Positions 1 to 64,000 of a stretch of 64,000 bases of DNA are shown in pieces. This DNA comes from Macrostomum lignano (Eukaryota). A program made the translations under genes and the position numbers. The first letter of the stretch is position 1. Every line of letters begins with the position of its first letter. The stretch is from positions 12,332 through 76,331 of the forward strand of contig NIVC01003797.1 in the NCBI GenBank assembly GCA_002269645.1, given 5' to 3'. The notes under the pieces are model-generated. The model did no database searches and was not told where the DNA came from. It worked only from the letters and a program-made list of their open reading frames with translations.

Positions 1-329
1 TTCTAAGTTTAGCCAAACTGCTTACGAATATGAGAGAAGAACTTTGAGAGAAATTCGCAGGGCCAACGTCAATTGAACTGAGACTGCCTATTTAAATCGT
101 AGCATGTTATCCATTAAGTAGTCCATGAACTGCTAATCTGCTATTCAATGTTTTTTCCTGCTTCAAGGTCCACAGGGTGTCAGCCGGGAAGTTTATTAAT
201 AAGCAATAAACCGACTCAGGGAAATATTTTTGGTGCAAATTTTTTATCGGAAATGAGAGAAGTCAATATTTACGGGTAGATTTTACGTCGGTGATATGAA
301 TTATTTTTTCTCAGTTGTATTGTCTTAAT

Positions 330-975
330 GAAAGCCCTAATAAATTTCCTAATGCATGCTCGAATTAATGCACTAATGAATGCCCCAATTAATGTCCTAA
401 TGAATGACCTAATGAATGAATGCCCTAATGAATGTCCCAATGAATGTCCTAATGAATGTCCTAATATATGAATGCCCCAATGAATGTCCTAATGAATGTC
501 CTAATGAATGTTCTAATTTATTTCTTAATGAATGTCTTAATGAATGTCCTAATGAATGTCCTAATTAATGTTCTAATTTATTTCTTAATGAATGTCTTAA
601 TGAATGTTCTAATGAATGTCCCAATGAATGTCCTGATGAATGTTTTAATGAATGTCCTAATGAATGTTCTAATGTACTTCGTATTTCTTAATGAATGTCC
701 TAATGAATGTCCTAATGAATGTCCTAATGAATGTCCCAATGAATGTCCTGATGAATGTCCTAATGAGTGTCCTAATGAATGTTCTAATGTATTTCTTAAT
801 GAATGTCTTAATGAATGTCCTAATGAATGTCCCAAAGAATGTCCTGATGAATGTCCTAATGAATGTACCAATGAATGTCCTAATGAATGTCCTAATGAAT
901 GTCCTAATGAATGCTCTAATAATTGTCCTAATGAATGCCCTAATGAATGTACCAATGAATGTCCCAATGAATTCC
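330..975. repeat. 12-bp minisatellite (AATGAATGTCCT)n, degenerate
   Basis: Directly visible tandem units. They explain the NECP/MNVL/GHSL repeat ORFs in several frames. Confidence 0.95.
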
Positions 976-1881
976 AAAGCTCCAAGGGGGCCATTTCGAA
1001 AGCAGGTGCAATATTAGAAGAAAAACATAAATTTGCTGTTCGTTTATCAGTTCCTCACCCAGCGTGCACACGTGCCAACCGCCCGACCCTAGCGAAAGTG
1101 CACGCCTGCCGCTCCCAAACAAGCTGTCACAGCCCACCAGCTGTCTCGACTGACTGCAAGAACAAAAGCGACCGAGCAGATAAACAAGCTCAGCTGTTAA
1201 GCCGTTCAGTGCATTTCTAGGCTGGTACAAAACTACTAATCCGCAATATACTTTTCTATTATATATAGTTTTTTGTTATTGGCAATAGCTGGTAGGGTTT
1301 CCCAATCGGGATTAGTATCCCACTCCCATATATTGCTAGCAGGGAGACTCGAGAAGCCCCGGGCGCATGCAGGAGGGGAGGGGAGAGAGCAGCACAATGC
1401 GATTATATCTCACATGCAGAAGTTAATCCTTCACTATCTGACTGTATTAATCTTGCGCGCAGGTTCTTGGAGGGGAAATTAACACAGACTTTACCAACTA
1501 ATGCATTGTTTTTCCCAAGCCTGTGTTTTATTACTAAGCAAGCGACACAATTGCTTTCCCCGCTCAGCTCGGGCAATAAATACTAAGAATAACAAAACTC
1601 GTCGAGAATATTATTATAAATATCAACATATTGCTTGTTTTCTTCAGGTGGACGACTTGCTTACGGCGCTGCGTGTTGCTGTACAACCAGCTGTCAACAA
1701 TGGAAAGCAGACATGAGAAACGAAAGGTGTGCAGCAGCAGCGGAGCCACTCTGGCAGGTGCAGAGAAATCCTATGTGAGCTGCTTGCTGCCCAAATGACG
1801 CTTGAGAACAATGGACTGCCGCACTAAGGGCTGAAGTTCTGCATTTTGTATGCTTGAGATTTGTTATGCAGCCTCGCCTGA

Positions 1882-2640
<759 letters not shown>

Positions 2641-4399
2641 GGTCCCTGTCTAGATGTATGGGTGTCTTTCCATCTTTCTCCATTAGTTCTGCAGCACTCA
2701 CACCTGTGCATTCAGGCGAAGGCGAATAGCTACCAGCACGCGCTGCACAAGCACATCTCATATTGCAGCCTATCTGGGCCAGTCAGCCAGCGGTTGATAA
2801 AATGCAAATTCAATACAAATGTTAGTTTTGCCTAATCTAGGTGCAACTGTGGGGCCGGCAGTCGGTCCTCAAATGGGTACCACTCCAGTATTTATCTATT
2901 TCAACATCCTTGTGCAGCTCTAAGGCTTCAATTTAGAAAAAGTGAGAAGCACTGGATAGGTGCAGTTGCCTCGGTTTCTGGCTTAGCTATCTAAATGCTG
3001 CTCGCACTTCCGGGTTGCAGTGAAGAGCGGAGTTAAGAAGCGAAAAAACCTTCAGACGTGGCAGGTGCAAGACTGTTGGCACTTGCCCTAATTGCGCCCA
3101 AATACGAGAAAGGTGCAAGCGATTTTGGTAAATTTTTCGTGACACAAAAGCTTTAAGGCGAGGGGAACAGAGACTGGCTATAGGGGGGATCATTGGCAGG
3201 TGGGATTAGAGAATAGACAAGGGAAAGTCAGTGGGAGATTATGCAGAACACCAACGACTCTTGCGCTAGGCTTAGAGAACGCAAACGCGTGACGGGTGGT
3301 GTTGGAGACCCTCGGATTTCTTCTGATCTCTCGACGCCACATCATGCAGGTCTCCTGACTCAAGCTGTCAAGAGAATGAAACTCAACCCTGTCCAGGGGC
3401 CTCGGAACCCAACATGACATGCCGCCTGTCGGCTTATAGAGCTCGGAACTCCATGACTGGCGGACTTTAGACTCCAGTAGGGCCAGCGGAGGGTCAATTG
3501 AGGTCGAGGTGCATTTTGCTGTTTTGTAACGACTTTCTAATCGTCAGGCATGTACAGTCTCTGTACCTTGGGGGTCGGGACTCATGGCTGCGAATCGCAC
3601 GACAAGCCCTAAAAGTTCAGCTTTCCCGAAAAGTTCGTCCTTGAAAGGACCCTCAAATCGGAGCAAAGGCAGAAATCCCCGGATCTTCAAGCTGCGCCCT
3701 CCCTCCCTTGCTTGTCACGTGCTCAATGGGGGCAGGAGCTAACGCTGAGAACAAAGACCCCAATTAATGCTCTCCTTGAGCAAGCGTCCATAGTCCGCAG
3801 ACATCATCTGCTGCTGGCTCTAGTTAATCCACCTGATAAAGCATACCCTATTAAACTGCTTATATCTGGGTTACAATAAAGGGCATCACTAAACCAGCTG
3901 ACTCTCTTCAACGAGCTGTCATTTCGCTACACCGCTGGGCTTGACAAGAAGCATTCCCGCAGTGGAGTGTAAACAGCCAGAACACTTGCGCAGCAGTCTG
4001 TGCACTATATAGGAAAGGATCTGGCGAGTCGATGACGGATGAGAAGCAGGACAGCTAAGCCGGCTGCTGCGTCTGGTGGCAGTGTCGAGGAGAACCCCAA
4101 CGCTACACCCTGTCAATGCGCTTTGCTTCTGTGCTCTGTGTCGCGGAATCGAGGCCAGTCAATGGAGGTCTGATAAATAAAGCACAGCCTGCAAGGGGAA
4201 ACTGGGGCTTTACAGAACAGCTGATGGCTGTTTGAGGATGTCTTGTTGAAGGGGAAACCGGGTTGAGGAACTAAGCGAAGAATAGTGAGAGGAGGGGAAG
4301 AGAGCGGAAATGCGAGTTGCTCGTACGACACGGAAATATGCGATGATTTCGCTAGTGCAGACAGACGAAGGAGTGACTGGGGAAGCTTGAAGAGAGAAA

Positions 4400-5050
4400 G
4401 AGGAACATATGAAGGACGGGCGGATGAAGGAGGGGCGGATAAGCGGCGGATGAAGGGGCAGGTGAAGGACGGGGGATGAAGGGCCGGGGATGAAGGGTGG
4501 GGCGGATGAAGGAGCAGATGAAGGATGGGGCGGATGAAGGAGCAGATGAAGGATGGGTCGGATGAAGGAGCAGATGAAGGACGGGGCGGATGAAGGAGCA
4601 GATGAAGGACGGGGCGGATGAAGGAGCAGATGAAGGATGGGTCGGATGAAGGAGCAGATGAAGGACGGGGCGGATGAAGGAGCAGATGAAGGACGGGGCG
4701 GATGAAGGAGCAGATGAAGGACGGGCGGGTGAAGGACGGGGGATGAAGGACGGGGGGGTGAAGGACGGGGCGGATGAAGGAGCAGATGAAGGATGGGGCG
4801 GATGAAGGAGCAGATGAAGGATGGGGCGGATGAAGGAGCAGATGAAGGACGGGGCGGGTGAAGGACGGGGCGGATGAAGGAAGGGGCGGATGAGGGAGCG
4901 GATGAAGGACGCGGCGGATGAAGGAAGGGGCGGATGAAGGAAGGGCGCATAAGCAGCGGATGAAGGGGCAGATGAAGATGGCGGATACAGAAAAGGACGG
5001 ATGCAGGACCGGATGAGGAAGTGTTTACTCGGGCGGATGAAGAAGGGGGC
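4400..5050. repeat. Purine-rich composite minisatellite built on GGATGAAGGA (GGCGGATGAAGGAGCAGATGAAGGAC)
   Basis: Directly visible. It is the source of the Pro/Ser-rich antisense ORFs. Confidence 0.9.
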
Positions 5051-5989
5051 AGTGCTTAGGCGACGGAGGGAAGATTCTAGCAAATAATTTTGAGTACCAG
5101 TCCGAGCAAAATACGGCAGCTGCGCACCGGAGACAGTCGACGAAGCAGCTGGAAAATCTGGATTTGAGCAGAAAATAAAGATGTGAAATCTTTCTCATCA
5201 AAGAGGAACCCTATAAGGAGAAAAAGTCTCTTTGAGCTCAAAGGCGGGAATCACGGAGGGATAAACTTTCTCGAATAGCAGAATCGCAGCCTGCAATTAA
5301 GTGATAATTACTCCATAGCCGAGTAGAAAATTGCGCCCGCCAATTTCTGAGCAAGCCTTCTGATCGGCAATCATTTCTGCCGGGCGCGCTATCCGAGACA
5401 ATAACACGCAGAGCCGCCGCCCGGAAAGGAAAACGGCCCCGGCAAAAAAGGATAACGAGCGTCGGGTTTCAAAGCGGCACCAGCGGCGGCAGGCGTCAAC
5501 AAGTTGTTCGCTGTCGGTCCTTGCGCAGCGCGTCTGCCCGGAATCACGTGCCCTTGGCCCCCCCCCCCCAGCCCGGCCTCCTCGGATCTGCAGTCAGTGC
5601 CGCGCGGGATCTGGGTAAATAAACAATTTGTTTAACTGCAGTCAGTTTAGCGGCTGTTGCAGACTCTTGTGCTGTGCGGCAGCTGCTGGGTGACTCATGC
5701 AGGCCTAAGTGGGTTCTTTAGGCTGAATTTTCCAGGGGGGTCGAATGAGATGCTTAATGAAGAGGCCGAGCTGGATGAATGAGGAACGGCTGATGCCTGC
5801 TGGAGACAGATGCAAGACGAAATGAGATTCGAGAGATGGAGATAAAAAGGGGACTTAAGACGGAGATAGGAGATCAGAGAGGGATATATAAAGATAAAAG
5901 ATGAGAAAAGAAGAGGTATATCATAAATAAAAGGATACAGATCTAAATGTAAGAGAGATGGGCTAGGCGATAGGAAAAGGGGACAGGGG

Positions 5990-6560
5990 AAGGGGACAGG
6001 CCCACCAAGAGACAGGGGCGGCCACCAAGAGACAGGGGCGGCTAACAAGAGACAGGGGCTCCCACCAAGAGACAAAGGCTCCCACCAAGAGACAGGGGCG
6101 GCTAACAAGAGACAGGGGCTCCCACCAAGAGACAAAGGCTCCCACCAAGAGACAGGGGCGGCTAACAAGAGACAGGGGCTCCCACCAAGAGACAAAGGCT
6201 CCCACCAAGAGACAGGGGCTCCCACCAAGAGACAGGGGCGGCTAACAAGAGACAGGGGCTCCCACCAAGAGACAGGGGCGGCCACCAAGAGACAGGGGCG
6301 GCCACCAAGAGACAGGGGCGGCCACCAAGAGACAGGGGCTCCAACCAAGAGACAGGGGCGGCCACCAAGAGACAGGGGCTCCCACCAAGAGACAGGGGCG
6401 GCTAACAAGAGACAGGGGCGGCCACCAAGAGACAGGGGCTCCCACCAAGAGACAGGGGCGGCCACCAAGAGACAGGGGCGGCTAACAAGAGACAGGGGTG
6501 CCCAACCAAGAGACAGGGGCGGCCATCAAAAGACAGGGGCGGCCATCAAGAGACAGGGGC
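5990..6560. repeat. 20-bp minisatellite (CCACCAAGAGACAGGGGCGG and variants)
   Basis: Directly visible; the overlapping ORFs show a 20-aa (3 x 20 bp) periodicity. Confidence 0.95.
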
Positions 6561-7079
6561 GCCAACCTAGAAGACAGGGACGGGGGGCGCCAACTAAGAT
6601 ACCAAATATTGTAGCCCTTGGGGGTTGCGGCCCCCTCCTATTAAAATTCCTGCACACGCCACTGCGGGTCAGTGGGTATTAGCGTGAACTGGACTGGGGT
6701 TATTTCGAGACACGCAAATCACATGAATTCATCTTCTATTATAGAAATGACTGACAGCAAGTGGACATGATGATCATCAACAGCTTGAGAGTATATTGTT
6801 TATCAACTATTAAATTTGGTGGTAAATCTATACATAGGCGAAAATATTTACATAGAAACTAAACACAGCCTCAGGAAATCGGTTCCTCATATTAAAAAAT
6901 ATTAAATTTGATTACAGGAACTGCACTGAAGACCCAATTTCAGTGCTGTCCCCTGGTGCATCCGTTTGGTCAACACATCCGCATAGAAATTCAGTAGGAC
7001 GTCAGGGATCTGCTAGCCGCATTAGCAGCTGAAATTAAGATTCTTGCTTTGCTGCTCGAACTTGGCACTTCACAGTCCA

Positions 7080-7282
7080 TTTTAATGGCGCCTTTAACTT
7101 CATTCTTGGCGCCTTTAGCTTCATTCCTGGCGCGTCAGTTCCATTCTCAGGGCGCCTTTAGCTCCATTCCTGGCGCCTTTAGCTTCATTCCTGGCGCCTT
7201 TAGCTTCATTCCTGGCGCCTTTAGCTTCATTCTCGGCGCCTTTAGCTTCATTCTCGGCACCTTTGAACTCCATTCTCGGCAC
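7080..7282. repeat. 21-bp minisatellite (GGCGCCTTTAGCTTCATTCCT), left part of an array split by a transposon insertion
   Basis: Same unit family as 9409-10265. The two parts join at the duplicated 8-mer CTCGGCAC. Confidence 0.9.
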
Positions 7283-9408
7283 CAGTGGCCGTAGCAAGCC
7301 CCCCCCCCTGAAATTTCGCGCCAATGCAAAAAATCGAGCTATCAGTATACGCGTTAATATAGCCCCAAAAACACCGGAGTAGGGGGCGACCCAGTCCCGG
7401 GCCCGGGCCCGAAAAGTCGGGAATCCCGACCGAAATCGTGGCCCGACCCGGGCCCGGGCCCGACCCTAAAAAAGTCGGGAAATCGGGACAAGTCTTTTTT
7501 CCCTAAAGGCACTAACTGCGTGCAAATAAGAATAAAATTATTTTTCAACATATTCACACTAATTTACGTTTAATTCCAGCCCTAGGAAAATGCAACTGCA
7601 ACTGCAACTGTCTGTGACCGTGAGTGTCAGCCACAGCAGTTTCCACTTTCCAGGAAGATCGGATTTTTTTCCAGGAAGATAAAATTAAAACAGTTTTGCA
7701 ATACTTTTTTGCAATATTGATTCCACTTTACACGCTGCAGGCTGCAGCCTAAAAGCAAAAATATGATTCTTTAAAAAGTTGATTAGTCATTTTTAAGCTT
7801 TTGTAAATAACATTTCCTATTTACATTCCAAGAAGTACCAAGGCAACCAACCAACCAAGAAGGGCCAAGGCAACCATTTTTCCAAGAAGTTTGCTATCTA
7901 TCAGTATCAGAGTTTGTAATCGTGTTCATATTTGTATCGTATTCGTAGGTAGTCGTAGTCGTAGACTCATAGTATCGTATTCGTAATCATATTCGTTTAG
8001 GTGGGTAGGTGAGCAGGTAGGCAGGTATCAGCTAATTACTTGTATTTCCATTGTCTGTTTGCCTGTTCTGTTGAGACAGTTGAGTGTTGTGTTGTGTTGT
8101 CACTTCATTTGTATTCTGCTCTGTTGTCTTGTCTTGTTGTCTTATTGAATACTGACTGTGTACATGGCTCTTTACATTGAAGCTATGTAAAGGAACTAAA
8201 AATTCAAATAAAAGAATCAATCAATTGATTTGGTTCTTACTTCCTTACTGCTTCCAATGCCAAGTGCCTTACACTTAATGCTTCAGCTTTTCTTCTTTTT
8301 GATTACTGCCACTGCCAGTGCCAGCCGCACTGCCGCAGTGCCTGCTTGCCTACCTCACTGCCTGTTAGTGTCATTGTCACTGGCACACACACAGTACTTG
8401 TGCCACACAGGGACATTGAATTTGAACTATTGAGTATATTGATATTTGAGTATTAAGTCTTTTAATGTAACTCTTATCTATTCTGAAGTCGTAACTAATG
8501 TATTAAATAATAATAATATTTATTATATTTATATATTATTATATATTTAATGTATTTATATATTATAATATATTTGATGTTTATCATATATTTATTATAC
8601 ATTTAATATATTATATTAAATTTAAAAATTCATATATTTATTATATATTTAATAGTAATCCGCATATGCTAAAAGTATTAAGATTTATTATGATTTTTTT
8701 CCAATTATTGAGCTGTCCTAAAGATCTTGTCCCGAATTCCCGAGGCCCGACCCGGGCCCGAGTCCTCATTCCCGGGCCCGACTTTGGCCGTCCCGGTCGC
8801 CCCGTACACCGGAGTGATTCTTTAAAAAAATGTATTATACTTAACAAAAATATGGAAAATTCTTATCATTCTTTGGCTAAATTCCACACCGTACCGTAGG
8901 CAATAAAGTCTGTTCCTTTATAATGATCACGCAATCATATATATTTTTATCAAAAAGATGTTGACAGTCACAACACAGTTGCGATGTCTAGCAATGTCTG
9001 CAAGTCTACGTACTACTTTGTAAGTAGTGACCAAAAATATTCCTATCATTATCTAGTGTAACTTGTAAGTCTAGTTCACAGATACTAAAACACTAGATGG
9101 TCCACTCCCTACCTTATCTCTGCAGTGCAAACTAATGCTCCTTTATTTAGCCTACTCTTTTTTGGGCACATGGAGCGCGAATTGATATTGAATTTAGTGA
9201 TGAGTCATCAGATTCGTTGTTGTTGGCCATGGACAGAAGCTCGGAACCAATAGAAACCCCTTTTCTGTGTAAAAAAAAGCAAAAAATACTTTTAAACGCT
9301 TGAAAAAGAAGTTTTTTTTCGCGCCTACTGCTGCTGCAATTTTTCGCGCCATAATCGAAATTTTCGCGTATTCGCGCCATTGTCGCGCCACACTACAGCC
9401 ACGTACTG
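7283..9408. mobile_element. Non-autonomous hAT-type DNA transposon (outer element, ~690 bp without its nested insert)
   Basis: Perfect 8-bp TSD CTCGGCAC at 7275-7282 and 9409-9416. Imperfect TIRs CAGTGGCCGTAG / CTACAGCCACGTACTG. Subterminal TTTCGCGCC repeats. 8-bp TSDs are characteristic of hAT. Confidence 0.8.
7380..8805. mobile_element. Non-autonomous hAT-type element nested in the outer element (1426 bp)
   Basis: Perfect 8-bp TSD CACCGGAG at 7372-7379 and 8806-8813. TIRs TAGGGGGCGACC / GGTCGCCCGTA. GGGCCC/CCCGA subterminal repeats at both ends, AT-rich non-coding interior. Confidence 0.85.
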
Positions 9409-10265
9409 CTCGGCACCTTTAACTCCATTATCGGCACCTTTAGCTCCATTCCCGGCACCTTTAACTCCATTCCCGGCACCTTTAACTCCATTCTCGGCAC
9501 CTTTAGCTCCATTCCCAGCACCTTTAACTCCATTCCCGGCACCTTTAACTCCATTCTCGGCACCTTTAGCTTCATTATCGGCACCTTTAACTCCATTATC
9601 GGCACCTTTAGCTCCATTCTCGGCACCTTTAGCTCCATTCCCGGCACCTTTAACTCCATTCCCGGCACCTTTAACTCCATTCTCGGCACCTTTAGCTTCA
9701 TTATCGGCACCTTTAGCTCCATTCCCGGCACCTTTAGCTCCATTCCCGGCACCTTTAGCTCCATTCCCGGCACCTTTAACTCCATTCTCGGCACCTTTAG
9801 CTTCATTATCGGCACCTTTAGCTCCATTCCCGGCACCTTTAGCTCCATTCCCGGCACCTTTAGCTCCATTCCCGGCACCTTTAGCTCCATTCCCGGCACC
9901 TTTAACTCCATTCTCGGCACCTTTAGCTTCATTATCGGCACCTTTAGCTCCATTCCCGGCACCTTTAGCTCCATTCCCGGCACCTTTAGCTCCATTCCCG
10001 GCACCTTTAGCTCCATTCCCGGCACCTTTAACTCCATTCTCGGCACCTTTAGCTTCATTATCGGCACCTTTAGCTCCATTCCCGGCACCTTTAGCTCCAT
10101 TCCCGGCACCTTTAGCTCCATTCCCGGCACCTTTAGCTCCATTCCCGGCACCTTTATCTCCATTCTCGGCGCCTTCATCTTCATCCTTGGCGCCTTCATC
10201 TTCATCCTTGGCGCCTTTGAGCTCCATTCTCGGCGCCTTTGAGCTACATTCTAGGCGCCTTTGAG
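9409..10265. repeat. 21-bp minisatellite (GGCACCTTTAGCTCCATTCCC), ~40 copies
   Basis: Directly visible; explains the APLAPFP / GAKGAGN / MELKVPG ORFs. Confidence 0.97.
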
Positions 10266-10649
10266 CTCCGTATCCGGCTGTGCATGGAAATCAAATCAAA
10301 AGACGGAAGTAGAATTTCAAGACAACCCATCAGTTTTCGCACTGCGCCAACAGCGAGACGCCAGCAGCCAAACAGATACAAAAAATCTGCTTTAGTTTAA
10401 AACTTTGGTTAAATTTTGTGAACACGAAAGAATTGCTTTGAGAAAATCAATGAAAACGGTTTCAATAATTGGTGGAATTGGTGCGGTAGTATAAAAGCAT
10501 GAGCCACACTGGCAGAAACAGTTTAATAGGGATTATACCCAGTCATCTGGTTGCCAAGCAGACTTGAATCAATTGAGCCATAGGCAGTTGCTTTATTAGT
10601 TCTTCACGGCATCATTTAGGGCTGAAAGTTTGTTTAGGATCTTAACAAA

Positions 10650-11270
10650 GCTGAAGCATTAATCCTTCAGGACAATGATTAGGCCTGAAGCATCAATCCT
10701 TCAGGACAATGATTAGGCCTGAAGCATCAAACATTCAGGACAATTATTAGGCCTGAAGCACCCATCCTTCAGGACAATGATTAGGCCTGAAGCATCAATC
10801 CTTCAGGACAATGATTAGGCCCGAAGCATCAATCCTTCAGGACAATGATTAGGTCTGAAGCAAAAATCCTTCAGGACAATGATTAGGCCTGAAGCATCAA
10901 TCCTTCAGGACAATGATTAGGCCTGAAGCATCAAACATTTAGGACAATTATTAGGCCTGAAGCACCCATCCTTCAGGACAATGATTAGGCATGAAGCACC
11001 CATCCTTCAGGACAATGATTAGGCCTGAAGCACCCATCCTTCAGGACAATGATTAGGCCTGAAGCATCAATCCTTCAGGACAATGATTAGGCCTGAAGCA
11101 CCCATCCTTCAGGACAATGATTAAGCCTGAAGCATCAATCCTTCAGGACAATGATTAGGCCTGAAGCATCAATCCTTCAGGACAATGATTAGGCCTGAAG
11201 CACCCATCCTTCAGGACAATGATTAGGTCTGAAGCAAAAATCCTTCAGGACAATGATAAGGCCTGAAGGA
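10650..11270. repeat. 34-bp hairpin-forming minisatellite (GGCCTGAAGCATCAATCCTTCAGGACAATGATTA), ~18 copies
   Basis: Each unit contains the stem CCTGAAG-N8-CTTCAGG. There are no unique spacers. Confidence 0.95.
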
Positions 11271-11360
11271 CTAAAAGAACAACTTAGGCCAGCACACAAG
11301 CCTCTGCAAATTCAACAATAAAAACGCCGATCCATCCCAGACCTTGGGACGCCTCCAGCC

Positions 11361-14300
11361 TCAAATAATGCCAGTCTCCCTAATCCTGGTGGCCGTCTGC
11401 AGCCGCTCGAAGCTCATCCGGCTGAGATCAATAGTCTTGTACTGCCTGAACAGCACCAGCTCGCTGACCGCCCGCCCGATGGCGACCGCGTGCTGAATGC
11501 CGTGGCCAGAGGAACCATTGCAGAAGATCAGATTTTCGTGAAAGGGGTGCCGGCCGATCACCAGGTTCTGGTCGAAGGTGTTGTAGTCGTAGAAGCCTGC
11601 CCACGCGTTGCGCACCTTCACCACCTCCATGCAGGGCACGCGGTGGGCCAGCCGGGGCCAGACCTGCTTGTCGAACCAGTCGTAGTCGGGCTCGAGGTCC
11701 ACGCCGTTGCACTCGGGCTCGTCCTGCGGCCGGGTGGGGTGAGATTAGATGCGGAATAGATGCATCTGCAGGTTGCAAGTGAGATTAGATGCAGAATAGA
11801 TGTATCTGCAGGTTGCAAGTGAGATTAGATGCAGAATAGATGTAGCTGCTGGTAGCAGGTGAGATTAGATGCAGAATAGATGTAGCTGCTGGTTGCAGGT
11901 GAGATTAGATGCAGAATAGATGTAGCTGCAGGTGAGATTAGATTGAGAAGAGATGTAGCTGCAGGTTGCAGGTGAGACTAGATGCAGAATGCTCTGTTTA
12001 TTGAAGAGCCTTCGCAAAGTATTGCAGAATGCCTTCTTTGAGGATAGCTAAACAAATTGAAATTGTTATAATTGAGGAGCCAATTTCAATTTACTGCAAA
12101 AATTATTATAAAAAATTGGCCAATCGACAATTTAGCAAATTGCAGAATCAATCAATTTCTTATAAATGATTAAATTGCCAATTCGGCAAATCTATAATTT
12201 ATAATCCTATAATTGGCCAGGCGGCTCAATCAGAAACAAGGATGATTATTGAACTAAATAGAACAGACAAGACAACTCGCTTATTCTTAGTAATTGCTAC
12301 TAATGATCTAGCCAGCATGTTGGCTTAGCCTTAGATAACTGAGGGTTTGCCTTTAAACTGCCGCATAGTCGGCAGAGCAGGCCTTGACCGAATACTTCTG
12401 AGTTCTAACAGAGCCTTTCCTGCCGAAAATAGCCAAATTAACGCTGACAACAGTCCTTGAAGATTTTGGTCTGTTAGCTGACTTTTATAAGTGAAACTGC
12501 ATAGCTGATGGCCACATGGTTATGTACACACTGTTGACAAAGTATCTAAAATTTGCTACAGGTGATTAGTCTAGCTCGTATGCTGTGTACAGTGCAGTGT
12601 ACAGCCAAGTCTTCCTATGGAAAAATGCTCATTCTCGGTAGAAAAGGCTTTGCATAGCAGAGTGTGAAAGTGGCAGCAATAGTCTATGGCCAGCCCTGCT
12701 GACCAAGCCGGCAGGAACGGCTTTGCATAGCAGAGTGTGAAAGTGGCAGCAATAGTCTATGGCCAGCCCTGTTGACCAAGCCGACAGGAACGGCTTTGCA
12801 TAGCAGAGTGTGAAAGTGGCAGCAATAGTCTATGGCCAGCCCTGCTGACCAAGCCGGCGAAAAACTAATTTTATTATTTCAGACATTAAAGAAACAAAGA
12901 TGGCAAAAAACTCTGCACACTACTGAGAATGCTCTTGTTAGTAGGATAAAAAGAGAAAAAGCACCGAGATGAAATTTCTATGCAGAAATCAGGCAGTTTG
13001 AAAGTACCGGAACCGCCGATTCTGATAGCTGATCGACAGGTAGAGGCGGTGGCGGATTAACGTAGGTGACAAAATCGCCCTGGAAACCGTCGCGTCTCAA
13101 GTGCAGACCACTGGCAACGTCCTGAATAAACGGAGCGTCGATGCCGGGGGTGGCGGCGGCAGCCTTCTTGGCGGCGTGCGGCGGCAGGCTGACAACAAAG
13201 ACTGACTGCCGCCTAAAAGCAGTAGTATGGAGCGCGAGTTTTGCGGGGGATTTTACTAAGCAAATCTACTAGAAATCTTGAAGGCGAGATTAAGGTTTCG
13301 GCAGATCACCCTGCCAGTCCAGATGGCTAATTTTAGAACTCCTTGCGCCAGTCAGGGACCCCTGAAATCTGAGACTGGATTGGAAACCAGCGAGCCTAAG
13401 AAAACGCCGCAAATTCACGTTAATTCTAGAAATTCTAGAAATAAATAATCAATTTTGATTACTTTAAAAAACCTTCCAATCCAAAGGATTTAGCAGTCCA
13501 TGCGCATACCTACAATACCCCAGCCTATATTTGTAACTAAAGCAAAGTTTATAAGGCTTGCCTGCCGTTCGACGAAGCTTTCTAATGGGGAACGGCTGGT
13601 TTGCGGGATGGCAAAACTGGGAGACTGGAAAGAAAATAACGGGACGAGGGGCAGACATAGGGAATCGGTTAAAGGGGCTTTAGTAGAGCGGGGGGTATTT
13701 TGGCGGGAACACGAGAGACAGAGGGAAAGCGCGGGGAATGAGCGAGGAGTCGCGTGGCCTACCGGCCTCTCTAGGGGGGGGGGGCAGCAGTAAACTCTGG
13801 CGGCGCGAAAGATGAATATTTTCGGGGCCGCATGCTTGGAAGGCAGACGAGCCCTGACTGCAGGGAAGCCAAAAATAGGCCTAGAGACGGGATCCGGGAT
13901 TCTGGTGGACCTGCGCTTAGCCTATAAGCAATACAGCATGGCATACAAAAGTGCGCAGTGCTCGCGTATTAACTCCAGTCTGAACTGGGACAAAAAGCAG
14001 TTCTGAGCGCTCTTCAATTATAAGCTAAGAACTCAACAGAATAGATAAGCTACTTAGCTTAAGGACTGATAGCTTGTACAAGTATTTTACAGGTTCGAAG
14101 CTGGAATTTGATAAGGCCAACCTTAGCTGGTCAGAGGACAAACATATTTGAATGTCACTCTTAATTCTGGCTCTTTTTTACCGATTGGATTGTTCTCATA
14201 TGACATCTCATACCTGATTGAACAATCCTCATCTGAGATCTCATATCTAATTGAACAATTCTCATCTGAGATCTCATACCCGAATTAATAATTCTAATCT

Positions 14301-17300
14301 GACATCTCATACCTGATTGAACAATTCTAATCTGAGATATCATACCTAATTGAACAATTCTCATCTGAGATCCCATATCTAATTGAACAATTCTCATCTG
14401 AGATCTCATACCTGATTGAACAATTCTCATCTGAGATCTCATACCTGATTGAACAATTCTCATCTGAGATCTCATACCTGACTGAACAATTCTCATCTGA
14501 GATCTCATACCTGATTGAACAATTCTCATCTGAGATCTCATACCTGATTGAACAATTCTCATCTGAGATCTCATAAGCAATTAAGTAAATTCTGGGATCT
14601 AATAACCGATTGAATAAAATCTCATCTGAGATCTCATACCTAAACGAACAGTTCTCACTGAATTATTATACCTGTCCCAATCCAGCAAATGGTCGGGAAA
14701 GAATGCAACAGAGTCGGCAGGGCGTGGCCAGTGTACCAGCTGCATAAAGCACACACGATGGAGGGGAAGAACAGCTGGGGGGAGGGGGGAAAGACAAATC
14801 GCAAGCAAAAGGGAAATCAGCGGCGACATTCCGGTGCGATCCTCCAGGTGAAGAAAGTGCACCGAAGCCACGCAGAATCTGCCTGCTTCTGTGCAAAATT
14901 AACAGGCAGAAAAAGCAAAGGTTTGGTTGGCCAGAGTTTATAAAGTTTCTATAGCGAGTCCTCAATACAAAGTCAACAAAATCAGCTGGTTGCAATTGCG
15001 AATTGGTGATTGAACAATTTGAAGCTCGATTTCTCATAGCGCTAATCAGGTGCACACGGCAGGCCAAGCAGCGGCAAGCCTTACTCTGAGACCTGGCTCC
15101 ATTCCAGCCTAAGACTCAGTCTCATTTTAGCCTGAGATTCAGTCTGATTCCAGCCTGAGATTCAGTCTGATTCCAGCCTGAGATTCAGTCTGATTCCAGC
15201 CTGAGATTCAGTCTGATTCCAGCCTGAGATTCAGTCTGATTCCAGCCTGAGATTCAGTCTGATTCCAGCCTGAGATTCAGTCTGATTCCAGCCTGAGATT
15301 CAGTCTGATTCCAGCCTGAGATTCAGTCTGATTCCAGCCTGAGATTCAGTCTGATTCCAGCCTGAGATTCAGTCTGATTCCAGCCTGAGATTCAGTCTGA
15401 TTCCAGCCTGAGATTCAGTCTGATTTCAGCCTGAGATTCAGTCTGATTCCAGCCTGAGATTCAGTCTGATTCCAGCCTGAGATTCAGTCTGATTCCAGCC
15501 TGAGATTCAGTCTGATTCCAGCCTGAGATTCAGTCTGATTCCAGCCTGAGATTCAGTCTGATTCCAGCCTGAGATTCAGTCTGATTCCAGCCTGAGATTC
15601 AGTCTGATTCCAGCCTGAGATTCAGTCTCATTCCAGCCTGAGATTCAGTCTGATTCCAGCCTGAGATTCAGTCTGATTCCAGCCTGAGATTCAGTCTGAT
15701 TTCAGCCTGAGATTCAGTCTGATTCCAGCCTGAGATTCAGTCTGATTCCAGCCTGAGATTCAGTCTGATTCCAGCCTGAGATTCAGTCTGATTCCAGCCT
15801 GAGATTCAGTCTGATTCCAGCCTGAGATTCAGTCTGATTCCAGCCTGAGATTCAGTCTGATTCCAGCCTGAGATTCAGTCTGATTCCAGCCTGAGATTCA
15901 GTCTCATTCCAGCCTGAGATTCAGTCTGATTCCAGCCTGAGATTCAGTCTGATTCCAGCCTGAGATTCAGTCTCATTCCAGCCTGAGATTCAGTCTGATT
16001 CCAGCCTGAGATTCAGTCTGATTCCAGCCTGAGATTCAGTCTGATTCCAGCCTGAGATTCAGTCTGATTCCAGCCTGAGATTCAGTCTGATTCCAGCCTG
16101 AGATTCAGTCTGATTCCAGCCTGAGATTCAGTCTGATTCCAGCCTGAGATTCAGTCTGATTCCAGCCTGAGATTCAGTCTGATTCCAGCCTGAGATTCAG
16201 TCTGATTCCAGCCTGAGATTCAGTCTGATTCCAGCCTGAGATTCAGTCTCATTCCAGCCTGAGATTCAGTCTCATTCCAGCCTGAGATTCAGTCTGATTC
16301 CAGCCTGAGATTCAGTCTGATTCCAGCCTGAGATTCAGTCTGATTCCAGCCTGAGATTCAGTCTGATTCCAGCCTGAGATTCAGTCTGATTCCAGCCTGA
16401 GATTCAGTCTGATTCCAGCCTGAGATTCAGTCTGATTCCAGCCTGAGATTCAGTCTGATTCCAGCCTGAGATTCAGTCTGATTCCAGCCTGAGATTCAGT
16501 CTGATTCCAGCCTGAGATTCAGTCTGATTCCAGCCTGAGATTCAGTCTCATTCCAGCCTGAGATTCAGTCTCATTCCAGCCTGAGATTCAGTCTGATTCC
16601 AGCCTGAGATTCAGTCTGATTCCAGCCTGAGATTCAGTCTGATTCCAGCCTGAGATTCAGTCTGATTCCAGCCTGAGATTCAGTCTGATTCCAGCCTGAG
16701 ATTCAGTCTGATTCCAGCCTGAGATTCAGTCTGATTCCAGCCTGAGATTCAGTCTGATTCCAGCCTGAGATTCAGTCTGATTCCAGCCTGAGATTCAGTC
16801 TGATTCCAGCCTGAGATTCAGTCTCATTCCAGCCTGAGATTCAGTCTGATTCCAGCCTGAGATTCAGTCTGATTCCAGCCTGAGATTCAGTCTGATTCCA
16901 GCCTGAGATTCAGTCTGATTCCAGCCTGAGATTCAGTCTGATTCCAGCCTGAGATTCAGTCTGATTCCAGCCTGAGATTCAGTCTGATTCCAGCCTGAGA
17001 TTCAGTCTGATTCCAGCCTGAGATTCAGTCTGATTCCAGCCTGAGATTCAGTCTGATTCCAGCCTGAGATTCAGTCTGATTCCAGCCTGAGATTCAGTCT
17101 GATTCCAGCCTGAGATTCAGTCTGATTCCAGCCTGAGATTCAGTCTCATTCCAGCCTGAGATTCAGTCTGATTCCAGCCTGAGATTCAGTCTGATTCCAG
17201 CCTGAGATTCAGTCTGATTCCAGCCTGAGATTCAGTCTGATTCCAGCCTGAGATTCAGTCTGATTCCAGCCTGAGATTCAGTCTGATTCCAGCCTGAGAT

Positions 17301-20300
17301 TCAGTCTGATTCCAGCCTGAGATTCAGTCTCATTCCAGCCTGAGATTCAGTCTGATTCCAGCCTGAGATTCAGTCTGATTCCAGCCTGAGATTCAGTCTG
17401 ATTCCAGCCTGAGATTCAGTCTGATTCCAGCCTGAGATTCAGTCTGATTCCAGCCTGAGATTCAGTCTGATTCCAGCCTGAGATTCAGTCTCATTCCAGC
17501 CTGAGATTCAGTCTGATTCCAGCCTGAGATTCAGTCTGATTCCAGCCTGAGATTCAGTCTCATTCCAGCCTGAGATTCAGTCTGATTCCAGCCTGAGATT
17601 CAGTCTGATTCCAGCCTGAGATTCAGTCTGATTCCAGCCTGAGATTCAGTCTGATTCCAGCCTGAGATTCAGTCTGATTCCAGCCTGAGATTCAGTCTGA
17701 TTCCAGCCTGAGATTCAGTCTGATTCCAGCCTGAGATTCAGTCTGATTCCAGCCTGAGATTCAGTCTGATTCCAGCCTGAGATTCAGTCTGATTCCAGCC
17801 TGAGATTCAGTCTGATTCCAGCCTGAGATTCAGTCTCATTCCAGCCTGAGATTCAGTCTGATTCCAGCCTGAGATTCAGTCTGATTCCAGCCTGAGATTC
17901 AGTCTCATTCCAGCCTGAGATTCAGTCTGATTCCAGCCTGAGATTCAGTCTGATTCCAGCCTGAGATTCAGTCTGATTCCAGCCTGAGATTCAGTCTGAT
18001 TCCAGCCTGAGATTCAGTCTGATTCCAGCCTGAGATTCAGTCTGATTCCAGCCTGAGATTCAGTCTGATTCCAGCCTGAGATTCAGTCTGATTCCAGCCT
18101 GAGATTCAGTCTGATTCCAGCCTGAGATTCAGTCTCATTCCAGCCTGAGATTCAGTCTCATTCCAGCCTGAGATTCAGTCTGATTCCAGCCTGAGATTCA
18201 GTCTGATTCCAGCCTGAGATTCAGTCTGATTCCAGCCTGAGATTCAGTCTGATTCCAGCCTGAGATTCAGTCTGATTCCAGCCTGAGATTCAGTCTCATT
18301 CCAGCCTGAGATTCAGTCTGATTCCAGCCTGAGATTCAGTCTGATTCCAGCCTGAGATTCAGTCTGATTCCAGCCTGAGATTCAGTCTGATTCCAGCCTG
18401 AGATTCAGTCTGATTCCAGCCTGAGATTCAGTCTGATTCCAGCCTGAGATTCAGTCTGATTCCAGCCTGAGATTCAGTCTGATTCCAGCCTGAGATTCAG
18501 TCTGATTCCAGCCTGAGATTCAGTCTGATTCCAGCCTGAGATTCAGTCTCATTCCAGCCTGAGATTCAGTCTGATTCCAGCCTGAGATTCAGTCTCATTC
18601 CAGCCTGAGATTCAGTCTGATTCCAGCCTGAGATTCAGTCTGATTCCAGCCTGAGATTCAGTCTGATTCCAGCCTGAGATTCAGTCTGATTCCAGCCTGA
18701 GATTCAGTCTGATTCCAGCCTGAGATTCAGTCTGATTCCAGCCTGAGATTCAGTCTGATTCCAGCCTGAGATTCAGTCTGATTCCAGCCTGAGATTCAGT
18801 CTGATTCCAGCCTGAGATTCAGTCTGATTCCAGCCTGAGATTCAGTCTCATTCCAGCCTGAGATTCAGTCTGATTCCAGCCTGAGATTCAGTCTGATTCC
18901 AGCCTGAGATTCAGTCTGATTCCAGCCTGAGATTCAGTCTGATTCCAGCCTGAGATTCAGTCTGATTCCAGCCTGAGATTCAGTCTGATTCCAGCCTGAG
19001 ATTCAGTCTGATTCCAGCCTGAGATTCAGTCTCATTCCAGCCTGAGATTCAGTCTCATTCCAGACAAATTTTAGAGTTCGGCTGGCAAGGGAATACCTCG
19101 TCACTCAGGGGTGACAGGCCGGCAATGTAGTGGCCTCCGGGACCCTCGGCTCGCAGGTAGGCTCCAGAGGGACAATTGAGCAGAGGCGTGGGGAATAGAT
19201 CCTCTTTGCAGTGCAGGTGGTAAACGTAACGAAGGCTGGTTGCATGGGATTAAGGGAGAAAAACAATTATTTCAAAACAACACAGGTGGTCCTTCAGTGA
19301 ACTCTGCTACCCTCAGGGCCTTCAGTGAACTGCTGCTACCCTCAGGTCCTTCAGTGAACTGCTGCTACCCTCAGGTCCTTCAGTGAACTCTGCTACCCTC
19401 AGGTCCTTCAGTGAACTCTGCTACCCTCAGGTCCTTCAGTGAACTCTGCTACCCTCAGGTCCTTCAGTGAACTCTGCTACCCTCAGGTCCTTCAGTGAAC
19501 TCTGCTACCCTCAGGGCCTTCAGTGAACTGCTGCTACCTTCAGGTCCTTCAGTGAACTCTGCTACCTTCAGGTCCTTCAGTGAACTGCTGCTACCCTCAG
19601 GTCCTTCAGTGAACTCTGCTACCTTCAGGTCCTTCAGTGAACTGCTGCTACCCTCAGGTCCTTCAGTGAACTGCTGCTACCCTCAGGGCCTTCAGTGAAC
19701 TGCTGCTACCCTCAGGGCCTTCAGTGAACTGCTGCTACCCTCAGGGCCTTCAGTGAACTGCTGCTACCCTCAGGGCCTTCAGTGAACTGCTGCTACCCTC
19801 AGGTCCTTCAGTGAACTGCTGCTACCCTCAGGTCCTTCAGTTGGCTGGTCCGCTGCCACCCTGACTTAAAAAATAAGCAGAACTCACCGAGGCTCCACCG
19901 GCAGTTTAACTTTGCCAGCAAAATCACCAACGCCGGCCAGGTGCGCCACGTGACCCGCCCAGGGTCCGGCCGCGTTCACAACCACGCCGAAGTTGATGTT
20001 GCGGACCAGGTTGTCCGGGCACTTCACCTGGGATTGGGATGCGAGCGTATTGAGGGTCTCATTAGCTGTATGTGTTGTTTGTCTGCCCGCCTGCCTGCCT
20101 TAACGTCAGTCTACGAGTCTTCAAGTGCCTGTCTTAATGCATGTCTTAGCGCCTGTCCTAGTGCCTGTCTTAGCGCCTGTCTTAATGCATGTCTTAGCGC
20201 CTGTCCTAGTGCCTGTCTAAGCGCCTGTCTTAATGCATGTCTTAGCGCCTGTCCTAGTGCCTGTCTTAGCGCCTGTCTTAATGCATGTCTTAGCGCCTGT

Positions 20301-22856
20301 CCTAGTGCCTGTCTTAGCGCCTGTCTTAATGCATGCCTTAGTGTCTGTCCTAGTGCCTGTCTTAGCGCCTGTCTTAATGCATGCCTTAGTGTCTGTCCTA
20401 GTGCCTGTCTTAGCGCCTGTCTTAATGCATGTCCTAGCGTCTGTCTTAATACCTGCCCCAGTGCCCTAGTATATCATAAATGAATTACTGCCTGTCATAA
20501 CACCTGGCTTAGTGGTTGTCTTATCTGAATGACATTACACAAACGGTGCCTCTGTACCTACCAGAGCAGCCTTCAGCCGCTCCTGTTCAAACGATAGATC
20601 GCCCTTGACGTATCGTTGCATAGAGAATTCAAAGTCTAACAATTCGCCGACAACAAATTTGACGTTTTGTGAAACAGCCTTTCGCTTTAACGCTTGCAGA
20701 AACAGGTAGGGGTCGAACCAGCCTTCGTTTTCAGTGCCTGGCCAGATAAATTTGTAAATCGAAAATTAGGTTAAGCAATTATTAATAATAAATAGATACG
20801 AGTACCTATCACTGACAAAAAACTTTTTATGACGTCATTCAATTTTCCAATCACGCTATATAGCCCTAGCCAACCAGAGACAGACAGCTATTTAATGACG
20901 TCATCAAACCCTAGCCAATCAGAGACAGACAACTTTTTAATGACGTCATCTAACCCTGACCAATCAGAGACAGCTTTTTAATGACGTCATCAAATCGACG
21001 TCATCAAACCCTGACCAATCAGAGACCGACAGTTTTTAATGACATCATACTGCACTAACTAAATCAGTCAGTGACCGGAATCGCCCCAGCAACCATGAAT
21101 AAAGAAAAGCTACAAACCGAAGGCTCCCAGAGCGATATCGGACACATTCAGCCATGGCCAGGTCTCTTTCATCTTCTACGGCGACATGAGGTCCACTTTT
21201 GCGCCAAGCTTCCTGACAGGCGGTAAATGAATAAGGAAAAGTTAATGAGAATTCATTAATGGATACTATAGCTGTTTTAACTGACCTCTGAGCCTGATTG
21301 TTCGTACGCAGGGTCTCTGCGTTCGCCTCATCTGCCAGGACCAAGTAGCCATGAGGGGCGTAGCAAATGTCCGGCGGGTCCAGGTCTGAGGGACAGAGTG
21401 AGGGTGGGTTGGGTGGAACGGCCCGTTGAGCTTGAGCAATGGCACCAGAAGCACGTGTGATCAGGATGGGATCACAGAAGAAAATGAAATCACAGAATCC
21501 AATTATTAGAATCATAGAAGTTAATGAGATCACTGAAGCCAATGGGATCACAGATGCCAATGGGATCACTGAAGCCAATGGGATCACAGATGCCAATGGG
21601 ATCACCGAAGCCAATGGGATCACCGAAGCCAATGGGATCACTGAAGCCAATGGGATCACTGAAGCCAATGGGATCACAGATGCCAATGGGATCACTGAAG
21701 CCAATGGGATCACAGATGCCAATGGGATCACCGAAGCCAATGGGATCACCGAAGCCAATGGGATCACTGAAGCCAATGGGATCACTGAAGCCAATGGGAT
21801 CACAGATGCCAATGGGATCACCGAAGCCAATGGGATCACCGAAGCCAATGGGATCACTGAAGCCAATGGGATCACAGATGCCAATGGGATCACAGGAAAC
21901 CCAAGGGGATGAAAAAACTTGACGAAATCAGAAAATCTCGTGGGATCACAGGACGGAATGGGAAGTCATTAAGTCAAACAGCAGTCTCACCAAACACGGC
22001 TAAATTCTCCTTGATGTTGCGCAGAAACTGGGAGCCAAACAGTGACATTTGAATATTCTCCGGCTCGGAGAATTGCTGTCGGATGCCACCGCAGGAGAGC
22101 GGACTGGCCGCCCTGGTGTAGGCCGGGTCCCGCTCCACCACCACTACGTTGCAATTGACCTGCCTGCTAAGCCAGTAGGCGACACTGCAACCGATGGCGC
22201 CGCCGCCGATCACCAAGGCGTCGCATTCGTCCGGGAAATCTTCGTCCGGATCTGTTAGCGGAAGCATGCAGAAAGCGTTTAGGATTGAAAGACATTTGAG
22301 ACTAAGAGCATATAGAAAAGCATCGGGACTCTCAACAGGTGTGGCATCATGAGTCTCAACAGGTGTGGCATCATGAGTCTTAACAGGTGTGGCATCAGGA
22401 CTCTTAACAGGTGTGGAATCAGGAGTCTTAACAGGTGTGGCATCAGGACTCTTAACAGGTGTGGCATCAGGACTCTTAACAGGTGTGGCATCAGGACTCT
22501 TAACAGGTGTGGCATCAGGACTCTTAACAGGTGTGGCATCAGGACTCTTAAAGGGTTGTTCGTTGGGACTCTGAACAGGTGTAAAATTTTAAACATTATA
22601 TCCTATTAAATTTGTGGCATCAATGTGGTGAAGAAGAAAAAGAGTAAAAAAAGAAGAAGAGTAGAAAAACAAATGCAATCTCACCAACAGTATAAGTAGG
22701 CCTGTCCTTATTTTCGATTCCTTTCCACGATGGTTGGCTAACCCGCTCCAGGCCCTGGGTTCGCTTGGGATCGCCGACAAACCTGGCGCCAGTGGGCGTG
22801 CAGAGCCGGCGCAGATGGCCGCCCAGCTGCCACAATGCGCGCCCGCTTCGCTGCAT
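11361..22856 (-). CDS. FOXRED1: FAD-dependent oxidoreductase domain-containing protein 1 homolog (complex I assembly factor). Exons (minus): 22856-22685, 22251-21991, 21385-21286, 21212-21118, 20737-20562, 20027-19888, 19235-19097, 11723-11361. Total 1446 nt (481 codons plus stop), with an in-frame TAG at 21178-21176 (codon 190)
   Basis: Hand-spliced: all 7 introns are GT-AG and phases are consistent (1,1,2,1,0,2,0). Motifs: Arg-rich transit-like N-terminus, DALVIGGGAIG (FAD binding), TRAASPLSCGGIRQQFSEPENIQMSLFG, ENEGWFDPYLFL, VVNAAGPWAG, LPVEPR, WAGFYDYNTFDQNLVIG, NGSSGHGIQHA. Length is close to that of vertebrate FOXRED1. Confidence 0.93.
11730..11995. repeat. ~40-bp minisatellite next to the last splice acceptor of FOXRED1
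   Basis: Unit GTGAGATTAGATGCAGAATAGATGTAGCTGCTGGTTGCAG, ~6 copies. Confidence 0.9.
12646..12858. repeat. 73-bp tandem repeat, ~3 copies; a further dispersed copy at ~48015-48080
   Basis: Unit starts at 12646, 12719 and 12792 (GGCTTTGCATAGCAG...CTATGGCCAGCCCTGCTGAC). Confidence 0.9.
14165..14660. repeat. 33-bp minisatellite (CTCATCTGAGATCTCATACCTGATTGAACAATT)
   Basis: Directly visible; gives the 11-aa MRSQMRIVQSG periodicity. Confidence 0.95.
15095..19063. repeat. 23-bp satellite (CCAGCCTGAGATTCAGTCTGATT), ~170 near-perfect copies, in FOXRED1 intron 7
   Basis: Directly visible; the recurring variants I see are TCTCATT and TTTCAGCC. Confidence 0.99.
19289..19842. repeat. 28/29-bp minisatellite (CCTTCAGTGAACTGCTGCTACCCTCAGGT) in FOXRED1 intron 6
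   Basis: Directly visible. Confidence 0.95.
20127..20470. repeat. 12-bp monomers arranged as a 48-bp higher-order repeat in FOXRED1 intron 5
   Basis: GCCTGTCTTAAT-GCATGTCTTAGC-GCCTGTCCTAGT-GCCTGTCTTAGC cycle. Confidence 0.9.
20829..21048. promoter_or_regulatory. Tandem array of CRE palindromes (ATGACGTCAT) followed by CCAAT boxes in FOXRED1 intron 4
   Basis: ATGACGTCAT at 20829, 20895, 20940, 20981, plus partial sites at 20997 and 21039. CCAAT at 20847, 20915, 20960, 21015. Function is inferred. Confidence 0.55.
21530..21895. repeat. 18-bp minisatellite (GCCAATGGGATCACTGAA) in FOXRED1 intron 2
   Basis: Directly visible; explains the ITEANG / VIPLAS ORFs. Confidence 0.95.
22326..22582. repeat. 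24-bp minisatellite (AGGTGTGGCATCAGGACTCTTAAC) in FOXRED1 intron 1
   Basis: Directly visible. Confidence 0.95.
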
Positions 22857-22919
22857 AAAGCCGAAAGCACAACTTTAATTAAGTTTGTGATATTCGATTT
22901 GATGGAATCTGATTGGCGG

Positions 22920-23270
22920 AGTAGGGAGGGGCAGATAAGCCACTGAAGCTGGCTGGAGGAGTGGGGAGGGGCAGATAAGGGTAGAAATCAATTGAGGCTG
23001 GCTGGAGGAGTGGGGAGGGGCAGATAAGGGTAGGAATGAATCGAGGCTGGCCGGAGGAGTGGGGAGGGGCAGATAAGGGTAGAAATCAATTGAGGCTGGC
23101 TGGAGGAGTGGGGAGGGGCAGATAAGGGTAGGAATGAATCGAGGCTGGCCGGAGGAGTGGGGAGGGGCAGATAAGGGTAGAAATCAATTGAGGCTGGCTG
23201 GGGCGTGAGGAGGGGCAAATAAGCTTAGGAATGAACTGAGGCTGGCAGGAAGAGTGGGGAGGGGTAGATA
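22920..23270. repeat. 49-bp G-rich minisatellite immediately upstream of FOXRED1
   Basis: Unit starts at 22996, 23045, 23094 and 23143; core GGAGGAGTGGGGAGGGGCAGATAAGGGTAG. Confidence 0.9.
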
Positions 23271-24344
23271 GGAATAGCACTATTGACGATGGCTGATAGA
23301 ATCGACGCAAACTGACAAGGAAATGAAGAGGTTAGAAAGAGTAAATTTTTAAAGATGGTCAATCAAATTTTATATAATCAATTGTATGTGCGCCATGCAG
23401 CTGATTTTATTTTCTTATTTCGGTTTCAATTTAACAAAATTAGCTCATTCAGGCAAGCCATTAGTCATGCAAAGTAATCTTTAAAAGCAAACACGGATGT
23501 AGACTCCAAACACAATCAATAAGGGAGCTGCGGACTGTAGGGGGACCAACTAAGCATAGATAAAATAAGGCAAATAACACCTTTATATAAAGCAGAAACT
23601 TGAAATATTTCTAGTTTAAAGCCGATAGATACGCAGATCGATAGAGTATACGCTGTGAAGCAGAGGCAACGACAAATTAATTAATAACAGCGAAATCGAT
23701 ATCAGTGCAAAACATAAAAAAGAAACAAAGGATTTTAATAATAGAAATATGTTAATGCCCGGGATCTGGGCACAGACTTCAAGGCAAGAAGGAGAGAGAG
23801 AGAGAAAAGAGTTCGTGTATAACCAGAACTCGCACTGCATTCGGTGGCTAGACTTCGGTGATTTGAGTAGTTTATGAATCATAAATATTGCATTTAGATA
23901 AACTGCAGAGTGCAAAACTCATACAGACCCATACTGATACTGATCAGATCATTTCAGGCATGATTGAATCCTTTATTTAATGAAACAAAATAAAAAATAT
24001 AAATATAAGCACTTCAAGCATGCAGATCTTAAAATACATATTTATATAGCAACTAAAAACAAGAGACTAGACGCGCCAAAAAAGTACAAAAAGATAAAAG
24101 TACACCAACAGGTGGAAATACCTATTAATTAAAAAATACTAGCTAGGTAAAATAATGTTTTTGTATGAACTTTATAAGATAATAAAAAGCATTAAGGATT
24201 GCCCATCTAAAATTGAAAACAGCATCGCTAAAAGGAAGTCCCTGTAACTAGGGAATCAGGACGACGGAAATCGGCACAAGGACGAATGTCCACAGTATTG
24301 GAACTTCAAACAGGGTAAACTATCAATAAGGGAATTAGGAATTA

Positions 24345-24545
24345 CTCAAAAGGGGAATCCCAAAAGGGAAATCCCAGAAGGGAAATCTTGAAAAGGGAAA
24401 TCCACAAAAGGGGAATCCCGAAAAGGTAAACCCCACAAAAGGGAATCTTTTAAAGGGTAAATTTCAAATAGGACAATCCCTCAAAAAGTCGATACCAAAG
24501 AGGGAATCCCAATAAGGGTGAATCCCAAATAGGGGAATCCCAAGA
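24345..24545. repeat. Degenerate AAAAGGGAATCCC repeat array
   Basis: About ten imperfect GGGAATCCC-like units. Confidence 0.75.
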
Positions 24546-24892
24546 ATGCAAAGGGAAACATTAAACAGGAGCATTTTCTTCGTTATAGACGAGCTATTAA
24601 TAGTAGTCCTTACACCATTTGTGCCATAAGCATGTCTACTAGTTAATTTAAAATAACTAAACTAGTCAAAAACGATTATTTCAAACTATAAAACCAATAA
24701 AAACAACAACAGGAATAAAACATCAAAAAGACCGGCTACTGCAGGGTGCAGGTTGTGCCAATTCTAATAAACTAAACAGAATATTTTTAGCTTCAAGCTG
24801 TGCAATAGCAGACGATAATACAACCGGTGCGAACACGCTATAAAATCCCGACAAAGCTGTTCCTCCCCCCCCCCTAGCAGACTGTCGATAGC

Positions 24893-25294
24893 TCAATACC
24901 CGGAATTGGTCAGAGCTTCCTTGATTTTGGAGGCGGCGAAGTTCACCCGCTGGCAGCCGGCCATGGAGGCCTGCTCGCCCTCTTCGGCCAGGTAGCCGCC
25001 AACAATGACGGCCTGGCCGGTGCGCATCGCTGACAGGCTGGACGGCCCGCTGCGAGCGTCAATCTCGCCGTCCTGCAAGCGCAAAGTCATAAACCGGCGG
25101 CCCTGGAAGCTGAAGGCGGAGAATTCGCCGGCGCTCGACTTGCCGGTGCCGGCGACCAGGGCCTGCACCTCAGCCTGGCTGGGGCTGCACTGGCCGGACT
25201 GGGCCCACACGGACCCGTCTAGGCCAAATATGGCGGCCGCATTGACGCCCGGATACTGCATCATGTTGTCTACCCACGGTTGCCAAGAGGACAT
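24893..25294 (-). CDS. Profilin, divergent, 133 aa, single coding exon (likely start MSSWQPWVDN at 25294)
   Basis: MSSWQPWVDN N-terminal helix, AAAIFGLDGSVWAQS, GRRFMTLR, MRTGQAVIVG and a C-terminal SGY match the profilin pattern. Confidence 0.9.
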   Translation of the reverse strand: MSSWQPWVDNMMQYPGVNAAAIFGLDGSVWAQSGQCSPSQAEVQALVAGTGKSSAGEFSAFSFQGRRFMTLRLQDGEIDARSGPSSLSAMRTGQAVIVGGYLAEEGEQASMAGCQRVNFAASKIKEALTNSGY

Positions 25295-26600
25295 GATGTT
25301 GGCTTTGGACCGGATTAGGGCATGCAATAAGCAATACTTTTAGCTACAGGAGCAGTTGATTTTTTTACAGGTGTTAAACCTGTATTTTTTAGATTTTCGA
25401 TGTTTTGCTAGGCGCCCTAAATTAACATTTGTCAACTTTTAAACAGCCTTCAATTTAAGTGGATATAATGTAGAGTCATAGATTCAGAGCATTGGATAGC
25501 ATCATTATTAGAGACAAAAGGGCTGTGTGCACCCCAGTAAACTTTAATTGACATTGAAACCAGCAAGAGACATGACTGCCCATTCTGCCAACTCCCTTGA
25601 GCAGGCACACAAGGATGCAGATGTGAACTCAATCAGATGCACAGGCGTACATACAAGAATATACATAGGGACCCTAAATTTATTTTTCATAAGGCAAATA
25701 CATTTCACTGTGCATTGGGATTGACCCTCAAAGGGCAATAATTGTACAAGCAGACCCAAGCTAGGATTCTAATTTAACCCTGAATATAAGGTTTAATTTA
25801 CCTATCAAGAGTAAATTTATTTAAATCAAAGTTAGTTTTTAAGTATATTTATAATTGTTAAAAATAGAATTAACCATTTAGTATTTACTTTAGTTCCATA
25901 AACTATTTGCAAAACTAAAGTAGTAACAATTCTATCTCAACCAATACCATTCATTATACACATGCAATTCTCAGAGATTATATTAGCTATACAACTTGGC
26001 TTGGAAATGTAAGTTACTTTTGCAACTTTCTAAAAGTGACTTTCTAAAAATATTTAAAATAGTTATAAATATACTATAAAGATTTTTCATCTTTTTCATC
26101 TTTTTTTTCATAAGATATTGCATGTCATATAGAGTTATATTGAGATGTCATTAATTTATATATATATATATATATAATATTGATTGATTGCAATATTCCA
26201 AAGAAATATAATATATTATATAAGATAAAAATAACTTAATAAAAATATAAATTTTGAGACATGTTTTGAGACAATAAAAGCTCAATAATATAGAGGTAAA
26301 GTTTGCAATTTAATATGATCAAATAGCTATTATAGAACCTAAACATTGATATGGGCTTTGGCCTTATGCATGATAGCATGATAATAAAAAATTGTTGTCT
26401 CTATAGCAAAGTTTATTAAATAAAAAATTAGTATTATATAAAGATGTATAGAACATATTATTTTTAATTATCATAAGTAAAATTTAAGTTATTATTTAAT
26501 TTATTATATATAATTTTATTATACTTTCAAAGATGCAATTTTTGAAAAAAAACATGTAATTTTAACACGTAACAAAGTCCTAAGAAGTCTAATACCATAT

Positions 26601-27384
26601 GGCTCATTCCATATAAGATAGACATATTTGGAAAATAGAAAAAAGTCAATATTTTTGCTTGCCATTGCCTAATTAGCCTATTTTTTACCAAATGTTTATA
26701 TTGTGCAATATATACAATCTAAGAATAAAGGAATGGTAAAATGTTGGATTAGTATGTTATCAATTGGCAAAAAGTCATTTTTGTAAAAATTTGGACATTT
26801 TTCGAAGCAAAAGACATCATTAAGATTTTGTACCTTTTAAAAACAAATAGAAAGCTTTTGAAGGTTGAAACAAACTATAGATAAAAGTATAGTACTTGCA
26901 TCATCAGATAAAAGCATTGGTGACCAAATAATCTATTATATTTTTAATGTATTAGTACCTCAAAGTTACTGAATTGACAGAAAAAATATGTTACGACCAT
27001 AATGTTACGACCATAAGGCTGCCTTTTCTTTTGTATCTTTGTTGACTTTTGAGTTTATATATTCTAATAAAAGAGTATGATTTCTAAAGATGTTTTTAGT
27101 CAAATTTTAAAAATGTATTGCAAAATATCAAAAATGAAAAATGTTATAAGACTTTTACCTTTTAGTTTCTATATGTCAAAAATCCTGTCGTTACGACCAT
27201 AAGTGTCATTTAAGGTTTAATAGCATCTATACTAATGATGATATCTATATGAAACTCTATAAATATATTCTAGACAAAATAATCTTTCATTTAAAATATT
27301 GGTTTAGTATATTCTATTATTAGATTTCATTTTATAAGTAAAAATAACCTGTCATGTTATGACCATGCTTATATGGAATGAGCC
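26601..27384. mobile_element. 784-bp MITE with perfect 17-bp TIRs, GG...CC termini and AT/ATAT flanks (ISL2EU/PIF-like or Sola-like; superfamily uncertain)
   Basis: GGCTCATTCCATATAAG at 26601-26617 and its reverse complement at 27368-27384. ATAT on both sides. Internal GTTACGACCATA motif about 4 times. Confidence 0.8.
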
Positions 27385-27421
27385 ATATACATAGCATACA
27401 TTAAGGAGTTAGTGAAAATTT

Positions 27422-28012
27422 TTGGCTTATGCTATCGACATAGATCTGGAAAAGTTGGGAAGAGAGACAGAGAGAGAGGAAGCGGAGTTTAGGGATGAAA
27501 TGGCTAGGTTTATGGAGGAGGTGCAACTACATGAAGAAGGGGTTAGTCCCATCAATGGACCAGAAGAACCAATTGAGTACCTACCCGCGCCTCAGCCAAA
27601 GGAAGGTCAGCCTAGGCCAACAGAAGATCTGAGTGGTAGCATCGACCACGGGACGTTTCTGAGGGCAGACACCAATGAGGCACAGCTCCCGGAAGACAAC
27701 CCAGTTGAGTCACAACTGAGCCCTTGCGAACGAGAGGCCAAATTCCATAGGTGCCGGCAGGCTCTAAAGCGAAAAATCCTACAGACAGGCAAGACTAGTC
27801 ACTTTGAACAGAACTTGCCGGACACCTGCGTCTTGTTTCTAAGTATGGCTACCAAGGAGGAATCGATCAAGTACCTTGAGATCGCTTGCAGTTATTGCCT
27901 GCAATATGCAGAAGGCAAGGCACAAGGACCAGTGAGCATGCGAGCCACCACCAAGCTACTGGAGTACCTGGCCAAACAATTCGACCCTTGTAGCGGACAC
28001 ATGTACTTTTGA
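27422..28012 (+). CDS. Orphan ORF, 196 aa, acidic N-terminal half; possibly a transposon-derived relic
   Basis: Open frame with non-repetitive composition, but it begins at TTG and I recognise no family. Confidence 0.3.
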   Translation: MAYAIDIDLEKLGRETEREEAEFRDEMARFMEEVQLHEEGVSPINGPEEPIEYLPAPQPKEGQPRPTEDLSGSIDHGTFLRADTNEAQLPEDNPVESQLSPCEREAKFHRCRQALKRKILQTGKTSHFEQNLPDTCVLFLSMATKEESIKYLEIACSYCLQYAEGKAQGPVSMRATTKLLEYLAKQFDPCSGHMYF

Positions 28013-29076
28013 CAGAGCCAGCCACTGCTGCTCAAACTGTCTATGGCCCAAATAAACTCGAGCCGTAAAAGACCCAGCCGCAGCACTTTATTAAAAGACA
28101 AGCGGTCTTCATCTCGCCGAACGCGAGCCGCTTCAGTGGTGAGCTCGACTATACTCAGCCGTAGCTGAGTATTTTAAGCTTTTTGCCTGCTGCCTCGTCA
28201 CAGTTTTTGCCACCAGGTTTTCCAAGTCCAGCCAAAGCCATCGGCCACCTCGATCCCTGCATCCGGCTCAGCGCTTCTGACTGGAGCCACATCAAAGTGA
28301 CCATGACTGATTCCTGGTCACTGCGGTTATGCAGTAGGTGAGCAGTGCACTCCGGGTAAGGGGCTCTCGCCTGCCAAAGTTTGCTTGCAATGCCCCACCC
28401 GACGCTGCGACGTCGATGCGGCTCACCTCGGCAACGCCTTGTCCTAGCAGCACAGGCGGACATGTTGGACGAAGCATCGGTGCACTTTTCTGCGCTGCAG
28501 GCCCTATCACGCTACCGACGGATCACCACAATGCATACGTACCAGCAGCATCATCATCAGCACAACCATCCACTGCTGCCGCTGCCCTCGGCCTCGAGGA
28601 TGCTGGTGCCTATGACCTCAACTGGCCCACAACGCCACCGGCCCACAGCTCGATCTATCAGCAGCGAAGTGCTCACACTTTTGGACAGTCCCTGAACACC
28701 CGCCATCGAGCCAGCCTCTGCACGCTTTCGATTTCTGTGCTACTAACAGTTTCACATTACCAATTTAGACGCCCCAACCCGGTCATCCACTGCCAGTGAC
28801 CCTTTTCTAACCCAGTCGTTTCCATTGCGTTAGTGGCAAAGTTGCAGCCGACCCAGCCATTTGCCACAGCAGCTGAGCTCCCAACTAGCACAATGCAAGA
28901 GCAACATAGTCTGGCTCTGGGGGGAGTTGTGTAGCGGACACATATACTTTTGACAGAGCCAGCCACTGCTGCTCAAACTGTCTATGGCCCAAATAAACTT
29001 GAGCCGTAAAAGACCCAGCTGCAGCACTTTATTAAAATACAAGCGGTCTTCATCTCGCCGAACACAAGCCGCTTCA
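27989..29076. repeat. 147-bp direct repeat pair (27989-28135 and 28930-29076)
   Basis: TGTAGCGGACACAT...GCCGCTTCA present twice with few substitutions. Confidence 0.9.
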
Positions 29077-30211
29077 CCCTAGCCGTAAAATGATACCCAT
29101 CAATGGGCTACTATATCTATCAACACAAAATATGAATAACCTATGTCCAGTGCATACTGATTAACAAACTCAGTAACAGCCTTTTATACATCTGATTTTC
29201 TTTTACCATCTTTTGGAGCAAAACATTGCTGCCTTAATATGCATTTTTTGTTAGTAGTGTTCTGTTAGTATATCCATTTAAGATCATTGTGCAACTATAA
29301 TACTGTTCATATTGTCTTTTCCTTTTTTCTCTTTTGCATGCGCCAAACATCTCACCTACCAAATGCAATCATGCACCATTGCTTCTCTTCTTTAATACAA
29401 GTAGTATGCGTATTACAAAATTCATTAGTACCCATAAACCTTATATCAATACAATCATTATGCCAACTCTATATTCATGCAACCATATTTAGCCAACTAT
29501 GCCATATCCAGCAGCTTGTCACAACTAATATTCTGATAAATAAATATGATTATCAATGTACAAAAGGGGGTTTTGAACATTTTTGTAGCAAGGGGGAGGT
29601 GTAATAAGGCATTATTTTAGGAATGGGAATTAGTTGTGGGGAAATATGCTTTTTGCCTACTATCAGTAGTTTTAACCTGGGGAAATAATTAGAGCAGGGG
29701 TAAATCACTATTTTGGGGGTTTCTTTAGAACTACAGAGCAGTTGGGCTCTTGGGAAAGTATCTCCTGTGTGTCTTGCATTGCAACATTTCTAATAACAAG
29801 GAATTTGGTAAGAAAAGGGAAATAAAAGGGGGAAAACTAAAACTAGGATTGCACAAGAGGAGTCTCACCTCTAAACTAATTGGAGTCTTGCCCAAGCACG
29901 TAGGAAACAATAGTTAAATGTAAATCAACCTTTTATACATTAGGCATTTTATTATTATCCGCTTATTATTAAAACTTGTGTTACTAGAAATCTCATTGGT
30001 GTCTTGACTCAATTCTTTAAATCTAAATACCAGAATTAGAGAAAGCAGGAACCTGGTGGCAATGAACTACCAAAATTTAAAACCAGTAAAATCCACTAGT
30101 AAAAAATCCTTAGCACAGAAACCAGTAGCCTAAATCGAAGGTACAATGCGTATTCCAAATGTATCACTATCAAACATAAGAGCCAATATGTGATATGGTT
30201 AACAGTAACAC

Positions 30212-32226
30212 GACGGATGGCCTGCATAGCAGGCCATGGAGCCTTTCCACTCAAAACGGTTCTTTATGCCGAGCAGTCTGTGGGTAAATTGATGTCAACT
30301 CAAGCTCGCTATTCCAGACTGCTAATTCTGCTGAGCCGAACGATTGACCATAGATATCTGTGTGGCACTGCAGTTAAGGACTGATGACCTGCATGGCAGG
30401 CCATCCGCTAATTCAGCAGAAGCAAAGACACGGTATTACGGTGTGGTTCAGATAATTTTATTTATGGAAGAGAACAAACCGTTATTAAAGTGAATATGTT
30501 TTACTTCTTACTCAATCTGACAAATAGCAAAAATAACCCGCGGTTTCAACAAGAAGAACTTTACAAATTTGTTAAAATACGAGTACGCCGAGGCTTCAAC
30601 AGAAATGAGTAGAAACGAGTAGAAACTTTCAGGAATTTACCACGTCAATTACTGAGAAGAAAACTGTTGATTAATAAGTTCAATGGGCCTAAGTACAGGG
30701 ATATAATTTATCATAACATCAAAATATAAAAGAGATTTATACACGAAAGCAATTGAATCCACATATAGAGTTAATTCAATTGTGCTATATTCGATTTATT
30801 TATTAATTTGCCAATGCATTTGTTCCACAATGGACATCTTCAGGGATTCATTAATACTCGTAATTTAATAGTCAGAAAACGATTCGGCACAATTGAATTT
30901 ATTTTATATGTTGATTCTCGCTTTCGTTTATCTACTTTTTTTCAAGCGAGCTACTTTACCTAAAAGCGATTTAAACAACAGATTATAGCAGAAATTTCAA
31001 CTCAATGTATCAAGTTTTTTAATGTGAGTTAGAATTAACAAAGGCAGAATTAGTTCTACGTGTGCCACTCACGAAAGCATTCACCAATGCACAGTCCGGG
31101 TGACCCTTGGCAGCTGGAGCAGACAAAGACTGTCTTTTTCTGAACACCATTTTGCCAGCAGACTCTGCATCTTTTGGCAGGTCTTTCTTGAGCTGCTGTC
31201 GCTGGGAGACGTTGAGCGTAGTGGCCATTGTTCTGCTGTGCCGGTTAATTCACAGGAGCAGCCCGTTTTCTGCCAGTACCAGAGTTGACCATCAGCTGAC
31301 GTGTGTGTGCGCAGAAATGAAAGAAATTTAGCGGACCCACCAGCCTTCGAATACAAAATCCAGCAATTGTGTACTCCCTGAAGTAGCAGGTGAAAACCTA
31401 GGCGGTGAAACCAACGGTAAGTCTTACGACAGGCCAAGTACGGCTGTAGAGAACCATCCAGCCTGTCCACTCCGCCCATGTTCTTGGAGTAAACAAAAGC
31501 TGTGCTGTCCTCCACTTTGCTTTTTATCAACAAGCTTCACAGCAAGCAGGCCCTCTTTTCGAGCAAATGCACATGAGTTGGCAGGAAGAGCCAGCTGCCG
31601 TAGACAGTCGGGGATCCCGCGATCTTGTTGAACTGTGCCCGTCAGAAATGTGGATTTAGACAGCAGGAACTCGGCCAGTCAAGCCGAAGTAAACCAGCTG
31701 TCCGTGAACAGGTGGTAGCCAAGGTTTAAAGTCTGGCTGCTCAACTCAACCACAATGCGCTTGCTGATAGAAAGGTGGTCACACTCCAGCCCTTGTCCAA
31801 ATTTCCTGTTTTCCGCATCTGTACTGTGGATTAAAAAGTTCCACATGTACCCTGTCTGGGATCACTTAGACAGTACATTTTGATGCCAAACTTGTTTCGC
31901 TTGCTTGCAGGTATGTACTGACGAAAAATCAGGCGTCCTTTGTACAGCACTAGCGATTCGTCAATGCAGATAACTTTAAAGTTATTCAACCTGTCAACGC
32001 AGTGACAACTCCAGTACAATTTTTCAGTCAGGAGCTGTGACACTGAGTACAAACACGCCCATAGACAATATCGTAGTTGCCTGCAGCCATGGCCTGCATA
32101 GCAGGCCATCCGTCTTTAAGTGAGGAGATCAGAAGGTTTACAAAACTTAGAAAATTTTCTATGGCCTGCTATGCAGGCCACCCGTTCGCAATTGAGATGA
32201 TATGTTTTCAATTCGTCAGGAAGAGG
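30212..32226 (-). mobile_element. Degenerate piggyBac element; transposase relic at ~32040-31056 (frameshifted, 5'-deleted)
   Basis: IDESLVLYKGRLIFRQYIPASKRNKFGIK, YSKNMGGVDRLDGSLQPY and the Cys-rich tail RCRVCWQNGVQKKTVFVCSSCQGSPGLCIGECFREWHT*. 28-bp inverted repeats at 30212-30239 and 32087-32114. One end GG|TTAA at 32226/32227; the other terminus was not found. Confidence 0.9.
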
Positions 32227-34429
32227 TTAAATTTAAAATTTATGTGATTTTTTATTTTCAAGTGGTAGTGAATATATTAAGATAATACTAAAATATAGAA
32301 TAGAAAATGCATTTTAGCATTGAATAAAATGAAATAAATTTATTTAAGTTATACAATATAAACACTTTGATAAATATGATAATCAAGAAATATTATAGTT
32401 TTTTGGTTTATATGCTGAGTGCAATCCATTTAAAATTAAGTTTTAAATAAAATATTTTATTGGACCCTATTTTCCCCTGCCCCCTAGTCTATGGACAAAC
32501 ATTATATACTTAAAATAACCCTCCCACATAGTATACAAGGAAAAAATTCTCATATACATTATTTAGGATCATGTAATATATGCTCAAAATTCTGTATTTA
32601 CATTGGCCTAGCATGGCAAAAGTTTGCTATGAGATCTTTTCTTAAGATTCTTAAAGTTGTAAGTAGAAAAATGTGAATAAGTTCATTTTTAAGCATAAAT
32701 TCAAGCCTTCTAGTTGTTTTAAACTTGTAAAAGTGCATTTTATCAAATCTTTATACTTATTAACTTTGTTATAAATTTTATAGCCAAACTCAAAGTTAAA
32801 TTATAAACCATAAATTTTTCTAACCCTAAATTAGTTTTAAGATATATTTGTTTTTTGTGCATTTATATTTCCACTGACTAGTATAGCACATTATTCATTT
32901 TTAGCTGGCATGCACTTGTAATTGTTCCATTTTTATTTAGGCATGCACCTAGCATGATCTAGACTATGGCATGGGGCTTATAGGACTATCCTTGGGACTA
33001 TGGTTATATAGAATATTATGAGGCTTATAAGTTGTAACTAAAATTATAATTTATTATACTACTATAGATATCAATGCTTTTTGGTACCGAGCATTTTGTA
33101 CCTTAGTTTGCTTTTGGTGCCTAAATTATAAATTAAAATTAAACACAAAATAGAAAATAAGCTTGCAAGTTAAATAATAAGTGCTTTGTAGTAGCTATCT
33201 TTACTTAAAATAGCTAAGGTATTACTTATTTTGTTAAGCTGACTTGCTATTTTAATTTTTTGCAAGTCTCATTTCTTTAAAAAAATTGTCTTAATTTCTT
33301 AAGAAATAAAATATGGGCATGTGACTCAAGAAATCAATATTTAAATAAGATTGTTAGATTTCATAATTTTGATCAAAACTAGGAAAATTAGGAAAATAGT
33401 TTTTTAATATAGAGTATTTATTACTATAGTCAGAAAGGTGTCTTATGTTCCAAAATTTTCTGGCATACATAGCCATTTATAACTCTTTGGTATGCACATG
33501 TGGGATGCTTGAATCTCAAAAAGTTGTGTTTGGCATACAAAAAGTAGTATATAAAGCTATTTGAAAAAAGGTGCAAGTTCTTAGTACAAGTTTTTGCATA
33601 AGGTGCAATTTAAAATTTTTATCTTCAACTTTCTGAAACAAAAAATATAACAATTTGAAGAAAAAGGCAGTGGCAGTTAAGAGGTGATTTAATTGTACAA
33701 ATAAAAAAAATAATTGAATAGGCCTATGTTAAAAAATTCTCAACTTTGCAGGCAGCAATGGATAACTTTAAATCCTATGCACTAACTTGCTTTAAACTAA
33801 AGATCATTGTCGCTAATTGTTACCAAGAACTTTTTGCTACACATAGGGAGGATGCACCTAACAAAGCAACAATCTATTGTTACTACAAGCAATTCCAAGA
33901 TCTTCCTACAGATGTCAGCAAGAGCAACTGAGCAAATGTGAAAATGACAATACTAGAGGTGATCGAGCTAATGCAAGAACTTGTGCAGGAAGACAGCAGG
34001 ACAAGTGTGCAAGACTAGCAAGAGTTAGCTAAACTAGTTAGAAATTGGTTAAGACAAGCATACAAAAATCCTCACCAAGAATCTTGGCCTGCAAAATATG
34101 GCAGCTGTCAAGGTGCCGCACCAGCTGAGCAAAGAACAAAAGGCTATTTGTGTGCAATGTGCAAGTAGAATTCACTCTATCTTCTACTAAGAAGGAATCT
34201 AGGCAATGATGGAAAAACTGATCATAGTTGATACAACCTGGATGCCATTCTATGACAGGTGCCAAAGCAGAATAATTGTTGCTAGTTGGCAATTGGTGAT
34301 CACTATCCTTATGTTGTGCAATAGCAAGTTAGTGCTTACAAGACAATTACAAAAGAAAGTGGAATTCATTCCAAACAAGCAATTTTCTATTATGCCACAG
34401 CCTTACATAAGACAATTGATAATAAGTGA

Positions 34430-34727
34430 CATACATGCGCAACAGTTGGCCAAGTCAGCCAATCTGGCCAACCAATTTAGCCACCAACCAAGGTAAGTTG
34501 CAAAAAATGCCCAGCCAAAAGAATAGACATAGTACTAATTAGATGACAAAGCATTTAGCCCTTATAAGAAAGTCATAGTTACTCCTGCCGTTTACCCAAA
34601 ATTGCATTAATTTTGCTTTAGGGTTTCTTTTATAGGTAAGTGACATTTTTGGCAAAAAACTACATTGCATTTTTTGTTAAAACAAAGTTGCACAGCTGAC
34701 TGAATTTTGGAGGTTGCGCATGTATAG
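34430..34727 (-). mobile_element. ~300-bp MITE-like element carrying a 28S rRNA fragment (copy 1)
   Basis: 13-bp TIR ATACATGCGCAAC (34431-34443) / GTTGCGCATGTAT (34713-34725). TAAGTGA repeated on both flanks. It is the reverse-complement homolog of 36079-36344. Confidence 0.75.
34534..34597 (-). pseudogene. 64-bp 28S rRNA fragment (helix 69-71 region)
   Basis: Reverse complement GGGTAAACGGCAGGAGTAACTATGACTTTCTTATAAGGGCTAAATGCTTTGTCATCTAATTAGT; 54/64 identical by hand to the conserved eukaryotic 28S sequence recalled from memory. Confidence 0.85.
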
Positions 34728-35389
34728 TAAGTGAATTGTCCAATTTGTGAAATGAACAAGCAATTTGTAGCACTGCTTGCATTTGAAGCTGATCTACCTG
34801 AATGAAGTTCTATGGCAATAGCACAATGCCCAACTGCATACAAGCAGGACTATATAAGACTAATTTGAATTTTTAAAAAGAGGAGCATTTGAACATTGCT
34901 TCAAAGTCCATATAGTCTAGCCTTGTGCAATCACTTTCTATTTAGCTATATAAAGAATGACCTATGCCATAGACAATTTGTTGACCAATCTAAGGTTGAG
35001 GTAGCCACATTATATTAGGCAAAGAGCCTAGACAAAAATGCACTTGCCATCAAAGTGCATAAGTTTCTAGAACATTGCAATGCTGTCATCAGTACTGGGA
35101 AATGCTATGTTATATTATAGACTGATGCAGTTTCACTATCAGTGAATCACTAGTTTTTTGGGCTATTTACTAAGTTACATGATTATCTAGACAACCAAAG
35201 TATAGGCCTATACTAGACACCTTTTTGACAATTGGATTTATTATATTGGTATTAGATTACTTTTTTATTAGGCCTTTTTATAATTTAAGTACTATAAACT
35301 AGGGTAACAAAAAGCAGAGGTACCAAAAAGTATAGATACCTATTAATTCTATTGGTTAGGTTAGGCCCAAGGTTGCAGATGGTATGCAT

Positions 35390-36760
35390 GCCAGGTTGCG
35401 GATAGTATGCATATATGCCAGAAAGTTCTGGCATACAAAATGGCCACCCTAAGTCCTTGGCGTACACATTTGGCGTACACAACCCCTGGCAAACTTTGTT
35501 GGCGTAGACTATTGGCGTACATAAGTAACACAGCCACGCATACTTTTTTGGCATACAAATTTTGGTGAATAAATTCATGCCATGCTTGAAAATTGTAATG
35601 TAAATTAACGTTTTTATGTAAAGTAACAGAAAATTTGTATTGTCAGTGATAAAATTTTGCTTCTTATGAAATTAACAATGAATAAAATTAATGTAAATTT
35701 TTGCTAAGAGTATCATTTTGCATCATATTTTTTGTAGGTATAATTTAAGTTTGTTTAAATTTAAAATATTTTTAATATTTTAAAAACACTTTCATACAAA
35801 AGCTTTTCTTAGAAAACTCTATTTGTGAAATCTGTATTACCTTTTTTAGGAATTTTTGGCATACATTTTAGTGCAACATTTTGTTTTTGGTATACATTGG
35901 CATACAAAGTCCTTGATGCCCGAATTTGGTCCAGCATACACGGATACATGATCTGCACACTGGTATGCATATATGCCAGAACTTTCTAGAATATAAAATG
36001 GTAACCCTAAGTCCTTGGCAATACAACCCCTGCCCTAGCGCACCTTGTTGGCATACACTATTGGTGTACACAAGTAATCATACATGCACAACCTCCAAAA
36101 TTTGGTCGGCCATGCGACTTAGTTTTAACAAAAATATGACGTAGTTTTTGGCTAAAAATGTGACTTACATGTAAAAAACTCTAAAGCAAAATTACCGCAA
36201 CTTTGGGTAAACTGCAGGAGTAACTATGACTATCTTATTAAGCCAAAATGCCTTGTCAGCTACTTAGTACTACTACTTGAGTGTTTTTGGGTAGGCATTT
36301 TTGCAACTTCCTTGGTTGGCCGCCAAATCAGTTGGCCAGATCGGCAAGTAATCCAACCACGCATATTTTTTTGGCATACAAATTTTGGTGAATAAACTCA
36401 TGCCATGCATGAAAATTGTAATGTAAATTAACATTTTTATGTAAAGTAAAGGAAAATTGATTAGTCTAAAAAAGTCAATGATAAACTTTTTGCTTCTTAA
36501 AAATTAAAAGTAAATAAAATTAATATAAATTTTTGCTAAGAGCATCAATTTTGCATCATTATTTCTGTAGGTATAATTTAAGTTTGTTTAAAATAAAAAT
36601 ATTTGTAATATTTTTAAAAGACTTTTCATAGGCATACAAAAGCCTTTCTTAGAAAACTCTACACATAAAAACCAATTGACCTTTTTAGGAGGAAATTTTC
36701 TATTTTTGGCATACACTGGCATACATTTAGATGAGCTAGGATTCTTGTTCCAGCATACAC
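35390..36760. repeat. Tandemly duplicated AT-rich unit (A ~35390-35960, B ~35960-36760); B carries the 28S-fragment insert
   Basis: Shared blocks GTATGCATATATGCCAGAA...CCCTAAGTCCTTGGC and GGCATACAAATTTTGGTGAATAAA...CTTAGAAAACTCTA. Confidence 0.8.
36079..36344 (+). mobile_element. 28S-fragment element, copy 2 (266 bp); 28S-like core at 36205-36268
   Basis: Flanked by the perfect 8-bp direct repeat CAAGTAAT (36071-36078, 36345-36352). The paralogous empty site is at ~35519-35540. Confidence 0.75.
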
Positions 36761-39100
36761 TACTACACAATCTGCAACCTAGGTTAGGCCTAGTTAGTGT
36801 AAGGCCAAGCCAAGGTAGGGGTATAAACCAAAAAAAACTAGCATAGGCCTAAGGCTAAGCTAGAGAATGGAGAGATAGGACTCAAAATTATCAAAAAATA
36901 TTTATTTAGGCTACAGTCCTACTAATAATATCAGCTCATTTTTACCAATATTAAAATATGTAGTAGGCCTCTGAGCCTAAGAAATGAAGCCCTTATGTAT
37001 TATTAAGTACTTTAATAAAGAACCAAGTGACTTCTAGTCAAGCAAAAAAAGCAACAAAGCAATAATTAATAGGCCTAAAGCTACACTTCGTTTTTTTAAT
37101 TCTCAACATTCTTTAAAAACTAGCCAGCCAGCTTTAGCCTTTAAGTCAAAGCTCTAACCTCTAAGCCTCTAAGGATGTGCAAGAGACTAGCTAGCTCTAG
37201 TTTACTTTATCTAGCTTAGGCTAAATCTTAGAATCCGACGTAGATCGAGATTAGAAACGAGAGGAAATCTTGGCAGGACTTTAAATAAGAGCGAACAAAA
37301 ATTCTGTCCTTGGAAATTTTGCACGGAGCTAGTTTAATGTATTAAAACCCGCGCGTAATAATACGAACTTTAACCGATAAATTTGTTCGATTTTGTTATG
37401 ATTTTTACAGGAATAAGCTAAACGTTTTAATAAAATATCAAATCAAGTTTTGATTCTAAGAAAAAAAGATGCAAACAAGATGTGATCTTTTGCAAGTTGT
37501 AGATATTTTAGTTATTTTTTACTAAATTTTTACTAATAATTTATAAAATAAACAAATATATAACGACTTTCATAACATTATTTGCGTTTTCGGGACTTTA
37601 TCTGATGATATTCAAATACAAATACAAATACAAAATACAAATACTCGTAGTCCGCGTGATTTAAAATTCTCATTGAAAAAAACTGCACTTTTTGTTGTTA
37701 CTTGTCTCAACGACATGTAGGTATTTGAAACTTTCCGCTTTTTTATTAGAGCGCTGCTCAACTACACTGTGCTAGCTCCTAAATTATCTAAAAGCTATGC
37801 AAGGCCTTTGGCTAATCAAGTCAACGACGACGAAAGCAGTCTGGGGGAATCATTTACTGCTATGGACTCAATATCCAAGAATTTTTTACAATATTTGTTT
37901 TTTTAATATAAAATAATGGGAAATTTACATTGATGTACGTTCACTATTTTATGAATTTTTTTGTAAAAATATTTATATAACACCTTACATCTGGCAATCA
38001 TAAAAACTACGCTCGTATATATTTTTATTGATAACCCTGAAAACTATATTTACATAGTGGCTGTACACGGCAGTATTAATTGTACACGTAATTGATTATT
38101 TATCAGCGTTTTGTGCATGCATTTATTGCATTCTTCAACATCCTACACGCGAGTCCGTTTGAAACAATTAGAAATAAGAAAACTTACTATATGGCAAGCT
38201 AAGACTGCCTTTGTACGGACTAACTATATAGTTAGCAAAATTATTAACATGTAATTGTCATGCGTGAGCTAAAATGAAAACAAGTTGTTGCACAGTTCTA
38301 TTACATTTTTCCAACTCCAGTTAATTGAATGGTTGTGAAAAGAAATTATTATATTAGTTTTATGTGAAAGTTGTTATTGAAAATTACGCTCGTACACACA
38401 CACACACGTGCGAAATAAATGAGCTGGCATTTCAGACTTATTTTCGTCCCAATTTGCCGCAGATAATTAACAATATGACATCGCGTGCAGAAAGGCCTTT
38501 GAATGCTGAAATATATTTTTCGAGACCTGCTTGTACGCTGAGGGATTGTTTCCGTACTCGCGCCCTTCAGCAATGTACTCAGCCATTGGGAATACGGATT
38601 CAGAGAGAAAGAGAGAGAATATAGCTAACTAAATGTAAAGTGGACGTGCAGATGGAGGCTGGGAGGTACTCGGCTCCGATGGGGTGAAACAGTGTTTGGG
38701 GAGAAAGAGACATGAGCAAAAGAAAGAAAGGGAGAAAGAGATCCTGCAGAGAAAATGCACGGCAATGCATGCGAGCACTGCAGGCTTAGTTCAGTCACAA
38801 TAATCTCCATCGCCCTCGTGGGCTCACCCAAGCTCAAAACTCCAGTCGAACTTCGGAGTGAATTTCGACTGCATGCTGGGGGTGGACAACGCAAGATTAT
38901 ACCCGTCGGACTGCACCTGAGGCGATCTGGAAGCCGATTCAAGCGATTTGCACTTTTTACTATCATTCAAAGGCAGAAATTCTGTTTAAACACCCAACAC
39001 TGGCGAGGCGTTCCAGTGGCAAACTACTGGGGCTGGTATGTAAACATTTTTGCCTGCCAGCTCTGTCCGGACTGAACAGAGAGCCGACCCGAGTACCGGA

Positions 39101-42100
39101 ATGGCAACTGGCTGTTGCCAAGACGACCTCTGCCTGAGGCCTCGCCGTGGCCAGAGCCGCAACTTCACATCCATAGCAACCAACAGCTTAGCCATGTCGG
39201 TTGACCACGGCCTGGACTCTGTTGTCGGCGACTCAGTCGAGGACGATTTCGTAGAAAACGAATCGCTGCTGAATCGTCGAGCGCTCAGCGAACCAGCCGG
39301 AGACGGCGGCTCAAGTGGAGACGATGAAGACGGTGAAATATACGATGTTGGTGGGGATTTGCCTCATCAAGACGATGGCGAAGCAAGCTGGCTAAGCAGT
39401 GGTACATTCAGCAGCTCGGCAGCAGTGACAGCAGCTGCCAGTGGCTCCAGCAGCCGCTGCTTGTTTCCCATCGCGGAAGCTGACGCAGCGTCCGGCTCTT
39501 CGGGTGAGGCGCCCAGCTGCTCAGGCGACATCCCTGGCGCGGACTCACTGTCGCCGCTGTCACCGCAGGAAGACTTGGAATTCAAATATCGTCTGGTTAG
39601 CGACACCAACTCGGAAATCTTTTTTATTAGTAAGTTTCTCCTAAACTACAACTACAGACCTTAGTCCCTTATAGCTCTTACAGCCAGATGCGGTTTCAGC
39701 CGCTCCAACGGCCCGTGCGCTACTCATGCTTTAAGCCTGAAAGGTGAACCCGATCATTGACGACACCCAATAGCTTTGGAGACATATTGGGAGCTTGCTT
39801 GGCTTGGCAGCGGCAGTTGCAGTGAAAAATGGGCTTGGCTATGCAAACATTGGAAAGTTGGGAGCTCGTCTTTTTAGAATTCCTTTCGTAGTTCCAAGTC
39901 CCTGTTCTCCCCTACAGCAAAACTGATATATGCATGTAGTGCACCTTGGCCTGGGCAGGGAGACGCCCATGCAATTTCCCTTTGTCGCTTTCTCCCCTTC
40001 CAGTTCAGCTTACGGGGGGGTGGCAATAAAATGGATTGCCAGCACCAGCAGCCACTCCGAAATCAAGGGAATTAATGATCACTGTGTCCCCCAGGAGTGG
40101 GAAAAACATGCTTGTCTAACGCTGCCGGCTGTACACTGCAGAAGTCAGGTGGCATTCTAGCTCTGAGCATAGTGCCCGATGAACAATGGCTATTGGCGAA
40201 GTGTCCCCCCACCCCCGATGTGTATCTGGGCGCCTCTCAAAGCAGCTAAGCAACTACTCCATGCCGTCCCAGTGCCTTCTTCGCACCGTCCGCCTCATTT
40301 TCCCTTTCCCTCCCCAAAGCTGTCACAGTGGAATCCCGCGACCGCAGTTCTGCACTCTCTTTCTCTCCCAGTCGTTTCGGGGACAAATCAGTCTTTTTCA
40401 GCAGACTTATAAGGCAGAGCAGGGTGCGGGCCCCGGCTTAGCCAAGTTCCCACACATTATCAACGGGACCGGATAAGGCCGAGGTAAGTCCGCGACTTTT
40501 CGATTCTCGCACACAGGGATTTTGTTGCAAGTTTGAGTTAATGAAGGCTTACATTGGGAGATGACACCGTGTATAAAAAGTAACTCTCTTGTGATTAACC
40601 ACGATTGTTTACGTTGGCCATTGGTATACCTGGAGATATAAAATGCATAGCAAACTGTATATCGCCTTTCCCCAGCCCTGTCTCAACAAGAATTGGATGC
40701 GATCAAATTGCACGCTAAGGTAAACAATCCCAGAGACTACAGCGAAACAGTTCACAGAATGGCATTTTTATCGTTTCAGACTCTGCGGAGATCGACTGTA
40801 CAACTGAACAGGACGAGGAGAACATTTTGGTGAGTGCTGCAGCGTCTAACTTTGTTTCAGTGTGTTGTGTGCGCTCGTAGTAGAAAGAACGGCGTCACAG
40901 GGTGCGCCTTGAGGCCTGGGCGCGAACGAAGGCCACGATTCCGACTGAATCCGGGGCGCCGGCGTCAGCCAGGAGGCAGTCGACGAAACGTCCTCGCCGG
41001 GGTATAGGGTTGCCAGAGAGTCAGTTCACCCTGCTGTGATTGGACAGCAGCTTTGAGCTGCGATAGAACACAGGGTATAGGGTAGGAGTTGCCATTCCTC
41101 AGTCTCAGCGCTCTACCAGCTGTACACAGCCTTCGGATATGGCGCGCAATTGCTGCGGCTGAGACGTTGGCTGTAAGCATAGAGGTTTCAGAACCCGAAA
41201 TACTCTAAGGAAATAAAATCGCAACTTCTCAAACTCTATCTAAAATATTTATTTACATAGAAGTTTTAGTTAGATATTTTGGAGAAAAATCGGGACTGTG
41301 CTTCTCTACATTCTTTATATAAGCCTCATAAAAGTAACTTCTATAGGGGGCAGGTGTACTTCGACTGTATGTACAGTATTAAAGAGGCCTCATGACTTAA
41401 CTCACAGAGATTAGTCTATAGCAACAAGGCACTTAGCAATCTATTGGAATTTTTATACACGAGAAATCTAAGGGCAAAGCAAAGCAGAGCAGAAAAAAGG
41501 CAGGCAGCATTGTACGCGCAGCCAAGGTGGGACAGCACGCAATCGACATTCAGCATTCTGTTTCATCATTTCTTTTTCACGCATATGCATTGGAGCTTCC
41601 GTCTTCTGAGCTTTTTCAAAGTCCTCAATAACTTATGAGACCAATTGTAGCCGACCCGGAGGCTTGACTAAATTGGGAACAGAAATAGTCAAATCGCATT
41701 CTCATCAGATTCCGGCATGGCATTGAGTCGTTCATTAGACAGCGGAGCAGGAGAACAACTCGCTTAGACTGGCTGCATGCGCTGACCCTTGATTCAGTAC
41801 AGAACTGAATCTCCTCGTTAAGGGTAAAACAGATTAGTTGAACTTATTTATATAAAAGGAGAAACTTTAGAAGCATCTTTGTACATGTACATGCTACGCG
41901 TAGATTGAGATGAACCCAGGCGCAAAGCACTCCAGCTTCCTGAATAGTGAACTTTCTAAACACAAAATTTCTGAATAGAATCATGAATAAATTCACTTGA
42001 AGTGCCTCTAAAAGCTGTCAGTAACTTCTCAGCGCCCTCTGCAGCATATTGAACACAATCTCCTCCTGGTACCTGGTATATTGCCAGGAGCGGGCTGTGG

Positions 42101-45100
42101 AAACCACATGAAAGGGCCCAGAAAGAGAAGCCATGCAGGAAATCGGAGACAATTGAACCACGATGAAGGAAAGGCCGAGCCTGAATAAACAAAAGAGAAG
42201 CAGGCAAAGAGCACACAAAGCCAGATGATCGGCTGCTCAGCAGAAAAGACCAAGCCGGCTCCCACAGCCGCCTTCTTCCTGCACAGGAGAATTTTCACTC
42301 GCTCTATAGTTTTCATTGCTGGGCCATCCAAACAGCAGCAGCAGGCCAAAGGGATTGGGGCTGAGCAGGGATAGGGGCAAGCAGAAATAGCTCAGACTGA
42401 GTTGAGCCAGACCAGCACGGCTGGGACGGCTGGCAGCAACAGACCCCGGTTGAAGAGGGGAAACTTTTCTCCCCCAGCTCCCAGCGTAAGCGTATAAAGC
42501 AGCCCTCCAGTTAATCTTCTCCCATCTGGTAAAAAGCAGATAGCGCGCGTAACAACAGTTTTCTAAATTGCTATTGTTGCAGAGCATCGCAGATTGTGAT
42601 GCTGACGCATCAGATTTTGAGTCACCGATAGCCGAAATGCAACAGAGACGCAGGGACCGAGGCGGCATAGCCATCCGGCACCGTCTGAGCGCCATCAGCG
42701 AGGCTTCCGACGACCGAGCGACGAGTTCAGCCGATGACGAGGAGATCAACACCAGCATTGCCGAGGTGCGAGAGTTTCACGAGCAGTTCGGCCGTGACAG
42801 CGGTGGCAGGAGCAGCGCCAGCCATCGCTCCGGCAAGCGATTCGCAACGCTGATGCGACCCCAACCGGAGGGTCTGGCCGGCGAGCCGCTCACGCAGCGG
42901 GTGACTCAGCTGGATGAGCAGCGCGATTACCAGCCAGCACTGCTCGGCCTTCCAGGACTTCCAGCAGGTGAGCTGAGGTTTCATTTTGACCAGCAACTGA
43001 GAGCCAATGAAACTAAAAACTGTCGCAGACAGTCTTTTGCTTTCGTTGAATATTTTCCGCTTTCCTAGTTGCTACCTCAGCAAATATCGATTTCAGGGCT
43101 AAGCTAGTACTCACTAAGGGGTTTTCGACGTATTAATTTGCATTATTTATGCGCCCACGAGACCCCAAGTGTTCCAGGCAGTTTCGTGTGATTTACTCAG
43201 AATGTAACTGGACCAACTAGCATTACTAGACCGGCCAATTGGTGTGGGAAAGTCCAAACTAAATGCTCTCGGGGCCCAAAGTATGCGAGAAAGTTGAGCC
43301 TCACCAGCGAATTCTTCCACTCTCTTCTCTCTGCCCTCTCAGGCGGACTCGTGACCGCCGTAGCCTCGTCAAGTGCTCGAATTTTGGACTGCACTTCAGC
43401 CACCGCGCCTGCGGCTGCAGCCTCGGAGGAAGAGGTGGAGGTGCGCGTGACCGCGGAGGCCACGGGGCCCAATCCCAGCGTGGCGCTGGCCAGGGCGGCC
43501 GCCAGGGCAGCCGGAGCTGCTAGTGCGGCAGTGAAAAAGAGCCGCAGCGTTCGAAGCCATTGCGTGAACGCGTCAGAAGCGGAATCGGAGTACCGCATCT
43601 TCATATCAACTTCTTGCACACTGCGAGAGCCGCAGCGCCTAGACGGAGACGGCAAGCTGAAGAACGTAATGAGCTCCACCCAACCTCCCACAGAGGAAGA
43701 CATCGTAGAAATTTTTCAAGTGGCACCTGAGCTGCAAGAGTACCAAAGGTGGGCTGTAACTGGGGCCGGCGATGTTGAGTTCACGTTCATATCGGACAGC
43801 GAGCCTGGCTCACCGACTCCGGACGTGGAGGAAAATCCACAGCCGAGTTCGCGCTCGCAACAACAGTCAGCGCTTCTGCAGGCGACACCAGGTCAACAGC
43901 AAGAGCAGCAGCAGCAGCAGCAGAGAGGACGGTTGCCTGGTCCGAATTCGCTGCAGGCTGACCAGCGCAGGCTGCAGGCTGCTCGAGATGCCTACGCTGC
44001 CGTGAAAACGGTACCCGCGAGGCCCCGACCAAGTCTATCGCTGCCCCGTCTGAGCAATTCCGTCAGCAATGGAGCGGCTGGCGCCACTTCAGTGGTAAAT
44101 CATCAGCGTTGGAGTGACGTCAGCACGAGTTCTGGCAGCCTTCGCCAGCTTCGACGGTTACTGGGTGACGATGAGGCTGTTTACGCCTCCCATTCGATGA
44201 CGGATGGACTGGTGGTGGATCAACAGCAAAGTCGAGAGCTTCAGCAGCGCTCGCAGCCATCAGTAACTGCTCCGAAGTCGGTGTCCCTGTCTGACCTGTT
44301 GGATTCAGACGTCGGAAACAGTGGTAGCATCGATGCTGATGTGTCGCATTCATGCGCTTCTCTGTTGGAAACCGACAATATCAACACATTAACTTCTAAT
44401 GAGTCCTTGAAGCAAAGCCTTAAAAGACTAAAATTGCCCTCTAGCCGTCGGGCCGCCGCCGATCAAGCCAAAGTTAGAAGCGCCAGCTTGTTCTTTGAGT
44501 GGTTGGAGCAGAGAGCGAATTCAGAGCGCGAGCGGAGCATCTGCCGTTCTCTGACTCGACTGGAAGCTCCAGTCTGGCTGGATAACCTTGCTAAAGACGC
44601 ACCGGGACCACTAGATACGTCTCTCCGAGTCAAGGAGAACCGGAACTCATGGAGACCGTCAGCTACATCAATCGAGCCATCGTCATTGATAAAGGGCAGC
44701 GTTGATGATATTACTTGGAAAACGCGTCCGATACACGGCAGTCTCAGCTTACCAATGCGCCTGTCCAAGCAAACCAATCGAAGCTCAGATCATGGAAAAG
44801 CCAGTAGCACTGATGGAAATTTAAGGATCAAGCAGACAAGTGCAGGGACCGATCGACTCGATGGCAGCATCAGCAACCGAGCTCGCTTCTTTACAGAGAG
44901 CAGTCTCAGCCGGCAGGTGCGTCAGGCAGCGGCCGCTCAGCCAAGGCCGCCAACACTCTCAGAGCTCGCGGCCAGATTGCACCGGCCGCCACTGTTGCCC
45001 GTGACTCTGACGCCTGAAGATTTCCAACCGAAAGCTCGGGCTCAAACTATGCCTGAGGAGATTCAACCAATGAGCAGCTCCGACGCATCAGCAGGTCAAA

Positions 45101-46667
45101 AGCGGGACTCGGGCGCTTCTATGGCCTCGCTGACATCCTCGTCATCAACGACGTCGACATCCTCAAATTCTCAGTCATCGTCTGCGACGACTAGTAGCGA
45201 GACAGGAAATTCGGAAGCAGCAGAGAAGACAGAGGAGTCCACAGTAGTTCAGACGTCAATAGTGCAGGTGTACACTCGAGTCCTGCATCCCACTGTTAAT
45301 CACGGACCAGTGACGCAACACTCGGATGCCGAGCTGCTGCCGGGGCTTCTAGCGTGCCAGGTAGACCCGACGGGACCATCGACCGAGAACGATCTGATGA
45401 CGGCACCGAAGCTGTTGAAGCTTGCTGAGGCTCAGATCGAGCGTCAACGCAGCAGACTTGCCGAGTGGCAGAACGATGCCGCCGAAGGTCGACCAACAAC
45501 CGCACGTCAAGAGGAGCTGCTGGCCGTCAATGACGAAGTGCTACGCTACTTTCGTGTCAACAGCGGGGGGCCTGACCGTGCCGATCGTCGTCCGGAGTCT
45601 CCTTCGCTAGCCTACGATGACGTCTTGCAGGTGCTGGGTGACTATGAGGCCTCCAGCAAACTTTCTCGTGTCCTCGTGGCCCTCAGCGGAACTAGAGAGC
45701 GGAAGTTGCAGCAGCCTCAGAGAAGTCTGGCCGAGGCCTGCCATGGCGTGATACGAGAAGGTCAGCACTACTTATTGGAGTGCGCCAACCCGTCTTGCGC
45801 TCGTCGCTGTGACCTTGACAGACGTCTTGCTAACGGCTTCCATTCCTGTCGAGAGTGCCGCACATTTTACTGCAGCCAAAAATGCCGCTCCGATCATGCT
45901 AGAGCACATGGCCGCTCCTGCTGCTGGAATCGAAGAGTGGACGCCTGCAAGAGGGTCATCGCTGGCTGCCTTCTTGCCGACACTTCACCTGCAGTGGTGC
46001 TACTCTCGCGTCTGGCCCGCGCCTCCTCTCGGAGCTTCGGTTGGCGCGGATGTCTCCTGTTGGCACTTCGCGATTCAGCCGCGGCTGCCCGATTCGTAAC
46101 AACCGATGGCAAAGAAGGGCTGATGCGCCCTCCGGCGCTGCTCGACCTGTCAACTCTCTCCGGCGACCTGGCCGACGCGAGCAAATCCTGCAATCCGGAC
46201 GCCGCCTTTGTTGTCTGCGTTGTCGTTGGCACCGGCGTCAAGTGGGCGAAACTCCGTCTGTCGGCGAGGACAAAACAGACGCGGATACAACCGAGGAGGA
46301 CGCAGACGCGGACCGCCGGCGCCGCTGGGCCTACCTGTCGCGGGTGGAGCGATTGCTGCGCGAGCGCGGCGTCAGCCTTCGCCGCCAGTTTCCGCAGCTA
46401 CGAGAGCGGCTCGTCGCCTACGCGGAGACCGGGGCGCCGTTCCTGCCAGCCGTGGTCTACCCCACCGACAGGGCCACCGGGCGGGCGTTTGCGTGCCGCC
46501 TGGCGCCCGACCGCGAGCCGGAACTCGAATGGGTGCCTCTCGCCGTCGCCGTTGCGCCTGAGGAACCAGCAAGTTCAGTCGGCGAAGTCGTGGGCGATGC
46601 GCCACGAGCAAAGCAGCGGCAGCCGCCGTTTTATCGTCGCCGGCGGGTTGTGTCCACCGACCTGTAG
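39101..46667 (+). CDS. AJM1: Apical junction component 1-like protein (AJM1/C9orf172 family). Exons 39101(approximate start)-39629, 40780-40829, 42583-42967, 43343-46667, with an apparent frameshift near 46260-46290
   Basis: GT-AG exons with consistent phases (1,0,1). A long low-complexity region is followed by a MYND-like finger (CANPSC...SCRECRTFYCSQKCRSDHARAHGRSC), SRLARASSRSFGWRGCLLL and, in another frame, RGVSLRRQFPQLRERLVAYAETGAPFLPAVVYPTDRATGRAF, all recalling the AJM1 C-terminal domain. An acceptor at 39060 suggests a further upstream exon. Confidence 0.75.
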
Positions 46668-48575
46668 CTTACAGTTTCCTATGCAGATCATAGTTAATTA
46701 TGCTTTTGTAGAATAAAAACTCTTATTTTGCTACTATTACTAGTAGACTGGCTAGTGAAAACCGAAAATGTTTTTAGCATATATCTTGATTCTGATAAAG
46801 CAAGAAAATAATTTGAGAGTTTGATGATGAGGATAAGGGGGATGGTGACAATACCAGTCATAAAGGTCTTAGCATACTTTGTAAACAAGAGCTCTTAGAA
46901 TCTCAGAAGCATATGCTTCATTTAAGCAAGGTAGTCATAAAAATCCGTAAATATTTATATTTTTGATAGCTGCGTCAAGTTACAAAAGTTTGCTATTTTT
47001 TTCTATCGCCGGATTTAGTCTTCTGCCATTTTTCATCGATCACTGCATCCGAAAGCATGAACTGTTGTAAGATTTTTATTGTTTTCATTTCATCATCTTA
47101 TCTATATAATTTTCGAGATTCTTTTGCTATGAATAAAGTCGTTTTACCCCGCTGTGCGAAGATTAAGTTATCTAAATAACAACATCAGTAATAGCAGGTG
47201 GCTAAATCACCATTTAGATTTTCAGCTGTTACGCAACAAGAGTGTTGGCTTCATTGAAAACCGTGATATGAAGATAAATAAACTGCGTTTTAAAGGCTGG
47301 CCAATTATTCAATACAGTATATAAAAAGGTCTTTTGATTTGAAAAGCGAGTTTCCGCTCCGTAAAAATGATATCTGGTGATTAAAACAAAATGATATGAC
47401 ATTTTACCGATTAACGAGCATTGAAAACAGCCACCAGCTGGACGAGACTTTTCACAGGTTTAGAACACCCATGAGGCTCACTGTGGGGCTCACGGATATC
47501 CAGCTGGTGGCTCGCATTCTGACATATGCTACTGAAGTTCTGATAAAGACTACGCATCTTATAATCCTAGTGAAACTCTCGCGGCCAGAGACTTCTTGAT
47601 GGCACTACTATAGATAACCGCAGTATTTGTCTATCTCAAGCTCGCTGTGACTAAAAGCCTTAGCCGCTGGTAGCTGATATATTTTTGTAATTTATAAATG
47701 AGTCAGTCTGAGTTGTACAGAGCTTTTCCTGTCGAGAATTATACCCACCAGCTTGAAGTCCTGACGGCAATCCCTGAAGTTTATTCTGACCAAGCGAGTG
47801 CGCGCTAGCGCACGAGTGCACGATGTCCTTCACGCACGAGTGAACGTGAAGGAATTCCATTGTCGGATGATTCATCGTGCAGGAATGCACAAAACCGTGC
47901 AGGAATGCATTTCTGCGCCTAATGCTTTTTCAGTGAGATTTTACCATAGACATCCATTCCTGCACGCAAAAGAGTGCAAGAATGCCATTCTTGCATGGAA
48001 AATCAGCCGACAATGGCTTTGCATAGCAGTGTCAGAGTGGCAGCGATAGTCTATGGCCAGCCCTGCTGACAAAGACAGCAGAAGCGGATTTTTTCATGCT
48101 TCGGCGTGAAGGAGATCTATTAGCACCATCTAGTCAGTGAAAAAAATATAAACCAGTTTAGACTGGGCATACATTGTGTTTTGACACACTTTTTCAAACG
48201 GGCACCTTAAAATTTCAACAGTTGTGTCGGCTTTGCATCTCGATTATACTTGGCATCTTCGTAGGCTCTGTCACGAGACTGTCCTGACACCGAGTACGAA
48301 TCGTCGGGGCTTTCAATGATTTCTGCGATGACTTCTCCCAGGCTTGAGTTTAGTAATCTTCTGAATGCCCTCAGCAGTGGATGACGCTGCTGTTCCCAGC
48401 TTGCTGTCTGGTTTCTTCGCTAAAAAAAGCATCCGTAGCTCGTATCAACTTTGCTGCTCGACTTCTCAAACAGGAACAGACGCAACCCATTGCGTTTAAC
48501 TCGCTTAAATCGCCTTTGCAATGTTGGATCTGCACTCGGCTCGATCCAGGTGCAAACAAGTCTTTTCAATACGAG

Positions 48576-50491
48576 TGCAAGGGGTCTACGATGTTTGCCT
48601 GCCGGACGTTTACCAGCCGACGTTTGCCTGCGGGACGTTTGCCAGCCGACGTTTGCCAGCCGACGTTTGCCAGCCGACGTTGGCCAGCGGGACGTTTGCC
48701 AGCCGACGTTTGCCAGCCGACGTTGGCCAGCGGGACGTTTGCCAGCCGACGTTTGCCTGCGGGACGTTTGCCAGCCGACGTTTGCCAGCGGGACGTTTGC
48801 CAGCCGACGTTTGCCTGCGGGACGTTTGCCTGTCGACGTTTGCCTGCGGGACGTTTGCCTGCGGGAAGTTTGCCAGCCGACGTTTGCCAGCGGGACGTTT
48901 GCCAGCCGACGTTTGCCAGCGGGACGTTTGCCAGCCGACGTTTGCCAGCGGGACGTTTGCCAGCCGACGTTTGCCAGCCGACATTTGCCTGCGGGACGTT
49001 TGCCAGCCGGACAGTCGCAGGCGGCAATTGGTTAAAGAAGTATGCCCTCTCTAGGCTTACAACTTGCATTTGAAAACTGTGGACATAGCACTAATAATTC
49101 CACTTTGCTGCCTACTAACTGCTATTAAATATACAGGTTACTACGCTCGTAACAAACTACTTAGAACTTAGAACGCTCTTCGTCTTATTGATATTTTAGG
49201 TAGGTTTTAGTAACATGCATGTATGTACCAAAGCAACTGATGTAACCAAAACTAGCAGAACTAGCAGAACCAAAGCGTCACTGACAATAAAGTCAGTGAC
49301 ATTGTTCTACAATCTACATATATGTAGGCTTAGCCATGACATGCAAAAAAGTTAAAATTGACATAATTCATGATTCATTAGGCTTAGGCCTACACCAGGG
49401 TTAAAAATTTAGACCTATACAGCTGTTTTTCTAGAAGATGCGAACCGATTCTGGTTCTGGAATTGGTAATGTGAAGAGGCTTCAGGCCGGATCATAGAGG
49501 CTTTTCATAGGCCTATTACCAATTCCAGAATTAGAATTGGTTCGGATCTTCCAAGAAAAACAGTAGTATAACTAGGGCCTATTTAATTCTGTTGAATGTT
49601 TGACTGCCTTAACAACCTCACTTAGCACTATTTTTCACTTTCTTCTTGGCGATTGTCATTCAATAATAAAAACTTTATAGCATGTATCTCCCTCTAGTTA
49701 TGGAGACAAAAAGTTATACTTCACAAATTGGTTCTGGTTCTGGGAACAGAACCAGACACCGAACACAAACACAAACACCGAATTCAAATTTTCAAATTAT
49801 TACGCACTACTCAAAACTCCTAATGTTGGTGTTTTATTTTTATTCGCAATCAATAAAATATTATTTCGCCACTCAGCTGAAAATGGTGGGGCATACACGA
49901 AACTTTTTACGAGTATATATTTAGTTTTTATAATGTTACAACTGCTAAATATAGCATAAATATATATAGCTAAATATATAGCAGTTGGCTGGCAAATGTC
50001 GGCTGGCAAACGTCCTGCAGGCAAACGTCCTGCAGGCAAACGTCCTGCAGGCAAACGTCCCGCAGGCAAACGTCGGCTGGCAAACGTCGGCTGGCAAACG
50101 TCGGCTGGCAAACGTCCTGCAGGCAAACGTCCTGCAGGCAAACGTCCCGCAGGCAAACGTCGGCTGGCAAACGTCGGCTGGCAAACGTCCTGCAGGCAAA
50201 CGTCCTGCAGGCAAACGTCCTGCAGGCAAACGTCCCGCAGGCAAACTTCGGCTGGTAAACGTCGGCTGGCAAACATCGGCTGGCAAACGTCGGCTGGCAA
50301 ATGTCGGCTGGCTAACGTCGGCTGGCAAACGTCCCGCAGGCAAACGTCCCGCAGGCAAACGTCGGCTGGCAAACGTCCCGCAGGCAAACGTCGGCTGGCA
50401 AACGTCGGCTGGCAAACGTCGACTGGCAAACTTCCCGCAGGCAAACGTCGGCTGGCAAACGTCCCGCAGGCAAACGTCGCTATCCCGTGCA
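48576..50491. mobile_element. Foldback-like structure: inverted arrays of 14/15-bp modules (GACGTTTGCCAGCC / GACGTTTGCCTGCGG) flanking a ~1-kb AT-rich spacer
   Basis: Plus-oriented array ~48590-49010 and reverse-oriented array ~49985-50478. The outer ends resemble each other (TGCAAGGGGTCTACGA vs reverse-complement TGCACGGGATAGCGA). Confidence 0.65.
49423..49563. other. Long hairpin, 48/49-bp arms with a 44-nt loop
   Basis: Arms at 49423-49470 and 49515-49563 are near-complementary. Confidence 0.85.
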
Positions 50492-51633
50492 AGGACAACT
50501 TAAGTAGTAGGACGCAACACTCGCGTATCGTGTAATTTTTATTGGAGGCATGGTCTTCACAAATATGTAATTCGCGACTAGTTGCACGTAGAAAGCTAAT
50601 TCTTTCGGTGTTAGGTCCAGAATTTTGTTCTTCGTTAAAATGTAAGTAAGCAACCTACAGCTATAATAAGTATAAAATTTTTGCTTTGTTGTCTTGGTCT
50701 CTTGGTCTCTTGTTGACAATTGTAATATAAAGAAACCATGTTTGTCAGCAAAAAAGAAAACAAGAAAACCAGTATTTCACAAATCCAAACAAAAAAATGC
50801 ATAATGTCATTGGCCATTAAAGGAACGTGATATAATTATTTTAATTAGTAGGTGAAGTCAGCTTATCAAGTTTAGTAAGAAATGAAAACCTGAATGGTTT
50901 ATAACAACACACACAGTCCTGTGCTCTATTTGTAGCGGTCGAATCCTAGGCTTATGTACGTAGAACTTTATACGGCTTACGGGCCTCCAAAAAAATTTCC
51001 ACGAAAGCTGAGTGTCGCGTCCTATATATAACGTAACTTCAGTTGTCCTTGTACTAGTGATGCAGCTCCATGGCAGGCTCTTCAAATACAATAAGTCTGA
51101 CAGTCCTACAAATCAGAATAGGAAATGTACACACTTTGTGTGACATCAGCGACGAGCTAATTGACTTTTTACTTAGGAAAACAAGTCATGGTGGTCGTGC
51201 ATTGCGCAATTGCGTACACGTCCATTTTCACATGGATTTTTTGACATGACATTGAAGAACGTTCCGAGACTTATTAGTCTCTTCAAATTAGTTAATAAAC
51301 ATCTTTTAATCCTTTGTCGAGTAGTAAAAGAAAAAAAAGTCCATTGATTGTAAATACTCGTTCACACAGCATCCAATTATTTTTAAGCCATCAGCCATCA
51401 AATTACACGACTGATATGTAATTAACGACGAAATATAAGCTGCATTATGACACGGAATTTGGACTTCTTTGATTGAGGTGTGACGAGGTTCACAAAGTAT
51501 CACAACGTTTTTTAGATGCACATAACGGTATAGAATTTCAAGGGGACCTTTAAATCGATACGTAAACCTTTTATTTGCAAAAAAAACCTGTCAAATATTT
51601 TTACGGCAGATCTATCCGCATGCTTTTAACCAT

Positions 51634-53556
51634 TTAAAACTTCTTGAAAACCGGATGAGTAACCTCGACGACCACTCGACGTCTACAGCTGCCGTGAGAC
51701 CTCACCTCGAGCCAGTGCTTGCACCGAAACACGAACCCGAAGTACCGAAACGTCTTCAATGCTGTCAGAAGTCGCAGCAGGTCGAAGGCCACATCGAAGT
51801 CGCTGATGCACCGCTGGAACGTCTCTGTGACGAACGCGATGAGAAAGTTCAGCAGGTTGAGGCCCACAAACACGAAGAACAGCACGTGGATGATGAGAAC
51901 CATCACGCTGTCCAAGCTGAAGGTGATCATGTTGAGGATGACCTTGACCGACGAGTAGAGCGACAACAGGCCGGTCTCGAAGTCGGGCGAGTCGACCAAG
52001 ATGAAGAAGTCCAGGCTGAAGAGAATGATCCAGTAGAACAGCAGCGGCAGCGCGGCCAGGAAGCTGGACAGCATGCAGTGGAAGGTGAAGAAGAGCTTCC
52101 CGACCGACTTCGTCACGATCTCCATGTACTGCGCAAAGTGCAGCAGCGTGAACGCGATGAAGAGAGTGTTGGACCCAATTAAAAGCTGTTCCATTACACC
52201 TCTTGGCTCAAAGTATTCATAAAAATTTTTTAGTTGCAGTGCTGAAGCGAATATAAAAAAGCTGATGCCGCTTACGAAAGCCACCGCCTGATAGAAATCA
52301 AAAGTCGAGCGGCGCACAAAGCGCCCAGTTGAGCTGTCGATGGGCGCCACAGTCCTTATCTTTCGCTGGCACTCAACAAAATAGAGCACCAACTTGATGA
52401 GCATAATGACCATATGAAACACGGAGACAAATGTTATCATTAAATAGCTCAAAAGCATCGAGTCAAATAATTCACCGCAACTATAATTCTTTACCGACTG
52501 GCTGTTAAAAATCTCATGGTACAGCGTCGTGTTGGAAAGAGACGATGTGTTGTAGCCTGCCCGAAAAGCGGCGGCAAAGGTTGCTCGGTTGCAGTGAATG
52601 AGGTTGCCAAAACAGGCCACCGTCAGCATGATTGATTCGTTCACAGCTGTGAGAAGAAATACCGATGTTGGAACGCTCATCACCAGCAGCCTCAGAAATG
52701 TGATCGCTCGAGTCTGACGGTACGTCAACCGAAGCCACTGTCGGATGAGAGGGTCCTCCATCAGCTTGGACTTCTTGAGTGACTCGACCTGACTCGACGC
52801 TACATAGGTGAGCAGGTGCAGAGGACTCGAGTTGCACCGGCTCCCGTGACACAGGTCGTAGTCGGTGAGGTCGTAGAGACGGACGGCCCAGCCGCCGGAT
52901 CGAGTCTCCGATTTCAACAGGTAGTTCGGCAGGTGCAACATCTTGCGGGCCAGTCGGAATGCAGCGAACTTCACGCACGCCTCCAGAGGTCGGAGACCGC
53001 TCGAGTCCTCCTGAGTGACCAGCCTGTCTAGCAGACGAGGCTCTCTACTCAGCGTCGAGAGGAGCGCCGTCTCCAGACGCTTGGCTCGCTTGAACCTCGG
53101 CGCGTACATCTGGCAGCGAGCCAGACTGTGTACAACGGTGCTGCCGTCGAGCTCGAGCTGAGCCGCGTGCTCGGAGCTGTCTTCCAACAGAGCCTCGAAC
53201 ACTCGCACGGACTGCAGCAGAATCGCCAGGTGGATCGCGTATCCGAACTGCAGACTGACGAAGCCCCACTTTCGGCGACTTCTCGGCAAGCGACACCGGA
53301 TCTCGTGGCTTTCGGTCACGTCGACCAGAGGCTGGGCGAGCCTTCCCGACAGGTCCGGCTTCAAAGCTCGCATGAAGGCGTCAGGGTCGTCATCGACCAG
53401 AGCAGCCAGCGCCGCCTCTGCTGATTCCATGTTGAACAACTCTTTCAAGTTTGTATCGTTCTGACTCGGCAGCACCCGATTACCTGCAAGAAGTGAAATT
53501 CTGTTGCTGGAGCGAACTCTGATAAAGTCGTTAGTAGCCGGGATCCCTTCGCCCAT
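51634..53556 (-). CDS. Divergent TRPV-like cation channel, copy 1 (640 aa ORF; shared core starts at ATG 53430)
   Basis: Ankyrin-like segments (FGYAIHLAILL, GSTVVHSLA, SSGLRPLEAC), TRPV-type linker (WAVRLYDLTDYD, LMEDPLIRQWL), about six hydrophobic helices, and S6/TRP helix LNLLNFLIAFVTETFQR. Confidence 0.8.
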   Translation of the reverse strand: MGEGIPATNDFIRVRSSNRISLLAGNRVLPSQNDTNLKELFNMESAEAALAALVDDDPDAFMRALKPDLSGRLAQPLVDVTESHEIRCRLPRSRRKWGFVSLQFGYAIHLAILLQSVRVFEALLEDSSEHAAQLELDGSTVVHSLARCQMYAPRFKRAKRLETALLSTLSREPRLLDRLVTQEDSSGLRPLEACVKFAAFRLARKMLHLPNYLLKSETRSGGWAVRLYDLTDYDLCHGSRCNSSPLHLLTYVASSQVESLKKSKLMEDPLIRQWLRLTYRQTRAITFLRLLVMSVPTSVFLLTAVNESIMLTVACFGNLIHCNRATFAAAFRAGYNTSSLSNTTLYHEIFNSQSVKNYSCGELFDSMLLSYLMITFVSVFHMVIMLIKLVLYFVECQRKIRTVAPIDSSTGRFVRRSTFDFYQAVAFVSGISFFIFASALQLKNFYEYFEPRGVMEQLLIGSNTLFIAFTLLHFAQYMEIVTKSVGKLFFTFHCMLSSFLAALPLLFYWIILFSLDFFILVDSPDFETGLLSLYSSVKVILNMITFSLDSVMVLIIHVLFFVFVGLNLLNFLIAFVTETFQRCISDFDVAFDLLRLLTALKTFRYFGFVFRCKHWLEVRSHGSCRRRVVVEVTHPVFKKF

Positions 53557-54423
53557 TACTTTGTGCAGCTGAACAGTTTGCCGCAGAATCAGTCCGATCT
53601 CTGTTAGTTTTCTGGTGCGCTGCTTTTATGAGCTTTGCAAAGTATAGCTGCCAGCAAATCAATATACAGGGAATCGCTGGTCACAAGTGTACATTTTTCT
53701 CCAAAACATTTGACCAGCCTGAACAAACAAAGGCCACTGAACTAGAGTCAGTTCTGGCGATACAGTCAGGCAAGTATGGTTCTTAGTTGTCCTTGGTATG
53801 GTCTCGAGGGCGCAGAGCAAACAACATTATCAAATGAATTGATTTGACGAAGAAAGTAGCCCAATAGTGCTATGTAACTCATTTCTGCATAGCCTGAGTC
53901 TCTATTGCAGTGGAACTTTTTTGGGAGCCAGTCTGAAAAGCAACGGCTCTCCAGCAAAAATTTGCACGTATATGATATTAAAAACTATGGTTGAATTTTT
54001 TAGCCGTTGAATTGAGTAACGATCCGGTTCCAGAAAGGCATCTCCGTATTTGAGCTTTTTAGCATGCAAATTTAAGTTTAAATCTCGATAATCAAGATTC
54101 AATCAAGGGAACTGGCAATAGCTCAAGTCTAGCAACAAATTTCTTGACTGTTTTAAAAACCGACGAAAACTTGTCTACGAGCTCCAATCTCCAAGCCGTG
54201 TTTGCAGCCATGGACATCTGTGCTGTGGTCTGCTCTTCCTTTTACTCCAGTCTTGAGGTCACTATTGGTGGTCCTGTTTTCCTCTGTCATTTGAGCAAGT
54301 CACATGAAAAGCCGTGTTTTCCTGGAGTCCAAAAGTCCTGGAGTCCTGGAGTAAACATGTTTACTACACTCGCTGGCCTGTGTTTACGGGGACCACGACC
54401 CCGGCCTTCTCAAAGGCGGGAGG

Positions 54424-54491
54424 TGACGTCAGTTCTAAAAATAGATACTGAGTCACGCTATCTGGCGCACAATGGTGCAATGGGGATTCCC
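54424..54491. promoter_or_regulatory. Candidate enhancer: CRE, AP-1 and kB-like sites within 68 bp, between the divergent TRPV-like copies 1 and 2
   Basis: TGACGTCA 54424-54431, TGAGTCA 54449-54455, GGGGATTCCC 54482-54491. Motif match only. Confidence 0.35.
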
Positions 54492-55327
54492 AGCATATAT
54501 GTACGGGCCCCCCTCACCCTTGTTTCCGTCAAGGATTTCACTTTCAGTTTCAGTTCTTCTGCTACCATGTTTCCGTCTGTAATACGCCTGACTAAACATA
54601 GACGCCCAAGTCTAAAGGAGGCCTACATCGCCTTCCCAACCACCCACTGGGCCCAGCTGGATCTGCTGACCAGACGCCTTGTTCGTTAATCTTCAAATCT
54701 GCACGCGGTGCTGAGTTCGTTTACTTGTTTATTTTGTTCCGACGGGAAGCCCACCTCATCGAAAGCCGAGACCTGAAGGAACTGGTGGCAGCACTAGCTA
54801 CGCTACGATTGAAGACTCCCGATCAAAAGGACGAAAAGTCAATTTAACTGTGCTGGCGCTGTCCGAGTAGGTAGCACAGGTACAACATTGGTGGCAGCGA
54901 TGGGATTCTGAAGACCTACCAAACCACCCCGAGACAACCATCAATACAACACTTTCGATTGAGTGATAAAGCATATTGTATTTCTGTCTCCAGATCCTAG
55001 TAACTTTCGACGAAGCCGATGTGTGTTAGTGGTAAATTCTACTTTAAATTTGAAAACGAACTCTTTCAATAGCTCGAGACTAATACGAGTTTAAAACTGA
55101 ATATCGGACCCGTTCAACTGGAGCGCCTGAGAGGACAGCTGCTAAACTCAAGTCTAAATAGGAAGACAACGCCCAGGGGTTGCCCAGGAATTCAGGGGAG
55201 CACTGCATTCAGAGCCGTTTGGGAAGTCAGCTGGGCTACTGACAGACGGGCTGAAGGCCAGGGAGCGGTTCTCATAGACCATGACTCTTATTCTCTTACA
55301 CTGTTTCAAAGTGGAAAGGCAAATATA

Positions 55328-57268
55328 GTGGACGCAGATAAAACACTTCTGGCTGACTTCGGTATGCGAGAAATTTTAAAGCAAATCGAAACGCAGCAGA
55401 AGGCACCAAAAAGTGCAAACATGATTCGGGAACGGAAACAAAGCATGGAATCGGCAGAAGCGGCGCTGGCTGCTCTGGTCGATGACGACCCTGACGCCTT
55501 CATGCGAGCTTTGAAGCCGGACCTGTCGGGAAGGCTCGCCCAGCCTCTGGTCGACGTGACCGAAAGCCACGAGATCCGGTGTCGCTTGCCGAGAAGTCGC
55601 CGAAAGTGGGGCTTCGTCAGTCTGCAGTTCGGATACGCGATCCACCTGGCGATTCTGCTGCAGTCCGTGCGAGTGTTCGAGGCTCTGTTGGAAGACAGCT
55701 CCAAGCACGCGGCTCAGCTCGAGCTCGACGGCAGCACCGTTGTACACAGTCTGGCTCGCTGCCAGATGTACGCGCCGAGGTTCAAGCGAGCCAAGCGTCT
55801 GGAGACGGCGCTCCTCTCGACGCTGAGTAGAGAGCCTCGTCTGCTAGACAGGCTGGTCACTCAGGAGGACTCGAGCGGTCTCCGACCTCTGGAGGCGTGC
55901 GTGAAGTTCGCTGCATTCCGACTGGCCCGCAAGATGTTGCACCTGCCGAACTACCTGTTGAAATCGGAGACTCGATCCGGCGGCTGGGCCGTCCGTCTCT
56001 ACGACCTCTCCGACTACGACCTGTGTCACGGGAGCCGGTGCAACTCGAGTCCTCTGCACCTGCTCACCTATGTAGCGTCGAGTCAGGTCGAGTCGCTCAA
56101 GAAGTCCAAGCTGATGGAGGACCCTCTCATCCGACAGTGGCTTCGGTTGACGTACCGTCAGACTCGAGCGATCACATTTCTAAGGCTGTTGGTGATGGGC
56201 ATACCACCAGCAGCATTTTTGTTGACGGTGTTTAGCCAATATGTAATGCTACTTGTATCAAGTTTTGGTTTGCTGATTTACTGTAATCAAGCCACCTTCA
56301 CAGCCGCAGAGAAGCTAGGCTTCAATGAGACCGTGTTGTTGAACTCAACCCTCTTTTGGAAAGTGTTTAATGATCAGACAGTTAAGCAGACCAAGTGCTC
56401 AAGAATCGGCGAGGCAATATTTGTAAACACCTGTGTGATTTTTGCGGTTCTGGTCTTCAAAGTCATCGTAGCCTGCGTGAAGATTGTTCTGTGGCTCCTG
56501 GAGCGGAGTCAGCGGATGAAGCTTCTCACAGCCGACAACTGGCGACCCACCCAGCGATTCGTCCGTAGAACCATGTTCGACGTTTACCTGGCAGTAACTA
56601 TTGCCAGCAGCTCCTGCTTCCTAGTTGTTCTGTTCACCAACTTTTGGGCGAACTACTCAGGATGGTACCGGACACTGCTCCCCATCAACCAGCGGTCTGG
56701 CTGGGTCACCGAGCAGCTGTTTCTCGGCTCGAATGCTTTATTTATCGCATCCGTTCTCTTGCAGTATTCCCAGTATTTGGAGATTGTATCAAGAGGCATT
56801 GGGAAACTGTTTTTCATCTTTCACAGCATGATGACAAGTTTCCTGGCTTCCATGCCTCTGCTTTACTTTTGGATAATTTTGTTTAGTTTGATTTTCTTCA
56901 TCCTGGTTGACACGCAAGACTTTAGCACTGGTTCTCTATCTTTGTATTCATCCGTGAGAGTCATACTGAACATGATCAACTTCAACCTAGACAGTTCCAT
57001 CGTTCTCATTATTCATTTCGCATTCTTTATGTTTGTCAGCATCAACCTGTTGAACTTTCTCATAGCGTCTGTCACAGAGACGTTCCAGCGGTGCATCAGC
57101 GATTTCGACGTGGCGTTCGACCTGCTGCGGCTTCTGGCAGCGCTGAAGACGTTTCGGTACTTTAAGTTTGTACCCCGGTGCAATCACTGGCTAGAAGTGA
57201 GATCTCATGGCATCTGCAGACGTCGGGTGGTCGTTGAAGTTGTTCAACCGGCTTTTAAAAGGCAATAA
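55328..57268 (+). CDS. Divergent TRPV-like cation channel, copy 2 (646 aa ORF; shared core starts at ATG 55445)
   Basis: Paralog of copy 1: near-identical from MESAEAA to LRLLVM, diverged across the membrane domain. Confidence 0.8.
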   Translation: MDADKTLLADFGMREILKQIETQQKAPKSANMIRERKQSMESAEAALAALVDDDPDAFMRALKPDLSGRLAQPLVDVTESHEIRCRLPRSRRKWGFVSLQFGYAIHLAILLQSVRVFEALLEDSSKHAAQLELDGSTVVHSLARCQMYAPRFKRAKRLETALLSTLSREPRLLDRLVTQEDSSGLRPLEACVKFAAFRLARKMLHLPNYLLKSETRSGGWAVRLYDLSDYDLCHGSRCNSSPLHLLTYVASSQVESLKKSKLMEDPLIRQWLRLTYRQTRAITFLRLLVMGIPPAAFLLTVFSQYVMLLVSSFGLLIYCNQATFTAAEKLGFNETVLLNSTLFWKVFNDQTVKQTKCSRIGEAIFVNTCVIFAVLVFKVIVACVKIVLWLLERSQRMKLLTADNWRPTQRFVRRTMFDVYLAVTIASSSCFLVVLFTNFWANYSGWYRTLLPINQRSGWVTEQLFLGSNALFIASVLLQYSQYLEIVSRGIGKLFFIFHSMMTSFLASMPLLYFWIILFSLIFFILVDTQDFSTGSLSLYSSVRVILNMINFNLDSSIVLIIHFAFFMFVSINLLNFLIASVTETFQRCISDFDVAFDLLRLLAALKTFRYFKFVPRCNHWLEVRSHGICRRRVVVEVVQPAFKRQ

Positions 57269-58172
57269 TGTCCTAATCGTCTAAACCAGCGAATACCTTC
57301 GTGGCAAAATCCTTTGTTTGGAAGCTTGATTCGCGATGTTTAGCTGGATTAACTTGATTACAGGCAGGCGATTCAGCTTTCCTAATATTTCTTCATACTG
57401 CTTAGTCATTGCGCAGAATGCTGTGTCGTTTACCTCGGTTTTCTCCCGTCTCAGTCCGTACATCTACGAGTACACTGCTTGAATATTTTGCATTCACGAA
57501 TAAAACGTACTTTGAGCCAACATACGCTCGTATATTCAACTATATTTAATCGTAAGTTTCTGTTGAGTACTACGAGTAGTTTTCACCCGTGAGTGAAACC
57601 AGCTTCATTATAAACCCTGGAAGGCGAGTGTTCAGCAGCTATTGCTACGAGCGTACGTACCGACCAATTTGGAAGGTTACAAATGAAGGTTAGATAAAAG
57701 GCTGGGACGTTCAATATTTATTGGCAGTTTATAGCAATTAATTAAAGGTTGCCCCGAAATACTAAATGACGAAATTAGCACTTGCTCCTAGCGACTCTTG
57801 GATGCTTATCACAGAATCGCGCTTAGAATTTTTATAGTAGATTACGACGCTTGTACAATAATTTACCGATTGTAAAGGAATTACACGTAGTACAATAAGG
57901 GCCACTTCAAAGCAGCAGAGAAGTTAATCCAAGATTTAAAAGGTTTCCAGAAAAACTTTAAGAAAACACATTTGAAAGAGATATGGGATGGGACTTTTGC
58001 AAAGGAAAATAGTGCAAAACGAATGACGCATAAATATGAAACTGCAATATTGTTTTGCGCTCTAAGGTTCATGTTGTACTCGCGACTCTCAGGAATGGTG
58101 CACCTACGAGGGTCAGAGTACGCGGGCCCGTGCTGGCCTGCGTCGGGACGCGAGTGTCCGCACGGGACCCTA

Positions 58173-58349
<177 letters not shown>

Positions 58350-58907
58350 TCACACGGACTGTCCCTGCTACAGCTCCCGAAATGAAGAGACAAGGCAGTG
58401 ACTTACTTCGCGGATAGCTCGCCCTTGCGCGTGCGGTCAATAAATCGTAGCTGAGGTCTGCTCGCGGCTGGCGGACCCGATGGTAAACGTTTATTGCGTA
58501 TGTGTTAGGGGAAGGACGGTCTAAAGACGCTGTAATCGGCGCTCTGGGCCTGCGTTGTAGAGTGCGGCAAACCAAACAACCACGGGCCGACAGCCACCCG
58601 CCCGGCCGCGCCTTAAAATGCCACGACCCTCCCGGACCGGGGGCTCCCCCCCGCCCCACCCCCGCCCCACCCCCGGCCCAGCCACCCACCGGCCAATCAC
58701 GGCGCAGCTGGGGAGGCCAGCCCGGGAGGAAGGCCAAAAAGAAAAGGGCGGCCCAGCCAACCAGCGCGCAGACAACCCAAAGGGCTAAGCGGCTTACACC
58801 GCCGAGCCTATCACACCAAAAACAAATACGGAGCAGAGTGCACTTTGGCAGGGCAAGCGCACGGGCACAACGTTCAGAAAGTCGTCGAAAATCTCTAAAA
58901 GAATGCA

Positions 58908-60820
58908 TTAAATATCCGGCAAAGATTCCATTTCTCGACTACAGGATCTAAAATTTTGCTGCTTCCGCTTGAATTCACTTTTCGAGTACAGCCTCTTGAA
59001 CACCGGTTGAACAACCTCAACGATAACCCGCCGTCTACAGCTGCCGTGAGACCTCACCTCGAGCCAGTGCTTGCACCGAAACACGAACCCGAAGTACCGA
59101 AACGTCTTCAACGCTGTCAGAAGTCGCAGCAGGTCGAAGGCCACATCGAAGTCGCTGATGCACCGCTGGAACGTCTCCGTGACGAACGCGATGAGAAAGT
59201 TCAGCAGGTTGAGGCCCACAAACACGAAGAACAGCACGTGGATGATGAGAACCATCACGCTGTCCAAGCTGAAGGTGATCATATTGAGGATGACCTTGAC
59301 CGACGAGTAGAGCGACAACAGGCCGGTCTCGAAGTCGGGCGAGTCAACCAAGATGAAGAAGTCCAGGCTGAAGAGAATGATCCAGTAGAACAGCAGCGGC
59401 AGCGCGGCCAGGAAGCTGGACAGCATGCAGTGGAAGGTGAAGAAGAGCTTCCCGACCGACTTCGTCACGATCTCCATGTACTGCGCAAAGTGCAGCAGCG
59501 TGAACGCGATGAAGAGAGTGTTGGACCCAATGAACAGTTGCTCCACAGCTCTACCGTTGCTCTGGTCGCTTGGATACAAATTTTCATAGAAATTATCGGA
59601 CCTCAGGAACGTCGCGACAACTAGAAAGCAGATGCCACTCGCGATTGCAACAAAGTGATAAAAATCAAAGATGGCCCGTCGAACAAATCTGTCAAGCAGC
59701 GACCAGTTGTCCGCAGTCAATATTTTTTTCTTATTTTCGTGTTCAAGCGCAGAGAATCCAGTCTTCAGAGCCGCAGTGACGCACATGAAGGCAGTCACGA
59801 GACTAATCACCAGAAAGTTTATGTCGATGGATTGAAGAAATTCTGCACAGCTTTTTGACTTTATTTTTTGCTGATTAAAAAACGTAAAATAAATGGTTAA
59901 ATTGCTCAAAACGCTGGCATTGTATCCTGATGATTTTGCAGCAGAAAATGTTGCTCGGTTGCAGTGAATGAGGTTGCCAAAACAGGCCACCGTCAGCATG
60001 ATTGATTCGTTCACGGCTGTAAGAAGAAATACCGATGTTGGAACGCTCATCACCAGCAGCCTCAGAAATGTGATCGCTCGAGTCTGACGGTACGTCAACC
60101 GAAGCCACTGTCGGATGAGAGGGTCCTCCATCAGCTTGGACTTCTTGAGCGACTCGACCTGACTCGACGCTACATAGGTGAGCAGGTGCAGAGGACTCGA
60201 GTTGCACCGGCTCCCGTGACACAGGTCGTAGTCGGTGAGGTCGTAGAGACGGACGGCCCAGCCGCCGGATCGAGTCTCCGATTTCAACAGGTAGTTCGGC
60301 AGGTGCAACATCTTGCGGGCCAGTCGGAATGCAGCGAACTTCACGCACGCCTCCAGAGGTCGGAGACCGCTCGAGTCCTCCTGGTGACCAGCCTGTCTAG
60401 CAGACGAGGCTCTCTACTCAGCGTCGAGAGGAGCGCCGTCTCCAGACGCTTGGCTCGCTTGAACCTCGGCGCGTACATCTGGCAGCGAGCCAGACTGTGC
60501 ACAACGGTGCTGCCGTCGAGCTCGAGCTGAGCCGCGTGCTCGGAGCTGTCTTCCAACAGAGCCTCGAACACTCGCACGGACTGCAGCAGAATCGCCAGGT
60601 GGATCGCGTATCCGAACTGCAGACTGACGAAGCCCCACTTTCGGCGACTTCTCGGCAAGCGACACCGGATCTCGTGGCTTTCGGTCACGTCGACCAGAGG
60701 CTGGGCGAGCCTTCCCGACAGGTCCGGCTTCAAAGCTCGCATGAAGGCGTCAGGGTCGTCATCGACCAGAGCAGCCAGCGCCGCTTCTGCCGATTCCATG
60801 CTTCGTGTGTTAGAAAGCAT
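58908..60820 (-). pseudogene. TRPV-like copy 3, split by a 1-bp deletion (pseudogene or sequence error)
   Basis: Plus strand CTCCTGGTGACC at ~60378-60389 versus CTCCTGAGTGACC in copy 1. ORFs 60341-60820 and 58908-60344 join into a full-length paralog if one base is restored between 60383 and 60384. Confidence 0.8.
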
Positions 60821-61135
60821 AAATGATTGACGGCTATATCTTGAACTTTTTAGCTGCTGCGTCAGAAGACGAGCTGCAGTCTGTCTCCTGAAGAATAACT
60901 ATACCAACTATACCTAATATATGACAGAAGTGCTCACGGAGCAATTGCTGATTCAGTCTTCCTATCCCTATGGAACAGCGTTGTTGGAGGATTCGCTGAG
61001 TGGGCGCTCTCTAACCGCGTGCCTCCTATTTTGAATAATTCTGCCCGGGCCCTGTGCCGATCTCCGCAGCTCGTGAGCAAACATGCTGTTCTTGTCCCGC
61101 TGCGGGGGACGCTTCGAGGCTGTAGTCAACTTTCG

Positions 61136-61149
61136 ATCGCCATGGCAAC
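61136..61149. promoter_or_regulatory. RFX X-box-like motif upstream of TRPV-like copy 3
   Basis: ATCGCCATGGCAAC fits the relaxed X-box consensus RYYNYY-N2-RRNRAC. Confidence 0.35.
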
Positions 61150-62076
61150 AAGCATTGATTAATCTGCGCCTGCGTGCTTGTCCCATTTCCTCACTAGGAT
61201 TTCGTGGGGATTTCGATAACGATTTTACAAGGGGCCTAATAGGGAATCGGCAATAGACGAATCGGATACAGTGTTTGAAGTGCTCTCCTTGCCCTTTAGC
61301 TATTGGAAATCTAAAATAAACAGTAAATGGCCGATATTTTGTTTAATCTGTGAGTTTACTGTTTCACCCAGAGCTGATTGCTAATTTCATATTACTGTTT
61401 GCCCGCGTGAACAACCTGGTGGCCTGGAGTACTTTTGGCTCAGTGCTATATAGTTAATAACGAAGTACCTGATGTTAAACTCAGAACAAGTTTTAGACTC
61501 GTGAGGTTCTGGTAGTCCGGGGGTTGCAATTTACTTTTATAGCTTCAACTTTCATGTCGGGGTTTCGCCAGTGAGTATGCGTTTTTAAGCGCAATAAAAA
61601 TGCGTCAAGCTTATGTAAGTAAAGCTACAAGTCTCAAGCAGAAATTACGGTAAATACTGTTTAGGCGGTGAAAGCGGATTAATACATTATTATGTTGGGT
61701 AGGATAATTTATTACTGGCTTGTGCCAATTTTTCTAGCAACAAAGGAGAAGGGAGGGCGAAACTAGCTCGGCTGCAATGAGGAAACGAACAATTTTTTTA
61801 TACGGGAAAACTCTACGAATAGTAAGTAGTATGCTAAGCGCATGACAGGCATATATTATTAATCTCATTATAAAAGCTCAGTCGATCCTTCAATTAAATC
61901 GATGTTTTTGTTTCTTAAGAGCAAGCGAGGTGAGAAAATGCAGAACGGCGCTTATCATGAGCTTCTGTACAAATCCGATCGCGCCTTGGTCGGGGCGCGC
62001 TGATCCGAGGCAAAGCTAGGCAAGGATGACCGTGTGACGAAGGAAGCGAAGGAAGCCAGTAAACCAGGTGCTCAGC

Positions 62077-63687
62077 TCAGTTACCGCCGCCTCCGGTGAA
62101 CAGCGACACCAGCTTGTTTGGCTTCAGCCGCGACGTCAACGAAGACATCTTTCTGCGCACCGGAGAGGTTGCCGCGGCAGCCGTCGACTTTGCAGCCGAT
62201 GCTGCGGCACCCGCCGCCGACTGTTGCTGCTTTGGTGCCTCCTGAAGTCGATTGGCAACCTCTTGAGCGCGCCTGGAATCAATGCGTGCTTGGATTCAAG
62301 AACGGTGCAGTATGGAAGCCCTCAGTTCGATGACCTCAGTTTGATTTGACCCCAGATTAAAAGAGAAATACGCATTCGACCTTTGCGCTGAACTGCCAGT
62401 TGAAATCTGCAGCCTTCCAGTCTACGCAGCTGCATCAAGCCCTATTAGATATTTTATTGGGCAAATTGCAGCCGGCCCAATGCGCAGCAGTTAAAAAAAC
62501 AATGGCCTGCTGTCATTCTGGACCCACCCCCGGCTGCAACTCTTTCCTGTGCAGATCACTTCCGAAGTGGTACTGGATGAATTGGAATTCCGGAATTACA
62601 TGTTAAGCAGCCTGGGCCGCCCCCCCCCGTAAGCCATTTGGATTGTAAATAAAAACTTCAAAGGAAGTGCGCACGAGTGAATAGAGAATGCATTGCACTC
62701 AAAAGCTACATTTAGGTGCATAACAGCTTCTCAGAGATTTGATGTTACAGGGGAGGCCCGTAGCCTAGTGGTCTAGCGCAAGCCCAGGCTCGATTCCAAG
62801 TGCAGCCAAATTAATTTGGGGCTAAATTGGAATCTCGGCTTGGCTCTGCTCGTGCAATTAACGCCCTTGAGGGCCAACCTACCAAGGCCCAGTGAAGTGT
62901 ACATGCCTAACGATAAATAAAGTTAAGGCGCTGTACACTCTTGTGTGAGTGTGCCTGTGCGTCCCGGTACCCAGGCTAAGAAGCGCCCTAGAGTCAATTG
63001 TGTCGCCCCAGAGTCGTTTCAGAGTCGCTGCAGCTAACTCAGGTAAAATACGAAAGAAGCGACTCTAGACGACTCTAAATAGACGAGATTTCACCGAGAA
63101 GTCGCCAAAAAGTCGTTAAAGAATCGTCCAAGAGTCAATTTGAAGCGTTCTATTGTCTGCGACTCTGAAATGACTCTGTGGCGACACAAGTAACTCTGGC
63201 ACGACGATATGACGAGCTTGGGCCGTAGGGTTATATTTGAGGCGTGCTAGAGTCGCTGTAGTTAAGCGCCAACACGACGACTCTTGGACGACTCTTTCGT
63301 GACTCTTACGACTCTACAACTCATGTGACGTGCTCGTGACGCAACAGTCGCATTAGGTGCGTTTGGGTCGTTAAAAAGTCCCGAGAGTCGATCCAGAGTC
63401 CCTAGAGTCACTAGTCAGCTGTTTGCAACGACCTTTTAGTGATTCTTTGTCACGGTATCGTTTTCAATGGGCGTATGACTGCGTACGTATCCGCACACTT
63501 GTGTGCCTCCTGCTCAGGGGAGTCGGTGGAATGGGCAATAATGGACACAGCCCTTCTGCCTCCAACAACAAATCGGATGTTGCAGAAACCTACCTGGTGA
63601 GATCTTCAACCTCCACCAGCATAGAGTCCTGCTCCATGTGCAGATCGTCCCGCTCAATTAGGCTTTTAACCAGGTCCTCGTTGTGCG
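62077..63687 (-). CDS. SCHIP1: SCHIP1-like (schwannomin-interacting protein 1) gene, last two exons: 63687-63594 and 62272-62077 (stop); 5' exons lie beyond the window
   Basis: HNEDLVKSLIERDDLHMEQDSMLVEVEDLTR matches the SCHIP1 C-terminal coiled coil ([30 protein letters not shown], from memory). Splice sites are canonical, and the phase-2 junction continues into an open terminal exon. Confidence 0.8.
62756..62985 (+). mobile_element. Probable tRNA-derived SINE
   Basis: A-box TAGCCTAGTGG (62761-62771) and B-box GGCTCGATTCC (62787-62797), with no full cloverleaf, followed by a unique body. Confidence 0.5.
62990..63197. mobile_element. 208-bp MITE-like inverted repeat (39-bp arms), followed by GACTC-rich degenerate repeats to ~63430
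   Basis: 62990-63028 versus the reverse complement of 63159-63197. Confidence 0.6.
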
Positions 63688-64000
63688 CTGCGCGAATGGG
63701 TGAGAGGCGGGTTTGAAGCGTTTGTTTATTTAGTGAACGATTGTTTAAATTAGCTTGTTAGGTCTTAGTGGCCAAAATCGCCGAAAGATAAAAGCGATAA
63801 AGGCTCTCGCTTTGTTTGTGCGTCCATCGTCTGGTTAAGCTAGCGATGTGACCGATGTCCTATTCTGGCCTAATTTTCTTTCGCTGAGAAAATGAATGCC
63901 AGCCACTAATGGATCATCTCTATAGAGTCGCTCCTATAGAGGCTCTCTGTCAGCCTCTGGAGCTGTCAGATGCAGCAAAGCAACGCTTTAAGCCTGGAGG

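Follow-up and report, generated by a model that had tools for sequence, protein, structure and literature searches.

The Macrostomum lignano contig NIVC01003797.1 contains three neighbouring TRPV-like paralogs, all intronless and unannotated, which are arranged in -/+/- orientation within 9.2 kb (Table 1). The window, i.e. the whole 64-kb stretch of this contig that was analyzed, ends at the contig end, 3.2 kb past copy 3. No TRPV-like copies beyond these three were found in the window, and both their number and their orientation agree with a preliminary description of the locus.

An HMM of the family from which the window sequences had been left out matched copy 1 with an E value of 3e-63 (HMM positions 20-604) and copy 2 with an E value of 4e-61. 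In copy 1, use of an alternative in-frame ATG located upstream, at 53556, would give a protein of 640 aa, and an AATAAA motif lies 61 nt past the stop codon; no gene is recorded over this copy in the transcript-based GenBank annotation. Upstream of copy 2, the open frame reaches 55328. Copy 3 had been described, like the other two, as having an uninterrupted core coding sequence, which proved incorrect. A 1-bp deletion between window positions 60384 and 60383 (GGTCAC-CAGG in the alignment, versus GGTCACTCAGG) splits its reading frame into two ORFs (60341-60820 and 58908-60344). Moreover, the stop codon of copies 1 and 2 has been lost from copy 3, resulting in a 30-codon C-terminal extension, and the closest AATAAA is 415 nt past the stop. 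Copy 3 is probably a pseudogene, yet one that would still participate in sequence exchange.

The non-coding flanks of the copies cannot be aligned: identity sets in only at the C preceding the ATG and is lost again shortly before the stop codon. The loci are therefore old, and only patches of their coding sequence are young.

Table 1. Coordinates of the three gene copies and of their homogenised and diverged parts (window positions).
Feature	Position	Strand	Basis
Copy 1, TRPV-like gene, intact, intronless	51634..53430	-	ORF; 598 aa counted from shared ATG
Copy 2, TRPV-like gene, intact, intronless	55445..57268	+	ORF; 607 aa counted from shared ATG
Copy 3, disabled as assembled	58908..60799	-	ORF split, 1-bp deletion, no stop at family position
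N-terminal block, copy 1 (codons 1-251: ankyrin-like repeats, linker, pre-S1, start of S1)	52678..53430	-	5-7 differences/753 bp among copies
N-terminal block, copy 2	55445..56197	+	Near-identical to copy 1 block
N-terminal block, copy 3, contains 1-bp deletion	60048..60799	-	Alignment, breakpoints
S1 helix extension of N-terminal block, copies 1 and 3 only	52580..52677 (= 59950-60047)	-	2 differences/98 bp
Unconverted 'variable' segment, copy 1 (S1-S2 extracellular loop, S2, S2-S3 loop, S3, S3-S4 loop)	52180..52579	-	pS/pN, GC3
Unconverted 'variable' segment, copy 3	59532..59949	-	Identity, pS, breakpoints
Variable-segment counterpart, copy 2	about 56298-56720	+	pS/pN
S4, S5, pore helix, S6, TRP-helix, proximal C-terminus block, copy 1	51680..52179	-	4 differences/500 bp versus copy 3
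S4-to-C-terminus block, copy 3	59032..59531	-	= 51680-52179 of copy 1
End of S6 and TRP helix, copy 2	57059..57148	+	10 differences/90 bp versus copies 1/3

Homogenised blocks, breakpoints and GC3

Within the 753-bp N-terminal block, 7 differences separate copies 1 and 2, 5 separate copies 1 and 3, and 6 separate copies 2 and 3 (the last two counts each include one gap). The blocks of copies 1 and 2 form a near-perfect inverted repeat with a spacer of 2,012 bp. In this block pS is 0.016-0.027 for all three pairs, and it reaches 0.74-0.91, i.e. saturation, in adjacent segments of the same genes. Constraint at the protein level cannot be the source of such near-identity at synonymous sites. In copies 1 and 3 the homogenised sequence continues into S1 (pS 0.12, against at least 0.74 in comparisons with copy 2), and these two copies also share the block from S4 to the proximal C-terminus (pS 0.025, against 0.84-0.85 in comparisons with copy 2).

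The genes are mosaics of old and young sequence. In this comparison of three copies from a single assembly, the maximum chi-square method placed breakpoints at 52677/56198, 52579/59949 and 56198/60047 (chi-square 362, 197 and 341, respectively); none of 1000 shuffles attained these values, the highest shuffled chi-square being 21. The breakpoints given in the preliminary description were right to the base, and the near-identity of copies 1 and 3 in S1 and over the 500-bp pore/S6 block was confirmed. The pore block is constant between these two copies, as had been stated, but not in copy 2. The latter is diverged past 56197 and, also as previously noted, rejoins copies 1 and 3 at 90% identity over 90 bp around TETFQRCISDFDVAFDLL (57074-57127).

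Between copies 1 and 3, pS climbs towards the block edges (from 0.02 to 0.12 in S1, and from 0.026 through 0.09 to 0.22 towards the 3' end), as expected from many tracts with differing end points. In the S6/TRP-helix tract of copy 2, pS is 0.34, compared to 0.84 in the adjoining S4-S6 codons. This intermediate divergence suggests a conversion tract that is older or rarer than the others.

The blocks also carry a distinct GC3 signature. In the N-terminal block GC3 is 0.76-0.77 in all three copies, with a value of 0.57 in a neighbouring gene. From S4 to S6 it is 0.92-0.93 in copies 1 and 3 versus 0.56 in copy 2 (Fisher P 9e-11), with GC at codon positions 1 and 2 being alike (0.35 versus 0.30). 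In copy 1, 25-codon windows across the S4 boundary pass from a GC3 of 0.44 and 0.40 to 0.96, 0.96 and 1.00. The variable segment has a GC3 of 0.47-0.67, and the S6/TRP-helix tract of copy 2 one of 0.80. A GC3 rise in converted regions was used as a criterion of regional conversion in protocadherins (PMC1852091), and the jump within the homogenised blocks is a mark of repeated GC-biased gene conversion. In principle, GC3 may also be enriched by a GC-rich donor instead of by long-term biased conversion.

The variable segment, 400 bp in copy 1 and 418 bp in copy 3, is about 45-50% identical between them (44-66% in 50-bp windows), which bears out the abrupt difference over ~400 bp noted previously. 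For all pairs its pS is 0.81-0.91 and its pN 0.40-0.45, with a pN of 0.18 in S4-S6 (three sequences). Since its synonymous sites are saturated, dN/dS is not estimable and diversifying selection is unsupported. The copies had been said to differ in their N-x-S/T sites; this is true of an extra sequon, NYS, found in copy 1 only, but two sequons (residues 294 and 300) and two cysteines of the S1-S2 loop align across the three copies. Among 24 distant homologs, the variable segment is the least conserved region of the family (pairwise identity 0.12-0.14 versus 0.26-0.32), and low-pLDDT loops of an AlphaFold model (residues 274-318 and 364-377) lie inside it. Given this low conservation and the conserved sequons and cysteines, ordinary low constraint, with conversion stalling for want of homology, suffices as an explanation.

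TRPV-type homology and fold

No match to the window proteins was obtained in a Pfam search (including Ank and Ion_trans) or in a single-sequence PDB search. A profile combining them with the 24 distant homologs matched TRPV6/5 at E 1e-38, with profile positions 93-576 corresponding to TRPV6 residues 164-608, and TRPV6/5/3/4/2 at E 1e-38 to 1e-28. Pfam detects Ion_trans in 12 of 26 family members and Ank_2 in 5 of 26. The AlphaFold model, that of copy 2 built on the family alignment (pLDDT 76.5, pTM 0.73), had TRPV6/5 as its best PDB matches, and the top 50 Foldseek matches were all of the TRPV family (TRPV1/3/5/6, Nanchung-Inactive; E 6e-11, TM about 0.6). The window proteins are, as first proposed, homologs of TRPV channels; their predicted fold is of TRPV type, and we use only the name 'TRPV-like' for them. 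By prediction, tetramers of these subunits would form six-transmembrane channels.

A full-length profile alignment is shared with TRPV5/TRPV6 and other TRPV (among the best PDB matches are 5wo8 and 7s88). The model has in common with the TRPV structures the linker beta-hairpin, six transmembrane helices, the pore helix and the C-terminal beta-strand, and it includes putative helical N-terminal repeats and a candidate TRP helix. In the ankyrin region, the profile aligns to TRPV6 from residue 142-164, and the model contains paired helices at 65-165 (pLDDT 80-92); strands are predicted at 172-178 and 181-187 (linker beta-hairpin) and at 589-602 (C-terminal beta-strand). The predicted helix following S6 (554-573) would correspond to the TRP-helix region, in which the family consensus is LQRL. 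Here the window proteins have DLLRLL, without the conserved tryptophan, as opposed to the canonical TRP box WKxQR. They also differ from TRPV structures in a sequence identity of only about 12-17% and a shorter N-terminus, and in that their genes are intronless.

Origin of the mosaic

The three genes are likely old paralogs whose coding patches are kept near-identical by repeated GC-biased interlocus gene conversion. They would belong to a lineage-specific intronless family of TRPV-like cation channels, with flanks and S1-S4 diverged to saturation, and repeated non-allelic conversion among copies lying within 9.2 kb would maintain the near-identity of (i) the initial 753 bp of all three copies, which encode the ankyrin-like repeats, linker and pre-S1, and (ii) in copies 1 and 3, S1 and the stretch from S4 to the TRP helix, pore and S6 included. 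In copy 2, the S6/TRP-helix codons may have been converted less often or longer ago. Since conversion is GC-biased, the converted patches would drift to very high GC3. Tracts would end where homology does: at the start codon, close to the stop codon, and on either side of the segment from the S1-S2 loop to the S3-S4 loop, which is the least constrained part of the protein family and would be too diverged for heteroduplex formation. We infer that gene conversion, over other forms of recombination, is the mechanism and that it is ongoing. Ongoing conversion of the N-terminal and gating parts had been suggested before, and is supported by a pS of about 0.02 versus saturation, by the GC3 steps and by the graded edges.

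An origin by one-off chimerisation, in which a few isolated events (unequal crossing-over, template switching, or a single long conversion with its middle overwritten from an unseen paralog) were followed by no continuing exchange, appears quite improbable. All blocks are similarly diverged (pS 0.016-0.027), which is compatible with one burst, and unseen donors may exist, as the contig stops so close to copy 3. However, a single event would not lift GC3 to 0.76-0.96 inside the blocks only, and the edge-graded divergence, together with the TRP-helix tract of intermediate age in copy 2, points to several events at different times. It is highly unlikely that the blocks became near-identical only during assembly, through paralogs being collapsed or through read correction or short-read polishing across them. 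Such artefacts are conceivable, since PacBio CLR reads were assembled into Mlig_3_7 with Canu, Pilon being used for polishing, and REAPR rated only 64% of bases as error-free (PMC5730564); the genome is repeat-rich and partly duplicated, and the window stops at a contig end. Against this, the blocks are 0.5-0.85 kb long, far below read size, and lie between unique flanks, 5-7 private differences remain in each of them, the reading frame is preserved at the breakpoints, and the GC3 step is seen in each copy by itself; nor can an identity of about 50-60% become 99% in this way. Some of the identity in blocks that were already similar could still stem from read correction or polishing, as could the frameshift of copy 3.

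The S1-S4 bundle of TRPV channels binds ligands, and its divergence in the three copies had been likened to that of a variable sensory or immune receptor array. Selection would then actively diversify an S1-S4 'sensor' cassette, with the rest conserved and expression perhaps exclusive. The variable segment does extend over the S1-S4 bundle with its extracellular S1-S2 loop, and its pN is elevated relative to S4-S6. However, with dS saturated a dN/dS > 1 cannot be demonstrated, the loop sequons and cysteines are conserved, and the segment is the least conserved one in all distant homologs too. Furthermore, the window holds three copies only, one of them frameshifted (more are possible beyond the nearby contig end), and an annotated transcript is absent. 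The likeness to a receptor array is therefore unsupported, and we regard a receptor-diversity system as very improbable.

The case is a clean but mechanistically ordinary one of regional gene conversion. Conversion of this type is known from the clustered protocadherin variable exons of fugu, zebrafish and human (PMC1852091, and Noonan 2004 cited therein). Both in protocadherins and in the window genes, neighbouring paralogs have a block with over 99% nucleotide identity that adjoins a strongly diverged block of the same exon, synonymous sites are homogenised and GC3 is raised in the converted part, and the diverged part is extracellular. The window genes differ in that they encode a six-transmembrane channel and not a cadherin, and in that they number three, in mixed orientation, instead of forming a tandem array of tens of genes. 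Unlike protocadherins, they have two separate converted patches flanking the diverged one, and neither constant exons common to the copies nor a choice among alternative promoters is known for them; positive selection on their diverged part is also unsupported. A literature search found no report of regional gene conversion of such kind in TRP channels.

Subunit contacts in TRPV tetramers are made by the ankyrin/linker domain and by the pore/TRP-helix/C-terminus. It is conceivable, if unlikely, that domain-selective concerted evolution is upheld by selection and not by homology alone, with both these parts being kept identical for the co-assembly of heterotetramers in which each subunit would bring a different S1-S4 sensor module, forming a combinatorial sensor. 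If this is true, concerted evolution would be tied, through selection for subunit compatibility, to the assembly of heteromeric channels. One may also speculate that the inverted repeat of copies 1 and 2, whose spacer holds both 5' regions, permits promoter swapping by inversion.

Three unannotated members of a fast-evolving, intronless invertebrate family of TRPV-like genes are gained here for a regeneration model organism, and they would illustrate regional GC-biased conversion among ion-channel genes with textbook clarity. Each segment of these genes needs to be treated separately when trees are built, orthologs assigned or selection tested, and conversion can influence GC3 and codon-usage statistics in multigene families of M. 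lignano.

Relatives in other invertebrates

Exact look-ups and homology searches for closer relatives gave a best identity of 32%. Intronless TRPV-like relatives are present in other invertebrates (E 1e-15 to 1e-3, about 25% identity, 580-660 aa), encoded by single-exon genes that often form local arrays; they include LOC135496280/81 of Lineus longissimus (locus L002) and the loci L003, L005 and L008. In Lineus the array is a plain, recent head-to-tail duplication whose copies, flanks included, show a uniform 94-97% identity, and the arrays of L003 and L008 are uniformly old; no mosaic was found in any of these three. As most other arrays lack a mosaic, the patchwise pattern is not a rule of the family. 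Sharp GC3 steps like those of the window copies are absent from all four loci. In L005, an independent array from another animal, the genes E4 and E5 form a partly similar mosaic, with a pS of 0.06-0.22 in codons 90-210 and 0.12 in codons 450-480, compared to 0.4-0.98 elsewhere.

Three gene copies and their mosaic structure

The ORF listing and a tblastn search gave exactly three copies in the window, at the places where the preliminary description had put three paralogs. In a MAFFT alignment examined in 50-bp windows, the flanks of the copies were unrelated and ~100% identity began at the C before the shared ATG. The following 753-bp three-way block contains 7, 5 and 6 differences for copies 1/2, 1/3 and 2/3, respectively. 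After this block the identity of copy 2 falls abruptly, and copies 1 and 3 share 98 bp more (2 differences) before dropping to 44–66% across the ~400 bp of the variable segment. Beyond it they are again ~99% identical for 500 bp (4 differences), decaying just before the stop. The block limits given earlier coincide with maximum chi-square breakpoints (362, 197 and 341; highest of 1000 shuffles, 21).

The mosaic was therefore described essentially correctly, and two details were not. The core coding sequence had been taken as uninterrupted in every copy, but the frame of copy 3 is split by a 1-bp deletion between 60384 and 60383, outside any homopolymer; judged from its sequence, this copy appears disabled. 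The N-x-S/T sites of the first extracellular loop had been reported to differ, but two S1–S2-loop sequons share columns in all three copies, as do two cysteines of this loop. The ORF of copy 3 extends 30 codons beyond the usual stop. Directly downstream of it lies a GC-rich stretch with overlapping ORFs on both strands, encoding proline- and glycine-rich low-complexity sequence, where copy 1 has an AT-rich 3' region with AATAAA.

Features of the three copies and their surroundings (window positions unless stated otherwise)
Feature	Position	Strand	Remarks
Copy 1	51634-53430	-	ORF listing, tblastn
Copy 2	55445-57268	+	ORF listing, tblastn
Copy 3	58908-60799	-	ORF listing, tblastn
Three-way block	53430-52678, 55445-56197, 60799-60048		copies 1, 2, 3
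Variable segment	52180-52579, 59532-59949		copies 1, 3
S4-to-C-terminus block	51680-52179, 59032-59531		copies 1, 3
Upstream in-frame extension, copy 1	53431-53556		42 extra codons
Upstream in-frame extension, copy 2	55328-55444		up to 39 extra codons
Upstream in-frame extension, copy 3	60800-60820		7 extra codons
Inverted repeat, copies 1/2	52568-53431, 55444-56307		864 nt
GC-rich stretch	58345-58951		downstream of copy 3
Minisatellite	15101-19063		23-bp unit
Opposed tandem arrays	48589-49012, 49987-50479		14/15/29-bp unit
BOX15_Mlig007662g1 ORF	43294-46716		1234 aa
Predicted N-terminal helical repeats			AlphaFold model
Predicted beta-hairpin	residues 172-187		AlphaFold model
Predicted S1 to S6 with pore helix	residues 496-507 (pore helix)		AlphaFold model
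Predicted TRP helix	residues 554-573		AlphaFold model
Predicted C-terminal strand			AlphaFold model
Six-gene array in L005	7589-21362 of ctg22560_3x_l		ENA ERZ25069296

In all three copies, in-frame ATGs without an intervening stop are present upstream of the shared ATG. These extensions are mutually unrelated, so the shared ATG is one candidate start only; they are candidate copy-specific N-terminal tails. A missing upstream N-terminal exon was ruled out, since the single ORFs match, from position 20–31 to 604, a family HMM that excludes the window sequences (E 1e-61 to 1e-63). Retroposition was set aside, as poly(A) tails are absent and the copies have no 5' or 3' UTR sequence in common. The sequence before CATGG, AG in copies 2 and 3 and AA in copy 1, is inconsistent with a conserved splice or trans-splice acceptor at this 5' boundary. 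Exact look-ups returned no record for the 640-aa product of copy 1, for the 607-aa or 646-aa product of copy 2, or for that of the truncated copy 3 ORF.

Identity of the encoded proteins

No match was obtained in a Pfam search of the three proteins, in a phmmer search of copy 1 against PDB, or in a word-indexed homolog search with copy 2. An exhaustive phmmer search (E ≤ 1e-3) gave 154 relatives, with at most 32% identity (best match 27%) and mostly 580–660 aa long. Pfam Ank and Ion_trans/PKD_channel domains occur in several of them, and the nemertean Lineus longissimus is the source of some. A profile of copy 2, copy 1 and 24 relatives matched TRPV6/TRPV5 at E 1e-38 over profile positions 93–576, followed by TRPV3, TRPV4, TRPV2 and TRPV1.

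A single-sequence AlphaFold prediction was unusable (pLDDT 41), and an alignment-based model (pLDDT 76.5, pTM 0.73) was used instead. Its top Foldseek matches were TRPV-family channels only (TRPV1/3/5/6, Nanchung-Inactive; E 6e-11, TM ~0.6). The profile search and the predicted fold thus support the earlier assignment to TRPV-like channels, a label that would span TRPV proper or TRPVL. On the model, the three-way block corresponds to the cytosolic domain as far as the beginning of S1, the 98-bp extension to S1, the variable segment to the S1–S2 loop, S2, S2–S3 loop, S3 and S3–S4 loop, and the second block of copies 1 and 3 to S4 through the proximal C-terminus.

Probable gene conversion and the variable segment

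Synonymous and nonsynonymous differences (pS, pN) were counted segment by segment by the Nei-Gojobori method. In the N-terminal block pS is 0.016–0.027 for all three pairs; in S4–S6 it is 0.025 for copies 1/3 and 0.84–0.85 against copy 2, and in S1 it reaches 0.74–0.78 against copy 2. The variable segment has pS 0.81–0.91 and pN 0.40–0.45 in all three pairs. Synonymous near-identity beside saturation cannot be caused by protein constraint, and means recent shared DNA ancestry of patches inside old genes; the unrelated flanks show that the loci themselves are old. Toward the patch edges, pS of copies 1/3 rises (0.12 in S1, 0.09 in the TRP helix, 0.22 in the last 39 codons), and the TRP-helix codons of copy 2 are intermediate (0.34), which suggests several conversion tracts of differing ages.

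Where conversion is repeated and GC-biased, the accepted signature is a raised GC3 in the converted regions. Base composition is the strongest added evidence here. GC3 is 0.76 in the N-terminal block and 0.80–0.87 in the TRP helix of all copies, and 0.92–0.93 in S4–S6 of copies 1 and 3, compared to 0.56 in S4–S6 of copy 2, 0.38–0.67 in unconverted segments and 0.57 in the neighbouring gene. For the GC3 difference in S4–S6 the Fisher P is 9e-11, with similar GC at codon positions 1 and 2 in the two groups (0.35 vs 0.30). In 25-codon windows, GC3 of copy 1 is 0.40 before the S4 boundary and 0.96 after it. Gene conversion, proposed earlier from the identity boundaries, is strengthened by these GC3 steps and is probably the right reading.

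The assembly is a Canu build of PacBio CLR reads with Pilon polishing (PMC5730564), and the preliminary description had raised the possibility that collapsed or mis-polished reads produced the identity blocks. Such errors could have slightly inflated within-block identity and could have produced the deletion in copy 3. However, they cannot explain the mosaic: the reads far exceed the blocks in length, the sequence on either side of the blocks is unique, private differences survive, reading frames are kept, and the GC3 step is present in each copy by itself. The other proposal, that S1–S4 diversifies as in a variable sensory or immune receptor array, is unsupported. In the variable segment dN/dS is inestimable because synonymous sites are saturated, the loop keeps its structural landmarks, and the pore block is constant between copies 1 and 3 only. 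Copy 3 appears disabled, and no gene is on record over copy 1 in the GenBank annotation, which is transcript-based (PMC5730564). Moreover, among 24 distant homologs S1 and the variable segment have the lowest pairwise identity (0.12–0.14, compared to 0.26–0.32 for the N-terminus, S4–S6 and TRP helix). The simplest account is therefore low constraint: the variable segment may have diverged until conversion could no longer cross it, while more constrained parts would have retained enough similarity for conversion to continue.

The phenomenon is regional interlocus gene conversion, a known kind of process, in a new family and organism. Its best parallel is the clustered protocadherins; in those of fugu, a GC3 rise in converted regions was used as a conversion signature (PMC1852091). 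No relevant report of gene conversion or concerted evolution, whether for TRPV/TRP channels or for M. lignano, came out of the literature searches.

Related arrays and genomic setting

Family members are single-exon at all loci fetched; M. lignano genes have 4.9 introns on average (PMC5730564). The Lineus array (L002) has at least four head-to-tail copies, uniformly 94–97% identical with flanks included, and is a plain young tandem duplication. In two other animal contigs (L003 and L008) the pairs are uniformly old. A further contig, L005, carries six intronless members head-to-tail within 14 kb, of which genes E4 and E5 have pS 0.06–0.22 in codons 90–210, 0.12 in codons 450–480 and 0.4–0.98 elsewhere, without a clear GC3 step, a weaker echo of the domain pattern. 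The mosaic is thus recurrent yet no family rule, since L002, L003 and L008 are uniform and L005 has one such pair only. Alignment of the third L005 gene (518 aa) to the other five is poor, at ~30% nucleotide identity; it may be a degenerate or mis-called gene.

An inverted repeat is formed by the N-terminal blocks of copies 1 and 2. Its arms are 94% complementary, almost perfectly so over 753 nt, and enclose a 2,012-nt spacer containing both 5' regions. Recombination between its arms would invert the spacer and exchange the upstream regions.

Contig breaks often mark repeats. The window (record positions 12332–76331 of NIVC01003797.1, GCA_002269645.1, assembly Mlig_3_7) stops at the contig end (window position 64000, contig position 76331), 3.2 kb beyond copy 3, so the array may continue further. 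The sequence is eukaryotic and very minisatellite-rich. Its first 25 kb hold ~20 separate tandem arrays, among them a 4-kb minisatellite (172 copies, 98% matches), in agreement with the 15% simple and tandem repeat content reported for the genome. Just downstream of copy 1, inverted arrays of one unit (CGACGTTTGCCAGC vs GGCTGGCAAACGTC) enclose ~1 kb of unique sequence and yield long spurious ORFs in several frames.

Neither tRNA and Rfam scans of the window nor a Pfam search of its other long ORFs gave matches. The sole annotated gene near the copies encodes the hypothetical protein BOX15_Mlig007662g1 [Macrostomum lignano], 100% identical to the window ORF over an 813-aa stretch and with no Pfam match. 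This Ser/Gln-rich, low-complexity protein has a zinc-finger-like motif rich in Cys and His (CANPSCARRCDL...CRECRTFYCSQKCRSDHARAH) near its C-terminus.
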